From: a bacterium
GTDB lineage: Bacteria; Patescibacteriota; Minisyncoccia; Phycocordibacterales; UBA9973
Direction of reading: 5' to 3'
NCBI GenBank assembly: GCA_037130655.1
Contig: JBAXSP010000003.1
Span: 4,684-68,683 of the forward strand
DNA length: 64,000 nt
Notes under the pieces: generated by a model
Told to the model about the DNA's origin: nothing
What the model saw: the letters and a program-made list of their open reading frames with translations, nothing else
The model's database searches: none
Translations under genes and position numbers: made by a program
Shown here: positions 1 through 64,000 of the stretch, one piece after another
How positions within the stretch are numbered: the first letter of the stretch is position 1
Layout of the letters: the number at the start of each line of letters is the position of its first letter

Positions 1-1
1 T

Positions 2-487
2 TTCGATTCAAATGTACCGAATGCAAATATTGGTGCCCGTCAAGACTTTATTAAGTCTGGTAAGAAATACACAGGTACTACTTTTAAAACATCTAATAGT
101 TTAATCGTAGATAAAAATTTTATTAATGATGATAGTAATTTTACCAATACAGACACACTTGGTCTTGATTGGCGTTTTACACACGGTATAGGGCTTACAC
201 AGGTTACTTGTCAGCCCAAAACTACTGATTGGAACCAGAAGGATCAATTACCGAATTGTACATTTGCGGGTACTTCATATACACCCAAAGAATTATTGAA
301 ACCAGAAAAAAATCTTGAGGCAGGTGGTCGTTTGTGGGCATATTATTACAAAGCTTGTAATAAAGATGTTTTTAAGACATGGAAAGCATATGCCTCTGGT
401 TCGTGTGAATCACCAAATAAATTTGCTGTTGAAGAAGCTACTGTTAGAACGGATTTATATAACCAATGTATAAAAGAAGGTTTTTAA
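2..487 (+). CDS. 3' portion of a hypothetical Cys-containing secreted/surface protein (gene begins upstream of window)
   Basis: frame 2 open from window edge to TAA 485-487; no recognisable family. Confidence 0.4.
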   Translation, partial: FDSNVPNANIGARQDFIKSGKKYTGTTFKTSNSLIVDKNFINDDSNFTNTDTLGLDWRFTHGIGLTQVTCQPKTTDWNQKDQLPNCTFAGTSYTPKELLKPEKNLEAGGRLWAYYYKACNKDVFKTWKAYASGSCESPNKFAVEEATVRTDLYNQCIKEGF

Positions 488-497
488 TTAATACATT

Positions 498-1802
498 ATG
501 CTTAGAAAAATACTTCGATTATTAATACTGCTCGCATTGATTGGTGCTTTGGTGCTCGGTATTTATTATTTCACTTCGACTCGTAATCAACCAACAATTC
601 CTGGTGAACAAAAGAAAAGTTTTTCTTTCAAAGATTTTTTGCCATTTGGTACAAAAAAGACAACTACAACAGAAGACACAAACGGTTCTATTGAAATACC
701 AACAGATTTAGCTGCGCCGGTTGTTGAAGCACCTAAAAAGATGTACCGTCTTTCAAATAGAAAGGTGGTTGCTATTGTTCCATACCAAAGAGAGCGAATG
801 ATTGATATACCTGTTGCGACTTCGACAACAAAGACCAAGATGCCACAACCAACCAAAGAAATCACCTATGATTATGGGGTGCGGTTTTTGGAAAAAACTT
901 CAGGACTTATTTATGAAATGATGAATGCGGTACCTGGTGTTGAAAAAAGAATTTCAGACAGTGTGACCCCAACGCTTGGGGAAGGAATGATTGGTAATGA
1001 TGGTAATTCTTTGATTTCTCGGTTTTTGCGACCAGAAGACGATGCGACAATCGATACCTTTGTTGGAAATGTTATCGGTATGAGTACTCCTGCAAAAATC
1101 ATCGGTTCATTCTTGCCGAGAAATGTTGTTTCGATTAGTGTATCGCCTGATGGTAGCAAATACTTCTATCTGTATCCAATAAACGGGGGAGCTACTGGAG
1201 TAGTATCAAATTTTGTTGGAGGAAACAAGGCTACCATATTTACTTCACCGTTTACTGAGTGGGCAACTTCTTGGACAAATCAGCAGTTTATTACGGTATA
1301 TCCAAAACCGTCAGGTTTAGTTAAGAATTATGTCTATCGTGTAGATGCAAGTACTGGGGAAATGAAAAAACTTGTTGGTGGATTACCAGGACTTAGTGCA
1401 ATCATGTCACCCGATGGAACAATGGTTGCGTACTCTCATGCAAAAAACAATAGCATGGCATTGACCATCTACTCACCGGATCAAATGAAAGGAAAAGAAA
1501 CAGGATTGCAAACACTTTCAGATAAATGTGTATTTTCTCCTGATGGAAGATATCTCTATTGTGCTGTACCAAATACTGTTTCTGGTGCAACGTATCCAGA
1601 CACTTGGTATAAAGGTGAAGTTTCATTTGAGGATTCTTTTTGGAAGCTCGATGTTGCAAACCAAGCATATTATTTGATTGTTGATACAACAGAAACAGGT
1701 GACAGTGTTGATGCGACAAATCTTCAGATATCAAAAGACGGATCACTCTTGTATTTCATTAATAAAAAAGATGATACGCCGTGGGTGGTGGAGACAAGGT
1801 AA
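498..1802 (+). CDS. membrane-anchored TolB-like beta-propeller protein (PD40/WD40-like repeats)
   Basis: N-terminal TM helix LLILLALIGALVLGIYYF; recurring propeller motifs VSPDGSKYFY, MSPDGTMVAY, FSPDGRYLYC, ISKDGSLLYF. Confidence 0.5.
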   Translation: MLRKILRLLILLALIGALVLGIYYFTSTRNQPTIPGEQKKSFSFKDFLPFGTKKTTTTEDTNGSIEIPTDLAAPVVEAPKKMYRLSNRKVVAIVPYQRERMIDIPVATSTTKTKMPQPTKEITYDYGVRFLEKTSGLIYEMMNAVPGVEKRISDSVTPTLGEGMIGNDGNSLISRFLRPEDDATIDTFVGNVIGMSTPAKIIGSFLPRNVVSISVSPDGSKYFYLYPINGGATGVVSNFVGGNKATIFTSPFTEWATSWTNQQFITVYPKPSGLVKNYVYRVDASTGEMKKLVGGLPGLSAIMSPDGTMVAYSHAKNNSMALTIYSPDQMKGKETGLQTLSDKCVFSPDGRYLYCAVPNTVSGATYPDTWYKGEVSFEDSFWKLDVANQAYYLIVDTTETGDSVDATNLQISKDGSLLYFINKKDDTPWVVETR

Positions 1803-1806
1803 TGTC

Positions 1807-1943
1807 TAGTGACCAGTGACTAATGACTAATAAAACGAAATTTCTTTGTAAATTTCGTTTTATTTTTTATCAAATAAAATTTGATATTTAAATACTAAAA
1901 AGTCAACATTTTTCTGGTCATTGGTCATTGGTCATTGGTCATT
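1807..1943. repeat. palindromic element copy a: left array TGACCAG-TGACTAA-TGACTAA, terminator hairpin, AT-rich spacer, right array of 4 perfect tandem GGTCATT units (1916-1943)
   Basis: read directly; one of 4 related copies in the window (2690-2793, 40528-40561, 62834-62945). Confidence 0.7.
1833..1868 (+). terminator. rho-independent terminator after the 498-1802 gene
   Basis: stem AAACGAAATTT / AAATTTCGTTT, loop CTTTGT, followed by TATTTTTTAT. Confidence 0.7.
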
Positions 1944-1952
1944 ATTTTTGCT

Positions 1953-2705
1953 ATGATTTATCCTATGTTACACACATTTTGGATTACATTTATACATACA
2001 CCACTACACAATATATTGGCAGTTTTACTCGGAACCATTTCTTTTGGCGATCTTGGAGTTGCTATTATTCTTTTGACCGTGTTGGTCAAACTTGCACTGC
2101 TTCCGTTGGCTAAAAAATCTATCATCAGTCAGTTGAAGATGAAAAAACTTGAGCCAAAGCTCAAAGAAATTAAAACACTCTATCCAGACAAGGCGATTCA
2201 AGCGCAAAAAACAATGGAGGTATACAAAACAGAAGGAGTCAATCCTTTTTCTGGATTTCTTCTTGTGTTGATACAGCTTCCGATTTTGATAGCACTCTTT
2301 AGTCTCTTTAGAAAAGGAGTTTCTTTTGCTCCTGAATCACTATATTCATTCGTCCATGCACCGGCACATATTTCAATGAAATTTCTAGGTTTGATTGATC
2401 TTGCGAAACCAAGTATTGCACTCGCTGTGTTTGTTGGAATCACTCAATATTATTTGGCGATTTTGACTATTGGTAAAAATAGCAAACAAACAGCCGTTGC
2501 GACTGAAAACAGTAAACCGTCATTTCAGGATGAAATGGCAAAGAGTATGAATATGCAAATGCGGTATGTCATGCCAGTAATGATGGCATTCTTTGCCTAT
2601 GTTGGAACAGGTATTGTTGCACTCTATTTCCTCACCAGTAACATCATGACGTACATACAAGAATATATTATTCGTAAGAAACACAACATAATTACTAATG
2701 ACTAA
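1953..2705 (+). CDS. yidC: membrane protein insertase YidC/Oxa1 (short monoderm-type form)
   Basis: ORF-track start at 1935 is TTG; first ATG at 1953. Conserved LLPLAKKSIISQLKMKKLEPKLKEIKTLYPDK...MEVYKTEGVNPFSGFLLVLIQLPILIALF core. Last codons ITND plus stop lie inside palindromic element b. Confidence 0.85.
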   Translation: MIYPMLHTFWITFIHTPLHNILAVLLGTISFGDLGVAIILLTVLVKLALLPLAKKSIISQLKMKKLEPKLKEIKTLYPDKAIQAQKTMEVYKTEGVNPFSGFLLVLIQLPILIALFSLFRKGVSFAPESLYSFVHAPAHISMKFLGLIDLAKPSIALAVFVGITQYYLAILTIGKNSKQTAVATENSKPSFQDEMAKSMNMQMRYVMPVMMAFFAYVGTGIVALYFLTSNIMTYIQEYIIRKKHNIITND

Positions 2706-2793
2706 TTACCAATGACCAATTGTTCGAAAAAAAACGGAACCCAGTGGGTTCCGTTTTAATTAGTCATTCGTAACTGGTCATTGGTCATTACTG
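2690..2793. repeat. palindromic element copy b: heptamer arrays (..TGACTAA TTACCAA TGACCAA.. / ..TTAGTCA..CTGGTCA TTGGTCA..) flanking a bidirectional terminator
   Basis: read directly; the arms encode the C-terminal residues of both yidC (ITND*) and rnpA (VMTNDQLRMTN*). Confidence 0.7.
2731..2757. terminator. bidirectional terminator between convergent yidC and rnpA
   Basis: AAAACGGAACCC agt GGGTTCCGTTTT with A/T tracts on both sides. Confidence 0.75.
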
Positions 2794-3091
2794 TATCAAA
2801 TTCTTTTTGATACAGTTGTTTCGGTTCGTTTTTGTTTACAAATATAAAATAGTACCCAGTAGGGAATGAGTCTTTTTTCTCACGAAGGATGTTGTAGATA
2901 CTTCGTTTGATCGCATGTCTATCTACTGATTTTTTGGCAACCTTCTTTGATACAATTACAGAAAAACGGCGAGAGGTGCCGTCTTTTGTAAAGTGTGCCC
3001 GTAATATGAATGAATTACTTGGGAACGCTTTGGTCTTCTTGCTATAGGTATCAAAAAGGGCTTTTGGAATTCGCTCTTTTTTTGAAAGCAT
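2756..3091 (-). CDS. rnpA: ribonuclease P protein component
   Basis: 111 aa, basic; RnpA-like ...FPSNSFILRAHFTKDGTSRRFSVIVSKKVAKKSVDRHAIKRSIYNILRE; immediately downstream of rpmH. Confidence 0.8.
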   Translation of the reverse strand: MLSKKERIPKALFDTYSKKTKAFPSNSFILRAHFTKDGTSRRFSVIVSKKVAKKSVDRHAIKRSIYNILREKKDSFPTGYYFIFVNKNEPKQLYQKEFDTVMTNDQLRMTN

Positions 3092-3100
3092 AGGAGGAGA

Positions 3101-3250
3101 TTATTTTTGCTTTGTTACAACGGCCAATTTTGCACGTCCTTTTTGTCGGCGTCGAGCAAGTACGTTTTTACCAGTACTAGAAGCTGATCTTACAAGAAAA
3201 CCGTGAGTTTTTGCGCGTTTTCGCTTTTTTGGTTGATAGGTCTGTGACAT
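3101..3250 (-). CDS. rpmH: 50S ribosomal protein L34 (49 aa; below the ORF-track size cutoff)
   Basis: reverse-strand translation [49 protein letters not shown] is canonical L34; ATG at 3250-3248, TAA at 3103-3101. Confidence 0.85.
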
Positions 3251-3536
3251 ATGGGAATAATATACACTATTAAGGCTGAATAGACAAGACTTTGCCTTTG
3301 TTTATAAAAGAGTGCCTGTTTCCACAAAAAATAAGGTAAAGCACCGTTCTTTGCTCTATTGAAATGATATACTATATCTATGCAAGATTTTAATAATCAT
3401 TCTTTTCCTAAAAAAGAACTTTCTCATCGACTGTATATCAACAAAAAGAAATTTTTTCTGCGTACATCTCTGTTACTTGTCATACTTTTGATACTTGCAA
3501 TGAATGCCTTTTTAAAAAATCACCAATAATATTGTT

Positions 3537-6500
3537 ATGAATATCTTTAAGAAAATTATAGTAATCGCAACACTTTTTATTTCAGGGCTTTTTTTGATAC
3601 CAACAATTTCACAAGCGGGAATTGGTAACAATATATTTGGTAATGCCTGGAGTGACAATATTGGCTGGATTAGTTTCAATAACTGTACCAAACCAGACAC
3701 TAGTACTTGCAGTGGTTATGACTACGGAGCAAATTATGTTGGCAGTGTATGGAGTGGGTATGCCTGGAGTGATAATATTGGCTGGATCAGTTTCAATCCA
3801 AGTGATTGGGGTGCTTGTCCGCCAAGTGGTTCTTGTTCGTCGTATGCTTCATACAATAACTCTACGGCAAATACATGGGTATGGGGTAGAGCACTAAATG
3901 GTATTGGTAGTTTAGATACAGAAACTGGTGGAGACTACTACGACGGCTGGATTGCTATTTATGGAAATGATGGGAACGGTAATAGTTTTGGTCCGACAGT
4001 AAGTAATCCATATACTGCAAACTCAGGTTCACTGAGTGGATTTTATGTAAGAGATATCAAATATTCATCTGTTTCAGGTGGGCGTATAGCTGGTTCTGGA
4101 TATGCATGGGGAGGTGCCGTCATTGGTTGGATTGACTTAGCAATAGATAAATTTGGTAATACCACTGAGCTATATGCATTTGTGCCTAAGTTAATGTTAA
4201 CCGCGTCACCGCAATCTGTTTCTTCAGGAAACACCAGCACCACACTTTCTTGGTCATCACCGGATGGTACAACGTATTCATCGTGTGTCGGTCTTGGTGG
4301 TGGAAGTGATTGGAATAACACAACTCAAAGCGCAATTACTTCAGGAAACCCAACTCGAACAAAAACGAATGTGAGTGTACCAAATAGTCCAACAGTGTTT
4401 AAAATTACTTGTACTACTTCTACTGGTGTAACAGCAACTGCTGAAACAAGTGTGACTATCAATAATTGTGTAAGTGGAAATTGTCAAAACAGTATTCATC
4501 TTGATGCAAATCCAACTGTTGTGAATAGTGGAGGCACAACAAAACTTTCTTGGTACTCACCAACAAATACGGCATTTACTGGTAGTTGTACTGCTTCAGG
4601 TGGAGGCACTGATTGGAATGGAACACAATCACAACCAACAACAACTAATCCGACTCGTTCAAAATCAAGTGTGAGTGTGCCGACTAGTCCGAAAACAACT
4701 TTCAAAATTACTTGTCCGATTGCCAACGGAGGAACGGTTTCAAATACTGTTGATGTGTATGTGAACTCTTCTTCTTCAAACTTGAGTATTGTTTCTGATC
4801 CTCTTATTTCACCTGTCGGCGGCAAGATCAAATTGACTTATAGTTCACCTTCAAGTACTGCATATACTTCTTGTACAAGTATTGGTGGTGGAAGTGACTG
4901 GGATAATATAACTCAAACAGCACTTAGTGCTGGAAATAGTTACACCAAAGCAGTGAGTAATATTGTCGTACCGCAACCAAATCCTCCAGTAGGTTTTGTG
5001 ATGTACGGCATTCAATGTCAAACATCATCAGGTATCATTGACACTGCATTTACTCCGGTATATATCACGAGCACTCCATCAACACTATTACTGACAGCAA
5101 GTCCAACAACAGTACCTTCAGGAAGTACAACCAATTTGTATTGGTATTCACCAAATGCAACTAATTTTACGAGTTGTACTGCGGGAGGCGGGGGAACTGA
5201 TTGGAATGGGCAAACATTGTCTGTACCAACAACAACGACACCAAACCCAGCAATGTACGGTGTTTCTGTTCCAAATGCAAAAACAATATATACCATTAGT
5301 TGTATCGACACAGCAGGTACGACACAGACTGCTGCTGCAATGGTCACGCAAGGAACAACAAAACTAACGCTTACCGCAAATCCAACTAGTGTTTCTTCTG
5401 GTGGAACAACAGCACTTACATGGTCTGCTGCTTCAGGAACAGCTTACTCAGACTGTGTCGGTAGTGGAGGAGATTCAAACTGGAACAAGAGTCAGGGAAT
5501 ATTATCAGGAGGTACACAAAAATCTCTCTCTTCAGTTGGTGTGCCAACCTATCCAAAAACTACCTACTTTTTGACTTGTACAATCAGCGGTACATCAAAT
5601 ACCGAAGTTGCTAGTGCAGAGGTGACAATCACTCATACATTGAAAGTAAATATGAGTGCAAGTCCTGTTGCTGTGTTGTCAGGTAATTCGTCTACAATTA
5701 CTTGGAGTGTTGATAATGCAACTGCGTCAACTTCTTGTAGTGCTGGTACACCAAGTGGATGGACTAGTAGTACAAGTGTTACAGGTAGTCAGCAAGTAAA
5801 CAATATTACAACTGACAAAACATACAATCTTAATTGTTCAGATTCATACACTGGTGCAATGGCTTCTGGTTCTATAACGGTGGGAGTGTTATCGATTGAT
5901 AGTTTTTCAAAGTCAGGAACTTGTATCAATCAAGGTGTTGATGCTCGTTTGAATTGGACTGCAACAAATGCAACATCATGTACTGTTCGTTACTACAGTG
6001 GTGGATATACTGGTGGGGGTGGAGGTTTTGGTGTGGCGCAAACACCAGATAAAACATTTACTGCTTCTTCAACTGAAGCAAACTATGTAACGACCGGTGC
6101 TAGTACTGGAGACTTCACACTGACCTGTTCAAATGGATCAATCAATACAACTGAAAGCGAAACTTATATGGTTAGTGTCACACAATGTGCACCGAAGTTT
6201 TCAGTTTCATCTCTGACCACTTGTGCTTCAAGTACTGCACAGAGTTTTTATCAGGCAAGTCCTCCAAACGGAAACTATAAAGCCACAACAACGTTTGTTG
6301 CAGTACCTTCAAACGGATTTAATAGCACAATCAATCTTTCTATTCCTTCAAATGGTTACGGTGGAATTCCTTCATCTGCGCTGTCTTGGACATCATCAAG
6401 TGTTTCTTTGGTAAATGGTTCATACAAAAAGAACTTATCAATTAACTTAACAAAAACCCAATATAATACTTGGATTAATTCAGTCACCAATAAATACAAC

Positions 6501-6617
6501 ACCATCAAAATTCAAGGAACTGGAACACAGTCAGGCACAACAACAACACAAACTGGTTCGTATGGAATTTGTGGGCCAGGAGGAAGTTCACCGGTACCAG
6601 TTTTCAGACCCATCTAA
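3537..6617 (+). CDS. large secreted repeat protein: signal peptide, 3x G(Y/W)AWxxNxGWIxF repeats, then about 7 Cys-pair repeats of ~95-100 aa (Ig-like?)
   Basis: 1026-aa ORF; N-terminal hydrophobic segment ending SQA; repeat motifs read directly (see findings). Confidence 0.6.
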   Translation: MNIFKKIIVIATLFISGLFLIPTISQAGIGNNIFGNAWSDNIGWISFNNCTKPDTSTCSGYDYGANYVGSVWSGYAWSDNIGWISFNPSDWGACPPSGSCSSYASYNNSTANTWVWGRALNGIGSLDTETGGDYYDGWIAIYGNDGNGNSFGPTVSNPYTANSGSLSGFYVRDIKYSSVSGGRIAGSGYAWGGAVIGWIDLAIDKFGNTTELYAFVPKLMLTASPQSVSSGNTSTTLSWSSPDGTTYSSCVGLGGGSDWNNTTQSAITSGNPTRTKTNVSVPNSPTVFKITCTTSTGVTATAETSVTINNCVSGNCQNSIHLDANPTVVNSGGTTKLSWYSPTNTAFTGSCTASGGGTDWNGTQSQPTTTNPTRSKSSVSVPTSPKTTFKITCPIANGGTVSNTVDVYVNSSSSNLSIVSDPLISPVGGKIKLTYSSPSSTAYTSCTSIGGGSDWDNITQTALSAGNSYTKAVSNIVVPQPNPPVGFVMYGIQCQTSSGIIDTAFTPVYITSTPSTLLLTASPTTVPSGSTTNLYWYSPNATNFTSCTAGGGGTDWNGQTLSVPTTTTPNPAMYGVSVPNAKTIYTISCIDTAGTTQTAAAMVTQGTTKLTLTANPTSVSSGGTTALTWSAASGTAYSDCVGSGGDSNWNKSQGILSGGTQKSLSSVGVPTYPKTTYFLTCTISGTSNTEVASAEVTITHTLKVNMSASPVAVLSGNSSTITWSVDNATASTSCSAGTPSGWTSSTSVTGSQQVNNITTDKTYNLNCSDSYTGAMASGSITVGVLSIDSFSKSGTCINQGVDARLNWTATNATSCTVRYYSGGYTGGGGGFGVAQTPDKTFTASSTEANYVTTGASTGDFTLTCSNGSINTTESETYMVSVTQCAPKFSVSSLTTCASSTAQSFYQASPPNGNYKATTTFVAVPSNGFNSTINLSIPSNGYGGIPSSALSWTSSSVSLVNGSYKKNLSINLTKTQYNTWINSVTNKYNTIKIQGTGTQSGTTTTQTGSYGICGPGGSSPVPVFRPI

Positions 6618-6652
6618 TTGTTTGTGTCGATTAAAAAGTATAAAATAAGCAT

Positions 6653-6997
6653 ATGAAAACAGTATCTCTCCAAAAAATAAAACTACTCTCTTTAGGAATT
6701 ATCGTCGCATTATTTGCAAACCTGTTGTTTGCATGGAATGGCCCAGCAGGGAATCCGATTGCCAATAATCTATCCGCACCAATTACAACAAGTGCTGTTG
6801 CACAGGCAAAAGGAAAAACAACTGCAACAAACGCAAGTACAACACTTGATGTTGACGGAGTGCTCGCTGGTAATGCGCTTGGTATCAACGGAGATGTAAC
6901 AATTGGTGGAGAGTTTGTGTTGAGTAAAATAGCAAGCAGTGGAAGTGCAGAGCGAGATATTTGTGTCGACTTAGCAGGGAAAATTATTATTTGTTAA
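6653..6997 (+). CDS. small membrane-anchored protein, AWNGP-leader family, C-terminal CVDLAGKIIIC loop
   Basis: 114 aa; TM helix then AWNGPAGN...; paralogous to the N-terminus of the next gene. Confidence 0.5.
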   Translation: MKTVSLQKIKLLSLGIIVALFANLLFAWNGPAGNPIANNLSAPITTSAVAQAKGKTTATNASTTLDVDGVLAGNALGINGDVTIGGEFVLSKIASSGSAERDICVDLAGKIIIC

Positions 6998-7008
6998 TCA
7001 AACAAAGT

Positions 7009-8385
7009 ATGTCAGAACAATTCAAACAACAATCAAAAGCATTTTTATTAGGATTTATCATCATCATTGGTGTTTCTGTTGTATCTGCATGGAATGGTCC
7101 AGCAAGTACTGCGCTTACTTCAAACACAGCTAGTCCTATTGATGTCAGCGCAACACCACAAGGAAAAGGTAAAACACCGACCTCAGGAACATTACTTGAT
7201 ATCGGTGGAATTTTGGCATCAAACGCACTTGCTGTTTGGGGTGATGCAACTATTCAAGGTGATGTAACGCTCGGTAAACAAGCAACATCAACCTCTGCGA
7301 CCAATCGACGTCTCTGTGTTGATTCAACAGGAAAAATTATTCTTTGTGGTCAACAAAATTTTGCATATACAACACCAGGAAGTTATACCTTCACGGTACC
7401 TTCAGGGGTCAATAGTATTGTTGTTGAACTATATGGTGGCGGAGGTGCTGGGTTTAGTGATTTTTATACCGTTAGTGGTAGCGGTCAAGGAAAAAATGAA
7501 GATGGTGGCGCAACAAGCTTTGTTCATTCATCAGATTCATCAAAAGCAAATTTGATTGCTTATGGTGGTAAGACTCCAACATCAGCAACTACTGGTGGAA
7601 ATGGTGGATCATATTCAACTACTGGTTCACAAGTTGTCTCAGCTGGAACAACAAATTCATCTGGGCCAAGTGGTGACTCTCCAACTACCGCAGCCTCACA
7701 ATCTTTTTTGTGTAAAGTAGCAAACGGCACTTATGCTGGTTGGGAATTATGGCTTGGAAGCGCTGGTTCTAATGGAGCAAATGGAGGTGGTACGGGTAGT
7801 GGTACTGGTGGTACTAGTGGTAGTGTTATAACAAAAGATACATCAAACAATACACTCAATTCTTCATCTTGTGGAAGTACTACAATTGTTAACAACTTGA
7901 TTAGTATGGCGTCTAGTGGTTTTGGAAACACTTCAAACGGTAATACTTTTAAAATTTTTACTAACTCAAATAGATATCCATCAAGCAATGCTTCTGACGG
8001 ATCTGGTCCTGGTTCTGGTGGCGGAGGTGCTGGTGCTATTGCTGGTTTTGGTGCTTTTGATAGCTATAGTAATGGTCCGAGTATGACTGCGTATAGTAAT
8101 GGGGTAAATGGTCTTTGTAATGACGATAATGGTTCTGGTGCCTATAACAAAGCTCTTTGTGGAGGACAAAGAGGTAAACCAGGAGGAGGTGCTGGTGGGT
8201 ATATCAAAGCAAAACTTTCTGTTACTCCAGGTGATTCGTATACGATGACTGTTGGTGCTGGTGGTAAATCAAACGCATACGGTACATACTGGATTGGTTC
8301 TTATGCTGGTAATGGAAGTCCTATCTATACAGGAGTTTATTCAGGAAAAGGTGCACCAGGAGCTATTAATATTACGTACAACTAA
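7009..8385 (+). CDS. AWNGP-leader family protein with long Gly/Ser/Thr-rich C-terminal extension
   Basis: ORF-track start 6961 is TTG overlapping upstream gene; first ATG at 7009. N-terminal ~120 aa align to the 6653 protein (AWNGPAS...GKGKT...CVDSTGKIILCG). Confidence 0.5.
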   Translation: MSEQFKQQSKAFLLGFIIIIGVSVVSAWNGPASTALTSNTASPIDVSATPQGKGKTPTSGTLLDIGGILASNALAVWGDATIQGDVTLGKQATSTSATNRRLCVDSTGKIILCGQQNFAYTTPGSYTFTVPSGVNSIVVELYGGGGAGFSDFYTVSGSGQGKNEDGGATSFVHSSDSSKANLIAYGGKTPTSATTGGNGGSYSTTGSQVVSAGTTNSSGPSGDSPTTAASQSFLCKVANGTYAGWELWLGSAGSNGANGGGTGSGTGGTSGSVITKDTSNNTLNSSSCGSTTIVNNLISMASSGFGNTSNGNTFKIFTNSNRYPSSNASDGSGPGSGGGGAGAIAGFGAFDSYSNGPSMTAYSNGVNGLCNDDNGSGAYNKALCGGQRGKPGGGAGGYIKAKLSVTPGDSYTMTVGAGGKSNAYGTYWIGSYAGNGSPIYTGVYSGKGAPGAINITYN

Positions 8386-8386
8386 T

Positions 8387-8716
8387 ATGGAAAACTCAAA
8401 TACAGAACAATCTCCTGTGGAGGAAATAGTGCAAACACCAACACCGATACAAAACACTGCTCATCACGGTCCAAAAAAAATAACCTTTTGGATTGCAATA
8501 CTTGTGTTGGTTGCTGTCGGAAGTTTCCTTTTTGTAAAATACTATATTCCAATATATAAAATTCATCAAAAAGAAAAAGTAATTGAATCACTTAAAGAAG
8601 AAGGAGTCTATCAAACAGAAGAACAGAAGAAAGAAGTAATAAAAAACTTAAATAGCAGTCCTGTGTTGAATGAAAATGATTGGAGTAAGGTAATACAACA
8701 GCTAAATAAAAAATAA
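8387..8716 (+). CDS. small bitopic membrane protein, hypothetical
   Basis: ATG at 8387, just after the previous stop; TM ITFWIAILVLVAVGSFLFV; charged C-terminus. Confidence 0.4.
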   Translation: MENSNTEQSPVEEIVQTPTPIQNTAHHGPKKITFWIAILVLVAVGSFLFVKYYIPIYKIHQKEKVIESLKEEGVYQTEEQKKEVIKNLNSSPVLNENDWSKVIQQLNKK

Positions 8717-8722
8717 GTATAA

Positions 8723-8756
8723 AAATAAACAACCACGAAGGTTGTTTATTTTTTTA
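8723..8756 (+). terminator. rho-independent terminator
   Basis: AAATAAACAACC acgaa GGTTGTTTATTTTTTT. Confidence 0.7.
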
Positions 8757-8799
8757 TATACTATTCTCTAACGTTAATGCGTATGCGATAATAGTACAT

Positions 8800-10554
8800 A
8801 TGGCTATTGACGATACAACACTACAAAAATTTCTCCTTGAATCAAATCTGGTTACCAAGACTGATATTGGTATTGCAGTAAAAAAAGCAAAAGAGGGAGA
8901 ACAAGGTTTTCTTGATGTATTAATTTCCCTCGGAAAACTTTCAGAAACAGATGCGAGGCGTGCACAAGCTTTTGTGCTCGGTGTACCATATGTTTCTTTG
9001 GTCAAAGAAAAAATTGATGCAAACGTGCTGTCTATTATCCCAGAACCTATTGCTCGAAATCACAATATTATTGCATACAAAAAAACAGCTAAGGGGGTGG
9101 AAGTTGCAATGCTCGATATCAACGATCTTTCGACGATTGATTTCATTAAGAAAAAAACTGAACTCAAAATTCTTACTCGTTTGACTGATGTTGAATCTAT
9201 TAAACACGCACTGACATTGTACAAAAAAAGTTTAAAAGCAGAGTTTAATGATTTGATTTCAAAAGAAGCTGACTCCTTGAAAATAACCAAAGACGGCACC
9301 GAAGGGAATGAGTTAAGTGAAGCAGATTTGAAAGAAATGGCAGAAGATTTGCCAGTGATTAAAATTGTCGACACACTGCTTTCTCACGCAATATTGCAGG
9401 GTGCCTCTGATATTCACATTGAACCAGGTGAGGCACAGTTAACCGTACGATATCGTGTTGACGGTATTTTGCACGATGCAATGACACTACCAAAAGATGC
9501 TTCAGCTGGAATTACTGCCCGTATCAAGGTGCTTTCGAGTTTGAAACTCGATGAAAAACGTTTGCCACAAGACGGACGTTTCAAGATTAGTAATGATGAT
9601 GGTAATGTGTCATTTCGTGTTTCAACAATCCCAACGTATTTCGGTGAGAAAACCGTTATTCGTATTTTGCGCGAAAACAGCAAAGGATTTTCTTTGGAGA
9701 AACTCGGTTTTCATGGAGGTGCACTTGAGCGAATTCACGAAGGTATGCGTCAACACACTGGAATGATTTTGGCTTCAGGGCCGACAGGTTCTGGTAAGAC
9801 TACTACTCTCTACACCATGCTCGATATGTTGAATACGCCCGATGTAAACATTTCAACTATCGAAGATCCGATTGAATATCAAATGAATCGCATCAATCAA
9901 ACACAGGTGAAATCTGAAATTGGTATGACATTCGCTAATGGGCTCCGTGCATTGCTTCGACAAGACCCAGACATTGTTATGGTGGGGGAAATTCGAGACA
10001 ACGAAACAGCTTCACTCGCTATCAATGCCGCACTTACTGGACACTTGGTGCTTTCAACAATCCACACCAACTCAGCCGCAGGTTCTATTCCACGTTTTAC
10101 GGATATGGATGTTGAGCCGTTCTTGTTGGTGTCTACACTCAAAACAATTGTTGCGCAACGATTGGTCAGACGACTTGATGATAAGAAAGAACAATACTTT
10201 TTGTCTGAAGGTGAAATGGCTCAGTTGAAAAAGATTATTGATATGGATCGAATGCTCCAATTCTTGAAAGATGAAAAAGTGGTTGCTAATGATGCTAGCT
10301 GGTCAAGCATTCCTTTTTATCGAGCACTCAAAAATGATGAATCAGAAGACGGCTACAAGGGGCGTGTCGGTATCCATGAAGTCTTGAAAGTTTCTCCTGC
10401 TATCAAAGAAATGATTCTTCGTGGTGCATCAGCTGATGAAATTGAAAAACAAGCAAAACAAGAGGGAATGATGACCATGCTTGAAGATGGAATATTTCTT
10501 GCAGTACAGGGATTAACGACAACTGAAGAAGTGCTTCGAGTGGTGTCAGAGTAA
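8800..10554 (+). CDS. pilB: type IV pilus assembly / type II secretion ATPase (PilB/GspE family)
   Basis: N-terminal GspE-N domain, Walker A GPTGSGKTT (~9778-9810), His/Asp boxes, 584 aa. Confidence 0.9.
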   Translation: MAIDDTTLQKFLLESNLVTKTDIGIAVKKAKEGEQGFLDVLISLGKLSETDARRAQAFVLGVPYVSLVKEKIDANVLSIIPEPIARNHNIIAYKKTAKGVEVAMLDINDLSTIDFIKKKTELKILTRLTDVESIKHALTLYKKSLKAEFNDLISKEADSLKITKDGTEGNELSEADLKEMAEDLPVIKIVDTLLSHAILQGASDIHIEPGEAQLTVRYRVDGILHDAMTLPKDASAGITARIKVLSSLKLDEKRLPQDGRFKISNDDGNVSFRVSTIPTYFGEKTVIRILRENSKGFSLEKLGFHGGALERIHEGMRQHTGMILASGPTGSGKTTTLYTMLDMLNTPDVNISTIEDPIEYQMNRINQTQVKSEIGMTFANGLRALLRQDPDIVMVGEIRDNETASLAINAALTGHLVLSTIHTNSAAGSIPRFTDMDVEPFLLVSTLKTIVAQRLVRRLDDKKEQYFLSEGEMAQLKKIIDMDRMLQFLKDEKVVANDASWSSIPFYRALKNDESEDGYKGRVGIHEVLKVSPAIKEMILRGASADEIEKQAKQEGMMTMLEDGIFLAVQGLTTTEEVLRVVSE

Positions 10555-10555
10555 T

Positions 10556-11764
10556 ATGAAATTTCAATACAAAATACAAACCAATACCGGTAAGATTGAA
10601 GCTGGTTTTATCGAGGCACCAGATCGAAACACTGCACTCAAACAATTGAAAGATCAAAATGCAGTGGTAATTTCTTTGTCTGAGAAAAAAGGCAAAAGTT
10701 TCAATATTTCTTTTTCTTTTGGTGGAACATCACTCGAAGACAGAATTCAATTTACAAAAAACCTCGGCGGTATGCTTGGGGCAGGATTGTCGCTTGCTCG
10801 GGCGCTTGAGATTTTGGAAAAACAAGCAATCAAACCTATTTGGAAAAAAGTCCTTGCGTCACTCATTGCAGATATCAATGCCGGAGCAACACTTTCTGAT
10901 GCAATGAAGAAATTTCCCAAAATTTTTTCACCGCTCTTTATCTCAATGACCAAAGCAGGTGAGGAGTCTGGTGGAATGGTTGATGCATTGTCACAAGTTG
11001 GACTTGCGATGGAGAAGACCTATGCATTGAACAAAAAAGTGAAATCAGCCTTGATGTATCCATCTATTATTTTGTCAGCAGTGGTGTTGATTGGAATACT
11101 CATGATGATTTTCGTGGTGCCGACGATTACCAAAACGTTCAAAGATTTGGGGGTAGCGTTACCAAAGACAACCAAGATGATTATTGTCACGAGTGATTTT
11201 TTCTCACACCATCCGTTTATTATTTTTGGATTATTGATTATTATCGTCGTTGGTATCATGGGGTTGCTTCGAATTGGTGCGGTATCTCGTTTTTTGGATA
11301 AATTTATTTTGAAAATTCCAGTTGTTGGCACGATTGCACAAGAAGCAAATACTGCTCGAATCTCTCGAACAATTTCATCATTGCTTATTGCCGGAGTAGA
11401 TATGTTACGAGCGATTTCGATTGCTCGAGACGTCGTTTCAAATACGGTGTACAAAAAAATATTGGACGAAGCAATTGAAAAAGTTCAAAAAGGTGGATTA
11501 CTTTCTGAAACATTCAAGAAATACCCCAAGGTCTGTCCCGTAATGATGGGGGAAATGATTTCAGTCGGAGAAGAAACAGGAAAACTTTCTGGTATGTTGC
11601 TTGATGTTGCAACCTTTTACGAAGAAGCGGTTGATATCAAAACAAAAGATTTGTCTACTATTATTGAACCAGTGTTGATGATTTTTATTGGGGCAGCTGT
11701 TGGGTTCTTTGCGGTCTCGATGCTTTCTCCGATGTACTCATTGGTAGACAGTTTATCAAAGTAA
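10556..11764 (+). CDS. pilC: type IV pilus inner-membrane platform protein (PilC/GspF family)
   Basis: 402 aa, two GspF-type repeats with 3 TM helices; overlaps pilB stop by 1 nt. Confidence 0.85.
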   Translation: MKFQYKIQTNTGKIEAGFIEAPDRNTALKQLKDQNAVVISLSEKKGKSFNISFSFGGTSLEDRIQFTKNLGGMLGAGLSLARALEILEKQAIKPIWKKVLASLIADINAGATLSDAMKKFPKIFSPLFISMTKAGEESGGMVDALSQVGLAMEKTYALNKKVKSALMYPSIILSAVVLIGILMMIFVVPTITKTFKDLGVALPKTTKMIIVTSDFFSHHPFIIFGLLIIIVVGIMGLLRIGAVSRFLDKFILKIPVVGTIAQEANTARISRTISSLLIAGVDMLRAISIARDVVSNTVYKKILDEAIEKVQKGGLLSETFKKYPKVCPVMMGEMISVGEETGKLSGMLLDVATFYEEAVDIKTKDLSTIIEPVLMIFIGAAVGFFAVSMLSPMYSLVDSLSK

Positions 11765-11775
11765 TAAATTGCTGT

Positions 11776-12249
11776 ATGAATAAAAAATTTTTAAAAGCAG
11801 AAGGAATCATTCCAATTTTGGTGGTCATTGCAATCATTGGATTGCTCGTGGCGATTATTATTCCTAATTTGAATAAAAGTAGAAATGAACAGTTGCTCAA
11901 AGGTACGACTGATGATATTGTGTCACTTTTGACCAAGGCACGAACTCAAACACTTTCTTCATATAACAGTATGCAGTATGGTGTGTATTTGAATGCGACT
12001 TCAGCAACTTTATTTGCTGGATCATCATATGTGGCAGGGAATGCATCAAATACGATATCTTTGTTTGATTCATCGATATCTGTAGCAACAAGTTCATTGT
12101 CATTAAATGGTGGTGGTTCTTCGATTTTATTTGATAGGCTCACTGGTGGCACAAACAACTATGGTACAATTGTAGTAAATGTAAGTAGTAATGTAAGTCG
12201 AAACAAAACAATTACCGTGACTAAGACTGGAAATATTTCATCCAATTAA
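11776..12249 (+). CDS. pilin-like protein, FimT/GspH-like minor pseudopilin (non-canonical leader)
   Basis: N-terminus KAEGIIPILVVIAIIGLLVAIIIPNL matches pilin LVVIAIIG hydrophobic core; GspH-like remainder. Confidence 0.45.
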   Translation: MNKKFLKAEGIIPILVVIAIIGLLVAIIIPNLNKSRNEQLLKGTTDDIVSLLTKARTQTLSSYNSMQYGVYLNATSATLFAGSSYVAGNASNTISLFDSSISVATSSLSLNGGGSSILFDRLTGGTNNYGTIVVNVSSNVSRNKTITVTKTGNISSN

Positions 12250-12324
12250 AATGAATTTTTCTCTGAAGAAAAAATAGGACTTGCCCCGTAGCAATTTTGA
12301 TACAAAATATATACAAAGATACAT

Positions 12325-12849
12325 ATGTTTGATTTTAATAAAAATAAAAATAGAGAAAAAACTTTTTTTTCAAAATTTGCTTCGGGTTTCTCATTAGTTG
12401 AAGTAGTCATCGCTTCTTCTATTTTATTATTGGTCGGACTATCACTAGTGGGAACACTCGGTCAATCTACGGTCTTGTCACTACGTGCGCTTCGTGCGAC
12501 ACAAGGATCTTTTTTGTTGGAGGAGGGAGGTGAGGCGGTCAAAAGTATTCGCGACAGTAGCTGGTCGTCATTTAGTGCACTATCTACCTCAACAACGTAT
12601 TATTTGGCATTTAGTACTAGCACCAAAGCTTGGTCAGCAACAACAACGAACCCCGGAGTAGTCCTTGGTTCTTTTTCTCGAAGTTTCAGTGTTGCATCCG
12701 TCGCAAGAGATTCAAATAGTGACATCGTTTCTTCCGGCGGAACGATTGATACCGGTACAAGGCAAGCAACTATTACGGTGTCATGGCCACTTGGTAATGG
12801 CACAACAGTAACAAAAACATTGGTAATGTATTTGTCTAATATATTTTAA
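12325..12849 (+). CDS. type IV minor pilin, PilV-like
   Basis: class III signal G|FSLVEVVIASSILLLVGLSLVG with Glu at position +5. Confidence 0.5.
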   Translation: MFDFNKNKNREKTFFSKFASGFSLVEVVIASSILLLVGLSLVGTLGQSTVLSLRALRATQGSFLLEEGGEAVKSIRDSSWSSFSALSTSTTYYLAFSTSTKAWSATTTNPGVVLGSFSRSFSVASVARDSNSDIVSSGGTIDTGTRQATITVSWPLGNGTTVTKTLVMYLSNIF

Positions 12850-12854
12850 TCAGT

Positions 12855-13352
12855 ATGAGTCCATCATTTTCCAAAAACTATAAGGCTTCATCGCTACTTG
12901 AAATCATTGTGTATCTTGCAATTTTTACGGTACTCTCGACAGTCATTGTTAATTCTCTTTTGATATCAATGCGATTGTACAAAGACGCTCGAACAAATCG
13001 TGAATTTACTGAACAAGGATCTCTTGCAATGGAGCGTATTTCTCGAAGTATTCGAAGTGCAAGTGCCGTGAATGTTGCAAGTAGTACGCTTGGTGCATCA
13101 CCTGGAGTGTTGGTGCTGACAAATGGAACAAGTACAACAATGTTTGATGTGAGTAGTAGTGCGTTGCGTCTGACAGAAAATGGCACTACCACAGGTGCTA
13201 TTACCGGTGGAAGAATTTCTGTGTCATCACTCATTTTTTACTATTACAGTGCAACGTCAACATCAGTCAAAACAGATATTCGATTGACCGATAGCGTTTC
13301 AGGTCGCAGTGAGTCATTTAGCACTACCAATATTCTTCGCAATGCATACTAA
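12855..13352 (+). CDS. type IV minor pilin, PilW-like
   Basis: KA|SSLLEIIVYLAIFTVL prepilin-like N-terminus; its position in the minor-pilin cluster. Confidence 0.4.
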   Translation: MSPSFSKNYKASSLLEIIVYLAIFTVLSTVIVNSLLISMRLYKDARTNREFTEQGSLAMERISRSIRSASAVNVASSTLGASPGVLVLTNGTSTTMFDVSSSALRLTENGTTTGAITGGRISVSSLIFYYYSATSTSVKTDIRLTDSVSGRSESFSTTNILRNAY

Positions 13353-15105
13353 TTTATTTAAAAATAGAAAAGGTTCTGCGATGCTCGTTGCGGTCTTTTT
13401 CTTTATGTTTGTTGGTATTGCAATCGTGACTGCTGTTATTCAACCGGTGGTACGAGATTATCAAGTCGCAAGTGATACGGTGACTTCGAGATTGTCATAT
13501 TTCACTGCAGAGTCAGGACTCGAAGATGCGATGTATCGCGTCAAAAATAGTATGACTATCGGCACGTCAGAAACACTGACATTAAATGGGGCGACCGTTA
13601 CAACATCAATAACTGATACTGGAACCAATCAAAAACAAATTGTTTCTTCGAGTGATTTGAATAATCGTGATCGTTCAATTACTGCAATCGTACAAACTTC
13701 AGTAGGGGTGTCTTTCAATTATGGTGTACAAGTTGGGCAAGGGGGGCTCGATATGCAATCAAGTACCGTCAACGGAAACGTGTATGCCAATGGTCCCATC
13801 TCTGGAGATAGTTCAAGTTATATTACTGGTACTGCAATATCAGCCAATAGTCCTGCGGTGGCATCCGATCAGTCAAATGGTTCAGGAACTCCTGCATATG
13901 ATGTGACGTTTGGTAATGCAAACAGTACACAAGATATTGCACAGAGTTTTCAGGTATCAACTGACACCAGTCCACTCAATAAAGTGAGTTTATATATTAA
14001 AAAAGTTAGTACTCCAAGTAATGCAACGGTAAACATTGTAACTGATGCAAGTGGTTCGCCCTCTTCTACAGTTGTTGCGACAGGTACACTATCTGCTTCA
14101 ACAGTGTCTACTTCATATGGCTGGATTGACGTTTCTTTTTCTTCAAACCCAATACTCGATACCGGTACAACGTACTGGCTGGTGATTGATGCAGGTACTT
14201 CAAGTACTAAATATTATGTGATAGGAGCAAACAGCGCTGGTTATGCAAACGGTGTTGCCAAAAGTGGAACTTCAGCTGGTGTATGGAGTGCTACTTCTCC
14301 ATCTGGTCTCGATGTTTTTTTTAATCTTTATTTAGGCGGTGTGTACGGTACTGTGTATGGTTCTTCAGGTAGTCAATATAATCGATTCAACGTGGGTTCC
14401 GGTGGATCAGGCACAGCACAAGCCCATACAGTAAATTATGCAAACGTTACCGGTACTATTTATTGTCAAAGTGGTACGGGGAATAATAAATCTTGTGACA
14501 CTTCACAATCTGATCCTGCGTACGAAGCGTTCCCAATTTCAGATGCAAATATTTCTGATTGGAAAGATTCCGCAAGTGCAGGAGGAACATCATCAGGAAA
14601 TTATAGTGTTGGTTGGGCAGGGGCGACACTTGGTCCTAAAAAAATAGACGGTAATCTGACGGTGAGTGGTGGAGGAACACTAACGGTAACTGGTCCATTG
14701 TGGGTGACAGGTAATATTTCACTGTCTGGTGGTGGAACAATCAAACTCTCTTCTTCATATGGATCAAACGATGGAGTAATTGTTGCGGACGGAACCTTAT
14801 CGGTGACAGGAGGATCATATGCTACCGGTTCAGGAACTTCAGGAAGTTATATTTTAGTGGTGGCACTGAGTAATTCAACAACCGCCGCCGCTCAAATAGA
14901 AGGGGGTTCTGGTGCGATGGTTGTGTATGCCCCAAACGGTACACTCAATCTAGAAGGTGGTGCGTCGCTCAAAGAAGCAACAGCATATAAGGTTCATATA
15001 GAAGGAGGTTCTACGTTGACTTACGAGACTGGTTTGGCGAATCTCAACTTCACTTCTGGTGCGTCTGGTTCATGGTCAGTCAATAGTTGGAACGAAACGC
15101 AATAA
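13342..15105 (+). CDS. PilX-like minor pilin with large C-terminal extension (587 aa)
   Basis: start moved to ATG 13342; the ORF-track start at 13309 overlaps more. PilX_N-type N-terminus RKGSAMLVAVFFFMFVGIAIVTAV...YFTAESGLEDAMYRV; long Gly/Ser/Thr-rich tail. Confidence 0.5.
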   Translation: MHTNLFKNRKGSAMLVAVFFFMFVGIAIVTAVIQPVVRDYQVASDTVTSRLSYFTAESGLEDAMYRVKNSMTIGTSETLTLNGATVTTSITDTGTNQKQIVSSSDLNNRDRSITAIVQTSVGVSFNYGVQVGQGGLDMQSSTVNGNVYANGPISGDSSSYITGTAISANSPAVASDQSNGSGTPAYDVTFGNANSTQDIAQSFQVSTDTSPLNKVSLYIKKVSTPSNATVNIVTDASGSPSSTVVATGTLSASTVSTSYGWIDVSFSSNPILDTGTTYWLVIDAGTSSTKYYVIGANSAGYANGVAKSGTSAGVWSATSPSGLDVFFNLYLGGVYGTVYGSSGSQYNRFNVGSGGSGTAQAHTVNYANVTGTIYCQSGTGNNKSCDTSQSDPAYEAFPISDANISDWKDSASAGGTSSGNYSVGWAGATLGPKKIDGNLTVSGGGTLTVTGPLWVTGNISLSGGGTIKLSSSYGSNDGVIVADGTLSVTGGSYATGSGTSGSYILVVALSNSTTAAAQIEGGSGAMVVYAPNGTLNLEGGASLKEATAYKVHIEGGSTLTYETGLANLNFTSGASGSWSVNSWNETQ

Positions 15106-15110
15106 AATTC

Positions 15111-15147
15111 AAAGAAAAAGTGCGCCCTCCGGGTGCACTTTTTCTTT
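15111..15147 (+). terminator. rho-independent terminator after the pilus operon
   Basis: AAAGAAAAAGTGCGCCC tcc GGGTGCACTTTTTCTTT. Confidence 0.75.
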
Positions 15148-15163
15148 GTGATATAATAATTGC

Positions 15164-15904
15164 ATGAAATATTTTATTGGAAATTGGAAACTAAATCCAA
15201 AAACAGCGAAAGAGGCTGTTAGTTTATATAAAGCAATTGCAAAAGTAAAAAAAGCAAAAGATGTCATCGTTGCAGTCTGTGCACCGTTGCTATACCTGAA
15301 ATCACTGCAAAGTGAAAAAATTAAATCTGTCGGCATTGGAGCGCAAAATGTCTTTTATGAAAATGAAGGTGCATATACTGGGGAATGTGGACCGCTGATG
15401 CTTGAGCAATTCGGAGTGAAGTATGCACTGATAGGTCACTCTGAGGTTCGCGAACGAGGAGATACTGATGAAATCATCAATAAAAAAATCACCGCTGTTT
15501 TCAAAACAAAAATCACCCCAATTCTCTGCGTTGGAGAAAAAACACGTGACGATGCGCATTGGCATTTTCATTTCGTCAAAGAACAGTTGGTACAAAATCT
15601 TGTCGGTGTTTCAAAAAAACAAGCAAGTGGAATGTTGATTGCTTATGAGCCGGTATGGGCGATTGGTAAAAATGCCGTACGTGAAGCAACGGTGGAGGAG
15701 TGTGAAGAGATGGCGATTTTTATCCGACGAGTACTATCTGATTTGTATGATACAAAAACCGCGGAATCAGTACCGATTCTCTATGGTGGTTCGGTAAATA
15801 CAGATAACGCTCGAGCGTTCCTCGAAAGAGGGGGGATTCAAGGATTACTCATCGGACGCGCATCACTTGATAAAAAAGCTTTTGAAAAAATAATTACCTT
15901 GTAA
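15164..15904 (+). CDS. tpiA: triosephosphate isomerase
   Basis: MKYFIGNWKLN..., IGHSEVRERG, AYEPVWAIGKN, GGSV motifs. Confidence 0.9.
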   Translation: MKYFIGNWKLNPKTAKEAVSLYKAIAKVKKAKDVIVAVCAPLLYLKSLQSEKIKSVGIGAQNVFYENEGAYTGECGPLMLEQFGVKYALIGHSEVRERGDTDEIINKKITAVFKTKITPILCVGEKTRDDAHWHFHFVKEQLVQNLVGVSKKQASGMLIAYEPVWAIGKNAVREATVEECEEMAIFIRRVLSDLYDTKTAESVPILYGGSVNTDNARAFLERGGIQGLLIGRASLDKKAFEKIITL

Positions 15905-15918
15905 AATTTTTTTATTTT

Positions 15919-15950
15919 AAAAACCTCACACCGTGAGGTTTTTATTTTTA
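15919..15950 (+). terminator. rho-independent terminator after tpiA
   Basis: AAAACCTCAC acc GTGAGGTTTTTATTTTT. Confidence 0.75.
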
Positions 15951-16082
15951 AATTTATTACACAAATTTTTTATATGAACATAACTTTTTAGTCCTTAATT
16001 ACCAATGTAATTCTATTGTAAGCATTAATATTTAGAGATATAATAACTAAGTGGTGCGTAGTGGGCATGCATATATAATAAG

Positions 16083-19000
16083 ATGAAATTTTTTCTCAAA
16101 AAACTATTTAATTTTTCTTTCACAAACTTGAATAAAGGTTTTGTATTTTTTGTATCTTTTTATTTGCTCATCTCTACACTAATCCCTTCTTCTGTTTTCG
16201 CTACAGCTGGAGTACCTACCATTTTACATCATCAAGGGAGACTTCTCGATTCATCAGGGAATCTTCTTGGTGGTTCTGGGACAAATTACTGTTTTCGTTT
16301 TTCACTTTACGATGATGCAAATGTTGGAAGTGGTACAAAGCTTTGGCCATCGGGGACTCCAAGTAAGATGACTGTCAATGTTAAGAATGGTGTTCTTAAT
16401 GTAGATATTGGTGATACTAGCGCCGGTGGTGATTTACTTGATTTTGATTTTAATTCTACTGATGAGGTTTATTTGAATATTGATGTTGCTGCTTCGGTGG
16501 CTAATTCTTGTGCAAGTGTCACTTCTTTTGAAACACTTGGCCCACGTCAACGTGTTGTGTCTTCTGGTTATGCAATTAATTCAAAAATGGTTGGTGGTTT
16601 TATTCCATCACAAACCCCTACTGGAAGCAATATTCCGGTGTTGAATGCTGGTGCACTTAATTTGGCTGGTGCAGTGAATGCTGGAGGTCTTACTTTGGGC
16701 ACTGGTGCATCAGTGACAGGAATTCTAAATTTGAAAAATTCTACAAATAGTAATACTATTGCAATTCAATCTGGTGTTCCAACTTCATCATATACACTCA
16801 CGCTCCCAAACGATGATGGTACTCCAAATCAATTTTTACAAACAGATGGTAATGGTGTACTCACATGGACATCTATTAGCGGGGGAGGAGACGCACTCAC
16901 TGCAAACTCACTCGGTCAATTTGCTACAACTACATCTGCACAACTTGCTGGTATAATCTCAAACGAAACGGGTTCAGGTGCACTTGTTTTTGCTAATACT
17001 CCGACTTTTATTACTCCAGTACTCGGAGTAGCCACCGCGACGTCAATCAATGGCCTTACAATTTCTTCATCGACAGGTACATTAAATATTGCAAATGGTT
17101 CGACATTAGCAACAAGTGGTGCTAATGCAATTACGTTTACTTCAACAGGTACAACAAATGTGACACTTCCAACAAGTGGCACACTCGTTTCTTCTGTTAG
17201 TAGTGGTAATGGTGTTTCAGCAACCAATACAGCTGGAGCATTGTCATTTTCTCTCGGTGCCATCACTCCAACAACCGTCAATGGCATTACCTTCTCAGGT
17301 TCATCAACACCAACCCTTGCGGTGACTGGTACGTCTTCAATCTCTGGAACAAACACTGGTGACCAAACAACAATCTCTGGAAATGCCGGTACTGCAACTG
17401 CATTACAAACTGCACGAACAATTGGTGGTGTCTCATTTGATGGAACCGCAAATATTACCGTTGCATCTGCAACCGGTGGTTTCGCTATTTCAGGAGGGAA
17501 CTTAACCACGACTGGTTCTGGACAATTTGGTGCTGCTTCTGGAACAAACGGACAAATCACCCTCACTGGTTCAACCTCAGGTACTGGAATTATTAAAGTG
17601 AATCCAACTGCTGGTGCGGGAATTGTTTTCCAACTTCCATCAGCTAATGGATCAAACGGCAATGTCTTAACAACTGATGGCAATGGGGTCACTTCATGGA
17701 CTTCAGCTTCAACTGGAACCGTGACTGCTGTTTCAGTGGTATCTGCAAACGGTATTTCTGGTTCTTCATCAGGTGGTGCAACGCCAGCTCTCACCCTTTC
17801 TCTCGGTGCCATCACTCCAACAACCGTCAATGGCATTACCTTCTCAGGTTCATCAACACCAACCCTTGCGGTGACTGGTACGTCTTCAATCTCTGGAACA
17901 AACACTGGTGACCAAACAACAATCTCTGGAAATGCCGGTACTGCAACTGCACTTCAAACTGCACGTTCAATTTATGGAAACAACTTTGACGGAACCGCAA
18001 ACCTTGCACAAATCATTGCCTCAAACTTTGGTGGTACTGGCAATGGCTTTACCAAATTCTCTGGCCCAACAACATCAGAAAAAACCTTCACCCTTCCTGA
18101 TGCTTCAGCAACACTCCTCTATGCCGGTGGTGCACTTGGTACTCCAAGTTCCGGTGTTGCAACAAATCTAACTGGTACTGCTGCAGGTCTTTCAATTGGA
18201 GGCAATGCGGCAACCGTTACCAATGCAACATTAACAACTGGTCTCACTGTTAACACCGGAACGGTTACCCTTGTTGGAAATGCAGCAAACACTTCGGTGC
18301 TCACGATCGGTGCTGGAGCAGTTTCAGTTTCTGGAACAAACACTGGTGACCAAACAACAATCTCTGGAAATGCCGGTACTGCAACTGCATTACAAACTGC
18401 ACGAACAATTGGTGGTGTCTCATTTGATGGAACCGCAAATATTACCGTTGCATCTGCAACCGGTGGTTTCGCTATTTCAGGAGGAGATTTAACACTTGGT
18501 TCAAATAGCTTAACAATGACAGGATCGCTTGGTTCTACTGGTGCAAGATTAACTAAAGGTTGGTTTACTGACTTACAAGTAACTAATGCGATTAATGGAT
18601 CTATTACAGGAAATGCCGGTACTGCAACCGCGTTACAAACCGCACGAACAATTAACGGGACTTCATTTGATGGAACAAGTAATATTACTGTAACTGCCGA
18701 TGCAGGAACACTTACTGGTGCAACATTAAATTCCGGAGTTACTGCTTCTTCTCTCACTTCTGTTGGTACATTAACAGGGCTGAGTGTTTCGGGTACAACA
18801 TCTATTAACGCAAGTGCTTCAACAAACACTACAGCGATTGGGACAGGTACCACTACCGGAGCCGTGACTATTGGTGGTGGCGCAAACACTGTAGCAATAA
18901 ATACGACATCATGGGATATATCATCAACTGGTGTAGCGACAGGACTAACAGGTATTACTTCTTCTGGGTCAATTACTCTTTCAGGTCTTGGTGGAGGTGG

Positions 19001-21233
19001 AACACAATGTGTTAAAACAGACAATGTTGGATTACTTTCAGCCGGGTCTTGTGGTGGTGGAGGTACTTGGGGTTCAATTACTGGCACCCTTTCTTCTCAA
19101 ACTGATTTACAAAGTGCTCTTGATGCAAAGCTTGGTCTTGGTGGTTCAGTGTACACAACAACATCAGGTACAGGACTCGCGCTTTCAACTTCTAGTCTCA
19201 CAACAGGTACATTAGTAGATTTACAAATTACTGGTACCACTGTCGCAGGAGCAGGACAAATTGGATTGAATCTTTCTAGTGCTGGAAGTAATAATGGTAG
19301 TGGAATCACAACATACGGTGCAAAGTTTTCTAATACACATACAGGTACTACTTCTACTAATGTTGGTTTGTATACCACCGCATCTGGTGGAACCACTAAT
19401 CTTGCTTTGAATGTGGATGCTGGTCAGGCACTTATTGGCGGTACTGCACTCACTTCTGGAACACTCGCAAAATTAAATATCGTAAGCACAATGTCTTCAA
19501 CAGGGTCTACTACAGCAATTGCTGGAATTCATGGTGAGTACACATTGAGTAATGGTGGTACTGCAGGGTACGTCCAAGTAGGGAATCGTTTTGTTATAAA
19601 TAACACACCAACAACAAATGCGAATACTGCGGTGAACACCATTATCCGTTCGATAGATAACACTTCACTCGCAAATACATTACGAGGTATTGAAATTGTT
19701 TCAAACGCTGGAAGTAATACAGCAGGAACAAATACAGGTCTCCGTTCAACGGGGGCAACATTTGGTGTACAGGCAATCACCAGTGGTCTTGCGGGAGGTG
19801 TATCTTTGCCTGCTGGTTTGTATGCAGAAAATACTGGTACGACACAAGGAGATGTTGCAAGATTTTATACTGGAACAATGACTTCAGCACCATCAATGCT
19901 TAATGTGTATCAAGATACTTCAACCTTTACTGGAGCAGGACTTCTTATGGATATGGCTGCCGGAACAGGGACATTCTCAGGTAACTTCCTTGATTTCAAA
20001 AATGGAAGTGTCCAAAAATTTAAAGTTACTAGTGCTGGAAATACAAGTGTTAATCTTGCTACTTCGACAAACAATTTTGCAGTTTGTCACGAAACAAATG
20101 GCGCTGGCGTGGATCAGCTCAAAGACTGTAGTGGTGCCCCAACTGCCGACTATGCTGAAATGTATCCTGTAGAAACAGGTGCCACATTTGGTGATGTTGT
20201 TGTTACTGGTTCAGAGATGGTAGACACGTATGATACTGTTAACGGTGGAGTCGATTGGACTAAAATAAAAGGTCAGGTCACAAAACTTGTTAAGTCTACA
20301 AAAAGTTACCAAAGCAATGTCATCGGTATCGTATCAGACAACTCAGGAGATTTTACTACCGCTGGTCATAATATAAAAGATGCGGACAATCCAATGGCAA
20401 TTGCACTTAATGGACGTGTCCCAGTAAAGATTTCATCAAACTCAGAAGCTATATATCCAGGTGATTATATTACTACTTCAGATGAAGCCGGCAAGGCGAC
20501 AAAAGCTACTGAAGCAGGAACGGTGATCGGTAAAGCGCTTGAATTTTGGACACCTGGTTCTGGTAAAGCAACTGTAATGGTATACATTGAGCAGGGATAT
20601 TATGATGGTAACGGTACGGTGCAAAAAACATTTAACGGACTTACATTCTTTAATGCAGACGCATCGTTTATGAGTAAGGTAACGTTTGGTGCTCAGGCAG
20701 AGTTTGTTGTGCCACCGCTCTTCAATGCTGATACTGCTGGATTTGCAATTATAAAACAAGGTGCCAAGAAAGTTGAAGTAACCTTTGATACACCATATAT
20801 TGCAACTCCAATTGTAAATACTAGTATTTCATTTGAAGATACAGACAATATAGATGAAGCGAGTGCAACGCAATTCTTTGCAGATGATATTAAGTCAATT
20901 GTTATAAATAAGAGTAAGACTGGTTTTGCTATTATTTTGAATAAAAATGCTCCACGAGATATACGCTTCTCATGGATGGCACTCCAAGTAAAAAATCCAA
21001 AAGTATTTGAAAGTACTATTCCAGGATTAATAATTGAACCCCCAACACTTAATCAAAATTCTAATGCAAACCAAGAACAAGAATCTAATCAAAACTCAAA
21101 TACAGAACAAGAATCTAATCCTAACCAAAACTCAAATACAGATCCAAATCCAGATTTAGATCAAAACCAAAATCAAGAATCTAATTCTAATCAAAACACA
21201 GAACCAGCTCCAGAATCAATTCCCTCAGAATAA
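16083..21233 (+). CDS. giant (1716 aa) surface protein made of phage-tail-fibre-type repeats, with Asn/Gln-rich C-terminal tail
   Basis: signal/TM N-terminus; many copies of ~45-aa unit [23 protein letters not shown](G/N)G(V/T)[10 protein letters not shown] (Phage_fiber_2-like motif, from memory); C-terminal NQNSN.. low complexity. Confidence 0.7.
17251..18483 (+). repeat. intragenic near-perfect DNA duplications (17251-17410 ~ 17801-17960; 17347-17497 = 18333-18483; 57-nt core GGAACAAACACTGGTGACCAAACAACAATCTCTGGAAATGCCGGTACTGCAACTGCA three times)
   Basis: read directly. Confidence 0.75.
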
Positions 21234-21265
21234 AAAACCTCTCAAAATTTTGAGAGGTTTTTTAT
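21234..21265. terminator. bidirectional terminator between convergent giant gene and Bro-N/Hsp20 gene
   Basis: perfect palindrome AAAACCTCTCAAAATTTTGAGAGGTTTT flanked by A/T tracts. Confidence 0.8.
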
Positions 21266-21279
21266 TTTAAATAAATTAT

Positions 21280-22077
21280 TTATATTGATTTTATTTTTAT
21301 AAATCTTTTTTTGTTGATATCGATTTTTTGTAGGGTGATAGTGATGAGTCCTTGAAATTCAGTAGCTGTCATATTATCTACATCAACAAGTGTTGGTAAT
21401 TCTATCCTTCTTGAAAAGGTACCCCATTGTAATTCTTTCAAAATATAATCAGGTTCATATATTTTTTTAGTGTTTACATAAGTGTTAAAATTTTCTGCAA
21501 CTCGTACACCTGCAATAGTCAATGTTTGCATACTTATGCTTAAAATTAATTTACTTGGATCACAACCAGGGAGCATAAACTGAACAACAATTTCATTTTT
21601 ATTTTCGTAAATATCAGCAGGTGCTTCTAGTGTTGTGGATAACTCATTTTCTTTAAAAGTAGATAAGTCATCAAACGGTGAATTCGTGTCAACTTCTTCC
21701 GATCTGAAATTTGTGTTTTTTACAGAATTTTGGACGTCAACGTGTTCGAACCATGTCTTGAAAGCAGGGATGCTTGTCGGGTCTATAATCTTTATAATTT
21801 TGATCAAAGTGTCGGCATCTGCTACATCAGCCAGATAACTTTTACCGTCAGATGATTGGAGTTTCAGTTGGTTACATTCACTAACCAACTGGTTCTGTGT
21901 ATTTTTTAAACGATTTTTTAATGTCTTCCAATAATTACGAGCGTCGACACTTTCAGTAAGTACTCCGATTATATCAGTAATAGAAAAATACCAGCGTGCT
22001 CTTTGGTTATCCCATACACGACGAATTTGCTTATCTTCCGCATCAGAAATACTAATTTTTTGTTTGATTTTCGACAT
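21280..22077 (-). CDS. Bro-N (DinD/antirepressor-like) domain fused to C-terminal Hsp20/alpha-crystallin domain
   Basis: N-terminus RRVWDNQRARWYFSITDIIGVLT...NYWKTLKNRL...SIPAFKTWFEHV (Bro-N pattern); C-terminus ADIYENKNEIVVQFMLPGCDPSKLILSI...LTIAGVR...WGTFSRRIELPTLVDVDNMTATEFQGLITITLQK (sHSP ACD pattern). Confidence 0.6.
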   Translation of the reverse strand: MSKIKQKISISDAEDKQIRRVWDNQRARWYFSITDIIGVLTESVDARNYWKTLKNRLKNTQNQLVSECNQLKLQSSDGKSYLADVADADTLIKIIKIIDPTSIPAFKTWFEHVDVQNSVKNTNFRSEEVDTNSPFDDLSTFKENELSTTLEAPADIYENKNEIVVQFMLPGCDPSKLILSISMQTLTIAGVRVAENFNTYVNTKKIYEPDYILKELQWGTFSRRIELPTLVDVDNMTATEFQGLITITLQKIDINKKRFIKIKSI

Positions 22078-22213
22078 ACGTTGATACGTATAGTATATAA
22101 CATTCTAGACAAAATATTGTATTTTGATGTAGAAAAAATAATTAAAAAATAAGTGTTAAATTTATTAAAATTATTATTTACTGATATTTTTTACTACGTT
22201 ATACTATATATAC

Positions 22214-25200
22214 ATGAACAAATCAGTAACAAAAATAATAAAATTTTCTACAATTTTTTTTGTAGTTAGTTTTTTATTTTTTGGAACTACTCATAGAGCT
22301 GAAGCCGCTACTCGAACTTGGACAGGTACAACAAGTGGTGCTTGGTCTGTTGCAAGTAACTGGGGAGGGACAGCACCGGTGACTGGTGACGATCTCGTTT
22401 TTCCAAGTGGTGCATCAAACTTATCTAACACAAATGATCTAACTGAAAATACAATTTTCAACTCAATCACTTTTTCTGGTAGTGGTTATACATTGTCGGG
22501 TAATCCAATTATTCTTGGGGCGGGACTTGCAGGTATTACAGATAGTGCTGCTTCAGGTGGAAACACAATTGCACTTGATGTGCGTCTCGACGTTACTCGA
22601 GATATTATTGTTACGAACACAGCAGAGAGCTTAACTATTAGTGGTCGCATCGCTGGTGTTGGTGGTATCAACAAAGAAGGGACTGGTAAATTAATTTTAT
22701 CTGGTGCCAATACTTTTGGTGGAACTTTAAAGATTAACGTTGGGGTTGTTAATGCTCGTAATGACAGAGCGCTGGGAACAATTGCGGCTGGTACTGAAGT
22801 TGTTGGTGGTGCAGCACTTGAATTGCAAGGAACAATAAACATTGGTTATGAAGCGTTGACATTGCGTGGGTATGGAGTTTCAAATACTGGTGCTTTGAGA
22901 AATATAAGCAACAATAATACTTTTGCAGGATTGATAACACTTGTTTCGGCTGGTGGCACTGAAATAACATCTGACTCAGGGACATTAACCATAACCGGTG
23001 GTATGACCGGTGCATTTCCTTTAGTGATAGACGGCGCAGGTAATGTTACTTTTTCAACGACACCTATTGCTACATCTACTGGTACTGTTACAAAAAATGG
23101 CGTAGGAACATTGACTTATAATTTTCCAAACACTTATACAGGACTTACAACAATCAATACTGGGACTCTTGCGTATGGAGTAGACAATGCAATATTGTCA
23201 GGTGCTATTACTGTTACTGGTGGTACGCTTGATATCGGGACATATTCTGATATGGTGGGTACGGTAACTCTAGGTACTCTTGATTTAGCAACTGGTACCA
23301 TAACAGGAACTTCTGGAGTTCTTAGTAGTGCTACCTATACAGTCTATAACGGTACTATTAGTGCAATTATTGCAGGTGATGTTCCTGGGGGAACAACTCA
23401 GTTAACTAAATCAACTGTTGGGACAGTGACATTGACTCGTCCTAATCAATACACTGGTGCCGTGCTAATTTCTCTGGGCATTTTGAAAATTCAAAATAGT
23501 ACATCTTTGGGTACTATCGATGGTGCTACCACTGTTACTGCTGGTGCAACACTTCAAGTTGATGGAAGTAGTTTGTCAGTTCCAGAGTACATTACATTTT
23601 CTGGCACAGGACATTTGTATACTGGCGCTATTAGAAATTCAACTGGCAACAACACATTGACCGGCTTACTTACTCTTGGTGCTGCGGCGATGATCAAGTC
23701 TGATGTAAGTACAACCTTGACTGTCGACACAAAAGGACTCTCAGTAACAACATTAGGATTAAGCATTGCTGGTGATGGCAATACTACTTTTACTTCCTCT
23801 GCACCTATTTATGGAACTACAGCGACTTTAACCAAAGATGGAGCTGGTACAGTAACGATACAATCTTTCAGTAACTTTACCGGTACTACTACTATTAATG
23901 GCGGAGTGTTAAATTTGAATGGTTCTGGCGCAATACCGCTTTCAACCACTATTGCCATAAATGCTGGAGCAACTTTAACACTTGATAATAGTACAACGAG
24001 AGTGCTTGATCGCATTGCTGATACTGCAGCAATAACAATGAACGGTGGTAATTTTAATTTTACAGGTTCAAACACTGCTTCAACAGATGTACTTGAAACA
24101 GCAGGAGTTTTGACAGCAGGTATTGCAACACAATCAGGTGATAATAAGATTACTATTACACCAGGGAGTGGAGGATCATCAATCATGCGTTTTGCTTCAC
24201 TTACTCGTACTGCAGGTTCCTCTCTTTTGTTTAGAGGTACTTCATTTGGTTCAACTCCAGGTGCAAATATATCAACACTACTATTTAGTACAGCACCGAC
24301 ATTACTAGGGGATGATGGTGCCCCAAACACCCCAACGTTGAGTATTATTCCAGGTGCTTTTGGAGACAGTTCTTTGACTGGAACGGGGACCGATATGGTT
24401 ACCTATGGTCAAGGTAATAACAACGGATTGCGCTTACTCAATGGTGCTGGATTTAGTGGAGAATATACTACTGATCTCACAATCACTAATGCGAATATAA
24501 AATTAACCGCAAGTACTGTAGCATCTACGTCTCAAATTAATTCATTGATCCTGAGTTCAAGTGCGACCATTACAGATGCAGGAAGTGCTCAAAACATAAC
24601 GTTAACATCTGGTACTATCTTAAATCTAGTTAGTAATGCTACTTTAGCTGGGGCAAATACTACACTAACAATGGCAAGTAATGTGGAAGGAATCATTCGT
24701 ACTGTTAGTGACGTTAGTTTATCTGCAATACTGGCTACAACTGGAGGTGTGACAAAAAGCGGGACAGGTACATTAACTATTGCTACTGCACAAACGTATA
24801 CAGGTCTTACTTCAATTAATGAAGGTACTTTGTTGTACGGGTTAAATGATTCCATTTCTTCAGGTAATGTTACGGTTAATGGTGGTACTTTTAATATTGC
24901 TAGTTTTACTGATACAGTTGGTGCAGTAATTTTACAAAAGGGAACTATTACTGGTACTTCTGGAGTGCTCACTGGAACTTCATATAGTTTTCGAGAGGGA
25001 ACTGTTAGTGCTATTATTGCGGGTGCTGTTGCTGTTACTCGTGTTGCTACAAATACTTCGTCAGATAGTGTCGTTATATTAAGTAAAAATAATACTTATT
25101 CCGGAGCTACTACTATAACGAGTGGTATTTTGAAACTTGGCGCAGCTGGTGATGGTATAAATACACCTCTTGGTACAACTGCCGGTGGAACAACAATTGC

Positions 25201-28200
25201 AAACATTGGAGCTCTTGATTTGAATGGTTATACACTCTCAACTGCCGAGGCAATAACTTCTATGAACGGATTAGGTTTTGGTCCTGGGGCTACTGTTGCT
25301 AATGGAAATAGTAATATGGGCGCACTTATGAATAGCTCAAATACTGCAGTGAGTTATAGTGGAGCGATTACACTTGCTGCTGCATCACGTATAAATGCTG
25401 ACTACGGAGCCCTGACAATTAGTAGTGCTATCTCTGGAGCGTTTACTTTAACTATAGGAGGATTTAGTAATACTGAACTTTCTGGAGTTATTGGCTCAGG
25501 TGCTGTTGCTATAACTAAAGATGGAATCGGGGATCTTCTTCTTTCTAATGGTAACTCATCATATACAGGTGTAACTACTGTCAGTGTCGGTACGCTTAAA
25601 ATTGGTGCCGTATCGGTTGGTGGTACAAACTCTCCACTAGGTACAGCAGGAGGTGCAACATCAATTACTGCTGGTGCTCGTCTTGATTTAAATGGATTTT
25701 CACTTGGAATAGCAGAACCTATAACAAACTTAAATGGTGTTGGGTATGGACTTGGAGATTTTGCAAGTGGTGCGATTATCAATAGCTCTGCTTCTGCGGT
25801 AACATTTACGGGGTTAATTACTCTCGGATCTGCTTCTACTATTAAAGCAAATTCTGGTGACATCAATTTAACTGCCGCGGGTACTATCACAGGATCTGGG
25901 TTTGGGTTAACTCTTGGAGGAACAGGAGTAGGAACTATTTCAAGTATTGTTGGTACCGGTGCTGGTACTGTTACAAAAATAGATACAGGAACGTGGACAC
26001 TCTCTGGTGTGAGTACTTATACCGGTGCTACAGCAATTAACCTCGGAACATTTAAGTTTGGTGTGAGTGATACTGCTGGAGGTGGACCACTCGGAACAGT
26101 TGCTGGTGCAACTACTGTATACAGTGGAGCTGTCTTGGATCTAAACGGTTTTCTCTCTAGTACTTTAGCTGAGCCACTAACTATAAACGGACGAGGAATT
26201 AGTGATGGAGGCGCGCTTATTGGAAGCAATGGAACATACACCGGTACTATAGCTTTAGCTACTGATTCTCGTATTACAAATGCTTCTGGAACAATGACGG
26301 TAACAGGAGCTGTTAGTGGTGCGTTTTTCCTTTATGTTAGTGGAGCAGGTAATGTTACTTTTAGTACGGCTATTCCTACCTCAGGTCTTTCCCTGACAAA
26401 ACAAGGAGCTGGTACATTTACCGTAACAGGTACTAATTTATATACGGGAGAAACTCGTATTGACGCAGGTACATTTGCGTATGCGGCAGGAGGGACGGCA
26501 GTTCTTGCGGGTACAAACTTAATGATGAAGGGAGGTACTTTTAACAATGCTACAAGTGTGGATACTATTGGTACGGTTACACTTGTTGGTGGAACTATTA
26601 CCAATACAGCAACAGCTTTAACAGGAACCGCTTATACACTTGAGAACGGAACAATTAGTGGAGTTATAGCTGGAGCAGTTGCTGTTACAAAAAACACAAA
26701 CAACACTGTTACTTTGTCTGGTGTGAACACTATTAGTAGTACGATAACAATTAATGCGGGAACACTTACTATTAGTGGTAGTGGTAGTGCTACATCGGTG
26801 ACTGGCGTTACTATTAACTTGGGCGGGACATTGACACTAGATAATGGTACAACTGCTGTTGCAGATAGATTAAATGGTTCTGGAGGAACAAACGCGATTG
26901 TTATTACAATGAACGGCGGAAATTTAAATTTTATCGGTAATACTTCTGGTACTTCTGCAGAAACAATGGGTCAGTTGCTATTGTCTTCAGGTCACAATAT
27001 TGTGACGGTAACTCCAGGTGCTGGTGGATCAACAACACTTACTTTTGCATCTAATCCTGGATTAAGTAGGACTGCTGGAGCAACAGTTCTCTTTCGTGGG
27101 ACAAGTTTCGGTGCTACTCCTGCAGCGAACGTTTCAACTTTGATGTTTTCTAATGCACCGACTCTCACTGGCGCAGGAGGAGCCGCAAGTTCTACAACGA
27201 TTAGTGTTATTAAGGGTGCGTATGGTGATAGTTCTCTCTCTGGAACAGGTAGTGATATGGTTACTTATAACGTAGGTAATACTAACGGCTTGCGTTTGCT
27301 TAATGGTGCTGGATTTTCTGGAGAATATGCAGGTGATTTAGCTACTGCAAATGCAAACGTAAAACTAACTGCAGATAGAGTAGCGGTAGCCACAAACACA
27401 AACTCACTTATTTTAAATGGTTTCAATATTACTAACCCAGGAGGCGCCATTACTATACCTATGTCATCTGCATCACTTGCAGGAAATATTTTAATAAACT
27501 CAGCCACAAATATCGCTGGTGCAAACACTACTCTTGGTATTACTACTTTTGAACTTAATATATTAGCTACAAACACTTCAACTATTTCTGCGATTATCGG
27601 TACAGCCACAACGGGATCAGTTACACTAAGTGGAACAGGAAATGTCACACTTAGTGCTGCAAATCTTTATACGGGTACTACATTTATAAATGGTGCAACA
27701 CTTACGGCTGGTGCAAGTAATGTTATCTCAAGTGGAGGTGTGACTATCGTGGGTGGCACATACAATCTTGCGGGTAACTCTGATACTGTCGGAGCGCTTT
27801 CTATTAACGCAGGGACTATCACAACTGGAGCGGGGACTCTGACAGGGAACGGTACATTTAGTACGGTTGCTAATAACAACGTCACTTCAATAATTACAGG
27901 GAACTTGGGTCTTGGGGCGAACGCGACATTTACCATTAATGATGGACTTATGGATAATGATGCACTGATAACAGCTGTCATTAGTGGTGCATTTACTTTT
28001 GCAAAAGCAGGTTCCGGTGTATTGGAACTTTCTGGTAGTAATACTTATTCTGGGGCACTGACTATTAGTGGAGGAACAATTCGTCTTGGTGCCACTGGTG
28101 ATGCAACTAACACACCGCTCGGTACAACAGCTGCCGGTACAACAGTATCAAGTGGGTTCTCTCTTGATTTAAACGGATATACTTTAGGTACATCAGAAGC

Positions 28201-31200
28201 ACTTACTATAAGTGGTACAGGTATTGGGGCTTTTGGAGCTCTTTTGAATACGTCTTCAACTGCGGTGACATATAGTGGACTTATTACTCTCGGAGCATCA
28301 GCTACTATAACTTCTGGTTATGGTGATATTACTTTATCAAACACAGGAAGTATGACTGGTACTGGATTTGCTTTGACTTTGAACGGTGCTGGTAACGGAT
28401 CACTCGCAACCCAAGTGAATACTTCAACTGCTGGGTCACTTGTGAAGAATGGTTCAGGTGTATGGACTATTTCAGGTGATGGTAACTATACCGGAGTAAC
28501 TACTGTTACTGCGGGTACGTTAAAACTTGGAGCAGCTGGTGGCTCAACAAACAATCCACTTGGTACAACAGGTGGAGCAACAACTGTTGCCAGTGGTGGA
28601 ATATTAGATTTGAACGGCTTTACTCCTGGGACATCTGAACCTTTGACAATAAACGGAACTGGACTTACATCAAACGCAACCGTCGGTGCACTTATAACTA
28701 GCTCTGGTAGCTCAACATCATTTAATGGTCCGCTTACTCTTGGTGCGAATGCTCGTATTGCAAACTATGGTAGTGGAGTATTTACTTTGACTGGTGCAAT
28801 TTCTGGAAACTTTGCTTTGACAACAGTAACTGTTGGTGGAATTACGCAGTCTTCTGCCAGTGTTTGGTCAGGTACTGGAACATTAATAAAAGAAGGTTCA
28901 GGTACACTGATACTAGCAGGTCAAAATACGATGAGCGGTGCCATGACAGTAAGTACTGGTGTGTTGCAACTTGGAGCAAGTGGGGGAGCTACAAATACAC
29001 CACTTGGTACAAATGCTGGAGGTGTAACTGTGTCTTCGGGTGCAGTGCTCGATCTATCTACATTTAACCTTGGCGGAGCATCAACATATGAGACATTGAA
29101 CCTAAGTGGTACAGGTATAAACAATGGTGGAGCACTCACTAGTTCGGCATCATCAGGTACCACTAACTTTGGAGCCATGACTGTTACAGCAAACTCTAGA
29201 GTGGTGAATTCTGGTGCGGGTACTATTGCTTTTACTGGTACAGTAACCATTGCAAACACTATTAACCTTGGTATTGGTGGAAGTGGACCAACAACAATTT
29301 CAGGAGCATACGGCGCAAGTGCAACTACTGCAACACTGACCAAATGGGATGCTGGGACTTTGATTTTGAGTGGTATTAATCCTGTCACAGGATTGTATCG
29401 TGTGAATGGTGGTACTTTAAAAATTAGTGATGCCAATAGTTTAGCAGTAGCACCAGTGACTGTTGCCGGGGGGACTTTTGATTTCAATGGAGTAACGGAC
29501 ACAATTGGTATTGTTAGTTTAATCAGTGGTACCGTGACAGATTCTAATGGAACTCCTGGTATTCTAAGTATTGCTACAAACTCAATTTTTGAAAGTGGTA
29601 CTGTCAGTGGTGTGCTCTCTGGTACCACACTTGCAATTGCAAAAAACACAGGAGGTACCGTTACATTTAATAAATCGAATACTTATACAGGAACAACAAC
29701 AATCAATGCTGGAACAATTCAATATTTAGCTAGTAATATTATGGCTGATACCAGTAACATTACTGTGACCGGTGGTATTTTGGATATTGGTACTAATTCT
29801 GATACTGTCGCAACTGTTACTCTTACTAGTGGAGCTATAACTGGAAGTAGTGGAATCTTAACTGGAAGTTCTTATGCTGTAACAAGTGGAACTATTAGTG
29901 CAATTTTAGCTGGTGCAGTGAACTTGACCAAAACCACAGCCGGAACCGTAACGCTTTCAGGTGTTAATACGTATACTGGAATAACAACAATAAGTGGTGG
30001 AACTTTAAGCGTTGCTACTATTGGGAATGGTGGTGCTGGTGGTAGTAATCTTGGGAATGCTTCAAACGCTGCAGCTAATATAGTATTTAATACTGGTACA
30101 GGAACACTGCAATATACTGGTGCAACAGCATCAACTGATCGTGCGTTCACGACGACCGCAGCTATCACTATGCAGTTTGATATTACTAATCCTAACACTG
30201 TACTTACTTGGGGTGGTGTTGGTACAACAACCACAGCACCATTAACTAAAATTGGACAAGGTACATTAAAATTTTCTGTAGCACAAGGGTATACTGGATT
30301 AACTACAGTACTCGCAGGAACCTTGCAATATGGTGCTTCTGATACATTATCTACGGGTGCAGTAACGGTAATTAATGGTACGTTTGATATAAATAATTTC
30401 TCTGATAGCGTTGGTATTATTACACTGCAAAATGATGGTCAGATAATAGATTCTGGTGGAACAACAGCAGTATTAACAACCACAGGAACAATGGCCGCAC
30501 AAAGCGGTACAGTAAGTGCTGTTATTGGTGGATCAACTGCTACCGGTATTACCAAGAGTACTAGCGGTAGAGTAATTCTTTCAGGAAATAATACTTTTAC
30601 CAGTACTGCGATTGCCCTAAGTGCTGGATATTTGAATCTCCGTCATAATAATGCATTGGGTGCGTCTGGTACTACACTTGCTACAACTATTACATCTGGT
30701 GCTGTTCTTGAGCTACAAAACACTATTACCTTACCAAGCACGAAGACAATCACCGCTAACGGTACTGGGGTAAATAATAGTGGTGCTGTTCGAAATATAC
30801 TTAATTCTAATGCAATTGGCGCTACGGTGACACTTGGTTCAAGTAATACACGTATTAATTCTGATAGTGGAACACTGACCGTCGCTGCAGTGTCAGGTAC
30901 CGCAACCAACCTACTTGTCGGTGGTGCTGGAGATATTGCTATCACTGGCGCGATTGCTACAACCAGTGGAACGCTTGCCAAAGATGGTGTTGGTACGTTG
31001 ACCTTAACTGGAACCAATACATATACCGGCACCACCACATTAACAGCAGGTACTACTATTGCTAATGCTACAGCTGCTCTTGGTACTGGGGCTTCTTCGA
31101 ATACACTTATTTTTAATGGGGGAACACTGAAAGCTTCAGGAACAATTACTTCTCCCTCTGCCCGTGCTGTTACACTTACTGCAACAGCTATAATTGATAC

Positions 31201-31963
31201 AAATGGTAATAGTGTTAGTTTTGCTGGTACCATGGGTTCTGCTGGAGGACTGACTAAGAATGGTTCAGGTACCTTGACGCTTACAGGAGTGACTACTCTT
31301 GGTAGTGATCTTACTATCTCTGCTGGTACCTTTGTAGCACCAACAACGCTAAATATAACTGGAGATTTTAACAACAGTGGTACATATACACACAGCAATG
31401 GGACGGTAACTTTTACTCCTGATATTACTGGAATAGTAAATTTCACTGGTAGTTCTAATACAACTTTTTATAATGCAACTGAAACTACTGCTGGCTCAAC
31501 TGTTCAATTTAAGGCAGGTAATACATATACGTTTGCCCATACCCTTACACTAACCGGTAGTAATGGAAACCCTATTTCAATAAATTCTGATACACCAAGT
31601 TCTCAATGGTTTATGACTTTATCAGGTTCTGCTTCTATTTCTTACGTAACAGTTCGAGATTCTGGCTGTAGTGGTGGTAATAATGTTTCAACAACAAGTA
31701 GTACTATATATAATTATGGTAATAATGGTTCGTGCTGGTCCTTTATAGTATTTGGTGGAGGTGGTGGTAGTAGTGAAGCGCCGGCGAGTTCACCAGATGC
31801 TCAGCAGGGCGGTGGTACCGGCGGCGGCAATGGAGGTGGTAATGATGGATCTAACACTGGCGGATCTAATGGCGGATCTAATGGCAGAGACAGTGGGGGG
31901 GATCTTGGATTTTTGTATCAAGAAAATAAATTAAATCGTTTCCGCACACTTCTCTATGTTTAA
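22214..31963 (+). CDS. giant (3249 aa) cell-surface protein built from autotransporter passenger-type beta-strand repeats (Pfam PATR family); Gly-rich C-terminus
   Basis: signal peptide; dozens of units like GTGTLTLSGANTYTG(A/T)TTINAGTL / LDLNG(Y/F)TL..(S/A)E.LT(I/L)NG.G. Confidence 0.75.
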   Translation: MNKSVTKIIKFSTIFFVVSFLFFGTTHRAEAATRTWTGTTSGAWSVASNWGGTAPVTGDDLVFPSGASNLSNTNDLTENTIFNSITFSGSGYTLSGNPIILGAGLAGITDSAASGGNTIALDVRLDVTRDIIVTNTAESLTISGRIAGVGGINKEGTGKLILSGANTFGGTLKINVGVVNARNDRALGTIAAGTEVVGGAALELQGTINIGYEALTLRGYGVSNTGALRNISNNNTFAGLITLVSAGGTEITSDSGTLTITGGMTGAFPLVIDGAGNVTFSTTPIATSTGTVTKNGVGTLTYNFPNTYTGLTTINTGTLAYGVDNAILSGAITVTGGTLDIGTYSDMVGTVTLGTLDLATGTITGTSGVLSSATYTVYNGTISAIIAGDVPGGTTQLTKSTVGTVTLTRPNQYTGAVLISLGILKIQNSTSLGTIDGATTVTAGATLQVDGSSLSVPEYITFSGTGHLYTGAIRNSTGNNTLTGLLTLGAAAMIKSDVSTTLTVDTKGLSVTTLGLSIAGDGNTTFTSSAPIYGTTATLTKDGAGTVTIQSFSNFTGTTTINGGVLNLNGSGAIPLSTTIAINAGATLTLDNSTTRVLDRIADTAAITMNGGNFNFTGSNTASTDVLETAGVLTAGIATQSGDNKITITPGSGGSSIMRFASLTRTAGSSLLFRGTSFGSTPGANISTLLFSTAPTLLGDDGAPNTPTLSIIPGAFGDSSLTGTGTDMVTYGQGNNNGLRLLNGAGFSGEYTTDLTITNANIKLTASTVASTSQINSLILSSSATITDAGSAQNITLTSGTILNLVSNATLAGANTTLTMASNVEGIIRTVSDVSLSAILATTGGVTKSGTGTLTIATAQTYTGLTSINEGTLLYGLNDSISSGNVTVNGGTFNIASFTDTVGAVILQKGTITGTSGVLTGTSYSFREGTVSAIIAGAVAVTRVATNTSSDSVVILSKNNTYSGATTITSGILKLGAAGDGINTPLGTTAGGTTIANIGALDLNGYTLSTAEAITSMNGLGFGPGATVANGNSNMGALMNSSNTAVSYSGAITLAAASRINADYGALTISSAISGAFTLTIGGFSNTELSGVIGSGAVAITKDGIGDLLLSNGNSSYTGVTTVSVGTLKIGAVSVGGTNSPLGTAGGATSITAGARLDLNGFSLGIAEPITNLNGVGYGLGDFASGAIINSSASAVTFTGLITLGSASTIKANSGDINLTAAGTITGSGFGLTLGGTGVGTISSIVGTGAGTVTKIDTGTWTLSGVSTYTGATAINLGTFKFGVSDTAGGGPLGTVAGATTVYSGAVLDLNGFLSSTLAEPLTINGRGISDGGALIGSNGTYTGTIALATDSRITNASGTMTVTGAVSGAFFLYVSGAGNVTFSTAIPTSGLSLTKQGAGTFTVTGTNLYTGETRIDAGTFAYAAGGTAVLAGTNLMMKGGTFNNATSVDTIGTVTLVGGTITNTATALTGTAYTLENGTISGVIAGAVAVTKNTNNTVTLSGVNTISSTITINAGTLTISGSGSATSVTGVTINLGGTLTLDNGTTAVADRLNGSGGTNAIVITMNGGNLNFIGNTSGTSAETMGQLLLSSGHNIVTVTPGAGGSTTLTFASNPGLSRTAGATVLFRGTSFGATPAANVSTLMFSNAPTLTGAGGAASSTTISVIKGAYGDSSLSGTGSDMVTYNVGNTNGLRLLNGAGFSGEYAGDLATANANVKLTADRVAVATNTNSLILNGFNITNPGGAITIPMSSASLAGNILINSATNIAGANTTLGITTFELNILATNTSTISAIIGTATTGSVTLSGTGNVTLSAANLYTGTTFINGATLTAGASNVISSGGVTIVGGTYNLAGNSDTVGALSINAGTITTGAGTLTGNGTFSTVANNNVTSIITGNLGLGANATFTINDGLMDNDALITAVISGAFTFAKAGSGVLELSGSNTYSGALTISGGTIRLGATGDATNTPLGTTAAGTTVSSGFSLDLNGYTLGTSEALTISGTGIGAFGALLNTSSTAVTYSGLITLGASATITSGYGDITLSNTGSMTGTGFALTLNGAGNGSLATQVNTSTAGSLVKNGSGVWTISGDGNYTGVTTVTAGTLKLGAAGGSTNNPLGTTGGATTVASGGILDLNGFTPGTSEPLTINGTGLTSNATVGALITSSGSSTSFNGPLTLGANARIANYGSGVFTLTGAISGNFALTTVTVGGITQSSASVWSGTGTLIKEGSGTLILAGQNTMSGAMTVSTGVLQLGASGGATNTPLGTNAGGVTVSSGAVLDLSTFNLGGASTYETLNLSGTGINNGGALTSSASSGTTNFGAMTVTANSRVVNSGAGTIAFTGTVTIANTINLGIGGSGPTTISGAYGASATTATLTKWDAGTLILSGINPVTGLYRVNGGTLKISDANSLAVAPVTVAGGTFDFNGVTDTIGIVSLISGTVTDSNGTPGILSIATNSIFESGTVSGVLSGTTLAIAKNTGGTVTFNKSNTYTGTTTINAGTIQYLASNIMADTSNITVTGGILDIGTNSDTVATVTLTSGAITGSSGILTGSSYAVTSGTISAILAGAVNLTKTTAGTVTLSGVNTYTGITTISGGTLSVATIGNGGAGGSNLGNASNAAANIVFNTGTGTLQYTGATASTDRAFTTTAAITMQFDITNPNTVLTWGGVGTTTTAPLTKIGQGTLKFSVAQGYTGLTTVLAGTLQYGASDTLSTGAVTVINGTFDINNFSDSVGIITLQNDGQIIDSGGTTAVLTTTGTMAAQSGTVSAVIGGSTATGITKSTSGRVILSGNNTFTSTAIALSAGYLNLRHNNALGASGTTLATTITSGAVLELQNTITLPSTKTITANGTGVNNSGAVRNILNSNAIGATVTLGSSNTRINSDSGTLTVAAVSGTATNLLVGGAGDIAITGAIATTSGTLAKDGVGTLTLTGTNTYTGTTTLTAGTTIANATAALGTGASSNTLIFNGGTLKASGTITSPSARAVTLTATAIIDTNGNSVSFAGTMGSAGGLTKNGSGTLTLTGVTTLGSDLTISAGTFVAPTTLNITGDFNNSGTYTHSNGTVTFTPDITGIVNFTGSSNTTFYNATETTAGSTVQFKAGNTYTFAHTLTLTGSNGNPISINSDTPSSQWFMTLSGSASISYVTVRDSGCSGGNNVSTTSSTIYNYGNNGSCWSFIVFGGGGGSSEAPASSPDAQQGGGTGGGNGGGNDGSNTGGSNGGSNGRDSGGDLGFLYQENKLNRFRTLLYV

Positions 31964-32043
31964 TAGTGGTATATTTGATTGCATCATGATAACTATTTGA
32001 TATAATGGTTTTATCAATAATTATTTATTAATATAGTACTTTT

Positions 32044-32469
32044 ATGGAAAACATCATTAAACAAAAATTTTCGAAAATTGCCTTATATGTTGTGCTAGTT
32101 ATCGCTGTTGTATTTGCTGTTTATTTTTATATTCAACTATATACACTTAAGAAAAATCCTCAAGCAATTTCACAAAAAGAAACAAGTGAACTGGTTTCAA
32201 AGGTTGGTAAATTGGTTTTTTTACCTAAAGATGAAGTCCCAACTATCGCTACCGTAACCGACCCTAATTTATTAAAAGAGCAGCCATTTTTTGTTAATGC
32301 TCAAAAAGGGGATAAGGTGTTGATCTATGCTCAATCAAAAAAAGCTATTTTGTATAGCGTTAGTTTGAATAAAGTTATTGATGTGGCACCACTAAATATC
32401 GGATCAAGTACAAAAACATCTACACCAACACCTACTCAAGAAACAACAGATACACCTGTAAAAAAATAA
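32044..32469 (+). CDS. small bitopic membrane protein, hypothetical
   Basis: TM IALYVVLVIAVVFAVYFYI; Thr/Pro-rich C-terminus. Confidence 0.4.
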   Translation: MENIIKQKFSKIALYVVLVIAVVFAVYFYIQLYTLKKNPQAISQKETSELVSKVGKLVFLPKDEVPTIATVTDPNLLKEQPFFVNAQKGDKVLIYAQSKKAILYSVSLNKVIDVAPLNIGSSTKTSTPTPTQETTDTPVKK

Positions 32470-32511
32470 TATTGATGACAGTGCTTCATTCTGATATACT
32501 TTGATGTATCA

Positions 32512-33825
32512 ATGAACTTGTTTAGAAAAAAACACCATTTTAAAATAAGAACTAATGGAATTATTTCAATTAATTATTCCATTGTAATTATTTTTTCTTT
32601 GGTGTTTTTTTCTTTTTTTACTAATGTTTCATTTGTTTGGGCTCAAGATGTATTTACAAGCCCTGTTTTTACAAATTCATTAAACAATCAATCAAATGTA
32701 CAAATGTATATATCACCTAGAAATGGTAACTTTGTTACCGGTTCTATATTAGAAGTAGGTGTATACATAGATACAAAAAAAAATAGTATCAATACTGTTG
32801 ACCTAAAGGTTAATTTTGATCCAAAAAAATTAGCAGTAGCAAATCCTTCCGGTGGAAAATCTATATTTGATATTTGGGTAGAACCACCAACTTATGATAA
32901 TACAAAGGGTTTAATAACTATGAGCGGCATAATACCAGAAGGAATTGTTACTACCTCTGGACTTATCGCTAAAATGTCATTTAAAGTTCTTTCTGCTGGT
33001 TCGAGCACAATAACAATTAATAATGCTACAAATGTATATTTAAATGATGGCGCGGGAACAAAAGCAAACGTTTCTTTTGGTAGAGCTGAATTAGAATTTA
33101 CTAACCAGATTCCTGATGGGGTTGTAATACATTCAGACACGCATCCTTTTGAAGATAATTGGTATAATAATAACAATCCTATTTTTAGCTGGGATGATAA
33201 AAAAGATTCCAATGGGTATGCGACACTACTAGACAGTAATCCAAAAACAGTGCCTACAAATGAAATCACCACAAATAAGAACAACATGTCGTATACTGAC
33301 ATTGGTGATGGTACTTGGTACATGCATGTTAAGTCAAAAGAAGATCAAAGTTGGGGAAATACATCAAATTATAAAATTAATATAGATACTACTCCGCCAA
33401 AAAAATTTACTCCAACAATCAATACAATAACAGGCGATGGAAGGGATGAATACGTGTTAATGTTTGGTACAACGGATGATTTATCAGGTATCGATCATTA
33501 TGAAGTTGGTATATTAAAAAATAATCGCGACAAAAATACACTTCCTGTATTTATTCAAACAGAAAGTCCATACGTGTTACCTGTTGATAATAAAGAAAAC
33601 ATTAAAATTATAGTTAAAGCTTTTGATGTTGCTGGAAATGTAACAGAAGGATCAACGAGTTTGTACCCAAATAATAAAAATTGGTACATAGCTGGTTTGT
33701 TCTTTTTGATTTTGATACTACTTGTGTCGCACTATGTATTTGGACACCATGTCGGTCGCAATATTAAACGCGCGTATATTTTCTTTAAGAATATTTCTAA
33801 AAAAGATGAAAACAATCAATTTTAA
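32512..33825 (+). CDS. cohesin-domain type I membrane protein (cohesin protein 1)
   Basis: signal peptide; cohesin-like NGNFVTGSILEVGVYIDTKKNSINTVDLKVNFDPKKLAVANP...YDNTKG...LNDGAGT; second-ectodomain motif SGIDHYEVG..ESPYV..AFDVAGN; C-terminal TM plus basic tail. Confidence 0.6.
   Translation: MNLFRKKHHFKIRTNGIISINYSIVIIFSLVFFSFFTNVSFVWAQDVFTSPVFTNSLNNQSNVQMYISPRNGNFVTGSILEVGVYIDTKKNSINTVDLKVNFDPKKLAVANPSGGKSIFDIWVEPPTYDNTKGLITMSGIIPEGIVTTSGLIAKMSFKVLSAGSSTITINNATNVYLNDGAGTKANVSFGRAELEFTNQIPDGVVIHSDTHPFEDNWYNNNNPIFSWDDKKDSNGYATLLDSNPKTVPTNEITTNKNNMSYTDIGDGTWYMHVKSKEDQSWGNTSNYKINIDTTPPKKFTPTINTITGDGRDEYVLMFGTTDDLSGIDHYEVGILKNNRDKNTLPVFIQTESPYVLPVDNKENIKIIVKAFDVAGNVTEGSTSLYPNNKNWYIAGLFFLILILLVSHYVFGHHVGRNIKRAYIFFKNISKKDENNQF
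32538..32616 (+). repeat. 79-bp direct repeat copy 1 (encodes leader FKIRTNGIISINYSIVIIFSLVFFSF)
   Basis: 78/79 identical to 33820-33898. Confidence 0.85.
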
Positions 33826-35185
33826 AATAAGAACTAATAGAATTATTTCAATTAATTATTCCATTGTAATTATTTTTTCTTTGGTGTTTTTTTCTTTTGC
33901 TTCTGCAGATTTTACAAGTACAAGTTATGAATTAGAAAATCCATCAACAGCTGTTATTGGGGGAGGGCAATCTTCGTCTGCTAGTTTCCAATATCTCTCA
34001 AATACTGGACAACTAAACGGAGGGCAAAGCACAAGTACTTCTTTTACTCAAAATGCTGGGTTTCTTTATTTCCCCTCAGCTACTTCACCAATTGTTTCTG
34101 CAACAGCAGGTAGTACACAAGTATCGCTTACATGGACAGCATCAACAGGAATTTTTGCAAGTGTTACAAGTTATGAGGTCGGGGTGAGTACTGCTTCTAG
34201 TGGGACATATACGTATACAAATGTTGGAAATGTCTTAAGTTCAATTAAAACTGGCCTTACCAATAATACGCCATATTTTTTTAAGATACGCACCTATGCT
34301 GCAGGAATTTTATTAACAGAATCTGCCGTTGTAAGTGCGACTCCTGTTGCGAGTAGTTCAAGCTCAAGCTCAAGTTCTGGTTCAGGTGGCAGTTCTGCTG
34401 GTTCAAGTGGTAGTGTCGGATCATTTAGTATTCCTAGTTCAGTAGACGCAACAGTAAATTTTACTGGACGAGCATATCCAAATAGTTCGGTCACACTCTT
34501 AAAAGATGCGCAAATTATTGCAACTACAGTTGCAGGTTCTGATGCAAGTTTTAGTATGCAATTGAATAATTTGTCTGTGGGGACATATGTTTTTAGTGTG
34601 TATTCTACAGACAAAGATGATGTACGTTCACCACTGCAGTCTTTCCCTATAACAGTAACAGCCGGTGTCACTGTCAACGTCGGTGGAATATTTATTGCAC
34701 CAACTATTTCCGGAGATAAATCACAGGTCAAACAAGGAGATAATATTACTTTTTTTGGACAAGCGGTTCCTCAAAGTGAAGTTACAATAGCGATTCATTC
34801 TAATCAAGAAATTTTCAAAAAAATTCAAACTGATAAAAATGGAGTATATTTACAAACCGTAGATACTTCGCCACTTGAAATAGGTGGACACAGCGCAAAA
34901 TCAAAAGTTGCATTTGATGGACAAATTAGTGCATACAGTGCCGGGTATAATTTTATAGTTGGTAATGATAATATAGAAACAGATAAGAATACAAAAAAAA
35001 TAAATAAAGGAGATTTAAACGGAGATAATAAAGTGAATCTTATTGACTTTTCTATCGCGGCTTTTTGGTACAAAAAAACAAACCTTAGTGATCAAATGAA
35101 AAACTATGAAAAAACAAGACTCAATGGCGATGGTAAAATTGATATCATTGACTTTAGTATCATGGCTTATTATTGGACTGGATAA
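33806..35185 (+). CDS. secreted FN3 / Ser-rich linker / Ig-like protein with C-terminal dockerin
   Basis: ATG 33806 chosen (ORF-track 33722 overlaps upstream gene by 100 nt); FN3-like VSLTWTAS...YFFKIRTYAAG; poly-Ser; duplicated Ca-loop DLNGDNKVNLIDFSIAAFWY / RLNGDGKIDIIDFSIMAYYW at 35005-35182. Confidence 0.6.
   Translation: MKTINFKIRTNRIISINYSIVIIFSLVFFSFASADFTSTSYELENPSTAVIGGGQSSSASFQYLSNTGQLNGGQSTSTSFTQNAGFLYFPSATSPIVSATAGSTQVSLTWTASTGIFASVTSYEVGVSTASSGTYTYTNVGNVLSSIKTGLTNNTPYFFKIRTYAAGILLTESAVVSATPVASSSSSSSSSGSGGSSAGSSGSVGSFSIPSSVDATVNFTGRAYPNSSVTLLKDAQIIATTVAGSDASFSMQLNNLSVGTYVFSVYSTDKDDVRSPLQSFPITVTAGVTVNVGGIFIAPTISGDKSQVKQGDNITFFGQAVPQSEVTIAIHSNQEIFKKIQTDKNGVYLQTVDTSPLEIGGHSAKSKVAFDGQISAYSAGYNFIVGNDNIETDKNTKKINKGDLNGDNKVNLIDFSIAAFWYKKTNLSDQMKNYEKTRLNGDGKIDIIDFSIMAYYWTG
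33820..33898 (+). repeat. 79-bp direct repeat copy 2 (leader of dockerin protein)
   Basis: 78/79 identical to 32538-32616. Confidence 0.85.
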
Positions 35186-35188
35186 CAT

Positions 35189-36052
35189 ATGAAAAATTTA
35201 AAAATAACTACAATAATCTCATTTTTCATTCTCTTTTGCTGGGGAAGTTTTGCGCACGCTTCAACATTAGAAGTTGTTGTTAATAAGCAAAAAGTTCCAG
35301 TAAATGGTTTCTTGACCGCAACTATTATTCTTGATGCTGAAAATAACCCAATAAACACAATAGAAGGAACAGTTATATACGATAGCGGTTATTTGATACC
35401 TGAAAAAATTAGTATAGGAAATTCTTTTATAAGTTTTTGGATAGATAAACCTGTTATAAAAAACAACGGGATGATTCATTTTTCTGGAATCGTTCCTGGA
35501 GGAGTTGCTGTTTCAAAAGGTGAAGTTTTTTCTGTTTCTTTTAAAGCTTCACACAAAGGAGACGTGAGTTTATCTCTTCAAGATGTCAATCTTCTTTTAA
35601 ATGACGGACAAGGCACAAAAGATAAGACGAATGTTATCGATACCGCTATTAGTATTATCGATTCAACTGGTATTACCGATAATGAGCAAGTATCATCGGA
35701 CGATAAAAAAGAACCAGAAGATTTTTCAATTATTCGTACTCGAAATAGCGCTATATTTGATAATAAGTATTTTATTGTCTTTAGTACTCAAGATAAAGAG
35801 TCTGGTATTGATCATTATGAAATATGTGAATTTTTTGAAAAGAATTGTATTGTCGGTGAGAGTCCATATGAATTAAAACATCAAACTTTTTTGTACCGTA
35901 TTTTTGTAAAAGCGTATGATGCAGAAGGTAACGTCCGCAAAGAAGTGATTGTTTCACCGTGGTTAATTTTTGTATTTGTTATTTTTTTACTCGCGCTTTT
36001 GTTTGGTGTAGTAACATTCTATCGTCGATTTATTGCATATAATAAGTTATAA
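35189..36052 (+). CDS. cohesin-domain type I membrane protein (cohesin protein 2, short)
   Basis: signal peptide; cohesin-like core ...IEGTVIYDSGYLIPEKISIGNSFISFWIDKPVIKNNGMIHFSGIVPGG...LNDGQGT; SGIDHYEI motif; C-terminal TM. Confidence 0.55.
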   Translation: MKNLKITTIISFFILFCWGSFAHASTLEVVVNKQKVPVNGFLTATIILDAENNPINTIEGTVIYDSGYLIPEKISIGNSFISFWIDKPVIKNNGMIHFSGIVPGGVAVSKGEVFSVSFKASHKGDVSLSLQDVNLLLNDGQGTKDKTNVIDTAISIIDSTGITDNEQVSSDDKKEPEDFSIIRTRNSAIFDNKYFIVFSTQDKESGIDHYEICEFFEKNCIVGESPYELKHQTFLYRIFVKAYDAEGNVRKEVIVSPWLIFVFVIFLLALLFGVVTFYRRFIAYNKL

Positions 36053-36059
36053 TATTTTT

Positions 36060-37529
36060 ATGCAAAAAAAAGTTTCAGTAAAAAAAAGTAAAAAAATATT
36101 TCAAATACTTTTTTTTGCATTTATTTTTTTACTTACATGCTCTGTTCAAAAAGTTAGTGCTGCAAAATTAGATGTGATACCTACTTTTGGTTCTGTTCAC
36201 GTGGGGGACAGTGTTAAGGTTCGTGTTGTTTTGTCGAGTGCAGATCAATCTGCAAATGCTGTTTCTAGTATTATTTCTTTTTCCAACGATGTTCTTACGT
36301 TAAATTCAATTTCAAAATCAGATTCTATAATCAGCCTTTGGCCCGTTGAACCATCATACTCAAATACAAAAGGTACTGTTTCTATAGAAGGGGTGATATT
36401 AAATGGATATAAAGGTTCAAATGGTGTAGTTATAACATTGTTTTTTAAGGCAAAAAATGAAGGAACTGCTTATATTAAGTTTGCTAATGCTTCTGTTCTT
36501 GCTAATGATGGGCAAGGAACACAAATACTTAAAACAACAGGTGATACACAATTTGATATAGATGCTATTACTGAGAAGAAGGAAGTCAGTTCTCCAAAAA
36601 ACACACCAATTGTTGCCGATGATGAAAACCCAACAGTTCAAATAGATGAAATAAAAAAGAAAGATGAATTAGATCCTCGGTCTAAATTTTTCATTACGAG
36701 TGTTGCTAAAAAAAACAACACTTCATATAAAATAGAAATAGATAATGTGCCTTATGTTTGGGACGACACAGGCGATCATCTTTTTGAAACAATACCACTT
36801 TCGAAAGGCATGCACACAATAAAAGTGTCCATTGAAACAATTGATGGAGACAGTATTTCTAAAACTCTTTCTTTTAACAATACAGGAATAACCAGTCCAA
36901 TTTTTACTGACTACTCTAATTCAGTGAATGAAGATGAGTATATTGTCGTCAAAGGTAAGGCTGACCCACTTACTTACGTGGTAATTAGTTATGATGCAAT
37001 AGACACAGAAGGTAAAACAAAACACGAATCTTCTACTGTTAAGTCAGACAAAGAAGGTCTGTTTACGTATGTTTCTGAAAATAGATTATCAAAAGGTGTG
37101 TATATGATTTCAGCAATAGCCAGAACTGATTCAGGTATAGAAAGTGAAAAGACTGCAACGATAAGAATAGTAGTTCAAGAAAACATAAAAGGTGTTTTTG
37201 ATAAATTCACTAATTTTTTCTACTTCGCAATACCTGTTATAGGATTATTGATATTAGTTCTTATTCTCATAATATATGGATGGCACTATTTGTTGCATTA
37301 CCGAAATCGTATGCATAAAAAACTTCACGACGCCAAGCTAATTATCAATAAAAGCTTTTCTATTCTAGAAGAAGACCTTGATGAAGAGATTAAAATCTTC
37401 AAAAAAATAAAATCAACACAACCTTTGTCTGAAGATGAGAGATCTTTCATTAATCAATTCAAAAAGGATATAGAAGCAGCAGAACGTACTATTGTAAATG
37501 AAATAAAAGACTCAGATAAAGATATATAA
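36060..37529 (+). CDS. cohesin-domain type I membrane protein (cohesin protein 3) with ~90-aa charged cytoplasmic tail
   Basis: ORF-track 36033 is TTG; ATG at 36060; cohesin-like ...VKVRVVLSS..ISFSNDVLTLNSI...WPVEPSYSNTKGT...LANDGQGT; TM near residue 390. Confidence 0.55.
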   Translation: MQKKVSVKKSKKIFQILFFAFIFLLTCSVQKVSAAKLDVIPTFGSVHVGDSVKVRVVLSSADQSANAVSSIISFSNDVLTLNSISKSDSIISLWPVEPSYSNTKGTVSIEGVILNGYKGSNGVVITLFFKAKNEGTAYIKFANASVLANDGQGTQILKTTGDTQFDIDAITEKKEVSSPKNTPIVADDENPTVQIDEIKKKDELDPRSKFFITSVAKKNNTSYKIEIDNVPYVWDDTGDHLFETIPLSKGMHTIKVSIETIDGDSISKTLSFNNTGITSPIFTDYSNSVNEDEYIVVKGKADPLTYVVISYDAIDTEGKTKHESSTVKSDKEGLFTYVSENRLSKGVYMISAIARTDSGIESEKTATIRIVVQENIKGVFDKFTNFFYFAIPVIGLLILVLILIIYGWHYLLHYRNRMHKKLHDAKLIINKSFSILEEDLDEEIKIFKKIKSTQPLSEDERSFINQFKKDIEAAERTIVNEIKDSDKDI

Positions 37530-37533
37530 TTAT

Positions 37534-38847
37534 ATGTTTATTACACTTACAAAAAAATATATTTCAATACTGTTGTTAATTTGTTTTTATTTTTCAACTG
37601 CTTCAGCTGGAGAAATGATAAATTTGGATGCTTCAAATTTGGTTGCTCGTTCAGAAATAACAGTTACGCCGAATCAGGCGAGTTTTATAGAGGGCTCTAT
37701 TTTTGATGTGCCTGTTGTGATAAATACAAAAGGAAGGAGTATCAATGCCATTGATTTAAAAATAAACTTTGATCCCAAAAGACTAAGTATTATAAGGCCA
37801 TCAACAGGTAAATCAATTATTGGATTATGGATACAACCACCCTCGTATGACAATACGAAAGGAGTAGTAAGTATTGTAGGTAGTATTCCTGGTGGTATCA
37901 TCTCAGACGCAAGTATCATTAGCACGCTAACATTTCAAGCAAAGGCAACAGGGGTTGCAGAAGTAAGAATAAATGATAGTTCATCAGTACTCGCTAATGA
38001 TGGAGTTGGAACAACAGTTATTTTAAGTTCCAACAGAGGTATATATACCATTCTCCCGAAACCTCCAAGTGGCTTGAATGTATATTCAGATACACATCAA
38101 TTTCAAGATCATTGGTACAACAACAATAGTCCTACTTTTTCTTGGAACAAAGATCCTGGTGTGATTGGTTTTAGTTATATCCTCGACGACAAACCAAATA
38201 CAATACCTGATAACAAAAATAGTACAACTGAATCAGTAAAATCATATGAGAATATATCAGACGGTTTGATGTATTTTCATATCAAAGCATTAAAAGATAA
38301 AAATACATGGGGAAGCACAACACATTATTTATTACGAATTGATACAAAGCCACCAGCTCTGTTTACTCCAAAAGTTGATTATATTATTAATGATGATGGC
38401 ACAAAACGTGCGCTTGTGAGTTTTTTTACATCAGATAATATGTCAGGTATTGACCATTATGAAGTTGGGGTTATTGAAAAAAATCAACCAACAACAGTCA
38501 CTCCTATTTTTGTTAGAACAGAAAGTCCCTATGAAGTACCAAGTGCATCAATAGATGGATCTGTTGTTGTTGTCAGGGCGTATGATTTGGCTGGCAACAG
38601 TGTCGATTCAAAAATTACTCTTCATATGCCCGGAAAACTGCTTTATTGGATTGAGGGTCACGCAACAATACTTTTATTAATTCTTTTGTTGTTAGTGGTT
38701 GCATTTGCGACAACTCACTACTTGTTGGGTCATAAAATTCTAAAAAGAATTAGATTGATTTCTCGTCTTTTGAATAAAAATGATACTGAAAATACACAAG
38801 AATTTTCAAAAGAGGTGAGTTCTATTGAATCAATCAAGGATATATAG
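37534..38847 (+). CDS. cohesin-domain type I membrane protein (cohesin protein 4); full-length paralog of the 32512 gene
   Basis: EGSIFDVPVVINTKGRSINAIDLKINFDPKRLSII...YDNTKGV...LANDGVGT; SGIDHYEVG..ESPYE..AYDLAGN; C-terminal TM. Confidence 0.6.
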   Translation: MFITLTKKYISILLLICFYFSTASAGEMINLDASNLVARSEITVTPNQASFIEGSIFDVPVVINTKGRSINAIDLKINFDPKRLSIIRPSTGKSIIGLWIQPPSYDNTKGVVSIVGSIPGGIISDASIISTLTFQAKATGVAEVRINDSSSVLANDGVGTTVILSSNRGIYTILPKPPSGLNVYSDTHQFQDHWYNNNSPTFSWNKDPGVIGFSYILDDKPNTIPDNKNSTTESVKSYENISDGLMYFHIKALKDKNTWGSTTHYLLRIDTKPPALFTPKVDYIINDDGTKRALVSFFTSDNMSGIDHYEVGVIEKNQPTTVTPIFVRTESPYEVPSASIDGSVVVVRAYDLAGNSVDSKITLHMPGKLLYWIEGHATILLLILLLLVVAFATTHYLLGHKILKRIRLISRLLNKNDTENTQEFSKEVSSIESIKDI

Positions 38848-38852
38848 CACAA

Positions 38853-38888
38853 TAAAAAAAACACTCTCAACACAAGAGTGTTTTTTTA
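38853..38888 (+). terminator. rho-independent terminator after cohesin operon
   Basis: AAAAAAAACACTCT caacaca AGAGTGTTTTTTTAT. Confidence 0.75.
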
Positions 38889-38917
38889 TGCAGTAAATAA
38901 TTGCTATACTGATAAGT

Positions 38918-40033
38918 ATGAAATCAATCAAAGAATGTAAAGACTTGAAAGGAAAGACCGTATTTGTACGAGTAGATTATAATGTCCCGCTGAAAGATGG
39001 AAAAGTGCTGGATGGTTTTCGTATTGACGCATCACTTGCAACAATCAATTTTTTGGTCAAGAAAAAAGCCAAAGTTGTCTTGCTTACGCATATTGGTGAG
39101 GACGGATCAGGAACCTTGATGCCAGTTGCAAAATATTTGAAACGAAAAATTGCGGTGACATTTTGTCCGGCAAAAGAATTGCATGATATAGAACAAGCAG
39201 TTACTAAACTTGCGGCCGGAGAAGTATTACTCCTTGAAAACATCCGACAGTTTGATGGTGAAAAAACAAATGACAAAGCACTCGCAAAAGCTTTTGCTTC
39301 TATGGGGGATATCTTTGTGAATGATGCATTTTCTGTCTCACATCGAAAACACATGAGTGTTGTAGGACTCGCAATGAAATTGCCGTCATATGCAGGTTTT
39401 GCATTGGAACAAGAAGTGAAAACACTTTCACAGGCACTCAAACCAAAACATCCATTCGTGTTTATTTTGGGTGGAGCGAAATTTGATACGAAGTTACCAC
39501 TTTTGAAAAAATACAGTACTAGTAGCGATGTGTTGTTTGTTGGTGGAGCATTGGCAAACAATGTGCTCAAAGAAAAAGGCTATGAAGTAGGCAAGTCTGT
39601 GGTTGATGATACAACCGTCAAAACAAAGTCATTATGGAATAAAAAGAATTTCCTCACACCAATTGACGTCGTAGTGCTACGTGGTAATGAAGCTAAAAAT
39701 GTCGATGTGTCAGAAGTTTTGGAAGGGGATACGATCGTAGACATTGGAAAAGAAACAATCAAACTACTGACACCGGTATTTGCCAAAGCAAAATTGGTTG
39801 TCTGGAATGGTCCGCTTGGTTGGTATGAAAAAGGCTTCGTAAAAGCCACAAAAGATCTGCTCGGAGTAATTAATAAATCAAAAGCACAAGTAATTATCGG
39901 AGGAGGAGATACTGCCTTTTTAGCTCACAAAATGAAGCTTACAAATAAGGTCTTTATTTCAACTGGTGGAGGTGCGACGCTCGATTTCTTGGCAAATGGC
40001 ACATTACCTGGTATTTCGGTTTTGTCGAAATAA
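38918..40033 (+). CDS. pgk: phosphoglycerate kinase
   Basis: N-terminal VRVDYNVPLKDGKV..DGFRIDASLATINFL; 371 aa; PGK hinge and C-domain motifs. Confidence 0.9.
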   Translation: MKSIKECKDLKGKTVFVRVDYNVPLKDGKVLDGFRIDASLATINFLVKKKAKVVLLTHIGEDGSGTLMPVAKYLKRKIAVTFCPAKELHDIEQAVTKLAAGEVLLLENIRQFDGEKTNDKALAKAFASMGDIFVNDAFSVSHRKHMSVVGLAMKLPSYAGFALEQEVKTLSQALKPKHPFVFILGGAKFDTKLPLLKKYSTSSDVLFVGGALANNVLKEKGYEVGKSVVDDTTVKTKSLWNKKNFLTPIDVVVLRGNEAKNVDVSEVLEGDTIVDIGKETIKLLTPVFAKAKLVVWNGPLGWYEKGFVKATKDLLGVINKSKAQVIIGGGDTAFLAHKMKLTNKVFISTGGGATLDFLANGTLPGISVLSK

Positions 40034-40075
40034 TTCGTGGTATACTTTTCTTCAATTAATAAATAATCAATATAT

Positions 40076-40459
40076 ATGGTATTTCTTTCACTGCTCGGTA
40101 TTATTTTGGTTGCAACTATTGTCAGTCAATTAGTTGGTATGATTTGGTACCACACAAAAGTTTTTGGCAAAATTTGGCAAGAACAGACAAACATCGCTTT
40201 CGATAAAAAGACTCAATTGAAATCAATGGGGTATGGTTTTCTTTCAGAATATCTTTTGACTGCAGGATTGTTGCTTGTCGTTGCTTTTACTGGAATGAAT
40301 CCACTGATCGTCGCACTTTGTTTGTGGGTGACAATCATTTTGCCTGTATCTCTCGATGGATTGATTTATGAAAAGAAAAATAAAAAATTGTTTTTCATTG
40401 GTGTCTTTCATCGATTGGTTGCACTCGTTCTATCGTCTGTTGTGTTTATGTTTCTGTAA
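40076..40459 (+). CDS. small membrane protein, DUF1761-like
   Basis: LVATIVSQLVGMIWYHTKVFGKIW pattern; 4 predicted TM helices. Confidence 0.45.
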   Translation: MVFLSLLGIILVATIVSQLVGMIWYHTKVFGKIWQEQTNIAFDKKTQLKSMGYGFLSEYLLTAGLLLVVAFTGMNPLIVALCLWVTIILPVSLDGLIYEKKNKKLFFIGVFHRLVALVLSSVVFMFL

Positions 40460-40495
40460 TTAGTTGTAAGTTTATAGTTTTTAGAACATAGTAAT

Positions 40496-40527
40496 AAAAA
40501 GACGGAGCTGTAAGCTCCGTCTTTTTA
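40496..40527. terminator. bidirectional terminator
   Basis: AAAAAGACGGAGCT gta AGCTCCGTCTTTTT. Confidence 0.75.
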
Positions 40528-40561
40528 TTGGTCATTGGTCAATAGTAATTAGTCATTAATA
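40528..40561. repeat. palindromic element copy c (right array TTGGTCA TTGGTCA ATAGTAA TTAGTCA; left array decayed to ..TAG 7-nt periodicity at 40455-40495)
   Basis: read directly. Confidence 0.55.
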
Positions 40562-40768
40562 TTACAGTCCAAATAGTTCACCAAGTAATTCGTTCCATCG
40601 TTTAGTACACCAAGTAACAATCACAAAACTTGGAATAAAAAGCACTGAAAGGAATATAAAAATAAGTAATTTCCAGAATGTGCTGAAAAGTTTTTTCACG
40701 ATATAACCAAGTTCAGTTCCGATACTCCCGAAAACGTCTTGGACACTTGCTGTTATTTCATCAAACAT
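40562..40768 (-). CDS. small membrane protein, hypothetical
   Basis: 68 aa with TM KLLIFIFLSVLFIPSFVIVTW; ATG at 40768-40766. Confidence 0.35.
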   Translation of the reverse strand: MFDEITASVQDVFGSIGTELGYIVKKLFSTFWKLLIFIFLSVLFIPSFVIVTWCTKRWNELLGELFGL

Positions 40769-40836
40769 TCCATATATATACCCGATATTTGACCAAAAAG
40801 CTACTGAAGTTCATTTTTGGGTGTATACTATGAAGT

Positions 40837-41334
40837 ATGAATATACATCCAATTTTCGTCCATTTTCCAATCGCCTTATTAACTTTTTATGCACTCTTTG
40901 AGGTTTTTGCATGGAAAAAAGTAAAAGCAACCACTTGGTTTATTTATGTCAAAGCAACGCTATTGTTTATTGGTGTACTTTCTGGTTTTGCTGCACTTAA
41001 TACTGGTGGTTCTGCCGAAGATCTTATTGGGAGAAGTAATCTGATTGAAACACATGCAACATTTGCCACTGCAAGTATGTGGTTGTTTGTAATCCTTTCA
41101 CTTGTATATATTATTGGTTTTATTTTGGAAAGTGCATATATTATTAATTTTCCAAAATTACAAAATTTACTAAATGGAATTCAAAACTATATCAACAAAT
41201 TTTATTTTTTAATTCCCGCAATCGCATTTATCGGTCTTATTTTTATAACTATTACCGGCGCACTCGGTGGGGCAATTGTGTACGGTCCTGACATTGATCC
41301 TATCGTGTCTTTTGTCTACCATTTGTTTTTCTAA
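40837..41334 (+). CDS. membrane protein, DUF2231-like
   Basis: MNIHPIFVHFPIALL signature; multiple TM helices. Confidence 0.45.
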   Translation: MNIHPIFVHFPIALLTFYALFEVFAWKKVKATTWFIYVKATLLFIGVLSGFAALNTGGSAEDLIGRSNLIETHATFATASMWLFVILSLVYIIGFILESAYIINFPKLQNLLNGIQNYINKFYFLIPAIAFIGLIFITITGALGGAIVYGPDIDPIVSFVYHLFF

Positions 41335-41391
41335 GTTGTAAAAAATAGCTCAAAGAGGTATAGTTTCTTTTGGATAATAAAAGTACAAAAG

Positions 41392-42069
41392 ATGCAAAAC
41401 CAAAACCATATAGGCATGGGTATGGATGATAATCCTAATCATGTTCATGAAATAGAATCAAAATTTACTGTGACTGATGAGGTCATTGCAATGATTGAAG
41501 ATGTTTATCTTACAGATAAAACAAAGAAATTTGTTGATGTTTATTTTGATTATGATGACAACTCACTTACACAGGCAAATATTTGGCTTCGAATGCGAGA
41601 CAAAGAATTTGAATTAAAATTACCAAATGGTGATATTTCACTAGAAAACAAATCGTTTTCTAGTTATACAGAAATTCTTTCTGTGAATGAAATCGCTACG
41701 TATCTTGATTTGAAACAGCCTTGTTCCGATACTATTACACTACTGCAAGCAATCAAAACAAAAGGAATGAACCCATTTGTTTCGTTGCTGACAAATCGTA
41801 AATCATATATCTTGTATGACTACGGATTAAAGGTTGATATTGATAGGGTACACACCGAAGGTGAAGACGAGATGTTTTTTGATTGTATTATTGGTGAGGT
41901 GGAATTTATTGAAAAAGAAGGAAGTTCTCCACGTGAAGCAATTGAACTTATTTCAAAATTTAAACAGGATTTCAATTTGGATAATGCTCCATATGGAAAA
42001 GTTGCCTTGTATTTACAAGCTAGAAAGCCAGAAGTTTTTAACTTACTGCAATCCAAAGGATTGTGGTAA
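41392..42069 (+). CDS. CYTH-domain protein (CyaB/thiamine-triphosphatase-like)
   Basis: N-terminal ExExK (HEIESKF) and later acidic strands typical of CYTH; weak. Confidence 0.4.
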   Translation: MQNQNHIGMGMDDNPNHVHEIESKFTVTDEVIAMIEDVYLTDKTKKFVDVYFDYDDNSLTQANIWLRMRDKEFELKLPNGDISLENKSFSSYTEILSVNEIATYLDLKQPCSDTITLLQAIKTKGMNPFVSLLTNRKSYILYDYGLKVDIDRVHTEGEDEMFFDCIIGEVEFIEKEGSSPREAIELISKFKQDFNLDNAPYGKVALYLQARKPEVFNLLQSKGLW

Positions 42070-42102
42070 AAAGTTCCCCCGTTAAACGGGGGATTTTTTT
42101 TG
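42070..42102 (+). terminator. rho-independent terminator
   Basis: AAAAGTTCCCCCGTT a AACGGGGGATTTTTTTT. Confidence 0.75.
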
Positions 42103-42162
42103 TTATACTATAGATACAGCTCAGTGAAATTTTACTAATATTAAAAGTAATTAAAAATAAAC

Positions 42163-42753
42163 ATGTCTAAAAAATATATTGCAGAATTTATTGGAACACT
42201 CGGTCTTACACTGATCGTATCACTTGCGATTGGTGGGGGAATATATTCATTACCTGTACCACTTGCAGCAGCATTGTTCGTCATGATGATGGTGTATGTT
42301 ATCGGAGGAATATCTGGTGCGCATTTGAATCCTGCGGTGAGTATTGCGCTTTATGCGAATGGAAAAATCTCTAAGCAAGAGGTTTGGAAATATGTTGGTG
42401 TGCAATTATTCGCAGGTATTGTTGCATTGTTTGTAAGTAAGTTTATTCATCCATTTGGTGCCCCATCAAACACTGTCGTTGTATGGCAAGCTATTGTGGG
42501 TGAATTTGTCGGAGCATTCTTTTTCTTGTTTGGGTTGTCTGCAGTTGCTTATGGAAAAGTTACCAATGGTGCATCAGGGTTTGTTGTCGGTGGATCATTG
42601 CTTTGTGGTCTAATTATCGCAGGACTTGTTGGTTCTCTCGGAATTTTGAACCCAGCAGTTGTGCTTGCACTTGGAATCTTCAAGCTTTCATATTTACTTG
42701 CTTCAGTAGTTGGAGGAATTTGTGGAGTGTGGGTATACAAAAAAATAATGTAA
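42163..42753 (+). CDS. MIP-family channel (aquaporin/glycerol facilitator-like; short, 196 aa)
   Basis: two NPA boxes: HLNPAVSIALY and LNPAVVLALG; 6 TM helices. Confidence 0.75.
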   Translation: MSKKYIAEFIGTLGLTLIVSLAIGGGIYSLPVPLAAALFVMMMVYVIGGISGAHLNPAVSIALYANGKISKQEVWKYVGVQLFAGIVALFVSKFIHPFGAPSNTVVVWQAIVGEFVGAFFFLFGLSAVAYGKVTNGASGFVVGGSLLCGLIIAGLVGSLGILNPAVVLALGIFKLSYLLASVVGGICGVWVYKKIM

Positions 42754-42754
42754 T

Positions 42755-42786
42755 AAAAAAGCATTCCTTACGGAATGCTTTTAAAA
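42755..42786. terminator. bidirectional terminator (aquaporin gene / convergent 42797 gene)
   Basis: AAAAAAGCATTCC ttac GGAATGCTTTTAAAA. Confidence 0.7.
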
Positions 42787-42796
42787 TGATAGTTAC

Positions 42797-43177
42797 TCAA
42801 TTCTGTACAATAATTTTTGCTGTAAAAACCCCAAACTCTTTTGAGAAAACGGGTTTCGAAATTATTTTTACTTTAATTCCTGGTTCTAATAAATCAGCAT
42901 CCAAATAGCTCATTGCAGGTGAATTATATAAATTCATCTCTTTACCTACAATCAAAACATTGTTTTCATATATATCTGAAGGGAATAATGTATCTTTTGT
43001 ATTGTGTAAATAAGGGTGCTGGATTACGTTACTTGTTGCAGAGTCTGCAAAACCAATAACAATGTATCCTTGAAGCGGTTTTGTTTCTTTCGTTGTATTT
43101 GTTTGACCGAAAGAAGTTGTGCTTGTAGCTACTGATAGAACTATCGTTAGAATGATGAGGAACAATTTAAATTTCAT
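42797..43177 (-). CDS. small secreted protein, hypothetical
   Basis: signal peptide MKFKLFLIILTIVLSVATS; no family recognised. Confidence 0.4.
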   Translation of the reverse strand: MKFKLFLIILTIVLSVATSTTSFGQTNTTKETKPLQGYIVIGFADSATSNVIQHPYLHNTKDTLFPSDIYENNVLIVGKEMNLYNSPAMSYLDADLLEPGIKVKIISKPVFSKEFGVFTAKIIVQN

Positions 43178-43252
43178 GTGTGTGTTAATTTATCCGATTG
43201 GATAATAACAAAATAAAAACACTTTGTCAAATATGTCAACAATGTTAAAAAA

Positions 43253-43642
43253 TTATTTTAATTTTTGCGCATACATTTCCATTTCTTCTTTCGATTCATA
43301 GGGATCATGTGGACGGTTTGTTTGAGTTACTCCTTCGTCTAATTTACGTGGAATAAGATGAATATGAAAATGAGGGACTTCGTTTCCAACAATTCCAATC
43401 TGAACAAAATCACAAGGAAGTTGTTTCTTCATATGTTCCATCATTTTTTTTGTTTTTATAAACATACGAGCAATTAATTCTTCTGGAACATCAGTCATCC
43501 ATTTGTAAGGCTCTTTTGTTATTAAAAGAGTGTGTCCTTTTGATACAGGGTTTATGTCCAAAAAAGCGATAGATTCTTCATCTTCATAAACAATAGAAGC
43601 TGGAATTTCTCGCTTGATAATTTTAGTAAATATTGTTTCCAT
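43253..43642 (-). CDS. HIT-family nucleotide hydrolase
   Basis: histidine triad VPHFHIHLIP; KGHTLLITKEP. Confidence 0.8.
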   Translation of the reverse strand: METIFTKIIKREIPASIVYEDEESIAFLDINPVSKGHTLLITKEPYKWMTDVPEELIARMFIKTKKMMEHMKKQLPCDFVQIGIVGNEVPHFHIHLIPRKLDEGVTQTNRPHDPYESKEEMEMYAQKLK

Positions 43643-43734
43643 AAGGCTATTTTAACACAAGAAATAAGCATTTTTGAATATGTTATACTTTTTATACTTT
43701 TAACTTTACGAACCTTATAACTTTCAACTATCTT

Positions 43735-45420
43735 ATGATTTCCGATACCGTTGCAACACTTCTCAAAAAACGACATATTCCGGAATCACAATGGGAGGAA
43801 TTTCTCCGTCCGGATTACAACAAGCTCGGTGATCCACTGCTCATGAAAGATTTGGAAAAAGGCGTTGTACGTCTATTTGAGGCAATTGAAGCCAAAGAAA
43901 AAATTTGTATTTATGCTGACTACGATTGTGACGGTATTCCCGGTGCATCTGCAATGGCGACTTTTTTGAAAAAGGTTTCGCCTGAGTATTTTGAAAAATA
44001 TGTACTCGTCTACATTCCAGACCGTCACGAAGAAGGCTACGGTTTGCATCACGATGCACTGGTTTCGATTATCGACAGTGGGGTGACATTACTCATCACG
44101 ATTGATTTGGGAATTACTGCAATCGAAGAAGTGATATACGCAGAAGGTCGTGGATGTAATGTCATTGTGACCGATCACCACTTACCGAAAGTGCATGATG
44201 ACGGAAGTGATCAGTTGCCACATTGTTTTGCGGTGATTAATCCAAAACGTTCCGACTGTCAGTATCCCGAAAAAATGCTTTGTGGAAGCGGGGTGATTTT
44301 TACTTTTATTAGAGGATTCTTGGATAAATATCGCGAATATTTCAATGTGCATGTTGGCTGGGAAAAATGGTTACTTGATTTTGTTGGTGTTGCAACGCTG
44401 TCTGATATGGTTCCACTCGTTGGTGAAAATAGAATCTTGGCATATTTTGGTATGGAAGTATTGAAACAAAACAAACGTCTCGGATTCAAGGCGTTGTTCA
44501 AAAGTGCTCGGATGGACGTGCGATATATGACTGAAGAAGATGTGGCTTTTACCATTGCACCACGAATCAATGCTGCATCTCGAATGGATAAACCAATCTG
44601 CGCGTATCATTTACTTGTGGCTGATACTGATATAGAAGCTGATATTCACGCCAGTCATTTATCAAAAATTAATGACACCCGCAAATCTGAAGTCGCACGC
44701 ATCATGAAAGAAGTACACAAAGAACTTGATCCGGCGCACGAACAAGGACTCACTCCTTCTGTCGTAGTTATTGGAAATCCATTGTGGCGTGTCGGTGTGC
44801 TTGGCTTGGTGGCATCAAAGATTGTTGAAAAATACGGACGTTCAGCGTTTGTCTGGGGAAGAGAAGGTGGTGAGTCAATCAAGGGGTCTTGCCGAAGTGA
44901 TGGCACCGTGCACGTTGTAGAACTCATGAGAGCGCTTCCAGAAGGAATATTGCTTGCTCATGGCGGTCACGTTGGAGCTGGCGGATTTACGGTCAGTAAC
45001 GAAGGAGTTTTTTCTTTGAGAGAATCACTCATCACCTCATTTGAAACAAGTACACCAATCAGCAAAGAAACAATAACCAATTTTGATCTAGAATTGCCGT
45101 TGTCGAAAATCGACAAAAATCTATACAAAGATATTCGAACACTTGCACCGTTTGGTGAAGCGAATAAAAATCCAATCTTTAGGATTACTGATGCGAGAAT
45201 AAAAGCAGTGAAAAACTTTGGTAAAGAAACAAATCATTTGGAAGTTATATTTGAAGACAGTGCTGGACGGGAAGTGAAGTCAATTCAGTTTTTCAAAACG
45301 ATTGCTGACTATGCAGAAAAGATTACTGTCGGAAACACGCCAACAATATTAGGAACAGTAGAGTTAGATACTTTTGCAAGATTCCAACCGGCTAGGCTTC
45401 GTATAATCGATATATTATAA
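43735..45420 (+). CDS. recJ: single-stranded-DNA-specific exonuclease RecJ
   Basis: DHH motifs IYADYDCDGI, ITIDLG, VTDHHLP; DHHA1 GGHVGAGG. Confidence 0.8.
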   Translation: MISDTVATLLKKRHIPESQWEEFLRPDYNKLGDPLLMKDLEKGVVRLFEAIEAKEKICIYADYDCDGIPGASAMATFLKKVSPEYFEKYVLVYIPDRHEEGYGLHHDALVSIIDSGVTLLITIDLGITAIEEVIYAEGRGCNVIVTDHHLPKVHDDGSDQLPHCFAVINPKRSDCQYPEKMLCGSGVIFTFIRGFLDKYREYFNVHVGWEKWLLDFVGVATLSDMVPLVGENRILAYFGMEVLKQNKRLGFKALFKSARMDVRYMTEEDVAFTIAPRINAASRMDKPICAYHLLVADTDIEADIHASHLSKINDTRKSEVARIMKEVHKELDPAHEQGLTPSVVVIGNPLWRVGVLGLVASKIVEKYGRSAFVWGREGGESIKGSCRSDGTVHVVELMRALPEGILLAHGGHVGAGGFTVSNEGVFSLRESLITSFETSTPISKETITNFDLELPLSKIDKNLYKDIRTLAPFGEANKNPIFRITDARIKAVKNFGKETNHLEVIFEDSAGREVKSIQFFKTIADYAEKITVGNTPTILGTVELDTFARFQPARLRIIDIL

Positions 45421-45427
45421 TTACTCT

Positions 45428-45973
45428 ATGAAAAATACGAACAAAATTATTGTTTACACCGACGGTTCATCAAAAGGCAACCCAGGTCCAGGAGGATACG
45501 GAGCAGTCATTGCTTTTCCTGCAGGAGCAACTGGACCACTTGCATCAGTCGTTGAGCTCGGTGGACATCAAAGTCAAACAACAAACAACCGAATGGAAAT
45601 CACTGGCCCGCTTCGTGCACTCGAATTCATTCGTTCTGGAGTTGCAAATCTTGGTGAATATACCGTTGAAATCAATTTGGATTCACAATATACGCTTTCA
45701 GGTATTACCGAATGGATCCACAACTGGAAGAAGAATGGCTGGAAAACCGCCAACAAAAAACCAGTGCTCAATCAAGATCTTTGGGAAGAATTGCATGATA
45801 TTGTCGATGGATGGAACGGGAAGCTTTCTTGGAAAAAGGTCAAAGGTCATGCGGGAGTTTCTTTGAATGAACGTGTTGATATTATTGCAACCACTTGTGC
45901 AGATACTGGAAGTTGTGAATTATATTCTGGTCCAATGAGTGAGTATACAGAAAAAATTGATTTAGAAGAGTAG
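45428..45973 (+). CDS. rnhA: ribonuclease HI
   Basis: IVYTDGSSKGNPGPGGYGAVI, TNNRMEI, DSQYTL, WKKVKGHAG, NERVD (DEDD catalytic set). Confidence 0.85.
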   Translation: MKNTNKIIVYTDGSSKGNPGPGGYGAVIAFPAGATGPLASVVELGGHQSQTTNNRMEITGPLRALEFIRSGVANLGEYTVEINLDSQYTLSGITEWIHNWKKNGWKTANKKPVLNQDLWEELHDIVDGWNGKLSWKKVKGHAGVSLNERVDIIATTCADTGSCELYSGPMSEYTEKIDLEE

Positions 45974-45974
45974 A

Positions 45975-46016
45975 AAAAACGGGCGCAATTTCCTTTGGAA
46001 ATTGCGCCCGTTTTTG
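45975..46016 (+). terminator. rho-independent terminator after rnhA
   Basis: AAAAACGGGCGCAATTTCC ttt GGAAATTGCGCCCGTTTTTG. Confidence 0.8.
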
Positions 46017-46022
46017 TATAGC

Positions 46023-47330
46023 ATGTCGTCAAAATATAAAAACATTTTTATATTTGTATTGTTTGTTGCGATTATCGGTGTTCGGTATTTTTTCTTTCTT
46101 CCAACACCAAGTGAACATTTTTATGAGGTGATAAACAAGAAGGTAAGTCTCGATGCGAAGATTGTTAGTCAGGTAACAATGACGGCGTATGGACAGAATT
46201 TTTCGGTACAACTTCCAGATAAAAAATGGAAACTCCTAATTCGTACAAATGGAACTGATGATTTTTCATATGGCGATAAGATACATATCAATGGAGTGCT
46301 CAAAGAACCAGAACCATTTGAAACAGATCAAGGAACGACTTTTGATTACAAGACGTATCTAAAAACTGATAACACCTATTTTATTATTTCAAATGCAAAA
46401 GTTTCCGTCTTAGAAAAAGGAAAAAATGGAATCGTATTTTATTTATATCGCATTACTTCGAGTTTTGAAGAGAGTATCAATGAATTACTTCCACCAGACG
46501 AAGCAGGACTCGCAAATGGAATGCTTCTTGGTGATAAATCGGGCATCAGTCCGGAGCTTCGAAATAATTTCATCACAACCGGAACGATTCATATTGTTGC
46601 ACTGTCAGGATTCAATGTGTCAATCGTTTCAAAATACATCACGTCATTTTTCGCACTGTTGCTTCCGTTTCGTTTTGCACTCTACATCGGATTGTGTGCA
46701 ATCGGATTATTTGTAGTAATGACTGGTGCGTCTGCGACTGCAGTACGTGCTGGAGTGATGGGGGAATTGTCGGTCTTTGCATTACTTGCCGGAAGACAAT
46801 ATCAAGTTTTTCGCGGGTTGGTGATCGCGGTGCTTGTAATGTTACTCATCAATCCACTCTTAATTCATTCGGTGTCATTCCAACTTTCTGTCATTGCAAC
46901 ACTAGGCATGATTTTTATTGTGCCGATATTGGAGAGGAAATTGTGGTGGGTGACCAAGCGATTTCTACTTCGAGATACTATTGCCACGACACTGTCAGCT
47001 CAAATTGCCGTTGTCCCATTGATTCTCTATCAGATGCATCAATTTTCTGTCGTCTCATTTTTTGCAAATATTATTATCATTCCACTGGTGCCATTCGCTA
47101 TGCTTTCGGCATTTATCGCAGGAGGTCTTGGGTTATTTTTGCCGAAAGTATTGGTTGTGCCATTTTCATACATTGCATATATCTTGCATCACATCATAAT
47201 CAAAATCATCACACTCTTTGCTCAAATCCCTTTTGCTTCAGTTATTATCAATCAGGTTCCGTTATGGGTAATAGTATTGTTGTACGGAATAATTATTTGG
47301 TGGATTGTTCATAAAAATAAAAAACTCTAG
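46023..47330 (+). CDS. comEC: ComEC/Rec2 DNA-uptake channel protein (DUF4131 + competence domain, no MBL domain)
   Basis: ORF-track 46002 is TTG; ATG at 46023; polytopic; LLGDKSGISPELRNNFITTGTIHIVALSGFNVSIV competence-domain motif. Confidence 0.6.
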   Translation: MSSKYKNIFIFVLFVAIIGVRYFFFLPTPSEHFYEVINKKVSLDAKIVSQVTMTAYGQNFSVQLPDKKWKLLIRTNGTDDFSYGDKIHINGVLKEPEPFETDQGTTFDYKTYLKTDNTYFIISNAKVSVLEKGKNGIVFYLYRITSSFEESINELLPPDEAGLANGMLLGDKSGISPELRNNFITTGTIHIVALSGFNVSIVSKYITSFFALLLPFRFALYIGLCAIGLFVVMTGASATAVRAGVMGELSVFALLAGRQYQVFRGLVIAVLVMLLINPLLIHSVSFQLSVIATLGMIFIVPILERKLWWVTKRFLLRDTIATTLSAQIAVVPLILYQMHQFSVVSFFANIIIIPLVPFAMLSAFIAGGLGLFLPKVLVVPFSYIAYILHHIIIKIITLFAQIPFASVIINQVPLWVIVLLYGIIIWWIVHKNKKL

Positions 47331-47352
47331 CGTTTGCTTAGAGTTTTTTATT
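47321..47352. terminator. bidirectional terminator between comEC and sodA
   Basis: AAAAAACTCTA gcgtttgct TAGAGTTTTTTATTTTT. Confidence 0.65.
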
Positions 47353-47360
47353 TTTATGAA

Positions 47361-47966
47361 TTACTGCACTTTCTTAAAATTTTCTTCAATCACTGACCAG
47401 TTTAAGTTTTCAAAAAAAGCATCAATGTATTTTTTCTTTTCGCTTGTCGGATAATCATAGACATATGCATGTTCCCACATATCAATCGCAAGAATCATTT
47501 CACATCCGTTCAATTGACCTAGGTGTTGTTCGTCCACCCAAGACGCAAGTAATCTATCGTCCTTTTTATCGTACCACAGCACTGCCCAACCAACACCGCG
47601 AGTCAGTGCGATATTTTTGAATCCCATCAAAAAGATTTCGACAGACATACATTCTTTTACTATCTTTTTCGCTAGGTCACTTTCTGGATCAAGTGCTTTT
47701 GGTCCGCCTGAGAGGGAATTGAAATAGACTTCATGGTTTCGCATACCATTGTATTCAAAAGAGAAACGACGGAATAGTTCGCCAATCAAGTAGCTATTGT
47801 CCTCACCATCACGAAACATTCCTTGTGAAAGGGTGCTTATTTTTTCGACAGTTGCATTGGCATTGGTTACATAACCTTTGTAGAGTTTCAAATGCTCTTC
47901 AATATTTTTTGCTGAAATACCTTTGAGTTCTGGTAAATTGAATTCTTGTGGTGTGAAGTTTTGCAT
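47361..47966 (-). CDS. sodA: Fe/Mn superoxide dismutase
   Basis: LPELKGISAKNIEEHLKLY..., DMWEHAYVYDY metal-ligand motif. Confidence 0.85.
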   Translation of the reverse strand: MQNFTPQEFNLPELKGISAKNIEEHLKLYKGYVTNANATVEKISTLSQGMFRDGEDNSYLIGELFRRFSFEYNGMRNHEVYFNSLSGGPKALDPESDLAKKIVKECMSVEIFLMGFKNIALTRGVGWAVLWYDKKDDRLLASWVDEQHLGQLNGCEMILAIDMWEHAYVYDYPTSEKKKYIDAFFENLNWSVIEENFKKVQ

Positions 47967-48000
47967 GTCGTCTATTATAGCACTTCCTAAAAAAAGTCAG

Positions 48001-48030
48001 AAAAAAGCCCCGGGTATACAGGGCTTTTAA
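48001..48030. terminator. terminator between sodA and next gene
   Basis: AAAAAAGCCC cgggtataca GGGCTTTT. Confidence 0.5.
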
Positions 48031-48867
48031 TTAAAGATGGTTTTCAAATTTTGGAATTTTACCCGCAATTGCTATTTCACAAGGAATGTCACTGATCATT
48101 TTTCCAAAAATAAAAAATTTGTTTCTCTCAAACTGAATATTTATATCTTGTATTCTAGAATAGATTACTCCAATGGAGCAATAGTTTCCTAAACTTTGTC
48201 TCCAAAGTACTCGAGGTCGTAATTTCGTACTATGAACAATAGATAGTTTACCGGAGCCTTCAGTTACCCAAAAGATACATCTTTTGTAAAAATAAGTCCT
48301 AATAATTTGAATTCCTTTTAGTTCCAGGTGTCCTAATAATACATATCCTTTTGATGTAATCTTGAAAATAAATCCATTTGAACCAGCAGTAATAATATAC
48401 TGTTTGTTTTCGGATTGGTAGCTAATCGAAACAGGTGTTGAATCAAACAATAATCCAATTGGAGTTTTTTTGTGTTCATCTATCAATCCTGACCTAGATT
48501 TTTTTAGAGCCCCTTTTTCGTATTTTTGAAAAAGAATATCAAGTAGGTGGTAATCATCATCATAATCTTTCTTTTTTCCATAAACAATCGATATGAGTGT
48601 ATTTGTTTTTGGTTCAAATTGGACCAAGGCTTTTTCGTTATTTATTGTAGATAAAGCAACGTTGCAAGACTCTATTCTAAAGTCAAAAAACAAATAAACA
48701 TGTTCTTTTGAATGAGGATGCCTCAAATGTACTACTGTATAATTATCATACAATCCTATTTCATTAGGACTACTATTGCCGTCTCTATATGTTTCAATGA
48801 CAAGATGTGAATATCCTAATTCATTAATTTTTTGGTGCACGAATGCGACTTTTTTATGTAATTCCAT
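48031..48867 (-). CDS. hypothetical cytoplasmic protein
   Basis: 278-aa ORF, ATG at 48867-48865; no family recognised. Confidence 0.4.
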   Translation of the reverse strand: MELHKKVAFVHQKINELGYSHLVIETYRDGNSSPNEIGLYDNYTVVHLRHPHSKEHVYLFFDFRIESCNVALSTINNEKALVQFEPKTNTLISIVYGKKKDYDDDYHLLDILFQKYEKGALKKSRSGLIDEHKKTPIGLLFDSTPVSISYQSENKQYIITAGSNGFIFKITSKGYVLLGHLELKGIQIIRTYFYKRCIFWVTEGSGKLSIVHSTKLRPRVLWRQSLGNYCSIGVIYSRIQDINIQFERNKFFIFGKMISDIPCEIAIAGKIPKFENHL

Positions 48868-48941
48868 GTATATAGTTTTTAAAATCCTCTCAGACTGTAC
48901 AGATTTTTAGTAAGAAAGTCAAATGTTGGTATACTATATAC

Positions 48942-49790
48942 ATGTTTCGAATCGTTCAGAAAAAAATAGTATTTTTCTCATTATTCTTTTTACTTGCAAC
49001 TGTTGTTGGATACGCAAAAGATGCACCAAAACTAAAAGTATCATTTCTCGACATCGGTCAAGGTGATGCGATTTATATCAAAGCTCCAAATGGTAATGAT
49101 ATGTTGATTGATGGTGGACGAGACAAAAAGATTCTGACTCGACTTGCTGAAGAAATGTCATTTGGTGATAGCACTATTGATGTGGTTGTTGCAACACACC
49201 CTGATGCAGATCATGTTGGTGGGCTCAATTATGTATTGGCAAAATATACCGTCGGCGCAGTGTTTGAACCAGGAGTCAGCGCAAAAACAAAAACCTATCA
49301 AAGTTTAGAAAGTGCGATTGATGAAAAAAAGATTCCGCACTTGCTCGCTCGAGCAGGGAACACCATTGTGCTTGATAAGAAAAATAATATAGTCGCAACG
49401 ATACTGTATCCAGATACTGATGTCACCGGATGGGAGACAAATGACGCTTCGATTGTATTGAAATTGACGTACGGTACAACTAGTGTCCTTTTGACCGGTG
49501 ACTCACCGGTGTCGAAAGAATTATATTTGATTGGGAAGGATAAAAATATGCTCGATGTCGATGTGCTAAAGCTCGGGCACCACGGTTCACGTACTGCAAG
49601 TAGTGAGGCGTATCTACTCGCAACCTCACCACAAATCGCAATTATTTCTGCAGGCAAAAATAATTCCTACGGACACCCACACGGGGAGGTAATCGATAGA
49701 TTGAAAAAACTTGCTATTCCATATTTGAATACGGCAGATATCGGAACGATTCATTGTATTTCGAACGCACTGAAATTTTCTTGTAAATAA
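48942..49790 (+). CDS. ComEC-type metallo-beta-lactamase domain protein, separately encoded, with signal/TM N-terminus
   Basis: KVSFLDIGQGDAIYIKAPNGNDMLIDGG, ATHPDADHVGG, KLGHHGSRTASS match the ComEC C-terminal MBL domain. Confidence 0.65.
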   Translation: MFRIVQKKIVFFSLFFLLATVVGYAKDAPKLKVSFLDIGQGDAIYIKAPNGNDMLIDGGRDKKILTRLAEEMSFGDSTIDVVVATHPDADHVGGLNYVLAKYTVGAVFEPGVSAKTKTYQSLESAIDEKKIPHLLARAGNTIVLDKKNNIVATILYPDTDVTGWETNDASIVLKLTYGTTSVLLTGDSPVSKELYLIGKDKNMLDVDVLKLGHHGSRTASSEAYLLATSPQIAIISAGKNNSYGHPHGEVIDRLKKLAIPYLNTADIGTIHCISNALKFSCK

Positions 49791-49815
49791 AAAAACCCTT
49801 TCGGGATTTTTTTTA
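49791..49815. terminator. putative weak terminator between convergent genes
   Basis: AAAAAACCC tttc GGGATTTTTTTT. Confidence 0.4.
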
Positions 49816-50217
49816 TTTTTTCAATAAGTCACGAATTTCTGAAAGGAGTTTTATTTCTTCACTAATCTCTTTAACTTTTTCTTCTTCCTTTTTTGCTTTT
49901 ATTTTATTCAAAGCTTTGATGGTCAGAAAGAGGGCAGTGGCAATAATTGCGAAATCGATACAGTTCTGGAGAAAGATACCGATATTCATGACGACGTCAT
50001 TTCGAGTGCCCGCACCATTATGCAGTACGATTGTCAGATCTTTCATGTCGAAACCTCCCATGAGCATACCGATAGGAGGCATAATAATGTCTGATACGAG
50101 AGAAGAGATGATTTTACCAAAGGCGCCTCCAATGATGACTCCGATTGCCAAATCCATGACATTGCCTTTCATTGCGAATTCTTTGAGTTCACCGATAAAT
50201 GTTTTTGCTTTTTGCAT
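49813..50217 (-). CDS. mscL: large-conductance mechanosensitive channel
   Basis: start moved to ATG 50217-50215; MQKAKTFIGELKEFAMKGNVMDLAIGVIIGGAFGKIISSLVSDIIMPPIG is canonical MscL. Confidence 0.85.
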   Translation of the reverse strand: MQKAKTFIGELKEFAMKGNVMDLAIGVIIGGAFGKIISSLVSDIIMPPIGMLMGGFDMKDLTIVLHNGAGTRNDVVMNIGIFLQNCIDFAIIATALFLTIKALNKIKAKKEEEKVKEISEEIKLLSEIRDLLKK

Positions 50218-50319
50218 AAAGGTTATTATACTTATTTTTGATTTCAATACAAATTTGAAAAAAAATACCGCCAGAGTGGCGGTAAACAGCGAAGGCTTGT
50301 AGACGTGACTTGTTTCCCA

Positions 50320-50333
50320 TGACCCTAAGGTCA
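50320..50333. promoter_or_regulatory. palindrome TGACC-ctaa-GGTCA about 100 nt upstream of mscL; same half-site as the heptamer elements
   Basis: read directly; regulatory role is inferred. Confidence 0.3.
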
Positions 50334-50392
50334 AACGTTTATGTTCGTCCAAGATATTTCGGCGTCTTTGCAAGAATAACAAAGAGTTTATT

Positions 50393-50434
50393 AAAAAGAA
50401 AGCGGTGGGATATACTCCCACCGCTTTCTTTTGT
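50393..50434 (-). terminator. terminator downstream of rpmB
   Basis: AGCGGTGGGA tatact TCCCACCGCT flanked by A and T tracts. Confidence 0.7.
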
Positions 50435-50680
50435 TTATTTAATGATTCCAGCTTTCTTCAAAGTTACAAATGCACCGTTTTTGTTGATAGTGCGGATTGC
50501 GTTTGTAGAAAGAGTGATGCGGAAAGTCTTTCCTAGTTCAGGAACGAAAATACGCTTCTTTTGAAGGTTTACTTGCTTACGTGAAGTCTCAATTGGGTTG
50601 AATTTGGTAGCACGAACTTTAGTCGAGTACCCTCCACCGATCAAAGACTTCTTTTTAGTTATTGCACAGATTTTTGCCAT
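50435..50680 (-). CDS. rpmB: 50S ribosomal protein L28
   Basis: start moved to ATG 50680; MAKICAITKKKSLIGGGYSTKVRATKFNP...RIFVPELGKTFRITLSTNAIRTINKNG. Confidence 0.75.
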   Translation of the reverse strand: MAKICAITKKKSLIGGGYSTKVRATKFNPIETSRKQVNLQKKRIFVPELGKTFRITLSTNAIRTINKNGAFVTLKKAGIIK

Positions 50681-50713
50681 ATGTGTGATTATGTTATCAT
50701 AGAGAGATAATAT

Positions 50714-51337
50714 ATGCAAGAGATAAATAGTATTTTTTATGTTGTCATTTTGATTTTCTCGGTCGTCATTCATGAGGTGGCTCATGGCTATGCGGCTGAC
50801 TATTTCGGCGATCCGACTGCTCGTTTGGCAGGCAGATTGACAATGAATCCAATCAAGCACATCGATTTGTGGGGGTCTATCATTATCCCGCTCCTTTTGG
50901 TGCTTTCAGGAACGACCTTTTTGGTTGGTTGGGCAAAGCCAGTGCCGTACAACCCAAATCATTTTGATAATAAAAAGAAGGGGACAATCGTTACAGCACT
51001 TGCAGGTGTGTGTGCCAACTTTTTCATTGCGATTATTTTCGGACTAGCAATGCATTTTGTTCCAGCCTTTGGTCTAGGAATGCCAGCACATATGGTGGTT
51101 TCAACGATTGTAGTGGTCAATATTGTACTTGGATTATTTAATCTTATTCCTATCGTACCGCTCGACGGATCAAAAGTGTTATTCGAATTGATTCCACTTC
51201 GCGCACAAAAATTCCGTTATTTTTGGGAAAAGAATTCACTCATCATTCTTGTGGTGTTTATTTTCTTCTTCTGGGCAGGTATTGCTATTCCAACGATCTC
51301 TTTTATTTACAGACTACTAACAGGCACCTTCCTCTAA
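50714..51337 (+). CDS. M50/site-2-protease-family membrane metalloprotease (small form)
   Basis: HEVAHGYAADYFGDPTA (HExxH) in TM1, NPIKHIDLWGS; polytopic. Confidence 0.65.
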   Translation: MQEINSIFYVVILIFSVVIHEVAHGYAADYFGDPTARLAGRLTMNPIKHIDLWGSIIIPLLLVLSGTTFLVGWAKPVPYNPNHFDNKKKGTIVTALAGVCANFFIAIIFGLAMHFVPAFGLGMPAHMVVSTIVVVNIVLGLFNLIPIVPLDGSKVLFELIPLRAQKFRYFWEKNSLIILVVFIFFFWAGIAIPTISFIYRLLTGTFL

Positions 51338-51367
51338 AACAGACAATCTTCTTGTATAATAAAGCTA

Positions 51368-53323
51368 ATGAAAGTTTTTAGACTCGCTTTTTTGTCTGTC
51401 CTAGTGATTGGATTTTTATCCAACATTGTTTTTGCTTCTGTTTCAAACGGAACAATTGATACTACATACAATCGTGCTGTCGTTGTACAAGATGACACAC
51501 AGTTAAATACTGGCTATTACACACAAACAGGAATGAGTGCATACAACGTAGCTATTTCTGACACTGCGCTTACTGGATATTGGTGGTCAGAAAATTTTGG
51601 CTGGATCAATCTCAATTGTGCCAATAATAATTCATGTGGCAGTGCTAATTTTAAAGTCGCAAATACGGGTAGCGGTGTACTTTCTGGGTATGCGTGGGGA
51701 CAAAATGCTGGTTGGATAAACTTTGGTCCTTTTGTAAACAGTGCAACAACTCCAGTCAGTATCAATACAAACGGGGAGTTGAATGGGTATGCGTGGACAC
51801 AAAATTTTGGTTGGATAAAATTTTCTTGTAATACTGGTGATAGTGATTATCCTGCTGCTTGTACCAAAACTGATTGGCGTCCAATTTCTGCTCGGGCTGC
51901 TTGTAGTAATGGAATAGATGATGATGGTGATGGTTTTACTGATTATCCAGCTGATGCTGGTTGTACAAGTGGTAGTGATACTGACGAGAGTGGTCCGTTC
52001 TCAAATCCACATCCACCAACTCCTACACCAACACCTACACCAACGCCGACTCCGACTCCGACTCCTACACCGACCCCAACTCCTACTCCAACACCTGAAA
52101 CACCAGCTCCTCCTACGCCAACACCTACACCAACAGTCCCAGAACCACCGGCTCCTCCTAGTACAGTTCCTTCCGTGCCAACTGTTCCAACAATAGGTTC
52201 ATCACCATCGGCTGTATCTGGTCCATCGGGATTCTCTTCACCAGGATTGTTTTTTACTGGAGGAATGCCAACACTTCTTGAAAGCGCAAAACAACAAGTG
52301 AATGATAGTATTGCAAACACGGTTACAGTCTACAAAGACAGTAAACAAAAAATAAAAAATGTCGTCGATACAAAACAAGGAGATGTTGTTGTTAAAACAG
52401 TTGGAGCTGTCGGTGTTGTTGCTTCATCTGTGGCGTCATTTACCTCTGTGTTGTTCTTGAATCCGCTTTCAATTTCAGAATTGTTCTTGATTCCGATTCG
52501 TTTGTGGACACTACTGATGACATTGCTTGGTATTCGTAAACGAAACAAGCCATGGGGAACCGTGTATGATTCGATTACCAAGCAACCGCTCGACCCTGCG
52601 TATGTTGTACTTCAGGATATGCAAGGTAATGAAGTTGCAACATCGATTACTGACCTAGACGGAAGATATGGGTTCCTGGTTGAACCAGGGCAATATCGAT
52701 TGTTGGCAAATAAAACCAATTATATTTTTCCATCAGCTAAACTGGCTGGTCGGCCAAGTGATGAACTATATTCAGATTTGTATTTTGGGGAACCGATCGT
52801 TGTTACTCAGTCTGGAGAAATTATCGGAAAAAGTATTCCGCTTGATCCACTTAAGTTTGACTGGAATGAATTTGCAAAACGAGATCAGAGTTTGATGAAG
52901 TTCTATTCAAAACGAGATTTATTGTTGTTAAAATTCTCAAATGCATTTTTCGTTTTCGGTTTGATTGTTTCTTTGATTGCAGTATTGGTTGCACCAAAAC
53001 CATATAATATTGGAATTATTTCTTTGTATGCAGTATTACTCATCTTGAAGCGAACAGTGCTCAAACCAAAACCTCGAGGAAATATCGCAACCAAAGATGG
53101 TATTCCAATGGCATTCGCTATTATTCGAGTAATGCGTGACAGTGGGTTTGAACTGATTCATAAGGTGACAGATATGAAAGGAAACTACTATTGTCTCTTG
53201 CCGAACGGAAATTATACAGTCACGATAGAGAAGAAAAATCTTGATCAGACGTATACTAAGGTGATAGAAAAAGTGCCAATAACGGTGACAAAAGGGTATT
53301 TGGATCAAAAATTTATAATTTAA
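51368..53323 (+). CDS. polytopic membrane protein with extracellular GWIxF-repeat head, DDDGDG Ca-binding-like motif, Pro/Thr linker, CarboxypepD_reg-like segment
   Basis: signal peptide; YWWSENFGWINLNC / GYAWGQNAGWINFGP / GYAWTQNFGWIKFSC; (PT)n 52011-52150; several TM helices after residue ~330. Confidence 0.55.
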   Translation: MKVFRLAFLSVLVIGFLSNIVFASVSNGTIDTTYNRAVVVQDDTQLNTGYYTQTGMSAYNVAISDTALTGYWWSENFGWINLNCANNNSCGSANFKVANTGSGVLSGYAWGQNAGWINFGPFVNSATTPVSINTNGELNGYAWTQNFGWIKFSCNTGDSDYPAACTKTDWRPISARAACSNGIDDDGDGFTDYPADAGCTSGSDTDESGPFSNPHPPTPTPTPTPTPTPTPTPTPTPTPTPTPETPAPPTPTPTPTVPEPPAPPSTVPSVPTVPTIGSSPSAVSGPSGFSSPGLFFTGGMPTLLESAKQQVNDSIANTVTVYKDSKQKIKNVVDTKQGDVVVKTVGAVGVVASSVASFTSVLFLNPLSISELFLIPIRLWTLLMTLLGIRKRNKPWGTVYDSITKQPLDPAYVVLQDMQGNEVATSITDLDGRYGFLVEPGQYRLLANKTNYIFPSAKLAGRPSDELYSDLYFGEPIVVTQSGEIIGKSIPLDPLKFDWNEFAKRDQSLMKFYSKRDLLLLKFSNAFFVFGLIVSLIAVLVAPKPYNIGIISLYAVLLILKRTVLKPKPRGNIATKDGIPMAFAIIRVMRDSGFELIHKVTDMKGNYYCLLPNGNYTVTIEKKNLDQTYTKVIEKVPITVTKGYLDQKFII

Positions 53324-53325
53324 GT

Positions 53326-53361
53326 AAAAAGGCGACGAAACCTTCGGTTTCGTCGCCTTTT
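53326..53361 (+). terminator. rho-independent terminator
   Basis: AAAAAGGCGACGAAACC ttcg GGTTTCGTCGCCTTTTC. Confidence 0.8.
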
Positions 53362-53394
53362 CTTGGAGCATCTTTAGATATATCCAATGTACGC

Positions 53395-53423
53395 TTGCTT
53401 ATTGCGACTATCTATAGTATATT
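53395..53423 (+). promoter_or_regulatory. candidate sigma70-type promoter for rpsL-rpsG (TTGCTT, 17 nt, TATATT)
   Basis: hexamers read directly; untested. Confidence 0.3.
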
Positions 53424-53491
53424 TATTTGGCAATTCTGAATATATCGGAATGTATGGCTATTATCAATAATTCAACAAAGAAAGCGGCCCT

Positions 53492-53911
53492 ATGCCAACA
53501 ATTTCTCAATTAATTAAAAAGAATAGAAAAGACGTTAAACGCAAATCAAAAACTGTGGCACTTGCTTGTGGTTTTAATTCTATTCTAAACAAACCAACAC
53601 TTTACCCATCTCCTTTCAAGCGAGGTGTGTGTACAAAAGTGACTACAACAACTCCAAAAAAGCCGAACTCTGCGATGCGTAAAATCGCCCGCGTACGTTT
53701 GACTAATGGAAAAGAAATCACTGCCTACATTCCAGGTATCGGACACAAGCTCCAAGAACACTCAGTGGTAGTAGTTCGTGGAGGACGTGTGAAAGACTTG
53801 GTTGGAGTACGATATACAATCGTTCGTGGACGTCTTGATGCCACTGCTCCAGATAAACGTATGAAGAGTCGTTCTCGTTACGGTGCTAAGAAACCAAAAG
53901 CGAAAGCTTAA
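53492..53911 (+). CDS. rpsL: 30S ribosomal protein S12
   Basis: [10 protein letters not shown]...[10 protein letters not shown]...[14 protein letters not shown]-type conservation. Confidence 0.95.
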
Positions 53912-53998
53912 TTTTATAAAAACTAATTTATAATGATGGAGTAATTATCGAAAGATAGTGAAGAGTGATCGAAAGATCATTTCATCATTTCAAAAAAT

Positions 53999-54466
53999 AT
54001 GCGAAGAAAAGTAACAAATAGAAATATTGTAAAACCAGACCTGACTTACAACTCAGCAACATTAGGTAAGTTTATCAACTACATGATGTGGTCTGGAAAG
54101 AAAAGTGTGGCTGAAAAGATTGTGTACGGTGCGCTCGACATTATCAAAGAAAAGACTGGTAAAGAACCACTTGAAATCTTTGATGAAGCTGTTCGAAACG
54201 CTAGTCCTGCAATCGAAGTCCGTTCTCGACGTATCGGTGGTGCAAACTACCAAGTTCCTCGAGAAGTTCGACCAGAACGTCGTCAATCACTCGCATTCCG
54301 TTGGATTCGCGATGCAGCACGAGCTAAGAAAGGTATGGATACTCACAAGAAGCTTGCTGAAGAACTACTAGCAGCCGCAAACAACGAAGGCGCAGCAGTT
54401 AAGAAGAAACAAGATACTCACAAGATGGCAGAAGCCAACAAAGCGTTCGCTCACTTCGCATGGTAA
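53999..54466 (+). CDS. rpsG: 30S ribosomal protein S7
   Basis: 155 aa, ...[19 protein letters not shown]...AFRWI... Confidence 0.95.
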
Positions 54467-54512
54467 AAATAAAGACCGCCTTAGGCGGTCTTTATTTTTA
54501 CCATGCGAAGTG
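54452..54512 (+). terminator. 29-bp perfect-stem hairpin (3-nt loop) that includes the rpsG stop codon, with T-tract
   Basis: CACTTCGCATGGTAAAAATAAAGACCGCC tta GGCGGTCTTTATTTTTACCATGCGAAGTG. Confidence 0.7.
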
Positions 54513-54514
54513 TA

Positions 54515-54620
54515 AATCAAGCTCTGCTTGATTTCTCACTTCAATTGGCGAATTTTCCTGCAAAGAAAATTCGCGTCGAAAAAATCTGATAACGAAGTTT
54601 TCAGATTTTTTCGACGCAAT
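54515..54620 (+). other. three further consecutive hairpins in the rpsG-tatD spacer (aaatcaag/cttgattt; gcgaattttc/gaaaattcgc; cgtcgaaaaaatctga/tcagattttttcgacg)
   Basis: read directly; function unknown. Confidence 0.4.
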
Positions 54621-54684
54621 AAAAAAGTCCCCAACCAATAAAAACGTGAAAATATAGATTTGTTTTCTGTGCTATATTATCTAA

Positions 54685-55461
54685 ATGAATTATATCGATA
54701 TTCACTCCCATCTCAATTTGTCAGATTTTGATATAGATCGAGATGAGGTGATTACTAATATGAAAGAACAGGGAATTGCCACCATTACTGTTGGGGTTGA
54801 TTTTACTACTTCAGAAAAAGCGTTAGAACTTGCCGAACAACACGAGAATCTTTTTGCTTGTATCGGACTGCATCCATGTGATAACCATACTGAAGTATTT
54901 GATATGGAAAAATATGAAGCACTCGCAGTGCATTCAAAAGTAGTAGCTATCGGCGAAACAGGTCTTGATTATTTCAGAGATCAGTCCGAAGAATCAAAAT
55001 CAAAACAACGAGAAATTTTTATCCAACATATTGCACTGGCAAACAAAGTACAGAAACCACTGATGATTCACGCTCGTCCGAGCAAGGGGAGTATGGACGC
55101 ATATAGTGACACACTCGATATCCTTGAATCGATGAATTTTGGTCAAATGGTGAATTTTCACTTCTTTGTTGGTGATGTAGCTATTGCAGATCGGATTGTC
55201 AAAAATGGCTGGAGCATGTCATTTGATGGGCCGATAACATTCTCGACTGATTACGATGAAGTTATTAAAAGCATCCCAATCCTGCACATAATGGCCGAAA
55301 CCGACAGTCCGTTCGCTGCACCGGCACCATATCGTGGTAAACGCTGTGAACCGCTTTATGTGACAGAAATTTACAAAAGAATTGGTGAATTAAAAGAAAT
55401 TGATATTGAAGAATGTCGACAATTATTGAACCAGAATGTTCAAAGAGTCTTCAAAATATAG
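54685..55461 (+). CDS. tatD: TatD-family metal-dependent DNase/hydrolase
   Basis: MNYIDIHSHLN, IGETGLDY, MIHAR, ETDSPF motifs. Confidence 0.85.
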   Translation: MNYIDIHSHLNLSDFDIDRDEVITNMKEQGIATITVGVDFTTSEKALELAEQHENLFACIGLHPCDNHTEVFDMEKYEALAVHSKVVAIGETGLDYFRDQSEESKSKQREIFIQHIALANKVQKPLMIHARPSKGSMDAYSDTLDILESMNFGQMVNFHFFVGDVAIADRIVKNGWSMSFDGPITFSTDYDEVIKSIPILHIMAETDSPFAAPAPYRGKRCEPLYVTEIYKRIGELKEIDIEECRQLLNQNVQRVFKI

Positions 55462-55596
55462 ATTGGACAAAATACACTATTTCGTGTACAGTATATCTAA
55501 TCCTTCCTTTGTTCGATGCCACAGCTTTGTCGGTATCGCGTAGTCCAAGGCAGGGGATTAACAAAATAACAGAACCACTCTCGGTTCTTAATACTT

Positions 55597-56118
55597 ATGT
55601 CAGAAAAAGATAACGCTCGAGTATACGAGCTTGGTTATTTGTTTGTCTCATCACTATCTGATGAACAAGCAGTAGAAAAAGCCACTGCCCTTAAGGAAAT
55701 GATAAATCAAAAAGGCGGAAAGGTGATTGCGGATGAAAATCCAAAATTCACTGAATTGGCGTATGAAATGTACAAGTACATTGCAAACAAAAAAACAAAG
55801 TTTTCTCACGGATACTTTGGTTGGGTCAAATTTACTGGTCCAGCTGATATGATTGCTGAAATGAAAGCAGTACTCGACCTCGATGTTGATATGCTCCGTT
55901 TTATGACTATCAAGACAGTTGCTGAAAACACTATGGCACCAAAGAAATTTAGTGCAAAAACAGAACGCACAAAACGACGTGATGACAGTAGTGCATCAGT
56001 TAGCAGTGAAGCTGTCGTAGATGCTCCAGCAGAAGAAGTTGTAGCAGATGCAGAAGAGGCTATCATTGACGAAGAAGTAGTTGATGAAAAGATCGACGAA
56101 ATGGCGACAGAAGAGTAG
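55597..56118 (+). CDS. rpsF: 30S ribosomal protein S6 with acidic C-terminal extension
   Basis: RVYELGYLFVSSLSDEQ...; position upstream of ssb-rpsR. Confidence 0.8.
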   Translation: MSEKDNARVYELGYLFVSSLSDEQAVEKATALKEMINQKGGKVIADENPKFTELAYEMYKYIANKKTKFSHGYFGWVKFTGPADMIAEMKAVLDLDVDMLRFMTIKTVAENTMAPKKFSAKTERTKRRDDSSASVSSEAVVDAPAEEVVADAEEAIIDEEVVDEKIDEMATEE

Positions 56119-56169
56119 AATAGAGATATCGATAGTCGGTCATTTTTACTTACTTAAACCAAACTCATT

Positions 56170-56637
56170 ATGTATCTAAATCGTGTCACATTGTACGGAA
56201 ATCTCACTCGAGATCCAGAAATCAAATCAATTCCTAACGGAACCAAGGTGGTTAACATTTCTATGGCGACCAATAGAACTTGGAAAGATCAAAGTGGTGC
56301 AAAGCGTGAAGAAGTTGAATATCACAATGTGGTGGCATTCGCAAAACAAGCAGAAGTTATAGCTCAATACTGCACCAAAGGCAGTCCGCTCTATGTAGAA
56401 GGACGTATCAAGACTCGTTCTTGGGATGATGCCAACGGAGCCAAGAAATATAGAACTGAAATTATGCTTGAAAACTTCCAATTTGGACCAAAAGGTGGAG
56501 CAAGTTCTGGTTCTTATGCACCAAGTGCACAAGGAAATAGTGCACCAGCAAGTACAGGAAGTAGTAAACAAGATGATGATTTGGAATCTATTGAATATCC
56601 AGATGACGATGTAAATATCGACGACATTCCATTCTAG
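56170..56637 (+). CDS. ssb: single-stranded DNA-binding protein
   Basis: OB-fold N-terminus MYLNRVTLYGNLTRDPE...; Gly/Ser-rich tail ending DDDVNIDDIPF. Confidence 0.9.
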   Translation: MYLNRVTLYGNLTRDPEIKSIPNGTKVVNISMATNRTWKDQSGAKREEVEYHNVVAFAKQAEVIAQYCTKGSPLYVEGRIKTRSWDDANGAKKYRTEIMLENFQFGPKGGASSGSYAPSAQGNSAPASTGSSKQDDDLESIEYPDDDVNIDDIPF

Positions 56638-56666
56638 TTAAAAATTATTAAATTATCCCCAAAGTT

Positions 56667-56864
56667 ATGCAAGATTTTTTCTCAACAAATAACATAAAGC
56701 ATATTGATTACAAGGATACAGAAATTTTGAAAAAGTTTCTTTCTCCTACAGCAAAGATTCTTCCTCGAAAGAGAAGTGGTCTTTCTGCAAAAAATCAACG
56801 TAAATTGGAAGTAGCTGTAAAACGTTCACGTTTCCTCGGATTACTACCATTCGTTGCAAGATAG
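56667..56864 (+). CDS. rpsR: 30S ribosomal protein S18
   Basis: 65 aa, [29 protein letters not shown]. Confidence 0.85.
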
Positions 56865-56872
56865 TCATATAT

Positions 56873-56905
56873 AAAAAGCGGAACCCGAAGGGTTCCGCTT
56901 TTTAT
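56873..56905. terminator. bidirectional terminator between rpsR and efp
   Basis: AAAAAGCGGAACCC gaa GGGTTCCGCTTTTT. Confidence 0.8.
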
Positions 56906-56917
56906 TGTGTAAGATAA

Positions 56918-57508
56918 CTATTTTGAAGCTCGTTCTACGTATTCGCCAGTTTCGGTGTTTACGATGATTTTTTCACCTGCTTCAAGGAAGAGTGGGCCGT
57001 TGATGACAGTATCATTTGCAAGTGTTAATTGCTTGTTACCACCTGAGACACTGTTTCCTTTGATTGATGGTGGGGCATCTTTGATTTCAAAGGTCATTTT
57101 GATTGGAAGGGTAACACCAATGATTTTTTCTTCATCGTCTTCTGTTTCAAATACGAGTGCCGTAGCCACCGTGTTGTCGATCAAGAATTTCTTTGTGTTT
57201 GCAGAGATGACATCGTCACCCAATGCAAAACGTTTTGATGGATCTTTTGCATCGCAAAACCAGTATTCACCTTTGCTTTCGTACAAGAATTTTACTTCTT
57301 GTTTACGAAGATCTGCTTCATCAGCTGTATCAGATGAACGGAATGAATCGTTGAATGTTCGTCCATTCAACAAACTCTTCAATTTCACTTGGTTTTGTGG
57401 TTTGCGTTGTTGTGTGCGGGCAACGTGAGATTCAAGGACGACACAAGGTTCGTCTTTGTAAATAATCACTTTACCTTCACGGATTTCGTTGTAATCAAGT
57501 AGTGCCAT
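56918..57508 (-). CDS. efp: elongation factor P
   Basis: 196 aa; ...IREGKVIIYKDEPCVVLESHVARTQQRKPQNQVKLKSLLNGRT... Confidence 0.9.
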   Translation of the reverse strand: MALLDYNEIREGKVIIYKDEPCVVLESHVARTQQRKPQNQVKLKSLLNGRTFNDSFRSSDTADEADLRKQEVKFLYESKGEYWFCDAKDPSKRFALGDDVISANTKKFLIDNTVATALVFETEDDEEKIIGVTLPIKMTFEIKDAPPSIKGNSVSGGNKQLTLANDTVINGPLFLEAGEKIIVNTETGEYVERASK

Positions 57509-57560
57509 AAATTATTCAATGCTATTACAGTAATGTAAAAAGAATAGCAAATATAAGCCT

Positions 57561-57595
57561 AAAAAGCAAAAAAAGTAGCCCTTGTGGGGGCTACT
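57561..57595 (-). terminator. terminator after the 57591-58172 gene
   Basis: AGTAGCCC ttgtgg GGGCTACT preceded (plus strand) by AAAAAGCAAAAAAA. Confidence 0.6.
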
Positions 57596-58172
57596 GATGA
57601 AATAATGATCCAAATACTTCGTTGAATTTTTCAAGCCACTCTTTTTCTTCAGGGCTTCGGTGGTCAACGCTCAAATACCTACTCATTCGTTCTTCGAGTC
57701 GCCGAAATTTTTCTTCATGGCTTTCAATGATAAAATGCTCAATTTCTTGTTGATTGTACCAATGAAATACTTTTTTGTTTGAATGCTCCGCATTTCTGAT
57801 GATGAATTCATCGCTACCATCTTTGATGTAAGAAACTATAAAATCGATACGAGGTAGTTTCATTTTATCTAACACTAATTTTTGAGTAGCGTCAGACTCA
57901 TGGTTAATTGCCATCCACAATAGATGGTGATCAATTTTTCTACACAGCAAAGTTTGTTTGTTGTCATAAAATTGTTCAAGTGAAATTATTGAACTCTTAA
58001 TGATTTCGTTGGTTATTTTTTCATACAACATTTTTGGTACATAGGTAATAAATCCTGCTGTATATAAATCAAAAAGTAACATATTAAATTCACCGGTAAG
58101 CTTTTCTTCCCACTGAGAAGGAAAGGGTTCATCTTCTAGAAGAAGTAGTATTCCGACTTTATTTTTTTGCAT
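57591..58172 (-). CDS. hypothetical cytoplasmic protein
   Basis: start moved to ATG 58172 (MQKNKVGILLL...); no family recognised. Confidence 0.4.
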   Translation of the reverse strand: MQKNKVGILLLLEDEPFPSQWEEKLTGEFNMLLFDLYTAGFITYVPKMLYEKITNEIIKSSIISLEQFYDNKQTLLCRKIDHHLLWMAINHESDATQKLVLDKMKLPRIDFIVSYIKDGSDEFIIRNAEHSNKKVFHWYNQQEIEHFIIESHEEKFRRLEERMSRYLSVDHRSPEEKEWLEKFNEVFGSLFHQ

Positions 58173-58220
58173 AATAACGATAGCTTTTATTCCACCGTAA
58201 CAATAGCACAGCAGGGGGAT

Positions 58221-58251
58221 AAAAAGCAAAAAACACCCGAAGGTGTTTTTT
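58221..58251 (-). terminator. terminator downstream of recA
   Basis: AAACACC cgaa GGTGTTTTTT with upstream A-tract. Confidence 0.6.
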
Positions 58252-58258
58252 AAATATA

Positions 58259-59380
58259 TTATTCTCCTGAACTTTCCATTACGACTTCTTTCATCCGTTT
58301 TCGAACAGATTTCAATATTTCTTCACGGATCTTTGGGTTTTCTTTCATAAAGGTACGTGTTGCGTCATATCCACGTCCTAGTTTGACCTCATTAGCGTTC
58401 TCATCTCCATCTTCGCCATCAGCTTTTGATTTCTTTACTTTTACTGGTGCTTCTCCTTCTTTTGTAGGTTTTGTTTCGCGAATAAAGGTGTAACTTGTAC
58501 CACTTTTGACAATGTTTCCAAGTTTTTCACCGAGCGCAATTAATTCTCCTTCAAGAGAAATTCCTTCACCGTAAATAATATCAAATTCAGTTTGTTTGAA
58601 TGGGGAAGCGACTTTATTCTTCACTACTTTCACACGAGTTCGAGAACCGACAACTTCTTCGCCTTTCTTGATCTGTGCAATACGACGAATATCAAGACGG
58701 ATAGAAGTATAGAACTTCAATGCTTTTCCTCCTGGTGTTGTTTCTGGATTACCAAACATCACACCGATTTGCATACGGATTTGGTTGATAAAGATAACAA
58801 CAGTGTTTGAACGAGCAACGATTGCTGTCAATTTACGAAGTGCTTGTGACATCAAACGAGCTTGTTTACCCATATGAGATGCACCCATATCTCCTTCAAT
58901 TTCATCTTTTGGAGTCAGTGCTGCAACAGAGTCGACAACGATTACATCAATCTTACCTGAACGGACCAATGTCTCACAAATTTCAAGTCCTTGTTCTCCT
59001 GTGTCTGGTTGAGAAATAAGGAGTTCTTTGGTGTTTACTCCAAGATTCTGTGCATAATCTGGATCCATTGCGTGTTCAGCGTCAATATACGCACAGATAC
59101 CACCCAATTTTTGAGCCTCTGCAACGATGTGGAGGGCGAGTGTTGTCTTACCAGATGATTCTGGTCCAAAGATTTCAATCATACGTCCACGAGGAACACC
59201 ACCGATACCGAGTGCGATATCAAGTCCGATAGAACCAGTAGGGATGACACTCAAATTAACTTTTGGTGCATCACCCAATTTCATAATTGCCCCTTCTCCG
59301 AATTTAGTTTGAATTGATTTGATTGTGTCTGCAACACTTTCTGAACCTAATTCTGCTTTTACTTTTTTTACTTTTGCCAT
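58259..59380 (-). CDS. recA: recombinase RecA
   Basis: start moved to ATG 59380 (MAKVKKV...); Walker [13 protein letters not shown]; L1/L2 loop motifs; 373 aa. Confidence 0.9.
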
Positions 59381-59387
59381 ACTGTAA

Positions 59388-59786
59388 TTAGTTAATGTTT
59401 GGTAATGAATCTCGACTGCCGACTGTAGTGGTTGGTGGATCAACAGCTACATATACTGGATATTGATCTGATTTGATATGCCCATAAGCATCTTTTGATT
59501 CAATGGTGACAATAGAGTATCCGTCAGGAAGAAGAATTGAATCATTCCATTTGCCGTCAGTACTAATTGGAACAATATTCCCATTTACTTTGAGTATTTT
59601 GATTTTTGGAGCAGTACCAGCGATAGAAAGCATCTTGTTTTCAAGTGTCTGTCCCTCTATGTTTGTTGCTAGTTTTACTTTGTGGGTGAAAACAACATTG
59701 CCGATTTGCCATAAAGTGAAAAGAAGTGCCACAGAAAAGAGGCTTGTGGTGACATAAAATTGTGGTGGTCGGCGTTTGGTTTTCAT
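59388..59786 (-). CDS. small membrane-anchored hypothetical protein
   Basis: start moved to ATG 59786 ([26 protein letters not shown]...). Confidence 0.4.
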
Positions 59787-59787
59787 A

Positions 59788-61956
59788 CTATTCTTCCTCC
59801 ATTGGAGCGTTATCTGTGCCATGACCAATGACCTCACGAGGCTTCGCGCCGTTTCCAGGGCCGACAATACCACGTTCTTCGAGAAGGTCTATCAAACGGG
59901 CTGCACGTGCGTATCCAACAGAGAGTTTGCGTTGTAAGAATGATGTAGAAGCTTTACCTGTTTCAATAACAGTACGTTTTGCTTCTTCATATAGATCATC
60001 ATCACTGTCACCACCCATACCACTTTCAAAGATATTGTTCCCAGTACTAACGACACCTGAAAGGTCGATGGTGTCAGGAAGTTCATCTTGATATGCATCA
60101 GTTAGGTATTTGACGACCTTTTTTACTTCATCTTCAGAGATATATGCAGATTGTAGACGTTGTGGCTGGCCTTCACCGCCAGAGTAGAGCATATCTCCTT
60201 GTCCAAGCAGTTTTTCAGCACCAACGGTATCCAAAATGGTTCGAGAGTCGATACCGGTCGGCACACGAAGTGCGATACGAGTAGGGACGTTTGATTTGAT
60301 AAGTCCGGTAATGACGTTCACTTCAGGGCGTTGTGTTGAAAGAATTAAGTGAATACCAACAGCTCGAGACATTTGTGCTAGTCGAACGATGCCGGCTTCA
60401 AGTTCACGAGGGAAGGCCTGCATGATATCAGCCAACTCATCGATGATAATGACGATATATGGCATTGATGGCATACCTTCGACATCTTTCTTGCCTTTCA
60501 ATACATTGTCATGATAAGACTCAATGTCACGAACCGCATTGTCTTGGAGTATTTGATACCGTTCTTCCATTTCTTTGGCTGCCCATTTAAGTGCCAAAAT
60601 AGCCTTCTTTGCATCAGTGATCACCGGAGTGAGGAGGTGAGGGATTTTGTTGTACAACGTAAGTTCAACACGCTTCGGATCAACCATGATGAATTTGAGA
60701 TCTTGCGGTCCATTTCGGTATATCAATGAGTTGATAACGGCGTGAATTGTCACTGATTTACCAGAACCAGTTGTTCCGGCAATCAATGCGTGTGGAGCTT
60801 TTGCAAGGTTCACATAATGCGGTTTACCAGCAACGTCACGCCCAAGTGCAGTCATGAGTGGCTTCGGTGCATTTTGGAAACGTTCATCAGAAAGCAAGGT
60901 ACCAAGACCAACAGTAGCTTTTGTTTTATTCGGGATTTCAATACCTACCAATGACTTGCCTGGGATTGGTGCTTCAATACGAACCGGGTGAGCTGCAAGT
61001 GAAAGTGCAAGGTCGTTTTGCAATCCAACAATACGAGAAAGTTTGACTCCAACAGCAGGCTTCAGTGCATAACGAGTGAATGTTGGACCAATAGTGATCT
61101 CGTCCATTTCAACTTCAATACCGAAGTTCAGTAGTGTGCGTTTGATGATATTTGCATTTGCTTTGATATCACCAACATTAGCTTTTCCTTTGTCACGTTC
61201 AAGGAGAGAAATCGGCGGCGGAATGTATGCAGACATTTTTGTGAAAGCTTTTTTAGGAGTAAACTCTTCTTCTTTTTGTTCGGTAATCTTTGTTGTTTCA
61301 ATAGATTCTTCCGCCGGACTTTCTTCTTGATGAGCTTCTTCGATAAGTTCATTGCCATCAACAACGGTACCAATCTCCGCGCCTTCTTCTTCAGAAAGAA
61401 CTTTCTTTGAGAATTTTGATTTAATGAAATTGATCCATCGTAAAATATTTGGCCGAGTATCAAATAATATAAAAAGAGAGATGAGTGCTATTGCGCTCAA
61501 AAAGAGGGTACTGACATACACATCAAAAAATGAAACAAATGGCCAAGCAACTATTTTGCCAAAAAAGCCACCGGTCGTTTCGTTGAAACTGATATTTAGT
61601 AGTGCCAAAAAAGAGAACAAAAAAGAGATTGAGGTGATGGTATGGAGGCGAGCAAATTGAGGTTTTCCAGAACGAATAAAAGAGACCCCAAGCACAATCA
61701 AAAGGAGTGGTACCAATGCGAAACCATAGCCGAATAAAAATCGTAATCCTCGGTATACAGCCTCACCAGCAACCCCTGCTTTGTGGAACGAAGCAATGAT
61801 AAAAAAGAGTGCCAAAACGAATGTTATGACAGCATAAATACCATACCGAGTTTCGTCTTTCAGTGCCTTTTTTTCTTCTATAATGGCTTCTTCAGAAGTG
61901 TTTTTCTTCTTATTTTTAGTAGAAGTAGCCGTATCTTTTTTGTTCGTTTGTGCCAT
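59788..61956 (-). CDS. ftsK: DNA translocase FtsK/SpoIIIE
   Basis: ORF-track 62043 is GTG; likely ATG 61956 (MAQTNKKD); N-terminal TM helices, Walker A GTTGSGKSV, C-terminal gamma wHTH. Confidence 0.85.
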   Translation of the reverse strand: MAQTNKKDTATSTKNKKKNTSEEAIIEEKKALKDETRYGIYAVITFVLALFFIIASFHKAGVAGEAVYRGLRFLFGYGFALVPLLLIVLGVSFIRSGKPQFARLHTITSISFLFSFLALLNISFNETTGGFFGKIVAWPFVSFFDVYVSTLFLSAIALISLFILFDTRPNILRWINFIKSKFSKKVLSEEEGAEIGTVVDGNELIEEAHQEESPAEESIETTKITEQKEEEFTPKKAFTKMSAYIPPPISLLERDKGKANVGDIKANANIIKRTLLNFGIEVEMDEITIGPTFTRYALKPAVGVKLSRIVGLQNDLALSLAAHPVRIEAPIPGKSLVGIEIPNKTKATVGLGTLLSDERFQNAPKPLMTALGRDVAGKPHYVNLAKAPHALIAGTTGSGKSVTIHAVINSLIYRNGPQDLKFIMVDPKRVELTLYNKIPHLLTPVITDAKKAILALKWAAKEMEERYQILQDNAVRDIESYHDNVLKGKKDVEGMPSMPYIVIIIDELADIMQAFPRELEAGIVRLAQMSRAVGIHLILSTQRPEVNVITGLIKSNVPTRIALRVPTGIDSRTILDTVGAEKLLGQGDMLYSGGEGQPQRLQSAYISEDEVKKVVKYLTDAYQDELPDTIDLSGVVSTGNNIFESGMGGDSDDDLYEEAKRTVIETGKASTSFLQRKLSVGYARAARLIDLLEERGIVGPGNGAKPREVIGHGTDNAPMEEE

Positions 61957-62044
61957 TTGTTTTTGTTTACTAATTGTATCACGGGCAAGTAGGTAAAACA
62001 TACAAAAAACGTTGAAAAATAACGATAAAAGGACGATTTGCACT

Positions 62045-62842
62045 ATGTCCGTAAAAGCGTATAATGGTCATACATTTATCAAAAAATTGTCCGTTTATTT
62101 TTCTAAAAGACATATGAATGCAGTAAAAGACATAATCAAAAAGACAAGAAAAATAGTCACTGCCATATATATGGTTTCTGATTATATGGAAGTATCAGAA
62201 CCACTTCGAAATCATTTGCGAAATATGTCCTTGAAGCTATTAACGGACACAGAATATCTCCAAAAACAAATCACGGTCCAGGGTCACAAAAATGCTGCAG
62301 ACATCAAAGATGATATGGAAAATTTGATCGCAATTCTTGAGATGACAGAACATCTCCGAATGGTTTCAAGAATGAACGCCGACATCATCACTCGAGAACT
62401 ACGTTCTATGTATATGATCATCGATCATCTACCTAAGATTAAAGGGGTTGAAAGTAGTGTGATTTCCGGATTCTCACTCCCAGATTCTTTTTTTGAAAAG
62501 ACTGAAACTGATGCTATTCAGCAATTGGTATCACAAGAAAATACTGAAAACCAACCAGTTATCATAAAGGACAAAAAGATAGTAAGTGTTCCACCTGTTA
62601 AGAAAATAGCACTACCGCAACAAAGTGGTGAGGAACGAAGAAATGAAAGAAAGACCAAAATACTTACACTTATAAAGGACAAAGGAGCTTCTGAGGGGGT
62701 GATGATCAAAGATATATCTCGTGCGTTTGCAGAGCTTTCGGAGAAAACAATTCAACGAGAATTATTTGAATTAGTTGAAAAAGGTCAGATTAAAAAAATG
62801 GGGGAGAAGCGTTGGAGTCGGTATTATCTAAATAATGACTAG
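62045..62842 (+). CDS. hypothetical protein with C-terminal winged-helix DNA-binding domain
   Basis: ORF-track 62012 is TTG; ATG 62045; C-terminus MIKDISRAFAELSEKTIQRELFELVEKGQIKKMGEKRWSRYYL; last codons N-N-D-stop lie inside element d. Confidence 0.4.
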   Translation: MSVKAYNGHTFIKKLSVYFSKRHMNAVKDIIKKTRKIVTAIYMVSDYMEVSEPLRNHLRNMSLKLLTDTEYLQKQITVQGHKNAADIKDDMENLIAILEMTEHLRMVSRMNADIITRELRSMYMIIDHLPKIKGVESSVISGFSLPDSFFEKTETDAIQQLVSQENTENQPVIIKDKKIVSVPPVKKIALPQQSGEERRNERKTKILTLIKDKGASEGVMIKDISRAFAELSEKTIQRELFELVEKGQIKKMGEKRWSRYYLNND

Positions 62843-62945
62843 TGACTAAATGACCAATGACTAATATTTCGAACAAAAGCGCGAAGCCTTCGGTTTCGCG
62901 CTTTCGAATTTACTGGTCACTAGTCATTAGTAATTGGTCACTAAC
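62834..62945. repeat. palindromic element copy d: AATGACTAGTGACTAAATGACCAATGACTAAT, terminator hairpin, TACTGGTCACTAGTCATTAGTAATTGGTCACTAAC
   Basis: read directly. Confidence 0.7.
62876..62908 (+). terminator. rho-independent terminator inside element d
   Basis: AAAGCGCGAAGCC ttc GGTTTCGCGCTTT (one G-U pair). Confidence 0.75.
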
Positions 62946-63562
62946 CCCTGTAATTTTTCGCCTTCTGATACGTCACAATTTTCAGGATAGGGTGTCGCCC
63001 GAAACTCATTTAAGTGAGATACAATTTCTAAAGACCATTGCGCAGGCGGGTAGCCGAGCATAGGAATTTTTCACCAGAAAAATATCCGCGGTCTTTAGAA
63101 ATTCGTATCGAACGGCACTTTATCCACATAGTTCACAACAGTCAGAATGCCCTTATGTATTATACTTTTTGGATAGTACCTAGGCGTGCATTTTTTGGCA
63201 GTTTATGGTACTATAAATAACGTTATGTGTGCGAGCTATCGGCGCCACATAACAACCGGTCTGATCATTGAAAACACAATACGCAGGGAATCGTGATGCC
63301 GACTTTTCTCTGTGGAATTCTGTCAAAAGAATTCTTTTTTGTTTTCAGTCTCTCACCGTGTATCGGCCATGTCGACACGGCAGATAGCTGAAAAAGCATT
63401 TCTTCAATTCGTTGAGGAGATGTATTTATCAGTTTGTTTTCCGATTATAAAGTACCTACAAAATGTTTTGTCAAAACTATTTTGTAGGCCCATATATAAG
63501 TGTGTAGAATTTCTATAGAGCTTCTACATATAAGTATATGAATTTACTCAGAATATTTTATT

Positions 63563-64000
63563 ATGCAAATCAATAAAACTGTAAAGGCAGTGTTTGGTGT
63601 TGCAATGGCTGCTGTTCTTCTCGTAGGAACATCTGCTTCTGCTTACACATTCACTTCGTCTTTGAAACTCGGTTCTACTGGTACAGCTGTTAAAGAACTT
63701 CAAAAAGTTCTTAACATGTCAGCTGATACTCAAGTAGCGGCCGCAGGCAAAGTTGGTGGTCCAGGAATGGAAACTACTAAATTTGGTCCTGCAACAAAAG
63801 CAGCACTTCAAAAATTCCAAGCTAAGAACAACTTGTCTCCTTTGACAGGTGCTACTGGTCCTGGAACTCGTGCAGCTCTTAATGCAATCTCAGGTGGTTC
63901 AACAACTCCAACTACACCAACAACTCCTACACAAACAGGTCCTGTAACAGCAATGCTTGCTACAGATAACCCAGCTGCAGGAACAGTGCTTGGTGGTCAA
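63563..64000 (+). CDS. 5' part of a secreted protein with tandem peptidoglycan-binding (PG_binding_1-like) repeats; continues past window
   Basis: ATG 63563; signal peptide AVFGVAMAAVLLVGTSASA; repeats LGSTGTAVKELQKVLN and FGPATKAALQKFQAKNNLSPLTGATGPGTRAAL. Confidence 0.5.
   Translation, partial: MQINKTVKAVFGVAMAAVLLVGTSASAYTFTSSLKLGSTGTAVKELQKVLNMSADTQVAAAGKVGGPGMETTKFGPATKAALQKFQAKNNLSPLTGATGPGTRAALNAISGGSTTPTTPTTPTQTGPVTAMLATDNPAAGTVLGGQ

Follow-up and report, generated by a model that had tools for sequence, protein, structure and literature searches.

Inverted four-unit heptanucleotide arrays around gene-end terminators of a streamlined Parcubacteria genome

The yidC gene of this genome lies between two elements in which tandem heptamers surround a transcription terminator and supply the last codons of adjoining genes. 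This arrangement raises the question of whether such arms are coding sequence, an operator array, a mobile element or a repeat added to ordinary terminators. An initial annotation described four copies of one architecture, composed of TGACYAR heptamers around a GC-rich hairpin, and considered both a REP/BIME-like or MITE-like element and an operator array.

Inside the window (the whole 64-kb stretch of DNA that was analysed), seven heptamer arms occur at four loci, a to d, and an eighth arm lies just beyond it; these five loci fall within ~77 kb of the genome. The heptamer arrays are thus real, but their unit is better written YARTKAC than TGACYAR, because a TTAC variant recurs in elements b, c, d and e. 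Each of the eight arms consists of exactly four YARTKAC units followed by a YAR remnant. The common architecture holds for elements a, b and d, in which inverted arms lie on either side of a bidirectional terminator hairpin, in the order arm, A-tract, hairpin, T-tract, inverted arm. It does not hold for locus c (40493-40558), where a heptamer arm is present on the right side only; the left side is unpaired and shows no more than a weak TAG periodicity of 7 nt. The arms of an element are 46 to 89 nt apart. Elements a and b flank yidC. The parts are as follows, with hairpin cores listed without a strand.

1800-1831, plus strand: left arm of element a, TAATGTC TAGTGAC CAGTGAC TAATGAC, then TAA
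1800-1802: TAA stop of a 434-aa gene, inside the first unit of the left arm of element a
1829-1872: core terminator hairpin of element a, a 15-bp AT-rich stem, AATAAAACGAAATTT / AAATTTCGTTTTATT, then a T-tract
1869-1913, plus strand: extra spacer of element a, with a small hairpin (ATCAAATAAAATTTGAT, 1869-1885)
1914-1944, plus strand: right arm of element a, CTG, three units GTCATTG and one GTCATTA, upstream of yidC
1965-2705, plus strand: yidC, its start set by alignment with relatives and its identity by Pfam
2689-2719, plus strand: left arm of element b, TAATTAC TAATGAC TAATTAC CAATGAC, then CAA
2727-2757: core bidirectional terminator of element b, AAAACGGAACCC AGT GGGTTCCGTTTT
2756-3091, minus strand: rnpA, convergent with yidC, its identity by Pfam
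2760-2790, plus strand: right arm of element b, reverse complement TAATGAC CAATGAC CAGTTAC GAATGAC, then TAA
40493-40529: core bidirectional terminator of element c, a 17-bp perfect stem
40528-40558, plus strand: sole arm of element c, reverse complement TAATGAC TAATTAC TATTGAC CAATGAC, then CAA
62833-62864, plus strand: left arm of element d, TAATGAC TAGTGAC TAAATGAC CAATGAC, then TAA
62867-62910: core hairpin of element d, TTTCGAA ... GCGCGAAGCC TTCG GGTTTCGCGC ... TTCGAAT
62913-62943, plus strand: right arm of element d, reverse complement TAGTGAC CAATTAC TAATGAC TAGTGAC, then CAG
L278 nt 8-38, ~4.5 kb upstream of the window start: one arm of a fifth element, e

Tandem-repeat analysis (TRF) resolves the arms as head-to-tail 7-nt units with 75-100% matches. 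Period-7 arrays are reported at 1800-1831, 2689-2720, 2759-2789, 40527-40558 and 62834-62864, and a further one at 1915-1943 (4.1 copies, 100% match) corresponds to the four perfect GGTCATT units that had been noticed in the right arm of element a. A search of the window for YARTGAC x3 with at most two mismatches yields 14 matches, all at the four loci, compared with 0 in 100 shuffles, and the paired pattern yields 6 matches and again 0 in shuffles. When a four-unit scan allows either TGAC or TTAC, the arms score 27-28 of 28 and no degenerate or decayed extra copies appear, with mononucleotide shuffles giving 0-3 matches at the loosest threshold. The count of four units in all eight arms is identical in one other assembly, and related metagenome copies differ in unit number.

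Genes that abut the elements take their last codons and stop codons from the arms. The last seven codons of yidC (NIITND*) fall in the left arm of element b, the last 11 codons of rnpA (VMTNDQLRMTN*) are the sequence of its right arm, and the gene at 62045-62842 receives its ...NND* end and TAG stop from the left arm of element d, so the three gene ends are as first read. The arm of element c begins 5 nt past the stop of a 68-aa minus-strand ORF. TGA is read as stop, because it never occurs in frame inside the ORFs of the window. Because each unit carries TGA when read toward the hairpin, three units close all three frames, and units read in this direction often carry TAA or TAG as well. Stop codons usually lie within the A-tract of a terminator.

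Elements a, b and c have cores at gene 3' ends whose stems are perfect, 12-17 bp long and bordered by A/T tracts, and the core of element d has a stem with G-U pairs and an interrupted T-tract. The description of these hairpins as GC-rich fails for element a, whose 15-bp stem includes 2 G-C pairs. A single arm is composed of direct heptamer repeats and lacks self-complementarity. As had been predicted, however, the two arms of a copy can pair and lengthen the terminator stem: elements a, b and d each fold as one long hairpin around the terminator (z-scores -6.8 to -11.5). In element a, where transcription runs on the plus strand only, all differences between the arms are G-U compatible on that strand, and the folding energies (-58.5 vs -40.1 kcal/mol) favor the transcribed plus strand. 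The extra spacer of this element is without counterpart in the other copies and probably contains the yidC promoter region. Long perfect palindromic terminators, with stems of up to 29 bp that reach gene ends, are general both in this genome and in that of a sister species; therefore, stem extension is a habit of the lineage. Rfam searches produced no family at the elements, elsewhere in the window or in two ORF-free stretches, and no tRNA was found. A TGACC-N4-GGTCA palindrome upstream of mscL, which had been mentioned alongside the arrays, does exist at 50320-50333, as a lone small hairpin in a leader-like RNA and not as a heptamer array.

The age of the arms can be judged from the sister species (L122), which shares ~84% nucleotide identity and a conserved gene order. 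Terminators are present there at the sites orthologous to a and b, but heptamers are absent from both sites and from the 19 kb of its sequence; nor do heptamer arrays occur in 58 kb of other, more distant relatives. The protein tails also differ, with the sister YidC ending KQELGITE* and its RnpA ending ...EQISKTL*. Because the sister keeps terminators without heptamers and has other tails, the arms are young additions and not conserved coding sequence. The initial annotation had proposed as much, naming conserved tails as the observation that would speak against it. The hairpin of element b is orthologous to that of the sister, with two compensatory pair changes, and only the flanks of this site differ; thus, the terminator at b is older than its arms. 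At site a, the two species have unrelated hairpins. Judged from these alignments, the gain of arms is recent, and at one site it occurred without replacement of the terminator.

In so AT-rich a genome, gene ends rich in TAA and TGA are expected, and the arms might be supposed to be conserved C-terminal coding sequence or a chance likeness in AT-rich intergenic DNA. However, the shuffles contain no such matches, the tails are not conserved in orthologs, and two arms (the right arm of element a and the L278 arm, which are also the only arms to precede a gene start) lie where no gene ends. This explanation is almost certainly wrong.

The heptamer is widespread. A YARTGAC x3 scan of genome contigs found tandem arrays in Nostoc, Anabaena, Microcoleus, Scytonema, Tolypothrix and others, among the matches listed, and many cyanobacteria, Bacteroidota, Planctomycetota and Acidobacteriota carry such arrays of the same heptamer. 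The convergent paired layout is found at at least 120 metagenome loci with GC contents of 0.38-0.71, nearly all of them intergenic. In these copies, the modal arm length is four units, the arms are 28 to 88 nt apart, and upstream ORFs usually stop in an arm or within ~20 nt of it. Their cores, however, are mostly unstructured (median z about 0), and sense and antisense folding do not differ (30 vs 23, p = 0.36). Thus, terminator association and selection at the RNA level are not general, and the wrapping of terminators is particular to this genome. Pairs in cyanobacteria and in viral contigs are mostly divergent (37 vs 1 and 24 vs 3 loci, respectively), so inward-facing stops are not universal. 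On account of this opposite orientation, inward all-frame stops were dropped as a universal reason for the heptamer.

Mazel et al. reportedly described the cyanobacterial STRR, with the unit TTGGTCA, in 1990. The common form of YARTKAC is what we take to be this same TTGGTCA/TGACCAA heptamer. Like the arms, cyanobacterial STRRs are intergenic, multi-locus tandem arrays of 7-nt units that are often paired and hairpin-capable, as in the hairpin-forming 7-bp STRRs of Nostoc (PMC2670836). They differ in that arrays extend to as many as 30 units instead of a fixed four, that pairs are divergent by 37:1 whereas the arms here converge on a terminator, and that the host here is a reduced candidate-phyla genome, in which repeats are unexpected. 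According to Mrazek 2007, as summarized in PMC4679880, long SSRs in bacteria are most often heptamers. Several other heptamer families resemble the arms in part. The GGGAATC arrays of Xanthomonas mostly have four units, form 70-75 convergent, opposite-strand inverted pairs per genome, are intergenic, and vary in length and presence among close species (Rehm et al. 2015, PMC4692102); however, their heptamer is rich in G and forms quadruplexes, no terminator core has been described, and 83% of the repeats are conserved in position between two species, compared with none at the two comparable sites here. The TAACTGA repeats of Beggiatoaceae, Cyanobacteria and Bacteroidetes (MacGregor 2015, PMC4679880) are likewise intergenic heptamers that carry TAA and TGA, and they occur in sets of 2-6 copies with a patchy cross-phylum spread that suggests horizontal transfer, but they are a different heptamer, almost always direct, and lie just upstream of start codons instead of around terminators. 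Geobacter metallireducens also has four or five tandem 7-8-nt units, mostly in opposite-strand pairs at many loci, although its units are MTYCTGA, GTTGCTYN and GGACCGG, are read as regulator sites, and have no described association with terminators (Aklujkar 2009, PMC2700814).

The REP/BIME/REPIN elements of Enterobacteria and Pseudomonas are, like the elements here, short, lineage-specific extragenic repeats whose inverted doublets form a long hairpin at the 3' ends of genes or between those of an operon; they are thought to stabilize or terminate transcripts (PMC3116915). Each REP unit, however, is an imperfect palindrome in its own right, whereas the arms are tandem repeats without self-complementarity; moreover, the spacer here is a full terminator, and the window contains no RAYT gene. 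The comparison with REP/BIME elements is a fair functional analogy. Taken together, the arms belong to the heptanucleotide repeat class and are REP-like in behavior, and the function assigned to them by this analogy is putative.

DNA uptake sequences, CRISPR-like repeats, attC-like sites and toxin cleavage sites were dropped on grounds of density, conservation or sequence. The DNA uptake sequences of Neisseria and Haemophilus are short words that form inverted pairs in terminators at ~1 per kb and are common to related species. The arms share with them the occurrence of short inverted-pair words at terminators downstream of genes, but number ~1 locus per 15 kb and are absent from the sister. 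The genome carries ComEC and type IV pilus genes.

One precedent for protein-bound heptads is the omega ribbon-helix-helix repressor of plasmid pSM19035, whose targets are arrays of WATCACW, either direct or inverted. By analogy, the arms could be bound by a protein that reads 7-bp heptads, with four subunits or dimers on each arm, one to a unit, and could act as an operator, as a terminator of the roadblock type, or as a nucleoid or partition site. In a variant of this proposal, the binder is a 7-nt periodic RNA-binding protein of the HutP kind. The strong conservation of TGAC in each unit, the two-fold symmetric layout, the recurrence of the heptamer across many phyla, and the constant four units per arm, which are also the mode in the metagenome copies and in Xanthomonas (PMC4692102), are all in keeping with such a protein. 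Furthermore, the gene beside element d encodes a 265-aa protein with a weak DeoR-like winged-helix match (E = 0.047), and sites for a global regulator have been proposed for the paired hepta-/octanucleotide arrays of Geobacter (Aklujkar et al., PMC2700814). However, the arms reside at 3' ends, partly in coding sequence, and not at promoters; the inter-arm distance varies both here and elsewhere; the relative orientation flips between lineages; and the sister keeps the flanking genes without the sites. In the window, no regulator gene was found, nor any ribbon-helix-helix gene or other binding candidate apart from the weak DeoR-like match, and the several unrelated cyanobacterial heptamers found in like arrays would require one protein each. 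We therefore consider a binding array improbable, and the operator array put forward at the outset finds no support in the position or spacing of the arms.

Alternatively, the arms could be a non-autonomous REPIN- or MITE-like mobile module, in which an enzyme whose gene lies elsewhere copies an arm of ~28-31 nt, or a complete unit of arm, hairpin and arm, to new intergenic sites. Such a module would prefer terminators or bring them along, and its outward all-frame stops would make insertion at gene 3' ends harmless. The fixed, near-perfect four-unit arms without relics and the sister species without arms agree with this possibility, as does the hairpin of element a, which the sister does not share. 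Element e abuts a TraC-like/TraG junction of just 9 nt in two relatives, and none of the relatives found through the TraC-like protein carries it; although its left half is unassembled, it looks like an insertion when these junctions are compared. In addition, Logan contigs of the same genome end at arms, which is expected for multi-copy repeats. At 4 metagenome loci with differing flanks, the heptamer palindrome is embedded in a ~280-bp element bounded by the inverted repeats CACTGCCGTYGAATTAAG, and a common high-GC family retains an asymmetric variant unit (AAGCACC vs AAATCCC), as expected of dispersed homologous copies. Against mobility, elements a, b and d lack target-site duplications, the copies have mutually unrelated cores, and at b an orthologous core has merely acquired new flanks. 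A classic MITE is thus not indicated, because the copies have neither common internal sequence nor target-site duplications. The 64-kb window encodes no transposase, RAYT or reverse transcriptase, and no gene family recurs beside the 120 metagenome copies except ABC ATPases, which are discounted as an effect of superfamily size. A mobile module is therefore rather unlikely.

The explanation that we prefer, and hold at about even confidence, is that the arms are a heptanucleotide SSR that was added, four units at a time and in inverted orientation, on the flanks of preexisting palindromic, bidirectional intrinsic terminators. The arms are a recent, lineage-specific case of a long-known and still unexplained repeat class, and not a new regulatory system. 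We infer that they act in cis as structure, with no dedicated protein. A transcript that ends at the core would contain only the upstream arm, and ribosomes would be stopped 10-30 nt before the hairpin. A read-through transcript would contain both arms, and its stem would be longer by ~28 bp. The extended stem could protect against 3' exonucleases, serve as a double-stranded RNA substrate for cleavage or allow a second termination event, and would insulate convergent or downstream genes as REP elements do. It may well be, however, that the arms are near-neutral passengers, tolerated because their own stop codons are built in.

The origin of the arms is the least secure step of this preferred explanation. 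Slippage might duplicate units, and copying between the arms of a palindrome and between similar terminators might follow. However, the uniform four near-perfect units and the lack of decayed copies look more like a module of defined length than like free slippage, and slippage alone fails to account for the same heptamer at five loci. A more far-reaching proposal, which we regard as a long shot, treats the arm of four heptamers (AATGACY x4, one unit being a variant) as a module that spreads horizontally across phyla, forms a hairpin recognized by a conserved enzyme or heptad-binding protein, and homes to terminators or intergenic hairpins. If this is true, the module would represent a new REPIN-like class of mobile DNA made of heptamers and would also explain the 35-year-old puzzle of the cyanobacterial STRR, and the protein would be easiest to find in a tiny candidate-phyla genome that had only recently been invaded.

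Heptanucleotide repeats have been known in cyanobacteria since 1990, and their origin and function are still a puzzle. The four-plus-four inverted layout of one heptamer now links a streamlined Parcubacteria genome with at least 120 metagenome loci, and here the arms cleanly overlie terminators whose older state is visible in a sister species. Gene callers and comparative studies will mistake the C-termini that the arms have rewritten for genuine tails. Should the pattern depend on a protein or enzyme, a genome of ~1 Mb would be well suited to the search for it; if there is none, these loci would be a clear case of repeats that carry their own stop codons and thereby colonize gene ends harmlessly.

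The period-7 arrays of the window (38% GC) lie at four loci, and the unit is YARTGAC when read toward a central hairpin, with a TTAC variant recurring among the arms. Every arm consists of four units and then a YAR remnant. The host is Parcubacteria/Paceibacterota-like, and homologs of its YidC are labeled Paceibacterota, Minisyncoccia or Parcubacteria. The arms are distributed as follows.

Element a, 1800-1944: two arms in inverted orientation
Element b, 2689-2790: two arms in inverted orientation
Element c, 40493-40558: right arm only
Element d, 62833-62943: two arms in inverted orientation
Fifth arm, 4.5 kb upstream of the window start, on L278, a contig of the same genome

The observation made in the initial annotation is confirmed as a whole, and its interpretation is right in part. 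The described architecture of heptamer arms, hairpin and inverted arms is found at a, b and d, but element c is one-armed. Three tandem units with at most two mismatches match 14 times, always at the four loci, and never in 100 shuffles; a paired-pattern search of the window gave 6 matches versus 0 in shuffles. Scanning the window for four units turned up neither decayed copies nor any arm beyond those already known, all of which match at 27-28 of 28 positions. An independent assembly of this organism has contig ends exactly at arms (window 1835, window 1915 and the L278 start), as is expected of multi-copy repeats in assemblies.

The cores of a, b and c have a perfect 12-17-bp stem between an A-tract and a T-tract; that of d is exceptional, with G-U pairs in the stem and an interrupted T-tract. 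A stem between such tracts is typical of bidirectional intrinsic terminators, which are the rule in this genome: some 17 perfect palindromes, whose stems reach 29 bp, lie 3' of gene ends, with the stop codon usually within the terminator A-tract. Only four of these palindromic terminators carry heptamer arms. RNA folding of a, b and d yields in each case a single long hairpin around the terminator (-43.6 to -58.5 kcal/mol; z-scores -6.8 to -11.5), as anticipated from the proposal that the arms pair and extend the stem. Element a, which is flanked by two plus-strand genes, folds far better on the plus strand than on the minus strand (-58.5 versus -40.1 kcal/mol), because its arm differences are all G-U pairs on that strand. 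This asymmetry, a single case, is suggestive of selection at the RNA level.

Unusually long perfect terminator palindromes that extend into the ends of flanking genes occur at window 54452-54512 and 47308-47360, and likewise in the sister species (contig L122, 4324-4378 and 9295-9353). Their stems of 22-29 bp extend beyond the A/T tracts, and such perfect upkeep suggests inter-arm copying or strong selection. A perfect 11-bp-stem hairpin (ACTGTATCAAA TTCTT TTTGATACAGT; window 2790-2816) immediately follows arm b-right within the coding part of rnpA, and is missing in the sister species.

Read toward the hairpin, each unit contains TGA, and also TAA or TAG where Y is T. Successive units shift the frame by one, 7 being 1 modulo 3, so that three of them suffice to place a stop in every frame; in the outward direction, (GTCAYTR)n, no frame is closed. 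Of 51 genes, only 1 has TGA as its terminal stop; the codon never falls in frame inside ORFs and so reads as a stop. Gene ends at the elements are as follows.

434-aa gene: stop in the first unit of a-left
yidC: ends ...NIITND* in b-left
rnpA: ends VMTNDQLRMTN*, 11 codons through b-right, aided by a TGA-to-TTA variant unit
62045 gene: ends ...NND* in d-left
68-aa ORF: stop 5 nt ahead of the element c arm

Thus, arms provide last codons and stops for yidC, rnpA and the 62045 gene, as had been noted.

L122 has the same gene order as the window and approximately 84% DNA identity (protein identity: YidC 94%, 434-aa protein 91%, RnpA 77%), and no heptamer array was found in 19 kb. At its site b stands a perfect palindrome of 28 bp, whose inner hairpin is common to both species save two compensatory pair changes (CGGAACCC/GGGTTCCG versus CGAAACAC/GTGTTTCG), and AACCCTAT/ATAGGGTT stand in place of the heptamers. 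At site a, the L122 hairpin is unrelated to that of the window. Conserved coding sequence would have left the same tails in repeat-free orthologs, and the L122 YidC and RnpA tails differ. Arrays are likewise absent from more distant relatives, in which the canonical rpmH-rnpA-yidD-yidC order is kept. The arms are therefore recent, and the arm-free L122 sites a and b back the earlier view of inserted or expanded sequence. At site b, arms were added around a pre-existing terminator; elsewhere, the entire intergenic segment appears to be new.

Two TAATTAC units, a variant unit of the window arms, lie 14 nt apart directly after a terminator at L122 1606-1632 (GCTAATTAC TTCCTAC TAATTAC); they may represent a seed or a relic, or be due to chance. 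Relative to the rpmH-rnpA-yidD-yidC operon of two distant relatives (L246 9305-10741, L249 3126-4622), yidC is inverted in the window (1965-3250), yidD is missing and dnaA-dnaN is not adjacent. The inversion is also present in L122, where there are no heptamers; the arms bracketing yidC therefore did not cause it.

A mobile, REPIN-like origin of the arms is possible, although we think it unlikely. In its favor are the arm length fixed at four units, the sharp presence/absence pattern and the position of the fifth arm, which adjoins a TraG-like gene at its start, where two relatives have a junction of 9 nt with the preceding TraC-like gene; however, the 64-kb window contains no transposase. With no visible target-site duplication at the elements either, the suggested classic MITE does not fit. 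Nor does the alternative of an operator array fit the data; the window contains no evident regulator. Binding of the arms by a heptad-binding protein, for which the omega repressor is a precedent, is still less probable.

As relayed in PMC4679880, Mrazek (2007) ranks heptamers first in abundance among the long simple repeats of bacteria and proposes polymerase slippage as their cause. TAACTGA repeats, whose mechanism is not known, are patchy over cyanobacteria, Bacteroidetes and Beggiatoaceae (PMC4679880), a spread like that of YARTGAC arrays. In Xanthomonas, GGGAATC arrays mostly have four units and make up 70-75 convergent inverted pairs in each genome (PMC4692102), and arrays of hepta- and octanucleotides occur as pairs in Geobacter (PMC2700814). 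Among mobile elements, REPINs are the nearest analog (PMC3116915).

A three-unit scan of reference genomes gave, among the matches listed, Nostoc, Anabaena, Microcoleus, Scytonema and other cyanobacteria, as well as Mucilaginibacter, Lewinellaceae, Pirellulales, Isosphaeraceae, Acidobacteriota and others. These arrays are STRRs, the unit of which, TTGGTCA, was reportedly given by Mazel in 1990. Seven-bp STRRs able to form hairpins have been described (PMC2670836). Paired arrays among the listed reference loci are 37:1 divergent, and viral contigs have 3 convergent versus 24 divergent loci. The convergent layout (two units, 28-88 nt, two inverted units), expected by our estimate about once per 5 x 10^12 nt, was found in at least 120 metagenome loci. 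Those listed have GC of 0.38-0.71, are almost all intergenic (55 co-directional, 19 convergent and 15 divergent contexts, some between the genes of an operon, for example two that encode ABC ATPases), have a modal arm length of four units and adjoin no recurrent gene family. Upstream ORFs usually stop inside an arm or no more than about 20 nt away, and one high-GC family retains an asymmetric variant unit. The cores listed are mostly unstructured; thus, terminator wrapping is specific to the genome of the window.

Several repeat loci stand out. Four of the metagenome loci are copies of a MITE-like element of about 280 bp from high-GC metagenomes (L137 3580-3920, L172 14250-14580, L182 630-980, L198 1680-2020), with outer inverted repeats CACTGCCGTYGAATTAAG around an AATGACC-heptamer palindrome and a conserved core; flanks and unit number differ among the four copies. 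An IMG/VR contig family (GC 0.40-0.48; L254, L267, L269, L272, L275, L253, L270, L265 and, reverse-oriented, L255, L259-L261, L263, L266, L273, L274) has a conserved locus with the order gene end (...ATTGAAGCNTTGGTAGC...TAG), divergent heptamer pair, AAGAAATACAT...AAACCCGG, and this may represent a conserved site in one group of cyanobacterial or Bacteroidota phages or mobile elements. L028 5400-5622 (Victivallales) and L050 6940-7060 (Acidobacteriota) carry different heptamers in series (GGTCGGA, GGTCATT, GTCCACC, TTCGGGC), so the constant of such loci is the 7-nt period, not one sequence.

Three other window segments deserve mention. The approximately 700 nt 3' of element d (62950-63560; L277 4011-4732) are locally GC-richer. 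They contain no called gene and no ORF of more than 70 aa, and Rfam yielded no match there even when the threshold was relaxed. An undescribed structured RNA is one possible explanation, and a long leader of the 1121-aa gene that follows is another. Between mscL and the rpmB terminator, the minus strand has a segment of about 140 nt (50255-50395) that contains, as a hairpin, the previously reported TGACC-N4-GGTCA palindrome and ends with its own hairpin and U-tract just ahead of mscL. This segment looks like a leader/attenuator or small RNA; Rfam has no matching family, and the z-score of the fold is just -2.3. One 13-nt tandem repeat (AATTATTCCAATT x2.5) precedes both of two neighboring cohesin/dockerin-domain protein genes (32559-32592 and 33841-33874), which points to recent local duplication.

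The window elements are a novel case within a heptamer repeat class that is already known yet unexplained, and are best read as STRR-class heptamer arms added to bidirectional terminators. The arms would act in cis, if at all: they would lengthen the stem in read-through transcripts and would halt ribosomes, whatever their frame, ahead of the hairpin.

What the first reader, a model, noticed from the sequence alone, without database searches (positions are those of the whole stretch)
21280..22077. Bro-N (DinD/antirepressor-type) domain fused to a small heat-shock (alpha-crystallin) domain
This is a single 265-aa ORF on the strand opposite to the two giant adhesin genes. Residues ~15-120 follow the Bro-N pattern: ARWYFSITDIIGVL ... 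NYWKTLKNRL ... SYLADVADADTLIKIIKIIDPTSIPAFKTWF. Compare Bro-N gepwFvakDvakaL ... seeglyrLi..sr.peakkFkkWv. After a linker, residues ~150-265 are an unmistakable Hsp20 alpha-crystallin domain: ADIYENKNEIVVQFMLPGCDPSKLILSI ... TFSRRIELPTLVDVDNMTATEFQGLITITLQK. Bro-N modules are DNA-binding or antirepressor domains of phages and damage-inducible DinD. sHSPs are ATP-independent holdases. I do not know this fusion as a described architecture. It could be a stress-sensing regulator or a phage-derived or defence-related protein, and it sits in the middle of the accessory surface-protein island.
Basis: partly seen in the sequence, partly recalled or inferred. Interest (0 to 1): 0.55.

Follow-up and report, generated by a model that had tools for sequence, protein, structure and literature searches.

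The report
Small heat-shock protein with Bro-N head
A real, conserved protein of tiny uncultivated (CPR/Patescibacteria) bacteria joins a phage-type Bro-N nucleic-acid/antirepressor domain to a complete small heat-shock protein, and it always sits between two giant surface-protein genes, which suggests a stress-linked regulator or dedicated helper of those giants.

Summary
Window 21280-22077 (-) is one 265-aa ORF with two confidently folded domains joined by a disordered acidic linker. Residues ~15-122 are a Bro-N domain. Residues ~151-252 are an alpha-crystallin domain, followed by a conserved C-terminal I-K-I tail, so the C-terminal half is a complete bacterial-type sHSP. It is not a frameshift or chimera: about 58 close homologues and about 55-65 clusters at 50% identity keep the same single-ORF architecture. 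Public annotation calls them only "Hsp20 family protein", because Pfam Bro-N is sub-threshold in most members. The Bro-N half is 50% identical (E 7e-34) to proteins that pass Pfam Bro-N. New finding: in 11 loci checked, the gene lies on the opposite strand between two giant ORFs. Three further loci are partly informative and agree. The downstream giant is homologous wherever that flank was compared (9 loci). The Bro-N half is the better conserved half (61% vs 44%). Some lineages have lost the alpha-crystallin domain while keeping the Bro-N domain, and in two of three a C-terminal [I/V]-K-I-K-S-I tail, at the same locus. Best reading (inferred, ~0.4): an oligomeric, Bro-N-centred nucleic-acid-binding regulator tied to the giant genes, with the sHSP part providing oligomerisation or stress sensing. 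It is a new variant of a known kind.

The parts
21280..22077 (-). Complete CDS of the Bro-N/sHSP fusion protein (265 aa plus stop)
   Evidence: ORF list. Identical protein P0001 in public data. Domain coordinates verified by translation.
21742..22035 (-). Bro-N domain core, aa 15-112. The final helix of the fold runs on to about aa 122.
   Evidence: Pfam Bro-N is full-length but sub-threshold. 50% identity, E 7e-34, to P0061, which passes Pfam Bro-N. PADLOC PDC-S13 E 5.7e-35 and PHROG 15286 E 9e-25. AF2 model pLDDT 88.7, pTM 0.82. Foldseek BFVD top hits include several Bro-N / antirepressor / 'repressor domain' proteins, prob 1.0, TMq 0.5-0.58. Mean pairwise identity in the family is 61%.
21628..21741 (-). 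Disordered acidic/polar linker, aa 113-150. It takes the place of the usual hydrophobic sHSP N-terminal region.
   Evidence: pLDDT below 50 for aa 123-147. In the family it shows 18% identity, length 19-51 aa, 4% F/W/Y/M, 19% D/E and 36% S/T/N/Q.
21322..21627 (-). Alpha-crystallin domain (ACD), aa 151-252
   Evidence: Pfam HSP20 35 bits against 20.8. PDB sequence hit 3w1z E 2.6e-9. AF2 gives a beta-sandwich with pLDDT about 85-91. Foldseek PDB top 40+ hits are sHSPs, E 3e-10, TM per target about 0.7-0.8. The F-x-R-x-I-x-L-P motif is present in 38/41 and G-L-[LIV]-x-I in 41/41 members.
21283..21321 (-). C-terminal extension, aa 253-265 (DINKKRFIKIKSI). The I-K-I at 21292-21300 (aa 260-262) is a candidate sHSP I/V-x-I/V anchoring motif.
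   Evidence: [ILV]-x-[IV] is conserved in 40/41 family members, 9 residues after the last ACD strand. A related tail is kept in ACD-less variants P0059/P0060/P0126.
21232..21265 (.). Shared bidirectional intrinsic terminator between the fusion gene and the convergent giant gene. It is a perfect 20-nt palindrome CCTCTCAAAATTTTGAGAGG (21238-21257) flanked by an A run and a T run.
   Evidence: Read directly from the sequence. The scan tool missed it because the hairpin has no 3-nt loop.
22078..22213 (.). 136-bp AT-rich divergent intergenic region shared with the PATR giant gene. It has perfect 9-nt inverted repeats TATAGTATA (22089-22097) and TATACTATA (22200-22208), each just upstream of one start codon (-10-like boxes). 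No Shine-Dalgarno sequence is visible.
   Evidence: Equivalent regions of 7 other loci share only TATAAT-type boxes and no conserved operator.
22214..31963 (+). Divergently transcribed giant surface protein (3249 aa, N-terminus reads as a signal-peptide-like hydrophobic stretch, 15 PATR repeats). It is a conserved neighbour.
   Evidence: Pfam PATR E 1.3e-46. Homologues at 64-71% identity lie in the same position in L002, L004, L010, L012 and L089. A giant ORF occupies this position in all other loci where that flank is available, except L009, which has only a 328-aa ORF there.
16083..21233 (+). Convergent giant protein (1716 aa, no Pfam family). It is a conserved neighbour whose C-terminal 500-700 aa are homologous in all 9 loci that were compared.
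   Evidence: no Pfam hit. tblastn gives 41-70% identity in L002, L004, L006, L007, L008, L009, L010, L012 and L090. It is absent from the 77 loci that carry only DinD-like Bro-N proteins.

Best explanation
SHOWN: the gene encodes a genuine two-domain protein. The variable, disordered N-terminal region of an otherwise complete bacterial-type small heat-shock protein has been replaced by a folded Bro-N domain on a flexible acidic linker. The sHSP part comprises the alpha-crystallin domain with its signature motifs and a C-terminal I-x-I tail. The family is confined, as far as named records show, to CPR/Patescibacteria (Minisyncoccia, Paceibacterota, Nomurabacteria and 'Saccharibacteria' MAGs). 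Its gene is locked between two giant surface-protein genes on the opposite strand. INFERRED mechanism: the ACD and I-x-I tail assemble the protein into dimers and higher oligomers, as in ordinary sHSPs. This would display several Bro-N heads. The Bro-N heads carry a strongly conserved basic helix (D-A-R-N-Y-W-K-x-L-K-N-R-L-K) and a beta-hairpin, and would bind nucleic acid or a DNA-bound protein. The protein would thereby control expression of the adjacent giant genes from the shared divergent promoter region. The sHSP scaffold would make that binding depend on oligomeric state. Heat, or titration by unfolded protein such as unexported giant precursors, would shift the oligomer and release or engage the Bro-N heads. 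This is a feedback analogous to the way E. coli IbpA couples aggregate load to repression of its own and rpoH mRNA. The Bro-N domain is the indispensable part and the ACD is a modulatory module.
For: Architecture. Family size and constancy: about 58 full-length homologues and about 55-65 full-length representatives at 50% clustering among 1.84 billion proteins. Locus linkage: the same sandwich occurs in the window, L002/3, L004/5, the P0055 place, L006, L007, L008, L010, L089, L092 and L093. The downstream giant is homologous in all 9 loci compared, and the upstream PATR giant in five. Genes further out differ between loci: TIM here, PfkB in L008, HMA/DsbD in L006 and L092, RsmD/YchF at P0055. 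CPR paralogues of the DinD-like kind (L044, L077) have no giants. Bro-N-centred function: the Bro-N half is more conserved than the ACD (61% vs 44%). ACD-less derivatives remain at the same locus: L012 (180 aa) between both giants, and P0059/L090 (164 aa). The linker lacks the aromatic and hydrophobic residues of substrate-binding sHSP N-terminal regions. The orientation is divergent with a 78-171 bp shared promoter region. Precedent for Bro-N as a DNA-binding or regulatory module: PMC8096241 and PMC8263062. Precedent for an sHSP acting as a titratable nucleic-acid-binding regulator: IbpA, PMC10410725 and PMC10474464.
Against: No nucleic-acid binding has been shown for this Bro-N subfamily. 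No conserved operator-like motif was found in the eight intergenic regions, only -10-like boxes. The recognition-helix region is nearly invariant from CPR to Bacteroidota and archaea. That argues for a universal ligand (DNA or RNA backbone, or a conserved protein) rather than a locus-specific operator. The upstream giant is not the same family in L006, L007 and L008. Conserved synteny in a narrow clade can be inheritance rather than function. An intact ACD with all sHSP motifs and the I-x-I tail is also what a working chaperone would have.
Confidence: 0.4

Rival explanations
1. Dedicated holdase for the giant surface proteins. The sHSP part keeps the 1700-3900-residue precursors unfolded and export-competent before Sec translocation. 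The Bro-N domain acts as a protein-protein adaptor, as in antirepressors, rather than as a nucleic-acid binder.
For: The ACD is intact, with sHSP signature motifs and the I-x-I tail. There is a strict neighbourhood with giant genes. Bro-N proteins are often annotated as antirepressors, which are protein binders.
Against: ACD-less variants persist at the same locus. The ACD is the less conserved half. The linker lacks hydrophobic substrate-binding character. The Bro-N sequence is almost the same as in DinD-like proteins of organisms that have no such giants, so it is unlikely to recognise the giants specifically.
Confidence: 0.22
2. General stress sHSP that is targeted to the nucleoid or to RNA by its Bro-N head. 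It would protect DNA- or RNA-associated proteins during stress. The position between the giants is inherited gene order with no functional meaning.
For: The basic helix of the Bro-N domain is nearly invariant across phyla, which suggests a generic ligand. No operator motif was found. The sHSP module is complete.
Against: The outer flanks are rearranged while the trio is retained down to 33% identity. ACD-less variants are retained at the locus. No CIRCE heat-shock operator occurs in the window. This is a weak test.
Confidence: 0.2
3. Anti-phage defence, or a phage- or mobile-element-derived gene. The Bro-N head senses a phage component and the ACD acts as effector or oligomeriser.
For: The N-domain matches PADLOC candidates PDC-S13 and PDC-S04. 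The same Bro-N subfamily occurs on plasmids, in some viral contigs and fused to Fic.
Against: The PADLOC matches cover only the shared N-terminal 110 residues of 286-292-residue models. PDC systems are untested guilt-by-embedding candidates. The fusion itself is absent from phage, plasmid and IMG/VR collections. No defence genes are seen next to it in any locus, and its position is fixed rather than variable.
Confidence: 0.07
4. Artefact: two genes joined by a sequencing or assembly error, or a chance ORF.
For: None beyond the general caution that applies to MAG sequence.
Against: The same single-ORF architecture occurs in about 58 homologues and about 55-65 representative clusters from many samples and sources. 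The linker is in frame and variable in length. Both domains fold confidently.
Confidence: 0.01

Closest known systems
Bacterial/archaeal/fungal small heat-shock proteins (e.g. S. pombe Hsp16.0 3W1Z, Xanthomonas HspA 3GLA, M. jannaschii Hsp16.5 1SHS, E. coli IbpA/IbpB)
   Same: Alpha-crystallin beta-sandwich (Pfam GA passed; Foldseek E 3e-10). F-x-R-x-x-x-L-P and G-x-L-x-I motifs. A long beta5-beta7 loop of the non-metazoan type. A C-terminal I-x-I tail 9 residues after the last strand.
   Different: The N-terminal region is not a short, hydrophobic, disordered segment. It is a 110-120-residue folded Bro-N domain plus an acidic, aromatic-poor linker. The N-terminal half is more conserved than the ACD, the reverse of ordinary sHSPs. 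The genomic position between giant surface-protein genes is fixed.
PDC-S13 / 'DinD-like' Bro-N proteins (e.g. P0061, about 280 aa; PADLOC PDLC04920)
   Same: The N-terminal Bro-N domain is 45-58% identical, including the motif D-A-R-N-Y-W-K-x-L-K-N-R-L-K and the Q-L-K-x-x-S-D-G-K-x-Y hairpin.
   Different: Those proteins carry a DinD-like C-terminal region of about 170 residues that is weakly related to E. coli DinD (E 0.002). Here an ACD is in its place. They are spread over many bacterial and archaeal phyla, plasmids and some viral contigs, and are not next to giant genes. E. coli DinD itself does not share this N-domain detectably.
E. coli IbpA as a nucleic-acid-binding autoregulator (PMC10410725, PMC10474464)
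   Same: An sHSP whose regulatory nucleic-acid binding is relieved when it is sequestered by aggregates. This is the functional analogy used for the proposed mechanism.
   Different: IbpA has no separate nucleic-acid-binding domain and acts on mRNA 5' UTRs. Here a dedicated folded domain is fused, and the target (DNA, RNA or protein) is unknown. There is no experimental evidence for the CPR protein.
Phage and viral BRO/antirepressor proteins (Bro-N + KilA-C, T5orf172 or other C-terminal modules)
   Same: An N-terminal Bro-N module combined with a variable C-terminal module. The fold matches predicted viral Bro-N and antirepressor structures. The domain-shuffling logic is the same.
   Different: The C-terminal partner is a chaperone-type ACD, and no such combination turned up in the 50,697 phage records or the 2.9 M IMG/VR contigs searched, which gave only N-domain or ACD hits. 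The gene is chromosomal and at a fixed position in CPR genomes, not in phage, plasmid or IMG/VR records.

Membership tests
Small heat-shock proteins (HSP20/alpha-crystallin, PF00011) | Alpha-crystallin domain detectable by the curated profile | tested here: met
   PF00011 at 35 bits against GA 20.8, aa 155-262, model 1-101/102. All 41 of 41 family members hit.
Small heat-shock proteins (HSP20/alpha-crystallin, PF00011) | Beta-sandwich ACD fold | tested here: met
   AF2 pLDDT about 85-91 over aa 150-252. Foldseek PDB top hits are all sHSPs, E 3e-10, TM per target 0.62-0.82.
Small heat-shock proteins (HSP20/alpha-crystallin, PF00011) | C-terminal I/V-x-I/V motif used for oligomer assembly | tested here: met
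   I260-K-I262. [ILV]-x-[IV] occurs in 40/41 members. Binding into the beta4/beta8 groove was not tested.
Small heat-shock proteins (HSP20/alpha-crystallin, PF00011) | Variable, largely disordered, hydrophobic or aromatic N-terminal region that binds substrate | tested here: not met
   It is replaced by a folded Bro-N domain (pLDDT 88.7, pTM 0.82) and a linker with 4% F/W/Y/M and net charge -5.
Small heat-shock proteins (HSP20/alpha-crystallin, PF00011) | Large dynamic oligomers and ATP-independent holdase activity; stress induction | not testable with these tools
   Needs protein biochemistry and expression data. No CIRCE element was found in the window, which is only a weak hint.
Bro-N domain (PF02498) | Match to the curated profile above the gathering score | tested here: not met
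   14 bits against GA 25.6, E 0.078, although the match is full length. Ten of 41 members reach E<0.01, best 3e-5.
Bro-N domain (PF02498) | Significant homology to proteins that do pass the profile | tested here: met
   50% identity, E 7e-34, to P0061. P0061, P0065, P0068 and P0064 pass PF02498 at 36-49 bits. Plasmid hits are annotated as Bro-N, BRO family or antirepressor.
Bro-N domain (PF02498) | Bro-N fold | tested here: inconclusive
   The best PDB structural match has E 0.3, so no related solved structure was found. Predicted viral structures named Bro-N, antirepressor or repressor domain are among the top hits, with probability 1.0 but modest TMq of 0.5-0.58 and E about 2e-3.
Bro-N domain (PF02498) | Nucleic-acid binding or antirepressor activity | not testable with these tools
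   Literature treats Bro-N as a DNA-binding superfamily (PMC8096241). Nothing has been tested for this subfamily.
DinD family / PADLOC PDC-S13 | Full-length match including the DinD-like C-terminal region | tested here: not met
   Only model positions 4-110 of 286 match, whereas P0061 matches 4-277. There is no similarity to E. coli DinD (E 0.18).
DinD family / PADLOC PDC-S13 | Embedded in or next to defence systems (the basis of the PDC call) | tested here: not met
   Neighbours are giant surface proteins, a beta-lactamase2/S11-like gene and housekeeping genes in every locus. PDCs are untested candidates.

The most novel reading that the evidence does not exclude
The protein is a new kind of proteostasis-coupled gene regulator. 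An sHSP oligomer would serve as a stress- or aggregate-titratable scaffold for DNA- or RNA-binding Bro-N heads. This would give reduced-genome CPR episymbionts a one-protein feedback loop that matches production of their giant host-attachment proteins to folding and export capacity or to temperature. The ACD-less derivatives, two of which keep the [I/V]-K-I-K-S-I tail, would then dock onto other sHSPs through that tail.
Probability: 0.2. Interest if true: 0.75.

Novelty: new variant of a known kind. Interest (0 to 1): 0.55.

Why it matters
sHSPs are usually described as an alpha-crystallin core flanked by variable, disordered arms, with the N-terminal arm binding substrates. A conserved family in which that arm is replaced by a folded nucleic-acid-binding or antirepressor-type domain, and in which this domain rather than the chaperone core is the more constrained part, would extend what the sHSP scaffold is used for. 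It would also give a natural counterpart to the recently found regulatory RNA binding of IbpA. For CPR/Patescibacteria it flags a small gene that is tightly linked to giant surface proteins, which are generally thought to mediate attachment to host cells. It is therefore a candidate handle on how these genes are controlled or matured. It also shows an annotation gap, because all members are labelled simply 'Hsp20 family protein'.

Tried and rejected
(1) Foldseek of the N-domain model against the PDB gave no significant match (best E 0.3). A profile search of PDB sequences found only sHSPs. No solved structure is therefore available to anchor the Bro-N fold.
(2) Direct comparison with E. coli K-12 DinD showed no N-terminal similarity. 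The 'DinD' label was downgraded to 'PDC-S13 subfamily Bro-N'.
(3) I looked for a conserved operator in the eight divergent intergenic regions using shared k-mers on both strands. Only TATAAT-like boxes are shared. The inverted repeats in the window's own region are AT-rich and overlap the -10-like boxes.
(4) A CIRCE heat-shock operator search with up to 3 mismatches found none in the window.
(5) A homologue search with the ACD half alone, meant to find the parental stand-alone sHSP, returned one fragment because of the word filter. The apparent stand-alone sHSP P0208 lacks a start Met and looks like a truncated fusion.
(6) Pfam, PHROG and PDB searches of the conserved C-terminal part of the downstream giant found nothing.
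(7) Literature searches found no description of the fusion. The 2002 Iyer, Koonin and Aravind Bro-N paper is not in the held library.
The finding of only two full-length fusions among the 80 loci kept (L009, L010), plus one ACD-less variant (L012), is therefore a lower bound and not a rarity estimate.
(9) The frameshift or chimera explanation was rejected.
Full report
**1. The observation**

It is convergent with a 1716-aa ORF (16083-21233, +) and divergent from a 3249-aa ORF (22214-31963, +).

A perfect 20-nt palindrome, CCTCTCAAAATTTTGAGAGG (21238-21257), lies between the two convergent stop codons. It is flanked by an A run and a T run and reads as a shared bidirectional terminator. The divergent intergenic region is 136 bp and very AT-rich. 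It carries -10-like TATACT boxes a few bases upstream of each start codon and no visible Shine-Dalgarno sequence.

**2. The C-terminal half is a complete sHSP**

- Pfam HSP20 matches aa 155-262 over the whole model at 35 bits, against a gathering score of 20.8.
- NCBIfam archaeal and clostridial Hsp models match below their equivalog cut-offs.
- PDB sHSP sequences match down to E 2.6e-9.
- The AlphaFold2 model built on 41 family members gives a beta-sandwich with pLDDT around 85-91.
- Foldseek against the PDB returns almost only sHSP chains among the top 50, led by S. pombe Hsp16.0 (E 3e-10). TM-scores normalised to the target are 0.6-0.8.
- The classical motifs are kept: F-x-R-x-I-x-L-P in 38/41 members and G-L-[LIV]-x-I in 41/41.
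- Nine residues after the last strand the protein ends in R-F-I-K-I-K-S-I. The [ILV]-x-[IV] there is conserved in 40/41 members. From established knowledge of sHSPs, this is the position and form of the I/V-x-I/V motif that docks into a neighbouring ACD to build oligomers.

**3. The N-terminal half is a Bro-N domain, shown by transitive evidence rather than by Pfam alone**

Pfam Bro-N aligns over its full length (aa 17-110) but scores only 14 bits against a cut-off of 25.6. Only 10 of 41 family members reach E<0.01. This explains why the precomputed annotation of every homologue lists only PF00011 and why sources name them 'Hsp20 family protein' or 'IbpA'.

The other evidence is strong.

- aa 14-116 are 50% identical (E 7e-34) to P0061. 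P0061 and its relatives pass Pfam Bro-N at 36-49 bits.
- PHROG 15286 (E 9e-25) and the PADLOC models PDC-S13 (E 5.7e-35) and PDC-S04 (E 1.9e-29) match aa 5-114.
- Plasmid-borne relatives are annotated as Bro-N, BRO family or antirepressor.
- A separate AF2 model of aa 1-125 is confident (pLDDT 88.7, pTM 0.82). Its topology is beta-beta-alpha-alpha-alpha-beta-beta-alpha-alpha.
- No solved structure resembles it (best E 0.3). Among predicted viral structures, several of the best matches are named Bro-N, antirepressor or 'repressor domain' proteins, with probability 1.0 and TMq 0.5-0.58.

The 'DinD' label needs care. The matching subfamily is what JGI calls DinD and PADLOC calls PDC-S13. E. coli DinD itself shares only its C-terminal region with those proteins (E 0.002) and has no detectable similarity to the N-domain studied here (E 0.18). 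PADLOC models the two types with separate HMMs.

**4. Not an artefact, and a real family**

The two domains are joined by a 19-51-residue linker. It is disordered (pLDDT below 50 for aa 123-147), acidic, rich in S/T/N/Q and poor in aromatic residues (4% F/W/Y/M). A full-length pTM of 0.46 with high per-domain confidence indicates that the two domains have no fixed mutual orientation.

The word-indexed search found about 58 full-length homologues at 33-70% identity. The exhaustive HMM search of 1.84 billion cluster representatives found roughly 55-65 full-length representatives, 205-306 aa long with profile coverage of about 1-260. These come before the list degrades into single-domain hits.

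Named records are all CPR/Patescibacteria: Minisyncoccia, Paceibacterota, Nomurabacteria and two MAGs labelled Saccharibacteria. The fusion is absent from 50,697 phage records, 72,556 plasmids and 2.9 million IMG/VR contigs. Those collections hold only one domain or the other.

**5. The surroundings: a conserved trio**

In 11 loci where both flanks could be seen, the gene lies on the opposite strand between two very large ORFs. These loci are the window, L002/L003, L004/L005, the P0055 place, L006, L007, L008, L010, L089, L092 and L093. The upstream giant is divergent, with a 78-171 bp shared intergenic region. The downstream giant is convergent. Their fusion proteins are as little as 33-41% identical to the window protein.

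tblastn shows that the C-terminal 500-700 residues of the downstream giant are homologous (41-70% identity) in all nine loci that were compared. The upstream PATR-repeat giant is 64-71% identical in five of them.

Genes further out differ from locus to locus: triose-phosphate isomerase here, PfkB in L008, HMA/DsbD in L006 and L092, and RsmD/YchF at P0055. Small insertions are tolerated. A beta-lactamase2/S11-like gene sits in L002, L004, L010 and L089, and a Y1 transposase in L093. None of the 77 loci that carry only DinD-like Bro-N proteins, including CPR ones (L044, L077), contains either giant. The association is therefore specific to the fusion lineage and is more than whole-region synteny.

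**6. Which half matters most**

Mean pairwise identity within the family is 61% for the Bro-N domain, 44% for the ACD and 18% for the linker. This is the reverse of ordinary sHSPs, in which the ACD is the conserved part.

The invariant residues cluster in the second helix (D45, R47, Y49, W50, K51, K54, R56) and in the beta-hairpin Q-L-K-x-x-S-D-G-K-x-Y. They are shared with DinD-like proteins from Bacteroidota, Proteobacteria and archaea at 45-58% identity.

Three natural derivatives have lost the ACD. The Nomurabacteria MAG locus L012 encodes a 180-aa protein (Bro-N, linker and a degenerate tail...K-I-T-K-M-R-T-I) exactly between homologues of both giants, with no room for an ACD. P0059/P0060 and P0126 are 164-aa proteins with the Bro-N domain, the linker and a preserved [I/V]-K-I-K-S-I tail. 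P0059 is again followed by the convergent giant.

**7. Mechanism**

The following is shown: a Bro-N domain on a flexible acidic linker replaces the N-terminal arm of an otherwise canonical sHSP, and the gene is locked to two giant surface-protein genes.

My best-supported inference (about 0.4) runs as follows.

- The ACD and I-x-I tail provide dimerisation and higher oligomerisation.
- The Bro-N heads bind nucleic acid or a DNA-bound protein.
- The protein acts on expression of the adjacent giants.
- The state of the sHSP scaffold, set by temperature or by titration with unfolded protein, modulates that binding.

This borrows from the demonstrated behaviour of E. coli IbpA. IbpA represses its own and rpoH translation by mRNA binding until it is sequestered by aggregates (PMC10410725, PMC10474464). 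It also borrows from the general treatment of Bro-N as a DNA-binding or regulatory module (PMC8096241, PMC8263062).

Several things weigh against it.

- No binding data exist.
- No conserved operator was found.
- The near-invariance of the putative recognition helix across phyla points to a generic ligand rather than a locus-specific site.

The main rivals are these.

- A dedicated holdase for the giant precursors (0.22). The ACD-less variants, the lower conservation of the ACD and the non-hydrophobic linker weaken it.
- A general nucleoid- or RNA-tethered stress sHSP whose location is merely inherited (0.20).
- A defence or phage-derived function (0.07). It rests only on the N-domain's match to untested PADLOC candidates, and the fixed non-defence context and the absence from viral collections argue against it.

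**8. Comparison with what is known, and verdict**

The protein meets the tested sequence and fold criteria for an sHSP but fails the 'disordered hydrophobic N-terminal region' criterion. It meets Bro-N membership by homology but not by Pfam's own threshold. It is not a DinD/PDC-S13 family member, because it lacks their C-terminal region.

I found no description of a Bro-N/ACD architecture in the held literature. I could not query InterPro architecture tables.

I rate it a new variant of a known kind, with interest 0.55. It is a clean, conserved and unannotated architecture with an unexpected, strongly conserved link to giant surface proteins of CPR bacteria. Its function is inferred only, and the organisms are hard to work with.

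Noticed in passing
window 16083-31963; L002-L010, L012, L089, L090, L092, L093: Conserved three-gene arrangement: giant, then the fusion gene on the opposite strand, then a second giant. The downstream giant's C-terminal 500-700 aa (window protein aa ~1045-1680) are conserved at 41-70% identity across all loci compared, but match no Pfam, PHROG or PDB entry. This looks like an uncharacterised conserved domain of CPR giant proteins.
   Followed up: partly
L012:9962-10504 (+); L090:109-603 (+); proteins P0059, P0060, P0126: Natural variants of 164-180 aa have lost the alpha-crystallin domain. They keep the Bro-N domain, the linker and (in P0059/P0060/P0126) a C-terminal [I/V]-K-I-K-S-I tail, and they sit at the same locus next to the same giants. 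The retained tail suggests that it may dock onto another sHSP or has a role of its own.
   Followed up: partly
L002:6819-7772, L004:6801-7751, L010:5761-6711, L089:6378-7346 (all minus strand): A 316-322-aa beta-lactamase2/Peptidase_S11-like gene lies between the fusion gene and the downstream giant in four loci, but is absent from the window. It hints at a cell-envelope theme for the cluster.
   Followed up: no
window 22078-22213; equivalent regions of L002, L004, L006, L007, L008, L010, L089: Both divergent genes have TATAAT/TATACT boxes only 6-36 nt upstream of their ATG (6-16 nt for the fusion gene), with no Shine-Dalgarno sequence. This suggests leaderless or very short-leader mRNAs. In the window the two boxes form a perfect 9-nt inverted repeat (22089-22097 and 22200-22208).
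   Followed up: partly
window 21232-21265: A perfect 20-nt palindrome flanked by A and T runs serves as a shared bidirectional terminator for the convergent genes. The consensus terminator scan missed it because the hairpin has no loop of 3 nt or more.
   Followed up: yes
proteins P0062, P0182, P0149 (not in the window): The same Bro-N subfamily domain is combined with other modules: Fic (P0062, Pfam PF02661) and, in P0182, an N-terminal segment carrying a C-x5-R(S) motif typical of low-molecular-weight phosphatase/ArsC-type proteins (from memory, not tested). It is a promiscuous N-terminal or internal module.
   Followed up: no
L091:3761-4585 (E. coli K-12 dinD): E. coli DinD matches a PADLOC 'Type I specificity subunit' model over about 262 residues (E 3e-114) as well as PDC-S13. 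This implies that DinD-like regions occur fused to or embedded in HsdS proteins.
   Followed up: no
L093:3457-4119 (-): A Y1 (IS200-type) transposase gene is inserted between the fusion gene and the downstream giant in one locus. The trio tolerates insertions without being broken up.
   Followed up: no
window 32512-33825 (+) and 15164-15904 (+): A 437-aa protein with a cohesin domain (E 1.4e-7) lies just after the PATR giant. Triose-phosphate isomerase lies just before the other giant. The giant-gene cluster is therefore embedded among ordinary chromosomal genes.
   Followed up: no
protein P0138 (189 aa, not in the window): A family member in which only the first half of the Bro-N domain (up to the R-N-Y-W-K-V-L-K-N-R-L-K helix) precedes the ACD. 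It may be a degenerate or alternative short form.
   Followed up: no

Follow-up and report, generated by a model that had tools for sequence, protein, structure and literature searches.

A conserved operon of membrane-anchored cohesin proteins and a secreted dockerin protein in a tiny-genome CPR bacterium

What purpose might cohesins and dockerins, the interlocking pair familiar from cellulosomes, serve in a tiny-genome CPR bacterium of the Parcubacteria/Paceibacteria type? The question is raised by a window of 64 kb (the whole stretch of DNA that was analyzed) in which four cohesin genes (g1, g3, g4, and g5) and one dockerin gene (g2) form an operon at positions 32512–38847 (table 1). The original prediction held that this arrangement had not been described. 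This is correct for the operon and its conservation, as we found no paper in the literature that describes the operon; it is incorrect for the domains, which NCBI already labels as "cohesin domain-containing protein" and "dockerin type I domain-containing protein." 

All five genes lie on the + strand at the predicted coordinates, with spacers of -20, +3, +7, and +4 nt from g1 to g5; the predicted spacer range of -20 to +8 nt is right at its lower end and too wide at its upper end, where the largest spacer is +7. The operon ends a 22.8-kb block of surface-protein genes (16083–38847) that is flanked by tpiA (15164) and pgk (38918), and PilB (8800), PilC (10556), and pilin-like genes are found upstream, which bears out the proposal of a surface island beside type IV pilus genes. 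Orthologue-built HMMs detected exactly four cohesins and one dockerin across the whole window.

Table 1. Coordinates of the operon, its domains, and its upstream neighbors in the window
Feature	Coordinates	Strand	Description
1716-aa secreted repeat protein	16083..21233	+	phmmer C-terminal matches in giants of other loci
3249-aa secreted PATR-repeat protein	22214..31963	+	Pfam PATR; directly upstream of g0
g0	32044..32469	+	141 aa; small bitopic protein; member of conserved operon
g1	32512..33825	+	437 aa; TM-anchored cohesin protein; Pfam Cohesin match
g1, repeated signal-peptide coding part	32537..32616	+	80 nt; near-identical copy in g2
g2	33806..35185	+	459 aa from ATG; secreted dockerin protein; Pfam Dockerin_1 match
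g2 N-terminal motif region	33893..34081	+	aa 30–92; conserved columns in alignments A2, A5
g2 FN3 domain	34082..34351	+	aa 93–182; Pfam fn3 aa 100–177
g2 tandem Ig-like domains	34442..34969	+	aa 213–388; Pfam Big_6 aa 217–278
g2 dockerin	35006..35182	+	aa 401–459; Pfam Dockerin_1; two Ca-loop + helix segments
g3	35189..36052	+	287 aa; short TM-anchored protein, divergent cohesin; profile-profile link to g5
g3 cohesin	35258..35659	+	aa 24–157
g4	36060..37529	+	489 aa; TM-anchored protein, divergent cohesin; BLASTP and hhalign link to g5
g4 cohesin	36156..36569	+	aa 33–170
g5	37534..38847	+	437 aa; TM-anchored cohesin protein; Pfam Cohesin and AF2 model
g5 cohesin	37645..38049	+	aa 38–172

The g2 protein consists of a signal peptide, a conserved N-terminal motif region, an FN3 domain, a poly-Ser/Gly linker, two Ig-like domains, and a C-terminal dockerin, and the topology scan applied to the cohesin proteins found no C-terminal TM helix in it. 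The secreted FN3/poly-Ser/Ig protein of the original prediction is recognizable both in profiles and in an AF2 model (mean pLDDT 78.7). The FN3 domain (Pfam fn3 score 24.5, below the cut-off of 25) is modeled with a pLDDT of about 90, and the g2 family profile matches FN3 domains of titin, ChiA1, and others in the PDB (E 7e-9 to 3e-6); the Ig-like pair (Pfam Big_6 score 26.7, below the cut-off of 27.6) is modeled as two all-beta domains (pLDDT 85–95) whose Foldseek matches are tandem FN3/Ig. The motif region carries F[ST]S.N[FY].[VL]..P, SSS.SF.L, and S.S.SF..N.GFLYFP in invariant or near-invariant columns and has g2 as the sole match to its HMM in the window; its sequence is conserved, but residues 33–87 are modeled without a confident fold (pLDDT <50).

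The dockerin scores 26.0 bits against Pfam Dockerin_1 (cut-off 22.9 bits; aa 401–454), and its duplicated calcium-loop segments were found at the predicted places, residues 403–424 and 438–459, separated by a variable linker (DLNGDNKVNLIDFSIAAFWY, residues 403–422; RLNGDGKIDIIDFSIMAYYW, residues 438–457). Matches of the family profile to solved dockerins (2y3n_B, E 1.3e-4; 5nrm_B, E 5e-4) and modeled helices at residues 412–421, 429–438, and 447–458 (pLDDT 82–91) agree with the expected paired Ca-loop and helix segments. The two segments show mean pairwise identities of 77% and 76%, compared with 44–56% in the other g2 domains. Across 59 species, loop 1 keeps invariant or almost invariant ligand positions (D403, N405, D407, N411, and D414), and the helices DFSIAA[FY]WY and DFSIMA[YF][YN]WTG are essentially invariant. 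The second Ca site may be weakened, because the first ligand position of its loop is Arg in g2 and variable among orthologues.

The cohesin proteins follow a common plan of signal peptide, cohesin, Ig-like domain(s), single C-terminal TM helix, and basic tail (23, 10, 84, and 40 aa in g1, g3, g4, and g5, respectively). The helix and tail were correctly anticipated for all four; a signal peptide had been claimed for all four as well, and at the threshold used a clear N-terminal hydrophobic segment is present in g1 and g4 (and in g2), the leaders of g3 and g5 falling below it and being read by eye only. The g5 cohesin, which is the best conserved of the operon, scores 36.7 bits against Pfam Cohesin (29 of 31 family members match) and that of g1 scores 32.2 bits (aa 76–178). 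These values, like that of the dockerin, exceed the curated cut-off (24.1 bits for Cohesin), and the cohesin and dockerin matches are not chance ones. In its AF2 model (mean pLDDT 85.3), g5 has the predicted cohesin fold, followed by domB (175–275), domC (276–368), and the TM helix. Foldseek aligned the model with solved type-I and non-cellulosomal cohesins at target-normalized TM scores of 0.72–0.77, the best match being 2w1n, the non-cellulosomal cohesin–FN3 pair of C. perfringens GH84C.

The remaining cohesins can be connected to g5 with varying directness. The g1 protein (cohesin at approximately aa 62–193, domB, and domC, each matched by orthologue HMMs, and a TM helix near aa 393–414) is 38% identical to g5 over 385 aa. 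The g3 protein (domC, TM helix aa 259–277) has no direct Pfam match itself; 6 of 42 orthologues match Pfam Cohesin (E<=0.01), the family aligns with that of g5 in hhalign across cohesin and domC (probability 100%, E 7.5e-42), and its profile matches the R. flavefaciens ScaB cohesin 5aoz_A (E 0.0013). For g4 (TM helix aa 387–405), the link to g5 is evident in BLASTP (E 2.5e-18) and between families in hhalign (probability 99.8%, E 2.5e-30), 5 of 44 orthologues match Pfam Cohesin (E<=0.01), and the Ig-like middle region matches SiiE BIg domains (2yn3_A, E 1e-5). The cohesin identity claimed for all four proteins is thus upheld, and the g3 and g4 domains are divergent, which we count against the explanation favored below. 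The refuting tests attached to the original prediction that were run (cohesin and dockerin HMM matches, the fold of g5, and the dockerin model) all favored it.

The consensus signature first proposed for these cohesins was too strict, because "VPV" occurs only in g5; NFDP is confined to g1 and g5, both of which also contain YDNTKG (YSNTKG in g4, lacking in g3), and NDGxGT is found in all four. The second ectodomain motif (SGIDHYE, ESPY, A[YF]DxxGN) occurs in three proteins as stated, these being g1, g3, and g5. Motifs common to all four cohesins fall on strands 3, 5, and 6 and the end of strand 8, as numbered by their order in the model and not by superposition. The dockerin-binding face in solved type-I complexes is the 8-3-6-5 sheet.

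Could the system be truly cellulosome-like, its cohesins holding polysaccharide- or peptide-degrading enzymes that carry dockerins and have their genes in other parts of the genome? Some metagenome papers have interpreted CPR cohesin and dockerin genes in this way, and expressed cohesin and dockerin proteins of a Shapirobacterales CPR genome have been read as a cellulosome (10.1101/2021.08.21.457207). Our inspection covered 64 kb of the present genome, and in one locus (L024) the operon is immediately preceded by genes for three more proteins that end in canonical dockerins, which shows that several dockerin-bearing proteins can go with one cohesin set. We nevertheless consider this explanation very improbable. 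There is no enzyme-borne dockerin in the window, the single conserved dockerin belongs to a non-catalytic FN3/Ig protein, each anchor has one cohesin with no multi-cohesin scaffoldin, and the three additional proteins of L024 have no recognizable catalytic domain. The window ORFs that were scanned yielded no CAZyme domain of any kind, glycoside hydrolases and CBMs included, in line with the original view of a non-cellulosomal system that has no catalytic domain nearby.

The comparison covered 84 fetched loci and 80 loci non-redundant at the species level, nearly all of the latter labeled Patescibacteria/Parcubacteria. The g3–g4–g5 set is carried by 63 of the 80 and is strictly co-inherited with g2, which immediately precedes it in every one of the 50 such loci whose upstream DNA extends over 1.6 kb or more; of the 84 fetched loci, 59 contain a single dockerin ORF and three cohesin ORFs, no more and no fewer. 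The gene order is also conserved (giant surface protein, one to four copies of g0, dockerin protein, and three cohesin proteins). The five-gene unit g1–g5 that had been proposed is therefore not the conserved one, which comprises g0, g2, g3, g4, and g5 downstream of a giant; among the loci compared, a gene at the g1 position occurs only in the window and in its closest relative (L005), and g1 is an additional g5-type copy specific to this lineage. In approximately 12 loci a g5-type gene stands by itself and no dockerin is encoded within 10 kb of it, suggesting that a g5-type cohesin may also work without an adjoining g2.

The occurrence of the operon in at least 168 species-level genomes would fit a housekeeping envelope role, in which g2 is an abundant surface-layer-like subunit tethered by the cohesin proteins for envelope integrity and not for adhesion. 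Such a lattice could account for a g2 that has only FN3/Ig stalk domains and no recognizable ligand-binding head, and for the low-confidence N-terminal region, as expected if it folds upon self-assembly; however, no S-layer or SLH-type domain was detected, the neighboring genes encode giant adhesin-like proteins and type IV pilus components, and 17 of the 80 loci lack the g3–g4–g5 set (some with lone g5-type genes, some cut by contig ends). We judge it improbable, and it differs from our preferred explanation in downstream role only.

The upstream part of the conserved arrangement consists of g0 and the giants. The g0 protein starts with an N-terminal TM helix (aa 12–30), continues with a conserved domain of about 85 aa outside the cytoplasm, and has a tail rich in Thr and Pro; no relative of it was found in Pfam or the PDB, its orthologues share LP.GE.PT.ATV.DP..LK.QPFF..A..GDKVL (alignment A6), and in 34 of 45 loci these are the immediate upstream neighbors of the dockerin gene. 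Giant ORFs precede the operon in most loci with upstream DNA. In the window this slot is filled by the 3249-aa protein, of autotransporter-passenger type (PATR in 15 stretches, E 1.3e-46), in which the orthologue-built HMM found no dockerin and which has homologues upstream of the operon in L025, L084, L055, and L052. The 1716-aa protein has a weak H_lectin match (E 0.0068, below cut-off), and its residues 1402–1488 and 1517–1715 are matched in giant upstream ORFs of about 20 loci; because its C-terminal ~300 aa are common to operon-adjoining giants elsewhere, it is a likely functional partner.

These associations have to be weighed as signs of a heteromeric envelope complex, in which g0, g3, g4, and g5 would export, assemble, or anchor the giant surface protein, the cohesins would be general beta-sandwich modules binding each other or the conserved C-terminal region of the giant, and the g2 dockerin would bind a single cohesin or something else, such as Ca2+ together with a glycan of the host or the envelope. 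The frequency of giants, their shared C-terminal region, and the co-inheritance of g0 all point this way, as does the charged, cytoplasmic tail of g4, whose conservation (consensus from g4-family alignment A4) suggests a role beyond passive anchoring. Simple one-to-one pairing likewise leaves the fixed 3:1 ratio of cohesins to dockerin unexplained, and a mutual-information test on 59 paired operons singled out no cohesin, cohesin columns being not above control domains, so that no covariation points to a cohesin–dockerin interface. However, the giants fall into two or more unrelated families and are not detected upstream in some loci, no dockerin-like or other recognizable docking module was found in those of the window, and the dockerin is both the most conserved element of g2 and always encoded beside cohesins, the simplest account of which is a cohesin partner within the operon. 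We regard the envelope complex as possible, yet rather unlikely.

We hypothesize, and think it reasonably probable, that the operon encodes a non-enzymatic cohesin–dockerin surface module and not a polysaccharide-degrading complex. Here g3, g4, and g5 (and g1 in this lineage) are paralogous type-I membrane proteins, each anchored in the cytoplasmic membrane by its one C-terminal helix and each presenting a single type-I-like, membrane-distal cohesin, with one or two Ig-like domains as its stalk. We propose that the g2 dockerin, with its two near-symmetrical Ca-loop/helix segments, would plug in a Ca-dependent manner into at least one operon cohesin, whichever serves as partner; this would retain g2 at the cell surface without a covalent bond and leave its Ig/FN3 stalk and its conserved N-terminal region facing outward. 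The module is co-inherited with g0 and the upstream giant secreted protein, to which it may be linked in function, and most likely belongs to the base on which the surface or adhesion apparatus of the cell is anchored or assembled. We regard the operon as probably a conserved device for surface assembly or attachment, and its genomic context suggests that it may serve to attach the cell to a host or substrate.

The window also contains a short repeat shared by two neighboring genes. The signal-peptide coding repeat of g1 is 98.75% identical to positions 33819–33898 of g2 (79/80 nt, blastn), and the N-termini encoded there are 72% identical over 40 aa. The repeat is absent in L005, and it indicates a recent gene conversion or duplication.

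The operon is real and, as far as domains and architecture go, its original interpretation is supported: all five tightly packed genes lie on the plus strand where they had been placed, with four encoding TM-anchored cohesin proteins (g1, g3, g4 and g5) and one encoding a secreted FN3/Ig/dockerin protein (g2), separated in order by spacers of -20, +3, +7 and +4 nt. Because a promoter and terminator scan of positions 31800-39100 returned counts at chance level, the operon boundaries are drawn solely from this gene spacing. The names given by the NCBI pipeline to the window proteins are 'cohesin domain-containing' and 'dockerin type I domain-containing'.

Coordinates of the operon genes, their segments and neighbouring features (window positions, except for locus L024)
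Feature	Coordinates	Strand	Description
1026-aa protein	3537-6617	+	secreted, upstream of type IV pilus genes
tpiA	15164-15904		flank of surface-protein block
1716-aa giant	16083-21233		secreted repeat protein
C-terminus of 1716-aa giant	20199-21230		~300 aa, common to upstream giants
HSP20 protein	21280-22077	-	265 aa
3249-aa giant	22214-31963		secreted PATR-repeat protein
g0	32044-32469	+	small TM protein
g1	32512-33825	+	cohesin protein
80-nt repeat, copy in g1	32537-32616		signal-peptide coding region
g2	33806-35185 (from ATG)	+	dockerin protein
80-nt repeat, copy in g2	33819-33898		signal-peptide coding region
g2 N-terminal motif region	33893-34081		aa 30-92
g3	35189-36052	+	cohesin protein
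g4	36060-37529	+	cohesin protein
g4 cytoplasmic tail	37270-37529		84 aa
g5	37534-38847	+	cohesin protein
g5 tail	38725-38847		ends in KDI
pgk	38918-40033		flank of surface-protein block
Giant slot of related locus	L024:3-6416	+	three dockerin proteins

As predicted, g1 (32.2 bits) and g5 (36.7 bits) score above the curated cut-off of the Pfam Cohesin model (PF00963; 24.1 bits), which 29 of 31 members of the g5 family also match. No direct Pfam match was obtained for g3 and g4 of the window; we assign their N-terminal domains as cohesins because BLASTP relates them to those of g1 and g5 (E 1e-9 to 1e-18), because hhalign aligns both families with the g5 family (g3, probability 100%, E 7.5e-42; g4, probability 99.8%, E 2.5e-30) and because 6 of 42 g3 orthologues and 5 of 44 g4 orthologues reach the Pfam model. 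When compared with solved structures, the g5 family profile leads to cohesins 5g5d_A and 4uyp_A and that of g3 to the R. flavefaciens ScaB cohesin 5aoz_A, and HMMs derived from orthologues pick out, across the full 64-kb window, one dockerin and precisely four cohesins. The sequence signature proposed for these domains stood for the most part, with NDGxGT present in g1, g3, g4 and g5 and Y[DS]NTKG in g1, g4 and g5; its 'VPV' element occurs in g5 only, so that this consensus was too strict. The second set of ectodomain motifs (SGIDHYE, ESPY and A[YF]DxxGN), ascribed to three of the proteins, was found complete in g1, g3 and g5.

The AF2 model of g5 (mean pLDDT 85.3, and 90-96 across aa 40-170) contains a beta-sandwich at aa ~39-174 with ~9 strands in the expected order, followed by two more all-beta domains (the Ig-like ectodomains domB and domC) and then the TM helix. 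The top Foldseek match of the whole model is the cohesin-FN3 structure of C. perfringens GH84C (2w1n, E 4.6e-11), and the solved cohesins 6kgc, 4dh2, 1g1k, 2xdh and 2vo8 match with target-normalised TM scores of 0.72-0.77, a set that comprises type I cohesins (C. acetobutylicum, C. cellulolyticum, C. thermocellum OlpA/OlpC) and non-cellulosomal ones (A. fulgidus, C. perfringens); type II cohesins score lower against the model (0.48-0.60). The jelly roll anticipated for all four proteins is thus modelled for g5 and, by homology, probably extends to g1, g3 and g4. Motifs common to all of the cohesin paralogues (xINAx[DE], W..P, a G-rich strand 6 and L.NDGxGT) map to strands 3, 5, 6 and the end of strand 8, numbered by their order in the g5 model and not by superposition. 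In solved type-I complexes, the 8-3-6-5 sheet is the dockerin-binding face. Neither domB (THPFQD.WYNNN.P..SW) nor domC (SGIDHYE...ESPY...A.D.AGN) is covered by a confident Pfam model; both recur as tandem repeats, with up to 31 matched stretches, in metagenomic giant proteins, P0241 (4269 aa) and others among the matches of the g5 profile.

The dockerin of g2 scores 26.0 bits at aa 401-454 against Pfam Dockerin_1 (PF00404; curated cut-off 22.9 bits), in line with the original prediction, and fn3 and Big_6 matches in the same protein fall just below their Pfam cut-offs. Type I dockerins consist of two ~22-residue segments, each with an EF-hand-like loop (D/N at positions 1, 3, 5, 9 and 12) and a helix, and this duplication of paired calcium loop and helix is present in g2 both in the sequence, where the two segments read exactly as first quoted, and in the AF2 model. 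Segment 1 (D403-L-N405-G-D407-N-K-V-N411-L-I-D414) has all 5 of 5 calcium-ligand positions, invariant or nearly so over 59 species, and segment 2 (R438-L-N440-G-D442-G-K-I-D446-I-I-D449) has 4 of 5, its first position being Arg in g2 and variable among orthologues. The modelled dockerin helices (412-421 and 447-458, plus one in the linker at 429-438) have pLDDT of 82-91 within a model of mean pLDDT 78.7 that comprises an FN3 domain (aa 90-180), two Ig-like domains (aa 215-386) and the C-terminal three-helix dockerin, the Ser/Gly linker being of low confidence. The g2 family profile matches FN3 domains and the solved dockerins 2y3n_B (E 1.3e-4) and 5nrm_B (E 5e-4). In a Foldseek search with the complete g2 model, tandem FN3/Ig matches predominate and the 60-aa dockerin does not surface; the identity of the dockerin rests on Pfam, the PDB profile matches and the modelled helices.

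The dockerin is also the most conserved part of g2, with mean pairwise identities of 77% and 76% in its two segments, 44-56% in the other domains and 28% in the linker between them, and its helices are nearly invariant over 59 species. The two segments resemble each other, a feature that permits dual-mode binding in type-I dockerins, and the C-terminal dockerin is the sole recognisable attachment module of g2. A mutual-information test between dockerin and cohesin columns on 59 paired operons, in which the dockerin helices are almost invariant, did not place the cohesin domains above control domains, and a homologue search with the dockerin alone returned 12 short fragments. Many g2 orthologues carry a Cys pair in and before the first calcium loop (around aa 397-410 of g2 in the orthologue alignment), in one of two alternative patterns, ..KKCP.KGDLN.DC.. 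or ..KCDLNEDGRCN.., neither of which is found in g2 of the window; the sequences suggest a disulfide bond. At the other end of g2, aa 30-92 contain a conserved triple motif (F[ST]S.N[FY].[VL], SSS.SF.L and S.S.SF..N.GFLYFP), and AF2 gives pLDDT <50 for aa 33-87. We dropped the idea that this motif is a general sorting signal because it occurs in g2-type proteins only. At a few loci (L025, L032 and L055), the motif and the dockerin are encoded by separate ORFs.

A simple hydropathy scan finds a single C-terminal TM helix in each of g1, g3, g4 and g5, followed by basic tails of 23, 10, 84 and 40 aa, respectively, and no C-terminal TM helix in g2; clear N-terminal hydrophobic segments are present in g1, g2 and g4, and the leaders of g3 and g5, which fall below the hydropathy threshold, were read by eye. 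This topology places the cohesins outside the cell at the distal end of Ig-like stalks of differing length (two ectodomains in g3, three or more in g4 and g5). The 84-aa tail of g4 is charged and predicted to be helical, with a consensus recoverable across orthologues, and KDI is the C-terminal tripeptide of both g4 and g5 in the window genome. An 80-nt repeat of 98.75% identity is common to the stretches of g1 and g2 that encode the signal peptides, outside which the two genes are unrelated; the repeat is absent from the closest relative (L005) and looks like the outcome of recent gene conversion or like a duplication junction left by the insertion of g1.

The core genes of the operon are inherited together. 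Among 1.84 billion representatives clustered at 50% identity, the g5 profile matched 2120 at E<=1e-30, a number that rises to 7328 at E<=1e-10, partly domB/domC tandem repeats in giant proteins, and scanning one genome per species gave relatives in at least 168 genomes, with 80 non-redundant loci and 84 loci fetched. Nearly all are labelled as Patescibacteria/Parcubacteria (Nomurabacteria, Zambryskibacteria, Taylorbacteria, Paceibacterota and Minisyncoccia), the labels of two short contigs being Nitrospira (L022) and Gottesmanbacteria (L041). The gene order is fixed as giant ORF, g0-like small protein (1-4 copies), g2, g3, g4 and g5, with the variant g2-g5-g3-g4 in a few loci. The g3, g4 and g5 genes occur together in 63 of the 80 non-redundant loci, g2 accompanies them in 50 of 50 such loci with enough upstream DNA, g0 is present in 34 of 45, and among the 84 fetched loci there are 59 with precisely three cohesin ORFs and a single dockerin. 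Searches with the g0 profile against PDB and Pfam gave nothing credible. The five genes of the original prediction do not correspond to the conserved unit, which is g0, g2, g3, g4 and g5; g1, which has 38% identity to g5, is an additional paralogue of the g5 type and a lineage-specific duplicate, as a gene in its position was found only in the window and in L005. At ~12 loci (L012, L013, L028, L031, L037, L042, L044, L074 and others), a lone g5-type cohesin gene lies in a different context, partly common among these loci, with no dockerin within 10 kb; such genes may be second copies in operon-bearing genomes or cohesins working without g2.

The giant proteins upstream of the operon belong to at least two families, one sharing the C-terminal ~300 aa of the 1716-aa protein at ~20 loci and the other, the PATR-repeat giant, common to four loci. 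The C-terminus of the 1716-aa protein has a weak, sub-threshold match to H-type lectins (E 0.0068) and may be a carbohydrate-binding or anchoring module. At one Patescibacteria locus (L024), the giant slot is taken up by three proteins (552, 755 and 847 aa), all with a C-terminal canonical Dockerin_1 domain (35-37 bits) of a subtype differing from that of g2, and no other recognisable domain was found in them.

Expressed cohesin and dockerin proteins of Shapirobacterales have been interpreted as a cellulosome (10.1101/2021.08.21.457207). For the operon described here, this interpretation is unlikely, and we reject it on architecture and the absence of CAZymes: each protein bears exactly one cohesin, as do the three single-cohesin ORFs of related loci; no CBM was detected; the sole dockerin in the 64-kb window is on the non-catalytic FN3/Ig protein g2; the ORFs scanned in the window yielded no CAZyme, consistent with the non-cellulosomal character first proposed; and the extra dockerin proteins of L024 show no recognisable catalytic domain.

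From the topology, the conservation of the dockerin and the paralogue motifs in strands 3, 5, 6 and 8, we infer that the cohesin proteins would hold g2 at the membrane surface via Ca-dependent cohesin-dockerin binding; the argument is indirect, since it draws on the unfailing co-inheritance of g2 and on those motifs. Additional dockerin proteins might also be held by cohesins in some lineages, and the module would act with g0 and a giant surface protein as part of a surface or attachment apparatus, a putative scheme in which partner choice, the link to the giant protein and the role in adhesion are all conditional. Counted against the binding of g2 are the 3:1 ratio of cohesins to dockerin and the lone g5-type genes without a nearby dockerin. 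In the main rival, the membrane proteins would make up a complex that assembles or anchors the giant protein, with their cohesin folds serving other contacts; a second rival takes the module to be an envelope lattice. A more ambitious extension of cohesin-g2 binding, which taken jointly we consider tentative and rather improbable, is that the three TM cohesins, the symmetrical dockerin protein and g0 provide an attachment organelle of Paceibacteria with its conserved mechanical base, in which force-resistant cohesin-dockerin bonds would hold g2 on the episymbiont surface, the conserved unstructured N-terminus of g2 would hold the neighbouring giant adhesin and the conserved cytoplasmic helix of g4 would couple attachment to the cell interior.

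The closest functional analogy is with anchoring scaffoldins (C. thermocellum OlpA/OlpC/SdbA, R. flavefaciens ScaE), in which one or few cohesins on a cell-bound protein display a dockerin-bearing partner, as the operon may do; superposition of the modelled g5 cohesin on those of OlpC and OlpA (4dh2, 3ul4) gives TM 0.72-0.74. Anchoring scaffoldins are attached to the Firmicutes wall by SLH domains or sortase and hold enzyme-loaded scaffoldins, whereas the operon proteins use a C-terminal TM helix, their putative cargo is a non-catalytic FN3/Ig protein, there are no enzymes or CBMs and the host is a CPR bacterium. Judged from the model, the cohesins structurally closest to g5 are the non-cellulosomal ones of C. 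perfringens (GH33 cohesin 2vo8, TM 0.77) and Archaeoglobus fulgidus (2xdh, TM 0.76). The C. perfringens pairs, which Adams et al. in 2008 reportedly described as a cohesin and a dockerin on secreted enzymes, joining enzymes to each other, likewise have a cohesin followed by FN3/Ig-type domains and a use outside cellulose degradation; unlike them, the operon cohesins are membrane-anchored, enzyme-free and a fixed set of three paralogues with a putative partner. The operon also recalls the stand-alone cohesins and dockerins of non-cellulolytic prokaryotes in the 2009 survey of Peer et al., which is said to list scattered modules, to predate CPR genomes and not to describe three TM-anchored cohesins and a dockerin as a conserved operon.

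In architecture only, g5 and g4 (N-terminal cohesin, Ig-like domains, single-pass TM helix, cytoplasmic tail) resemble TMEM132 of animals, a proposed adhesion molecule with a cohesin, three BIG Ig domains, a TM helix and a cytoplasmic tail (PMC6030884), although TMEM132 proteins are eukaryotic and no dockerin partner is known for them. Among non-cellulolytic, host-dependent, small-genome bacteria, the saccharibacterium Southlakia epibionticum has an essential dockerin protein, SEML1_0315 (PMC10633639), and Omnitrophota have giant ORFs with dockerin repeats (PMC10066038), and the authors speculate that dockerins of ultra-small bacteria serve adhesion (PMC10633639, PMC10066038). In contrast to the operon, the dockerins of these reports are mentioned with neither cognate cohesins nor a conserved operon. 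Mentions of cohesin/dockerin genes of CPR and other ultra-small bacteria in the literature are in passing only: full-text searches surfaced no paper pairing cohesin with Parcubacteria and none pairing dockerin with Parcubacteria, Paceibacteria, Nomurabacteria or Minisyncoccia, and cohesin goes unmentioned in a paper about surface proteins that cultured Paceibacteria express at high levels.

What is new is the conserved operon itself, a fixed trio of TM cohesins alongside g0, a single dockerin protein and a giant neighbour, in many Parcubacteria/Paceibacteria genomes. To our knowledge, host or surface attachment of most CPR/Patescibacteria is not understood beyond a few cultured Saccharibacteria, in which type IV pili are implicated. 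The operon is among the few conserved multi-gene surface modules of Parcubacteria/Paceibacteria whose parts have a well-understood biochemical logic, which makes it directly testable, and its four cohesin domains and dockerin are small, soluble, expressible modules. If the pairing is true, the cohesin-dockerin principle would reach from enzyme assembly to enzyme-free anchoring by transmembrane cohesins, the operon would offer a marker of and target for CPR-host contact, and metagenome pipelines that take cohesin/dockerin genes as a sign of cellulose degradation would have to be corrected, since such genes are common in CPR genomes without cellulose-degrading capacity. The attachment organelle, if real, would put the same principle to a new biological use that involves no enzymes and would give a genetic handle on host-holding across a large part of the candidate phyla radiation.

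The operon lies within a 22.8-kb block of surface-protein genes between tpiA and pgk, genes that are often neighbours in bacteria. Neither was found in the flanks of related loci; we therefore reject these flanks as a conserved insertion site and regard the placement of the block as lineage-specific. GC content is lower in the cohesin operon (0.30-0.34) than in the giant genes (0.39-0.42); an origin from a mobile element or phage is not supported, the flanks being housekeeping genes. The sole minus-strand gene of the block encodes a protein in which an N-terminal extension of ~150 aa precedes an HSP20/alpha-crystallin domain at the C-terminus. The secreted 1026-aa protein encoded upstream of the type IV pilus genes, which gave no Pfam match, carries the repeated motif AWSDNIGWISFN.
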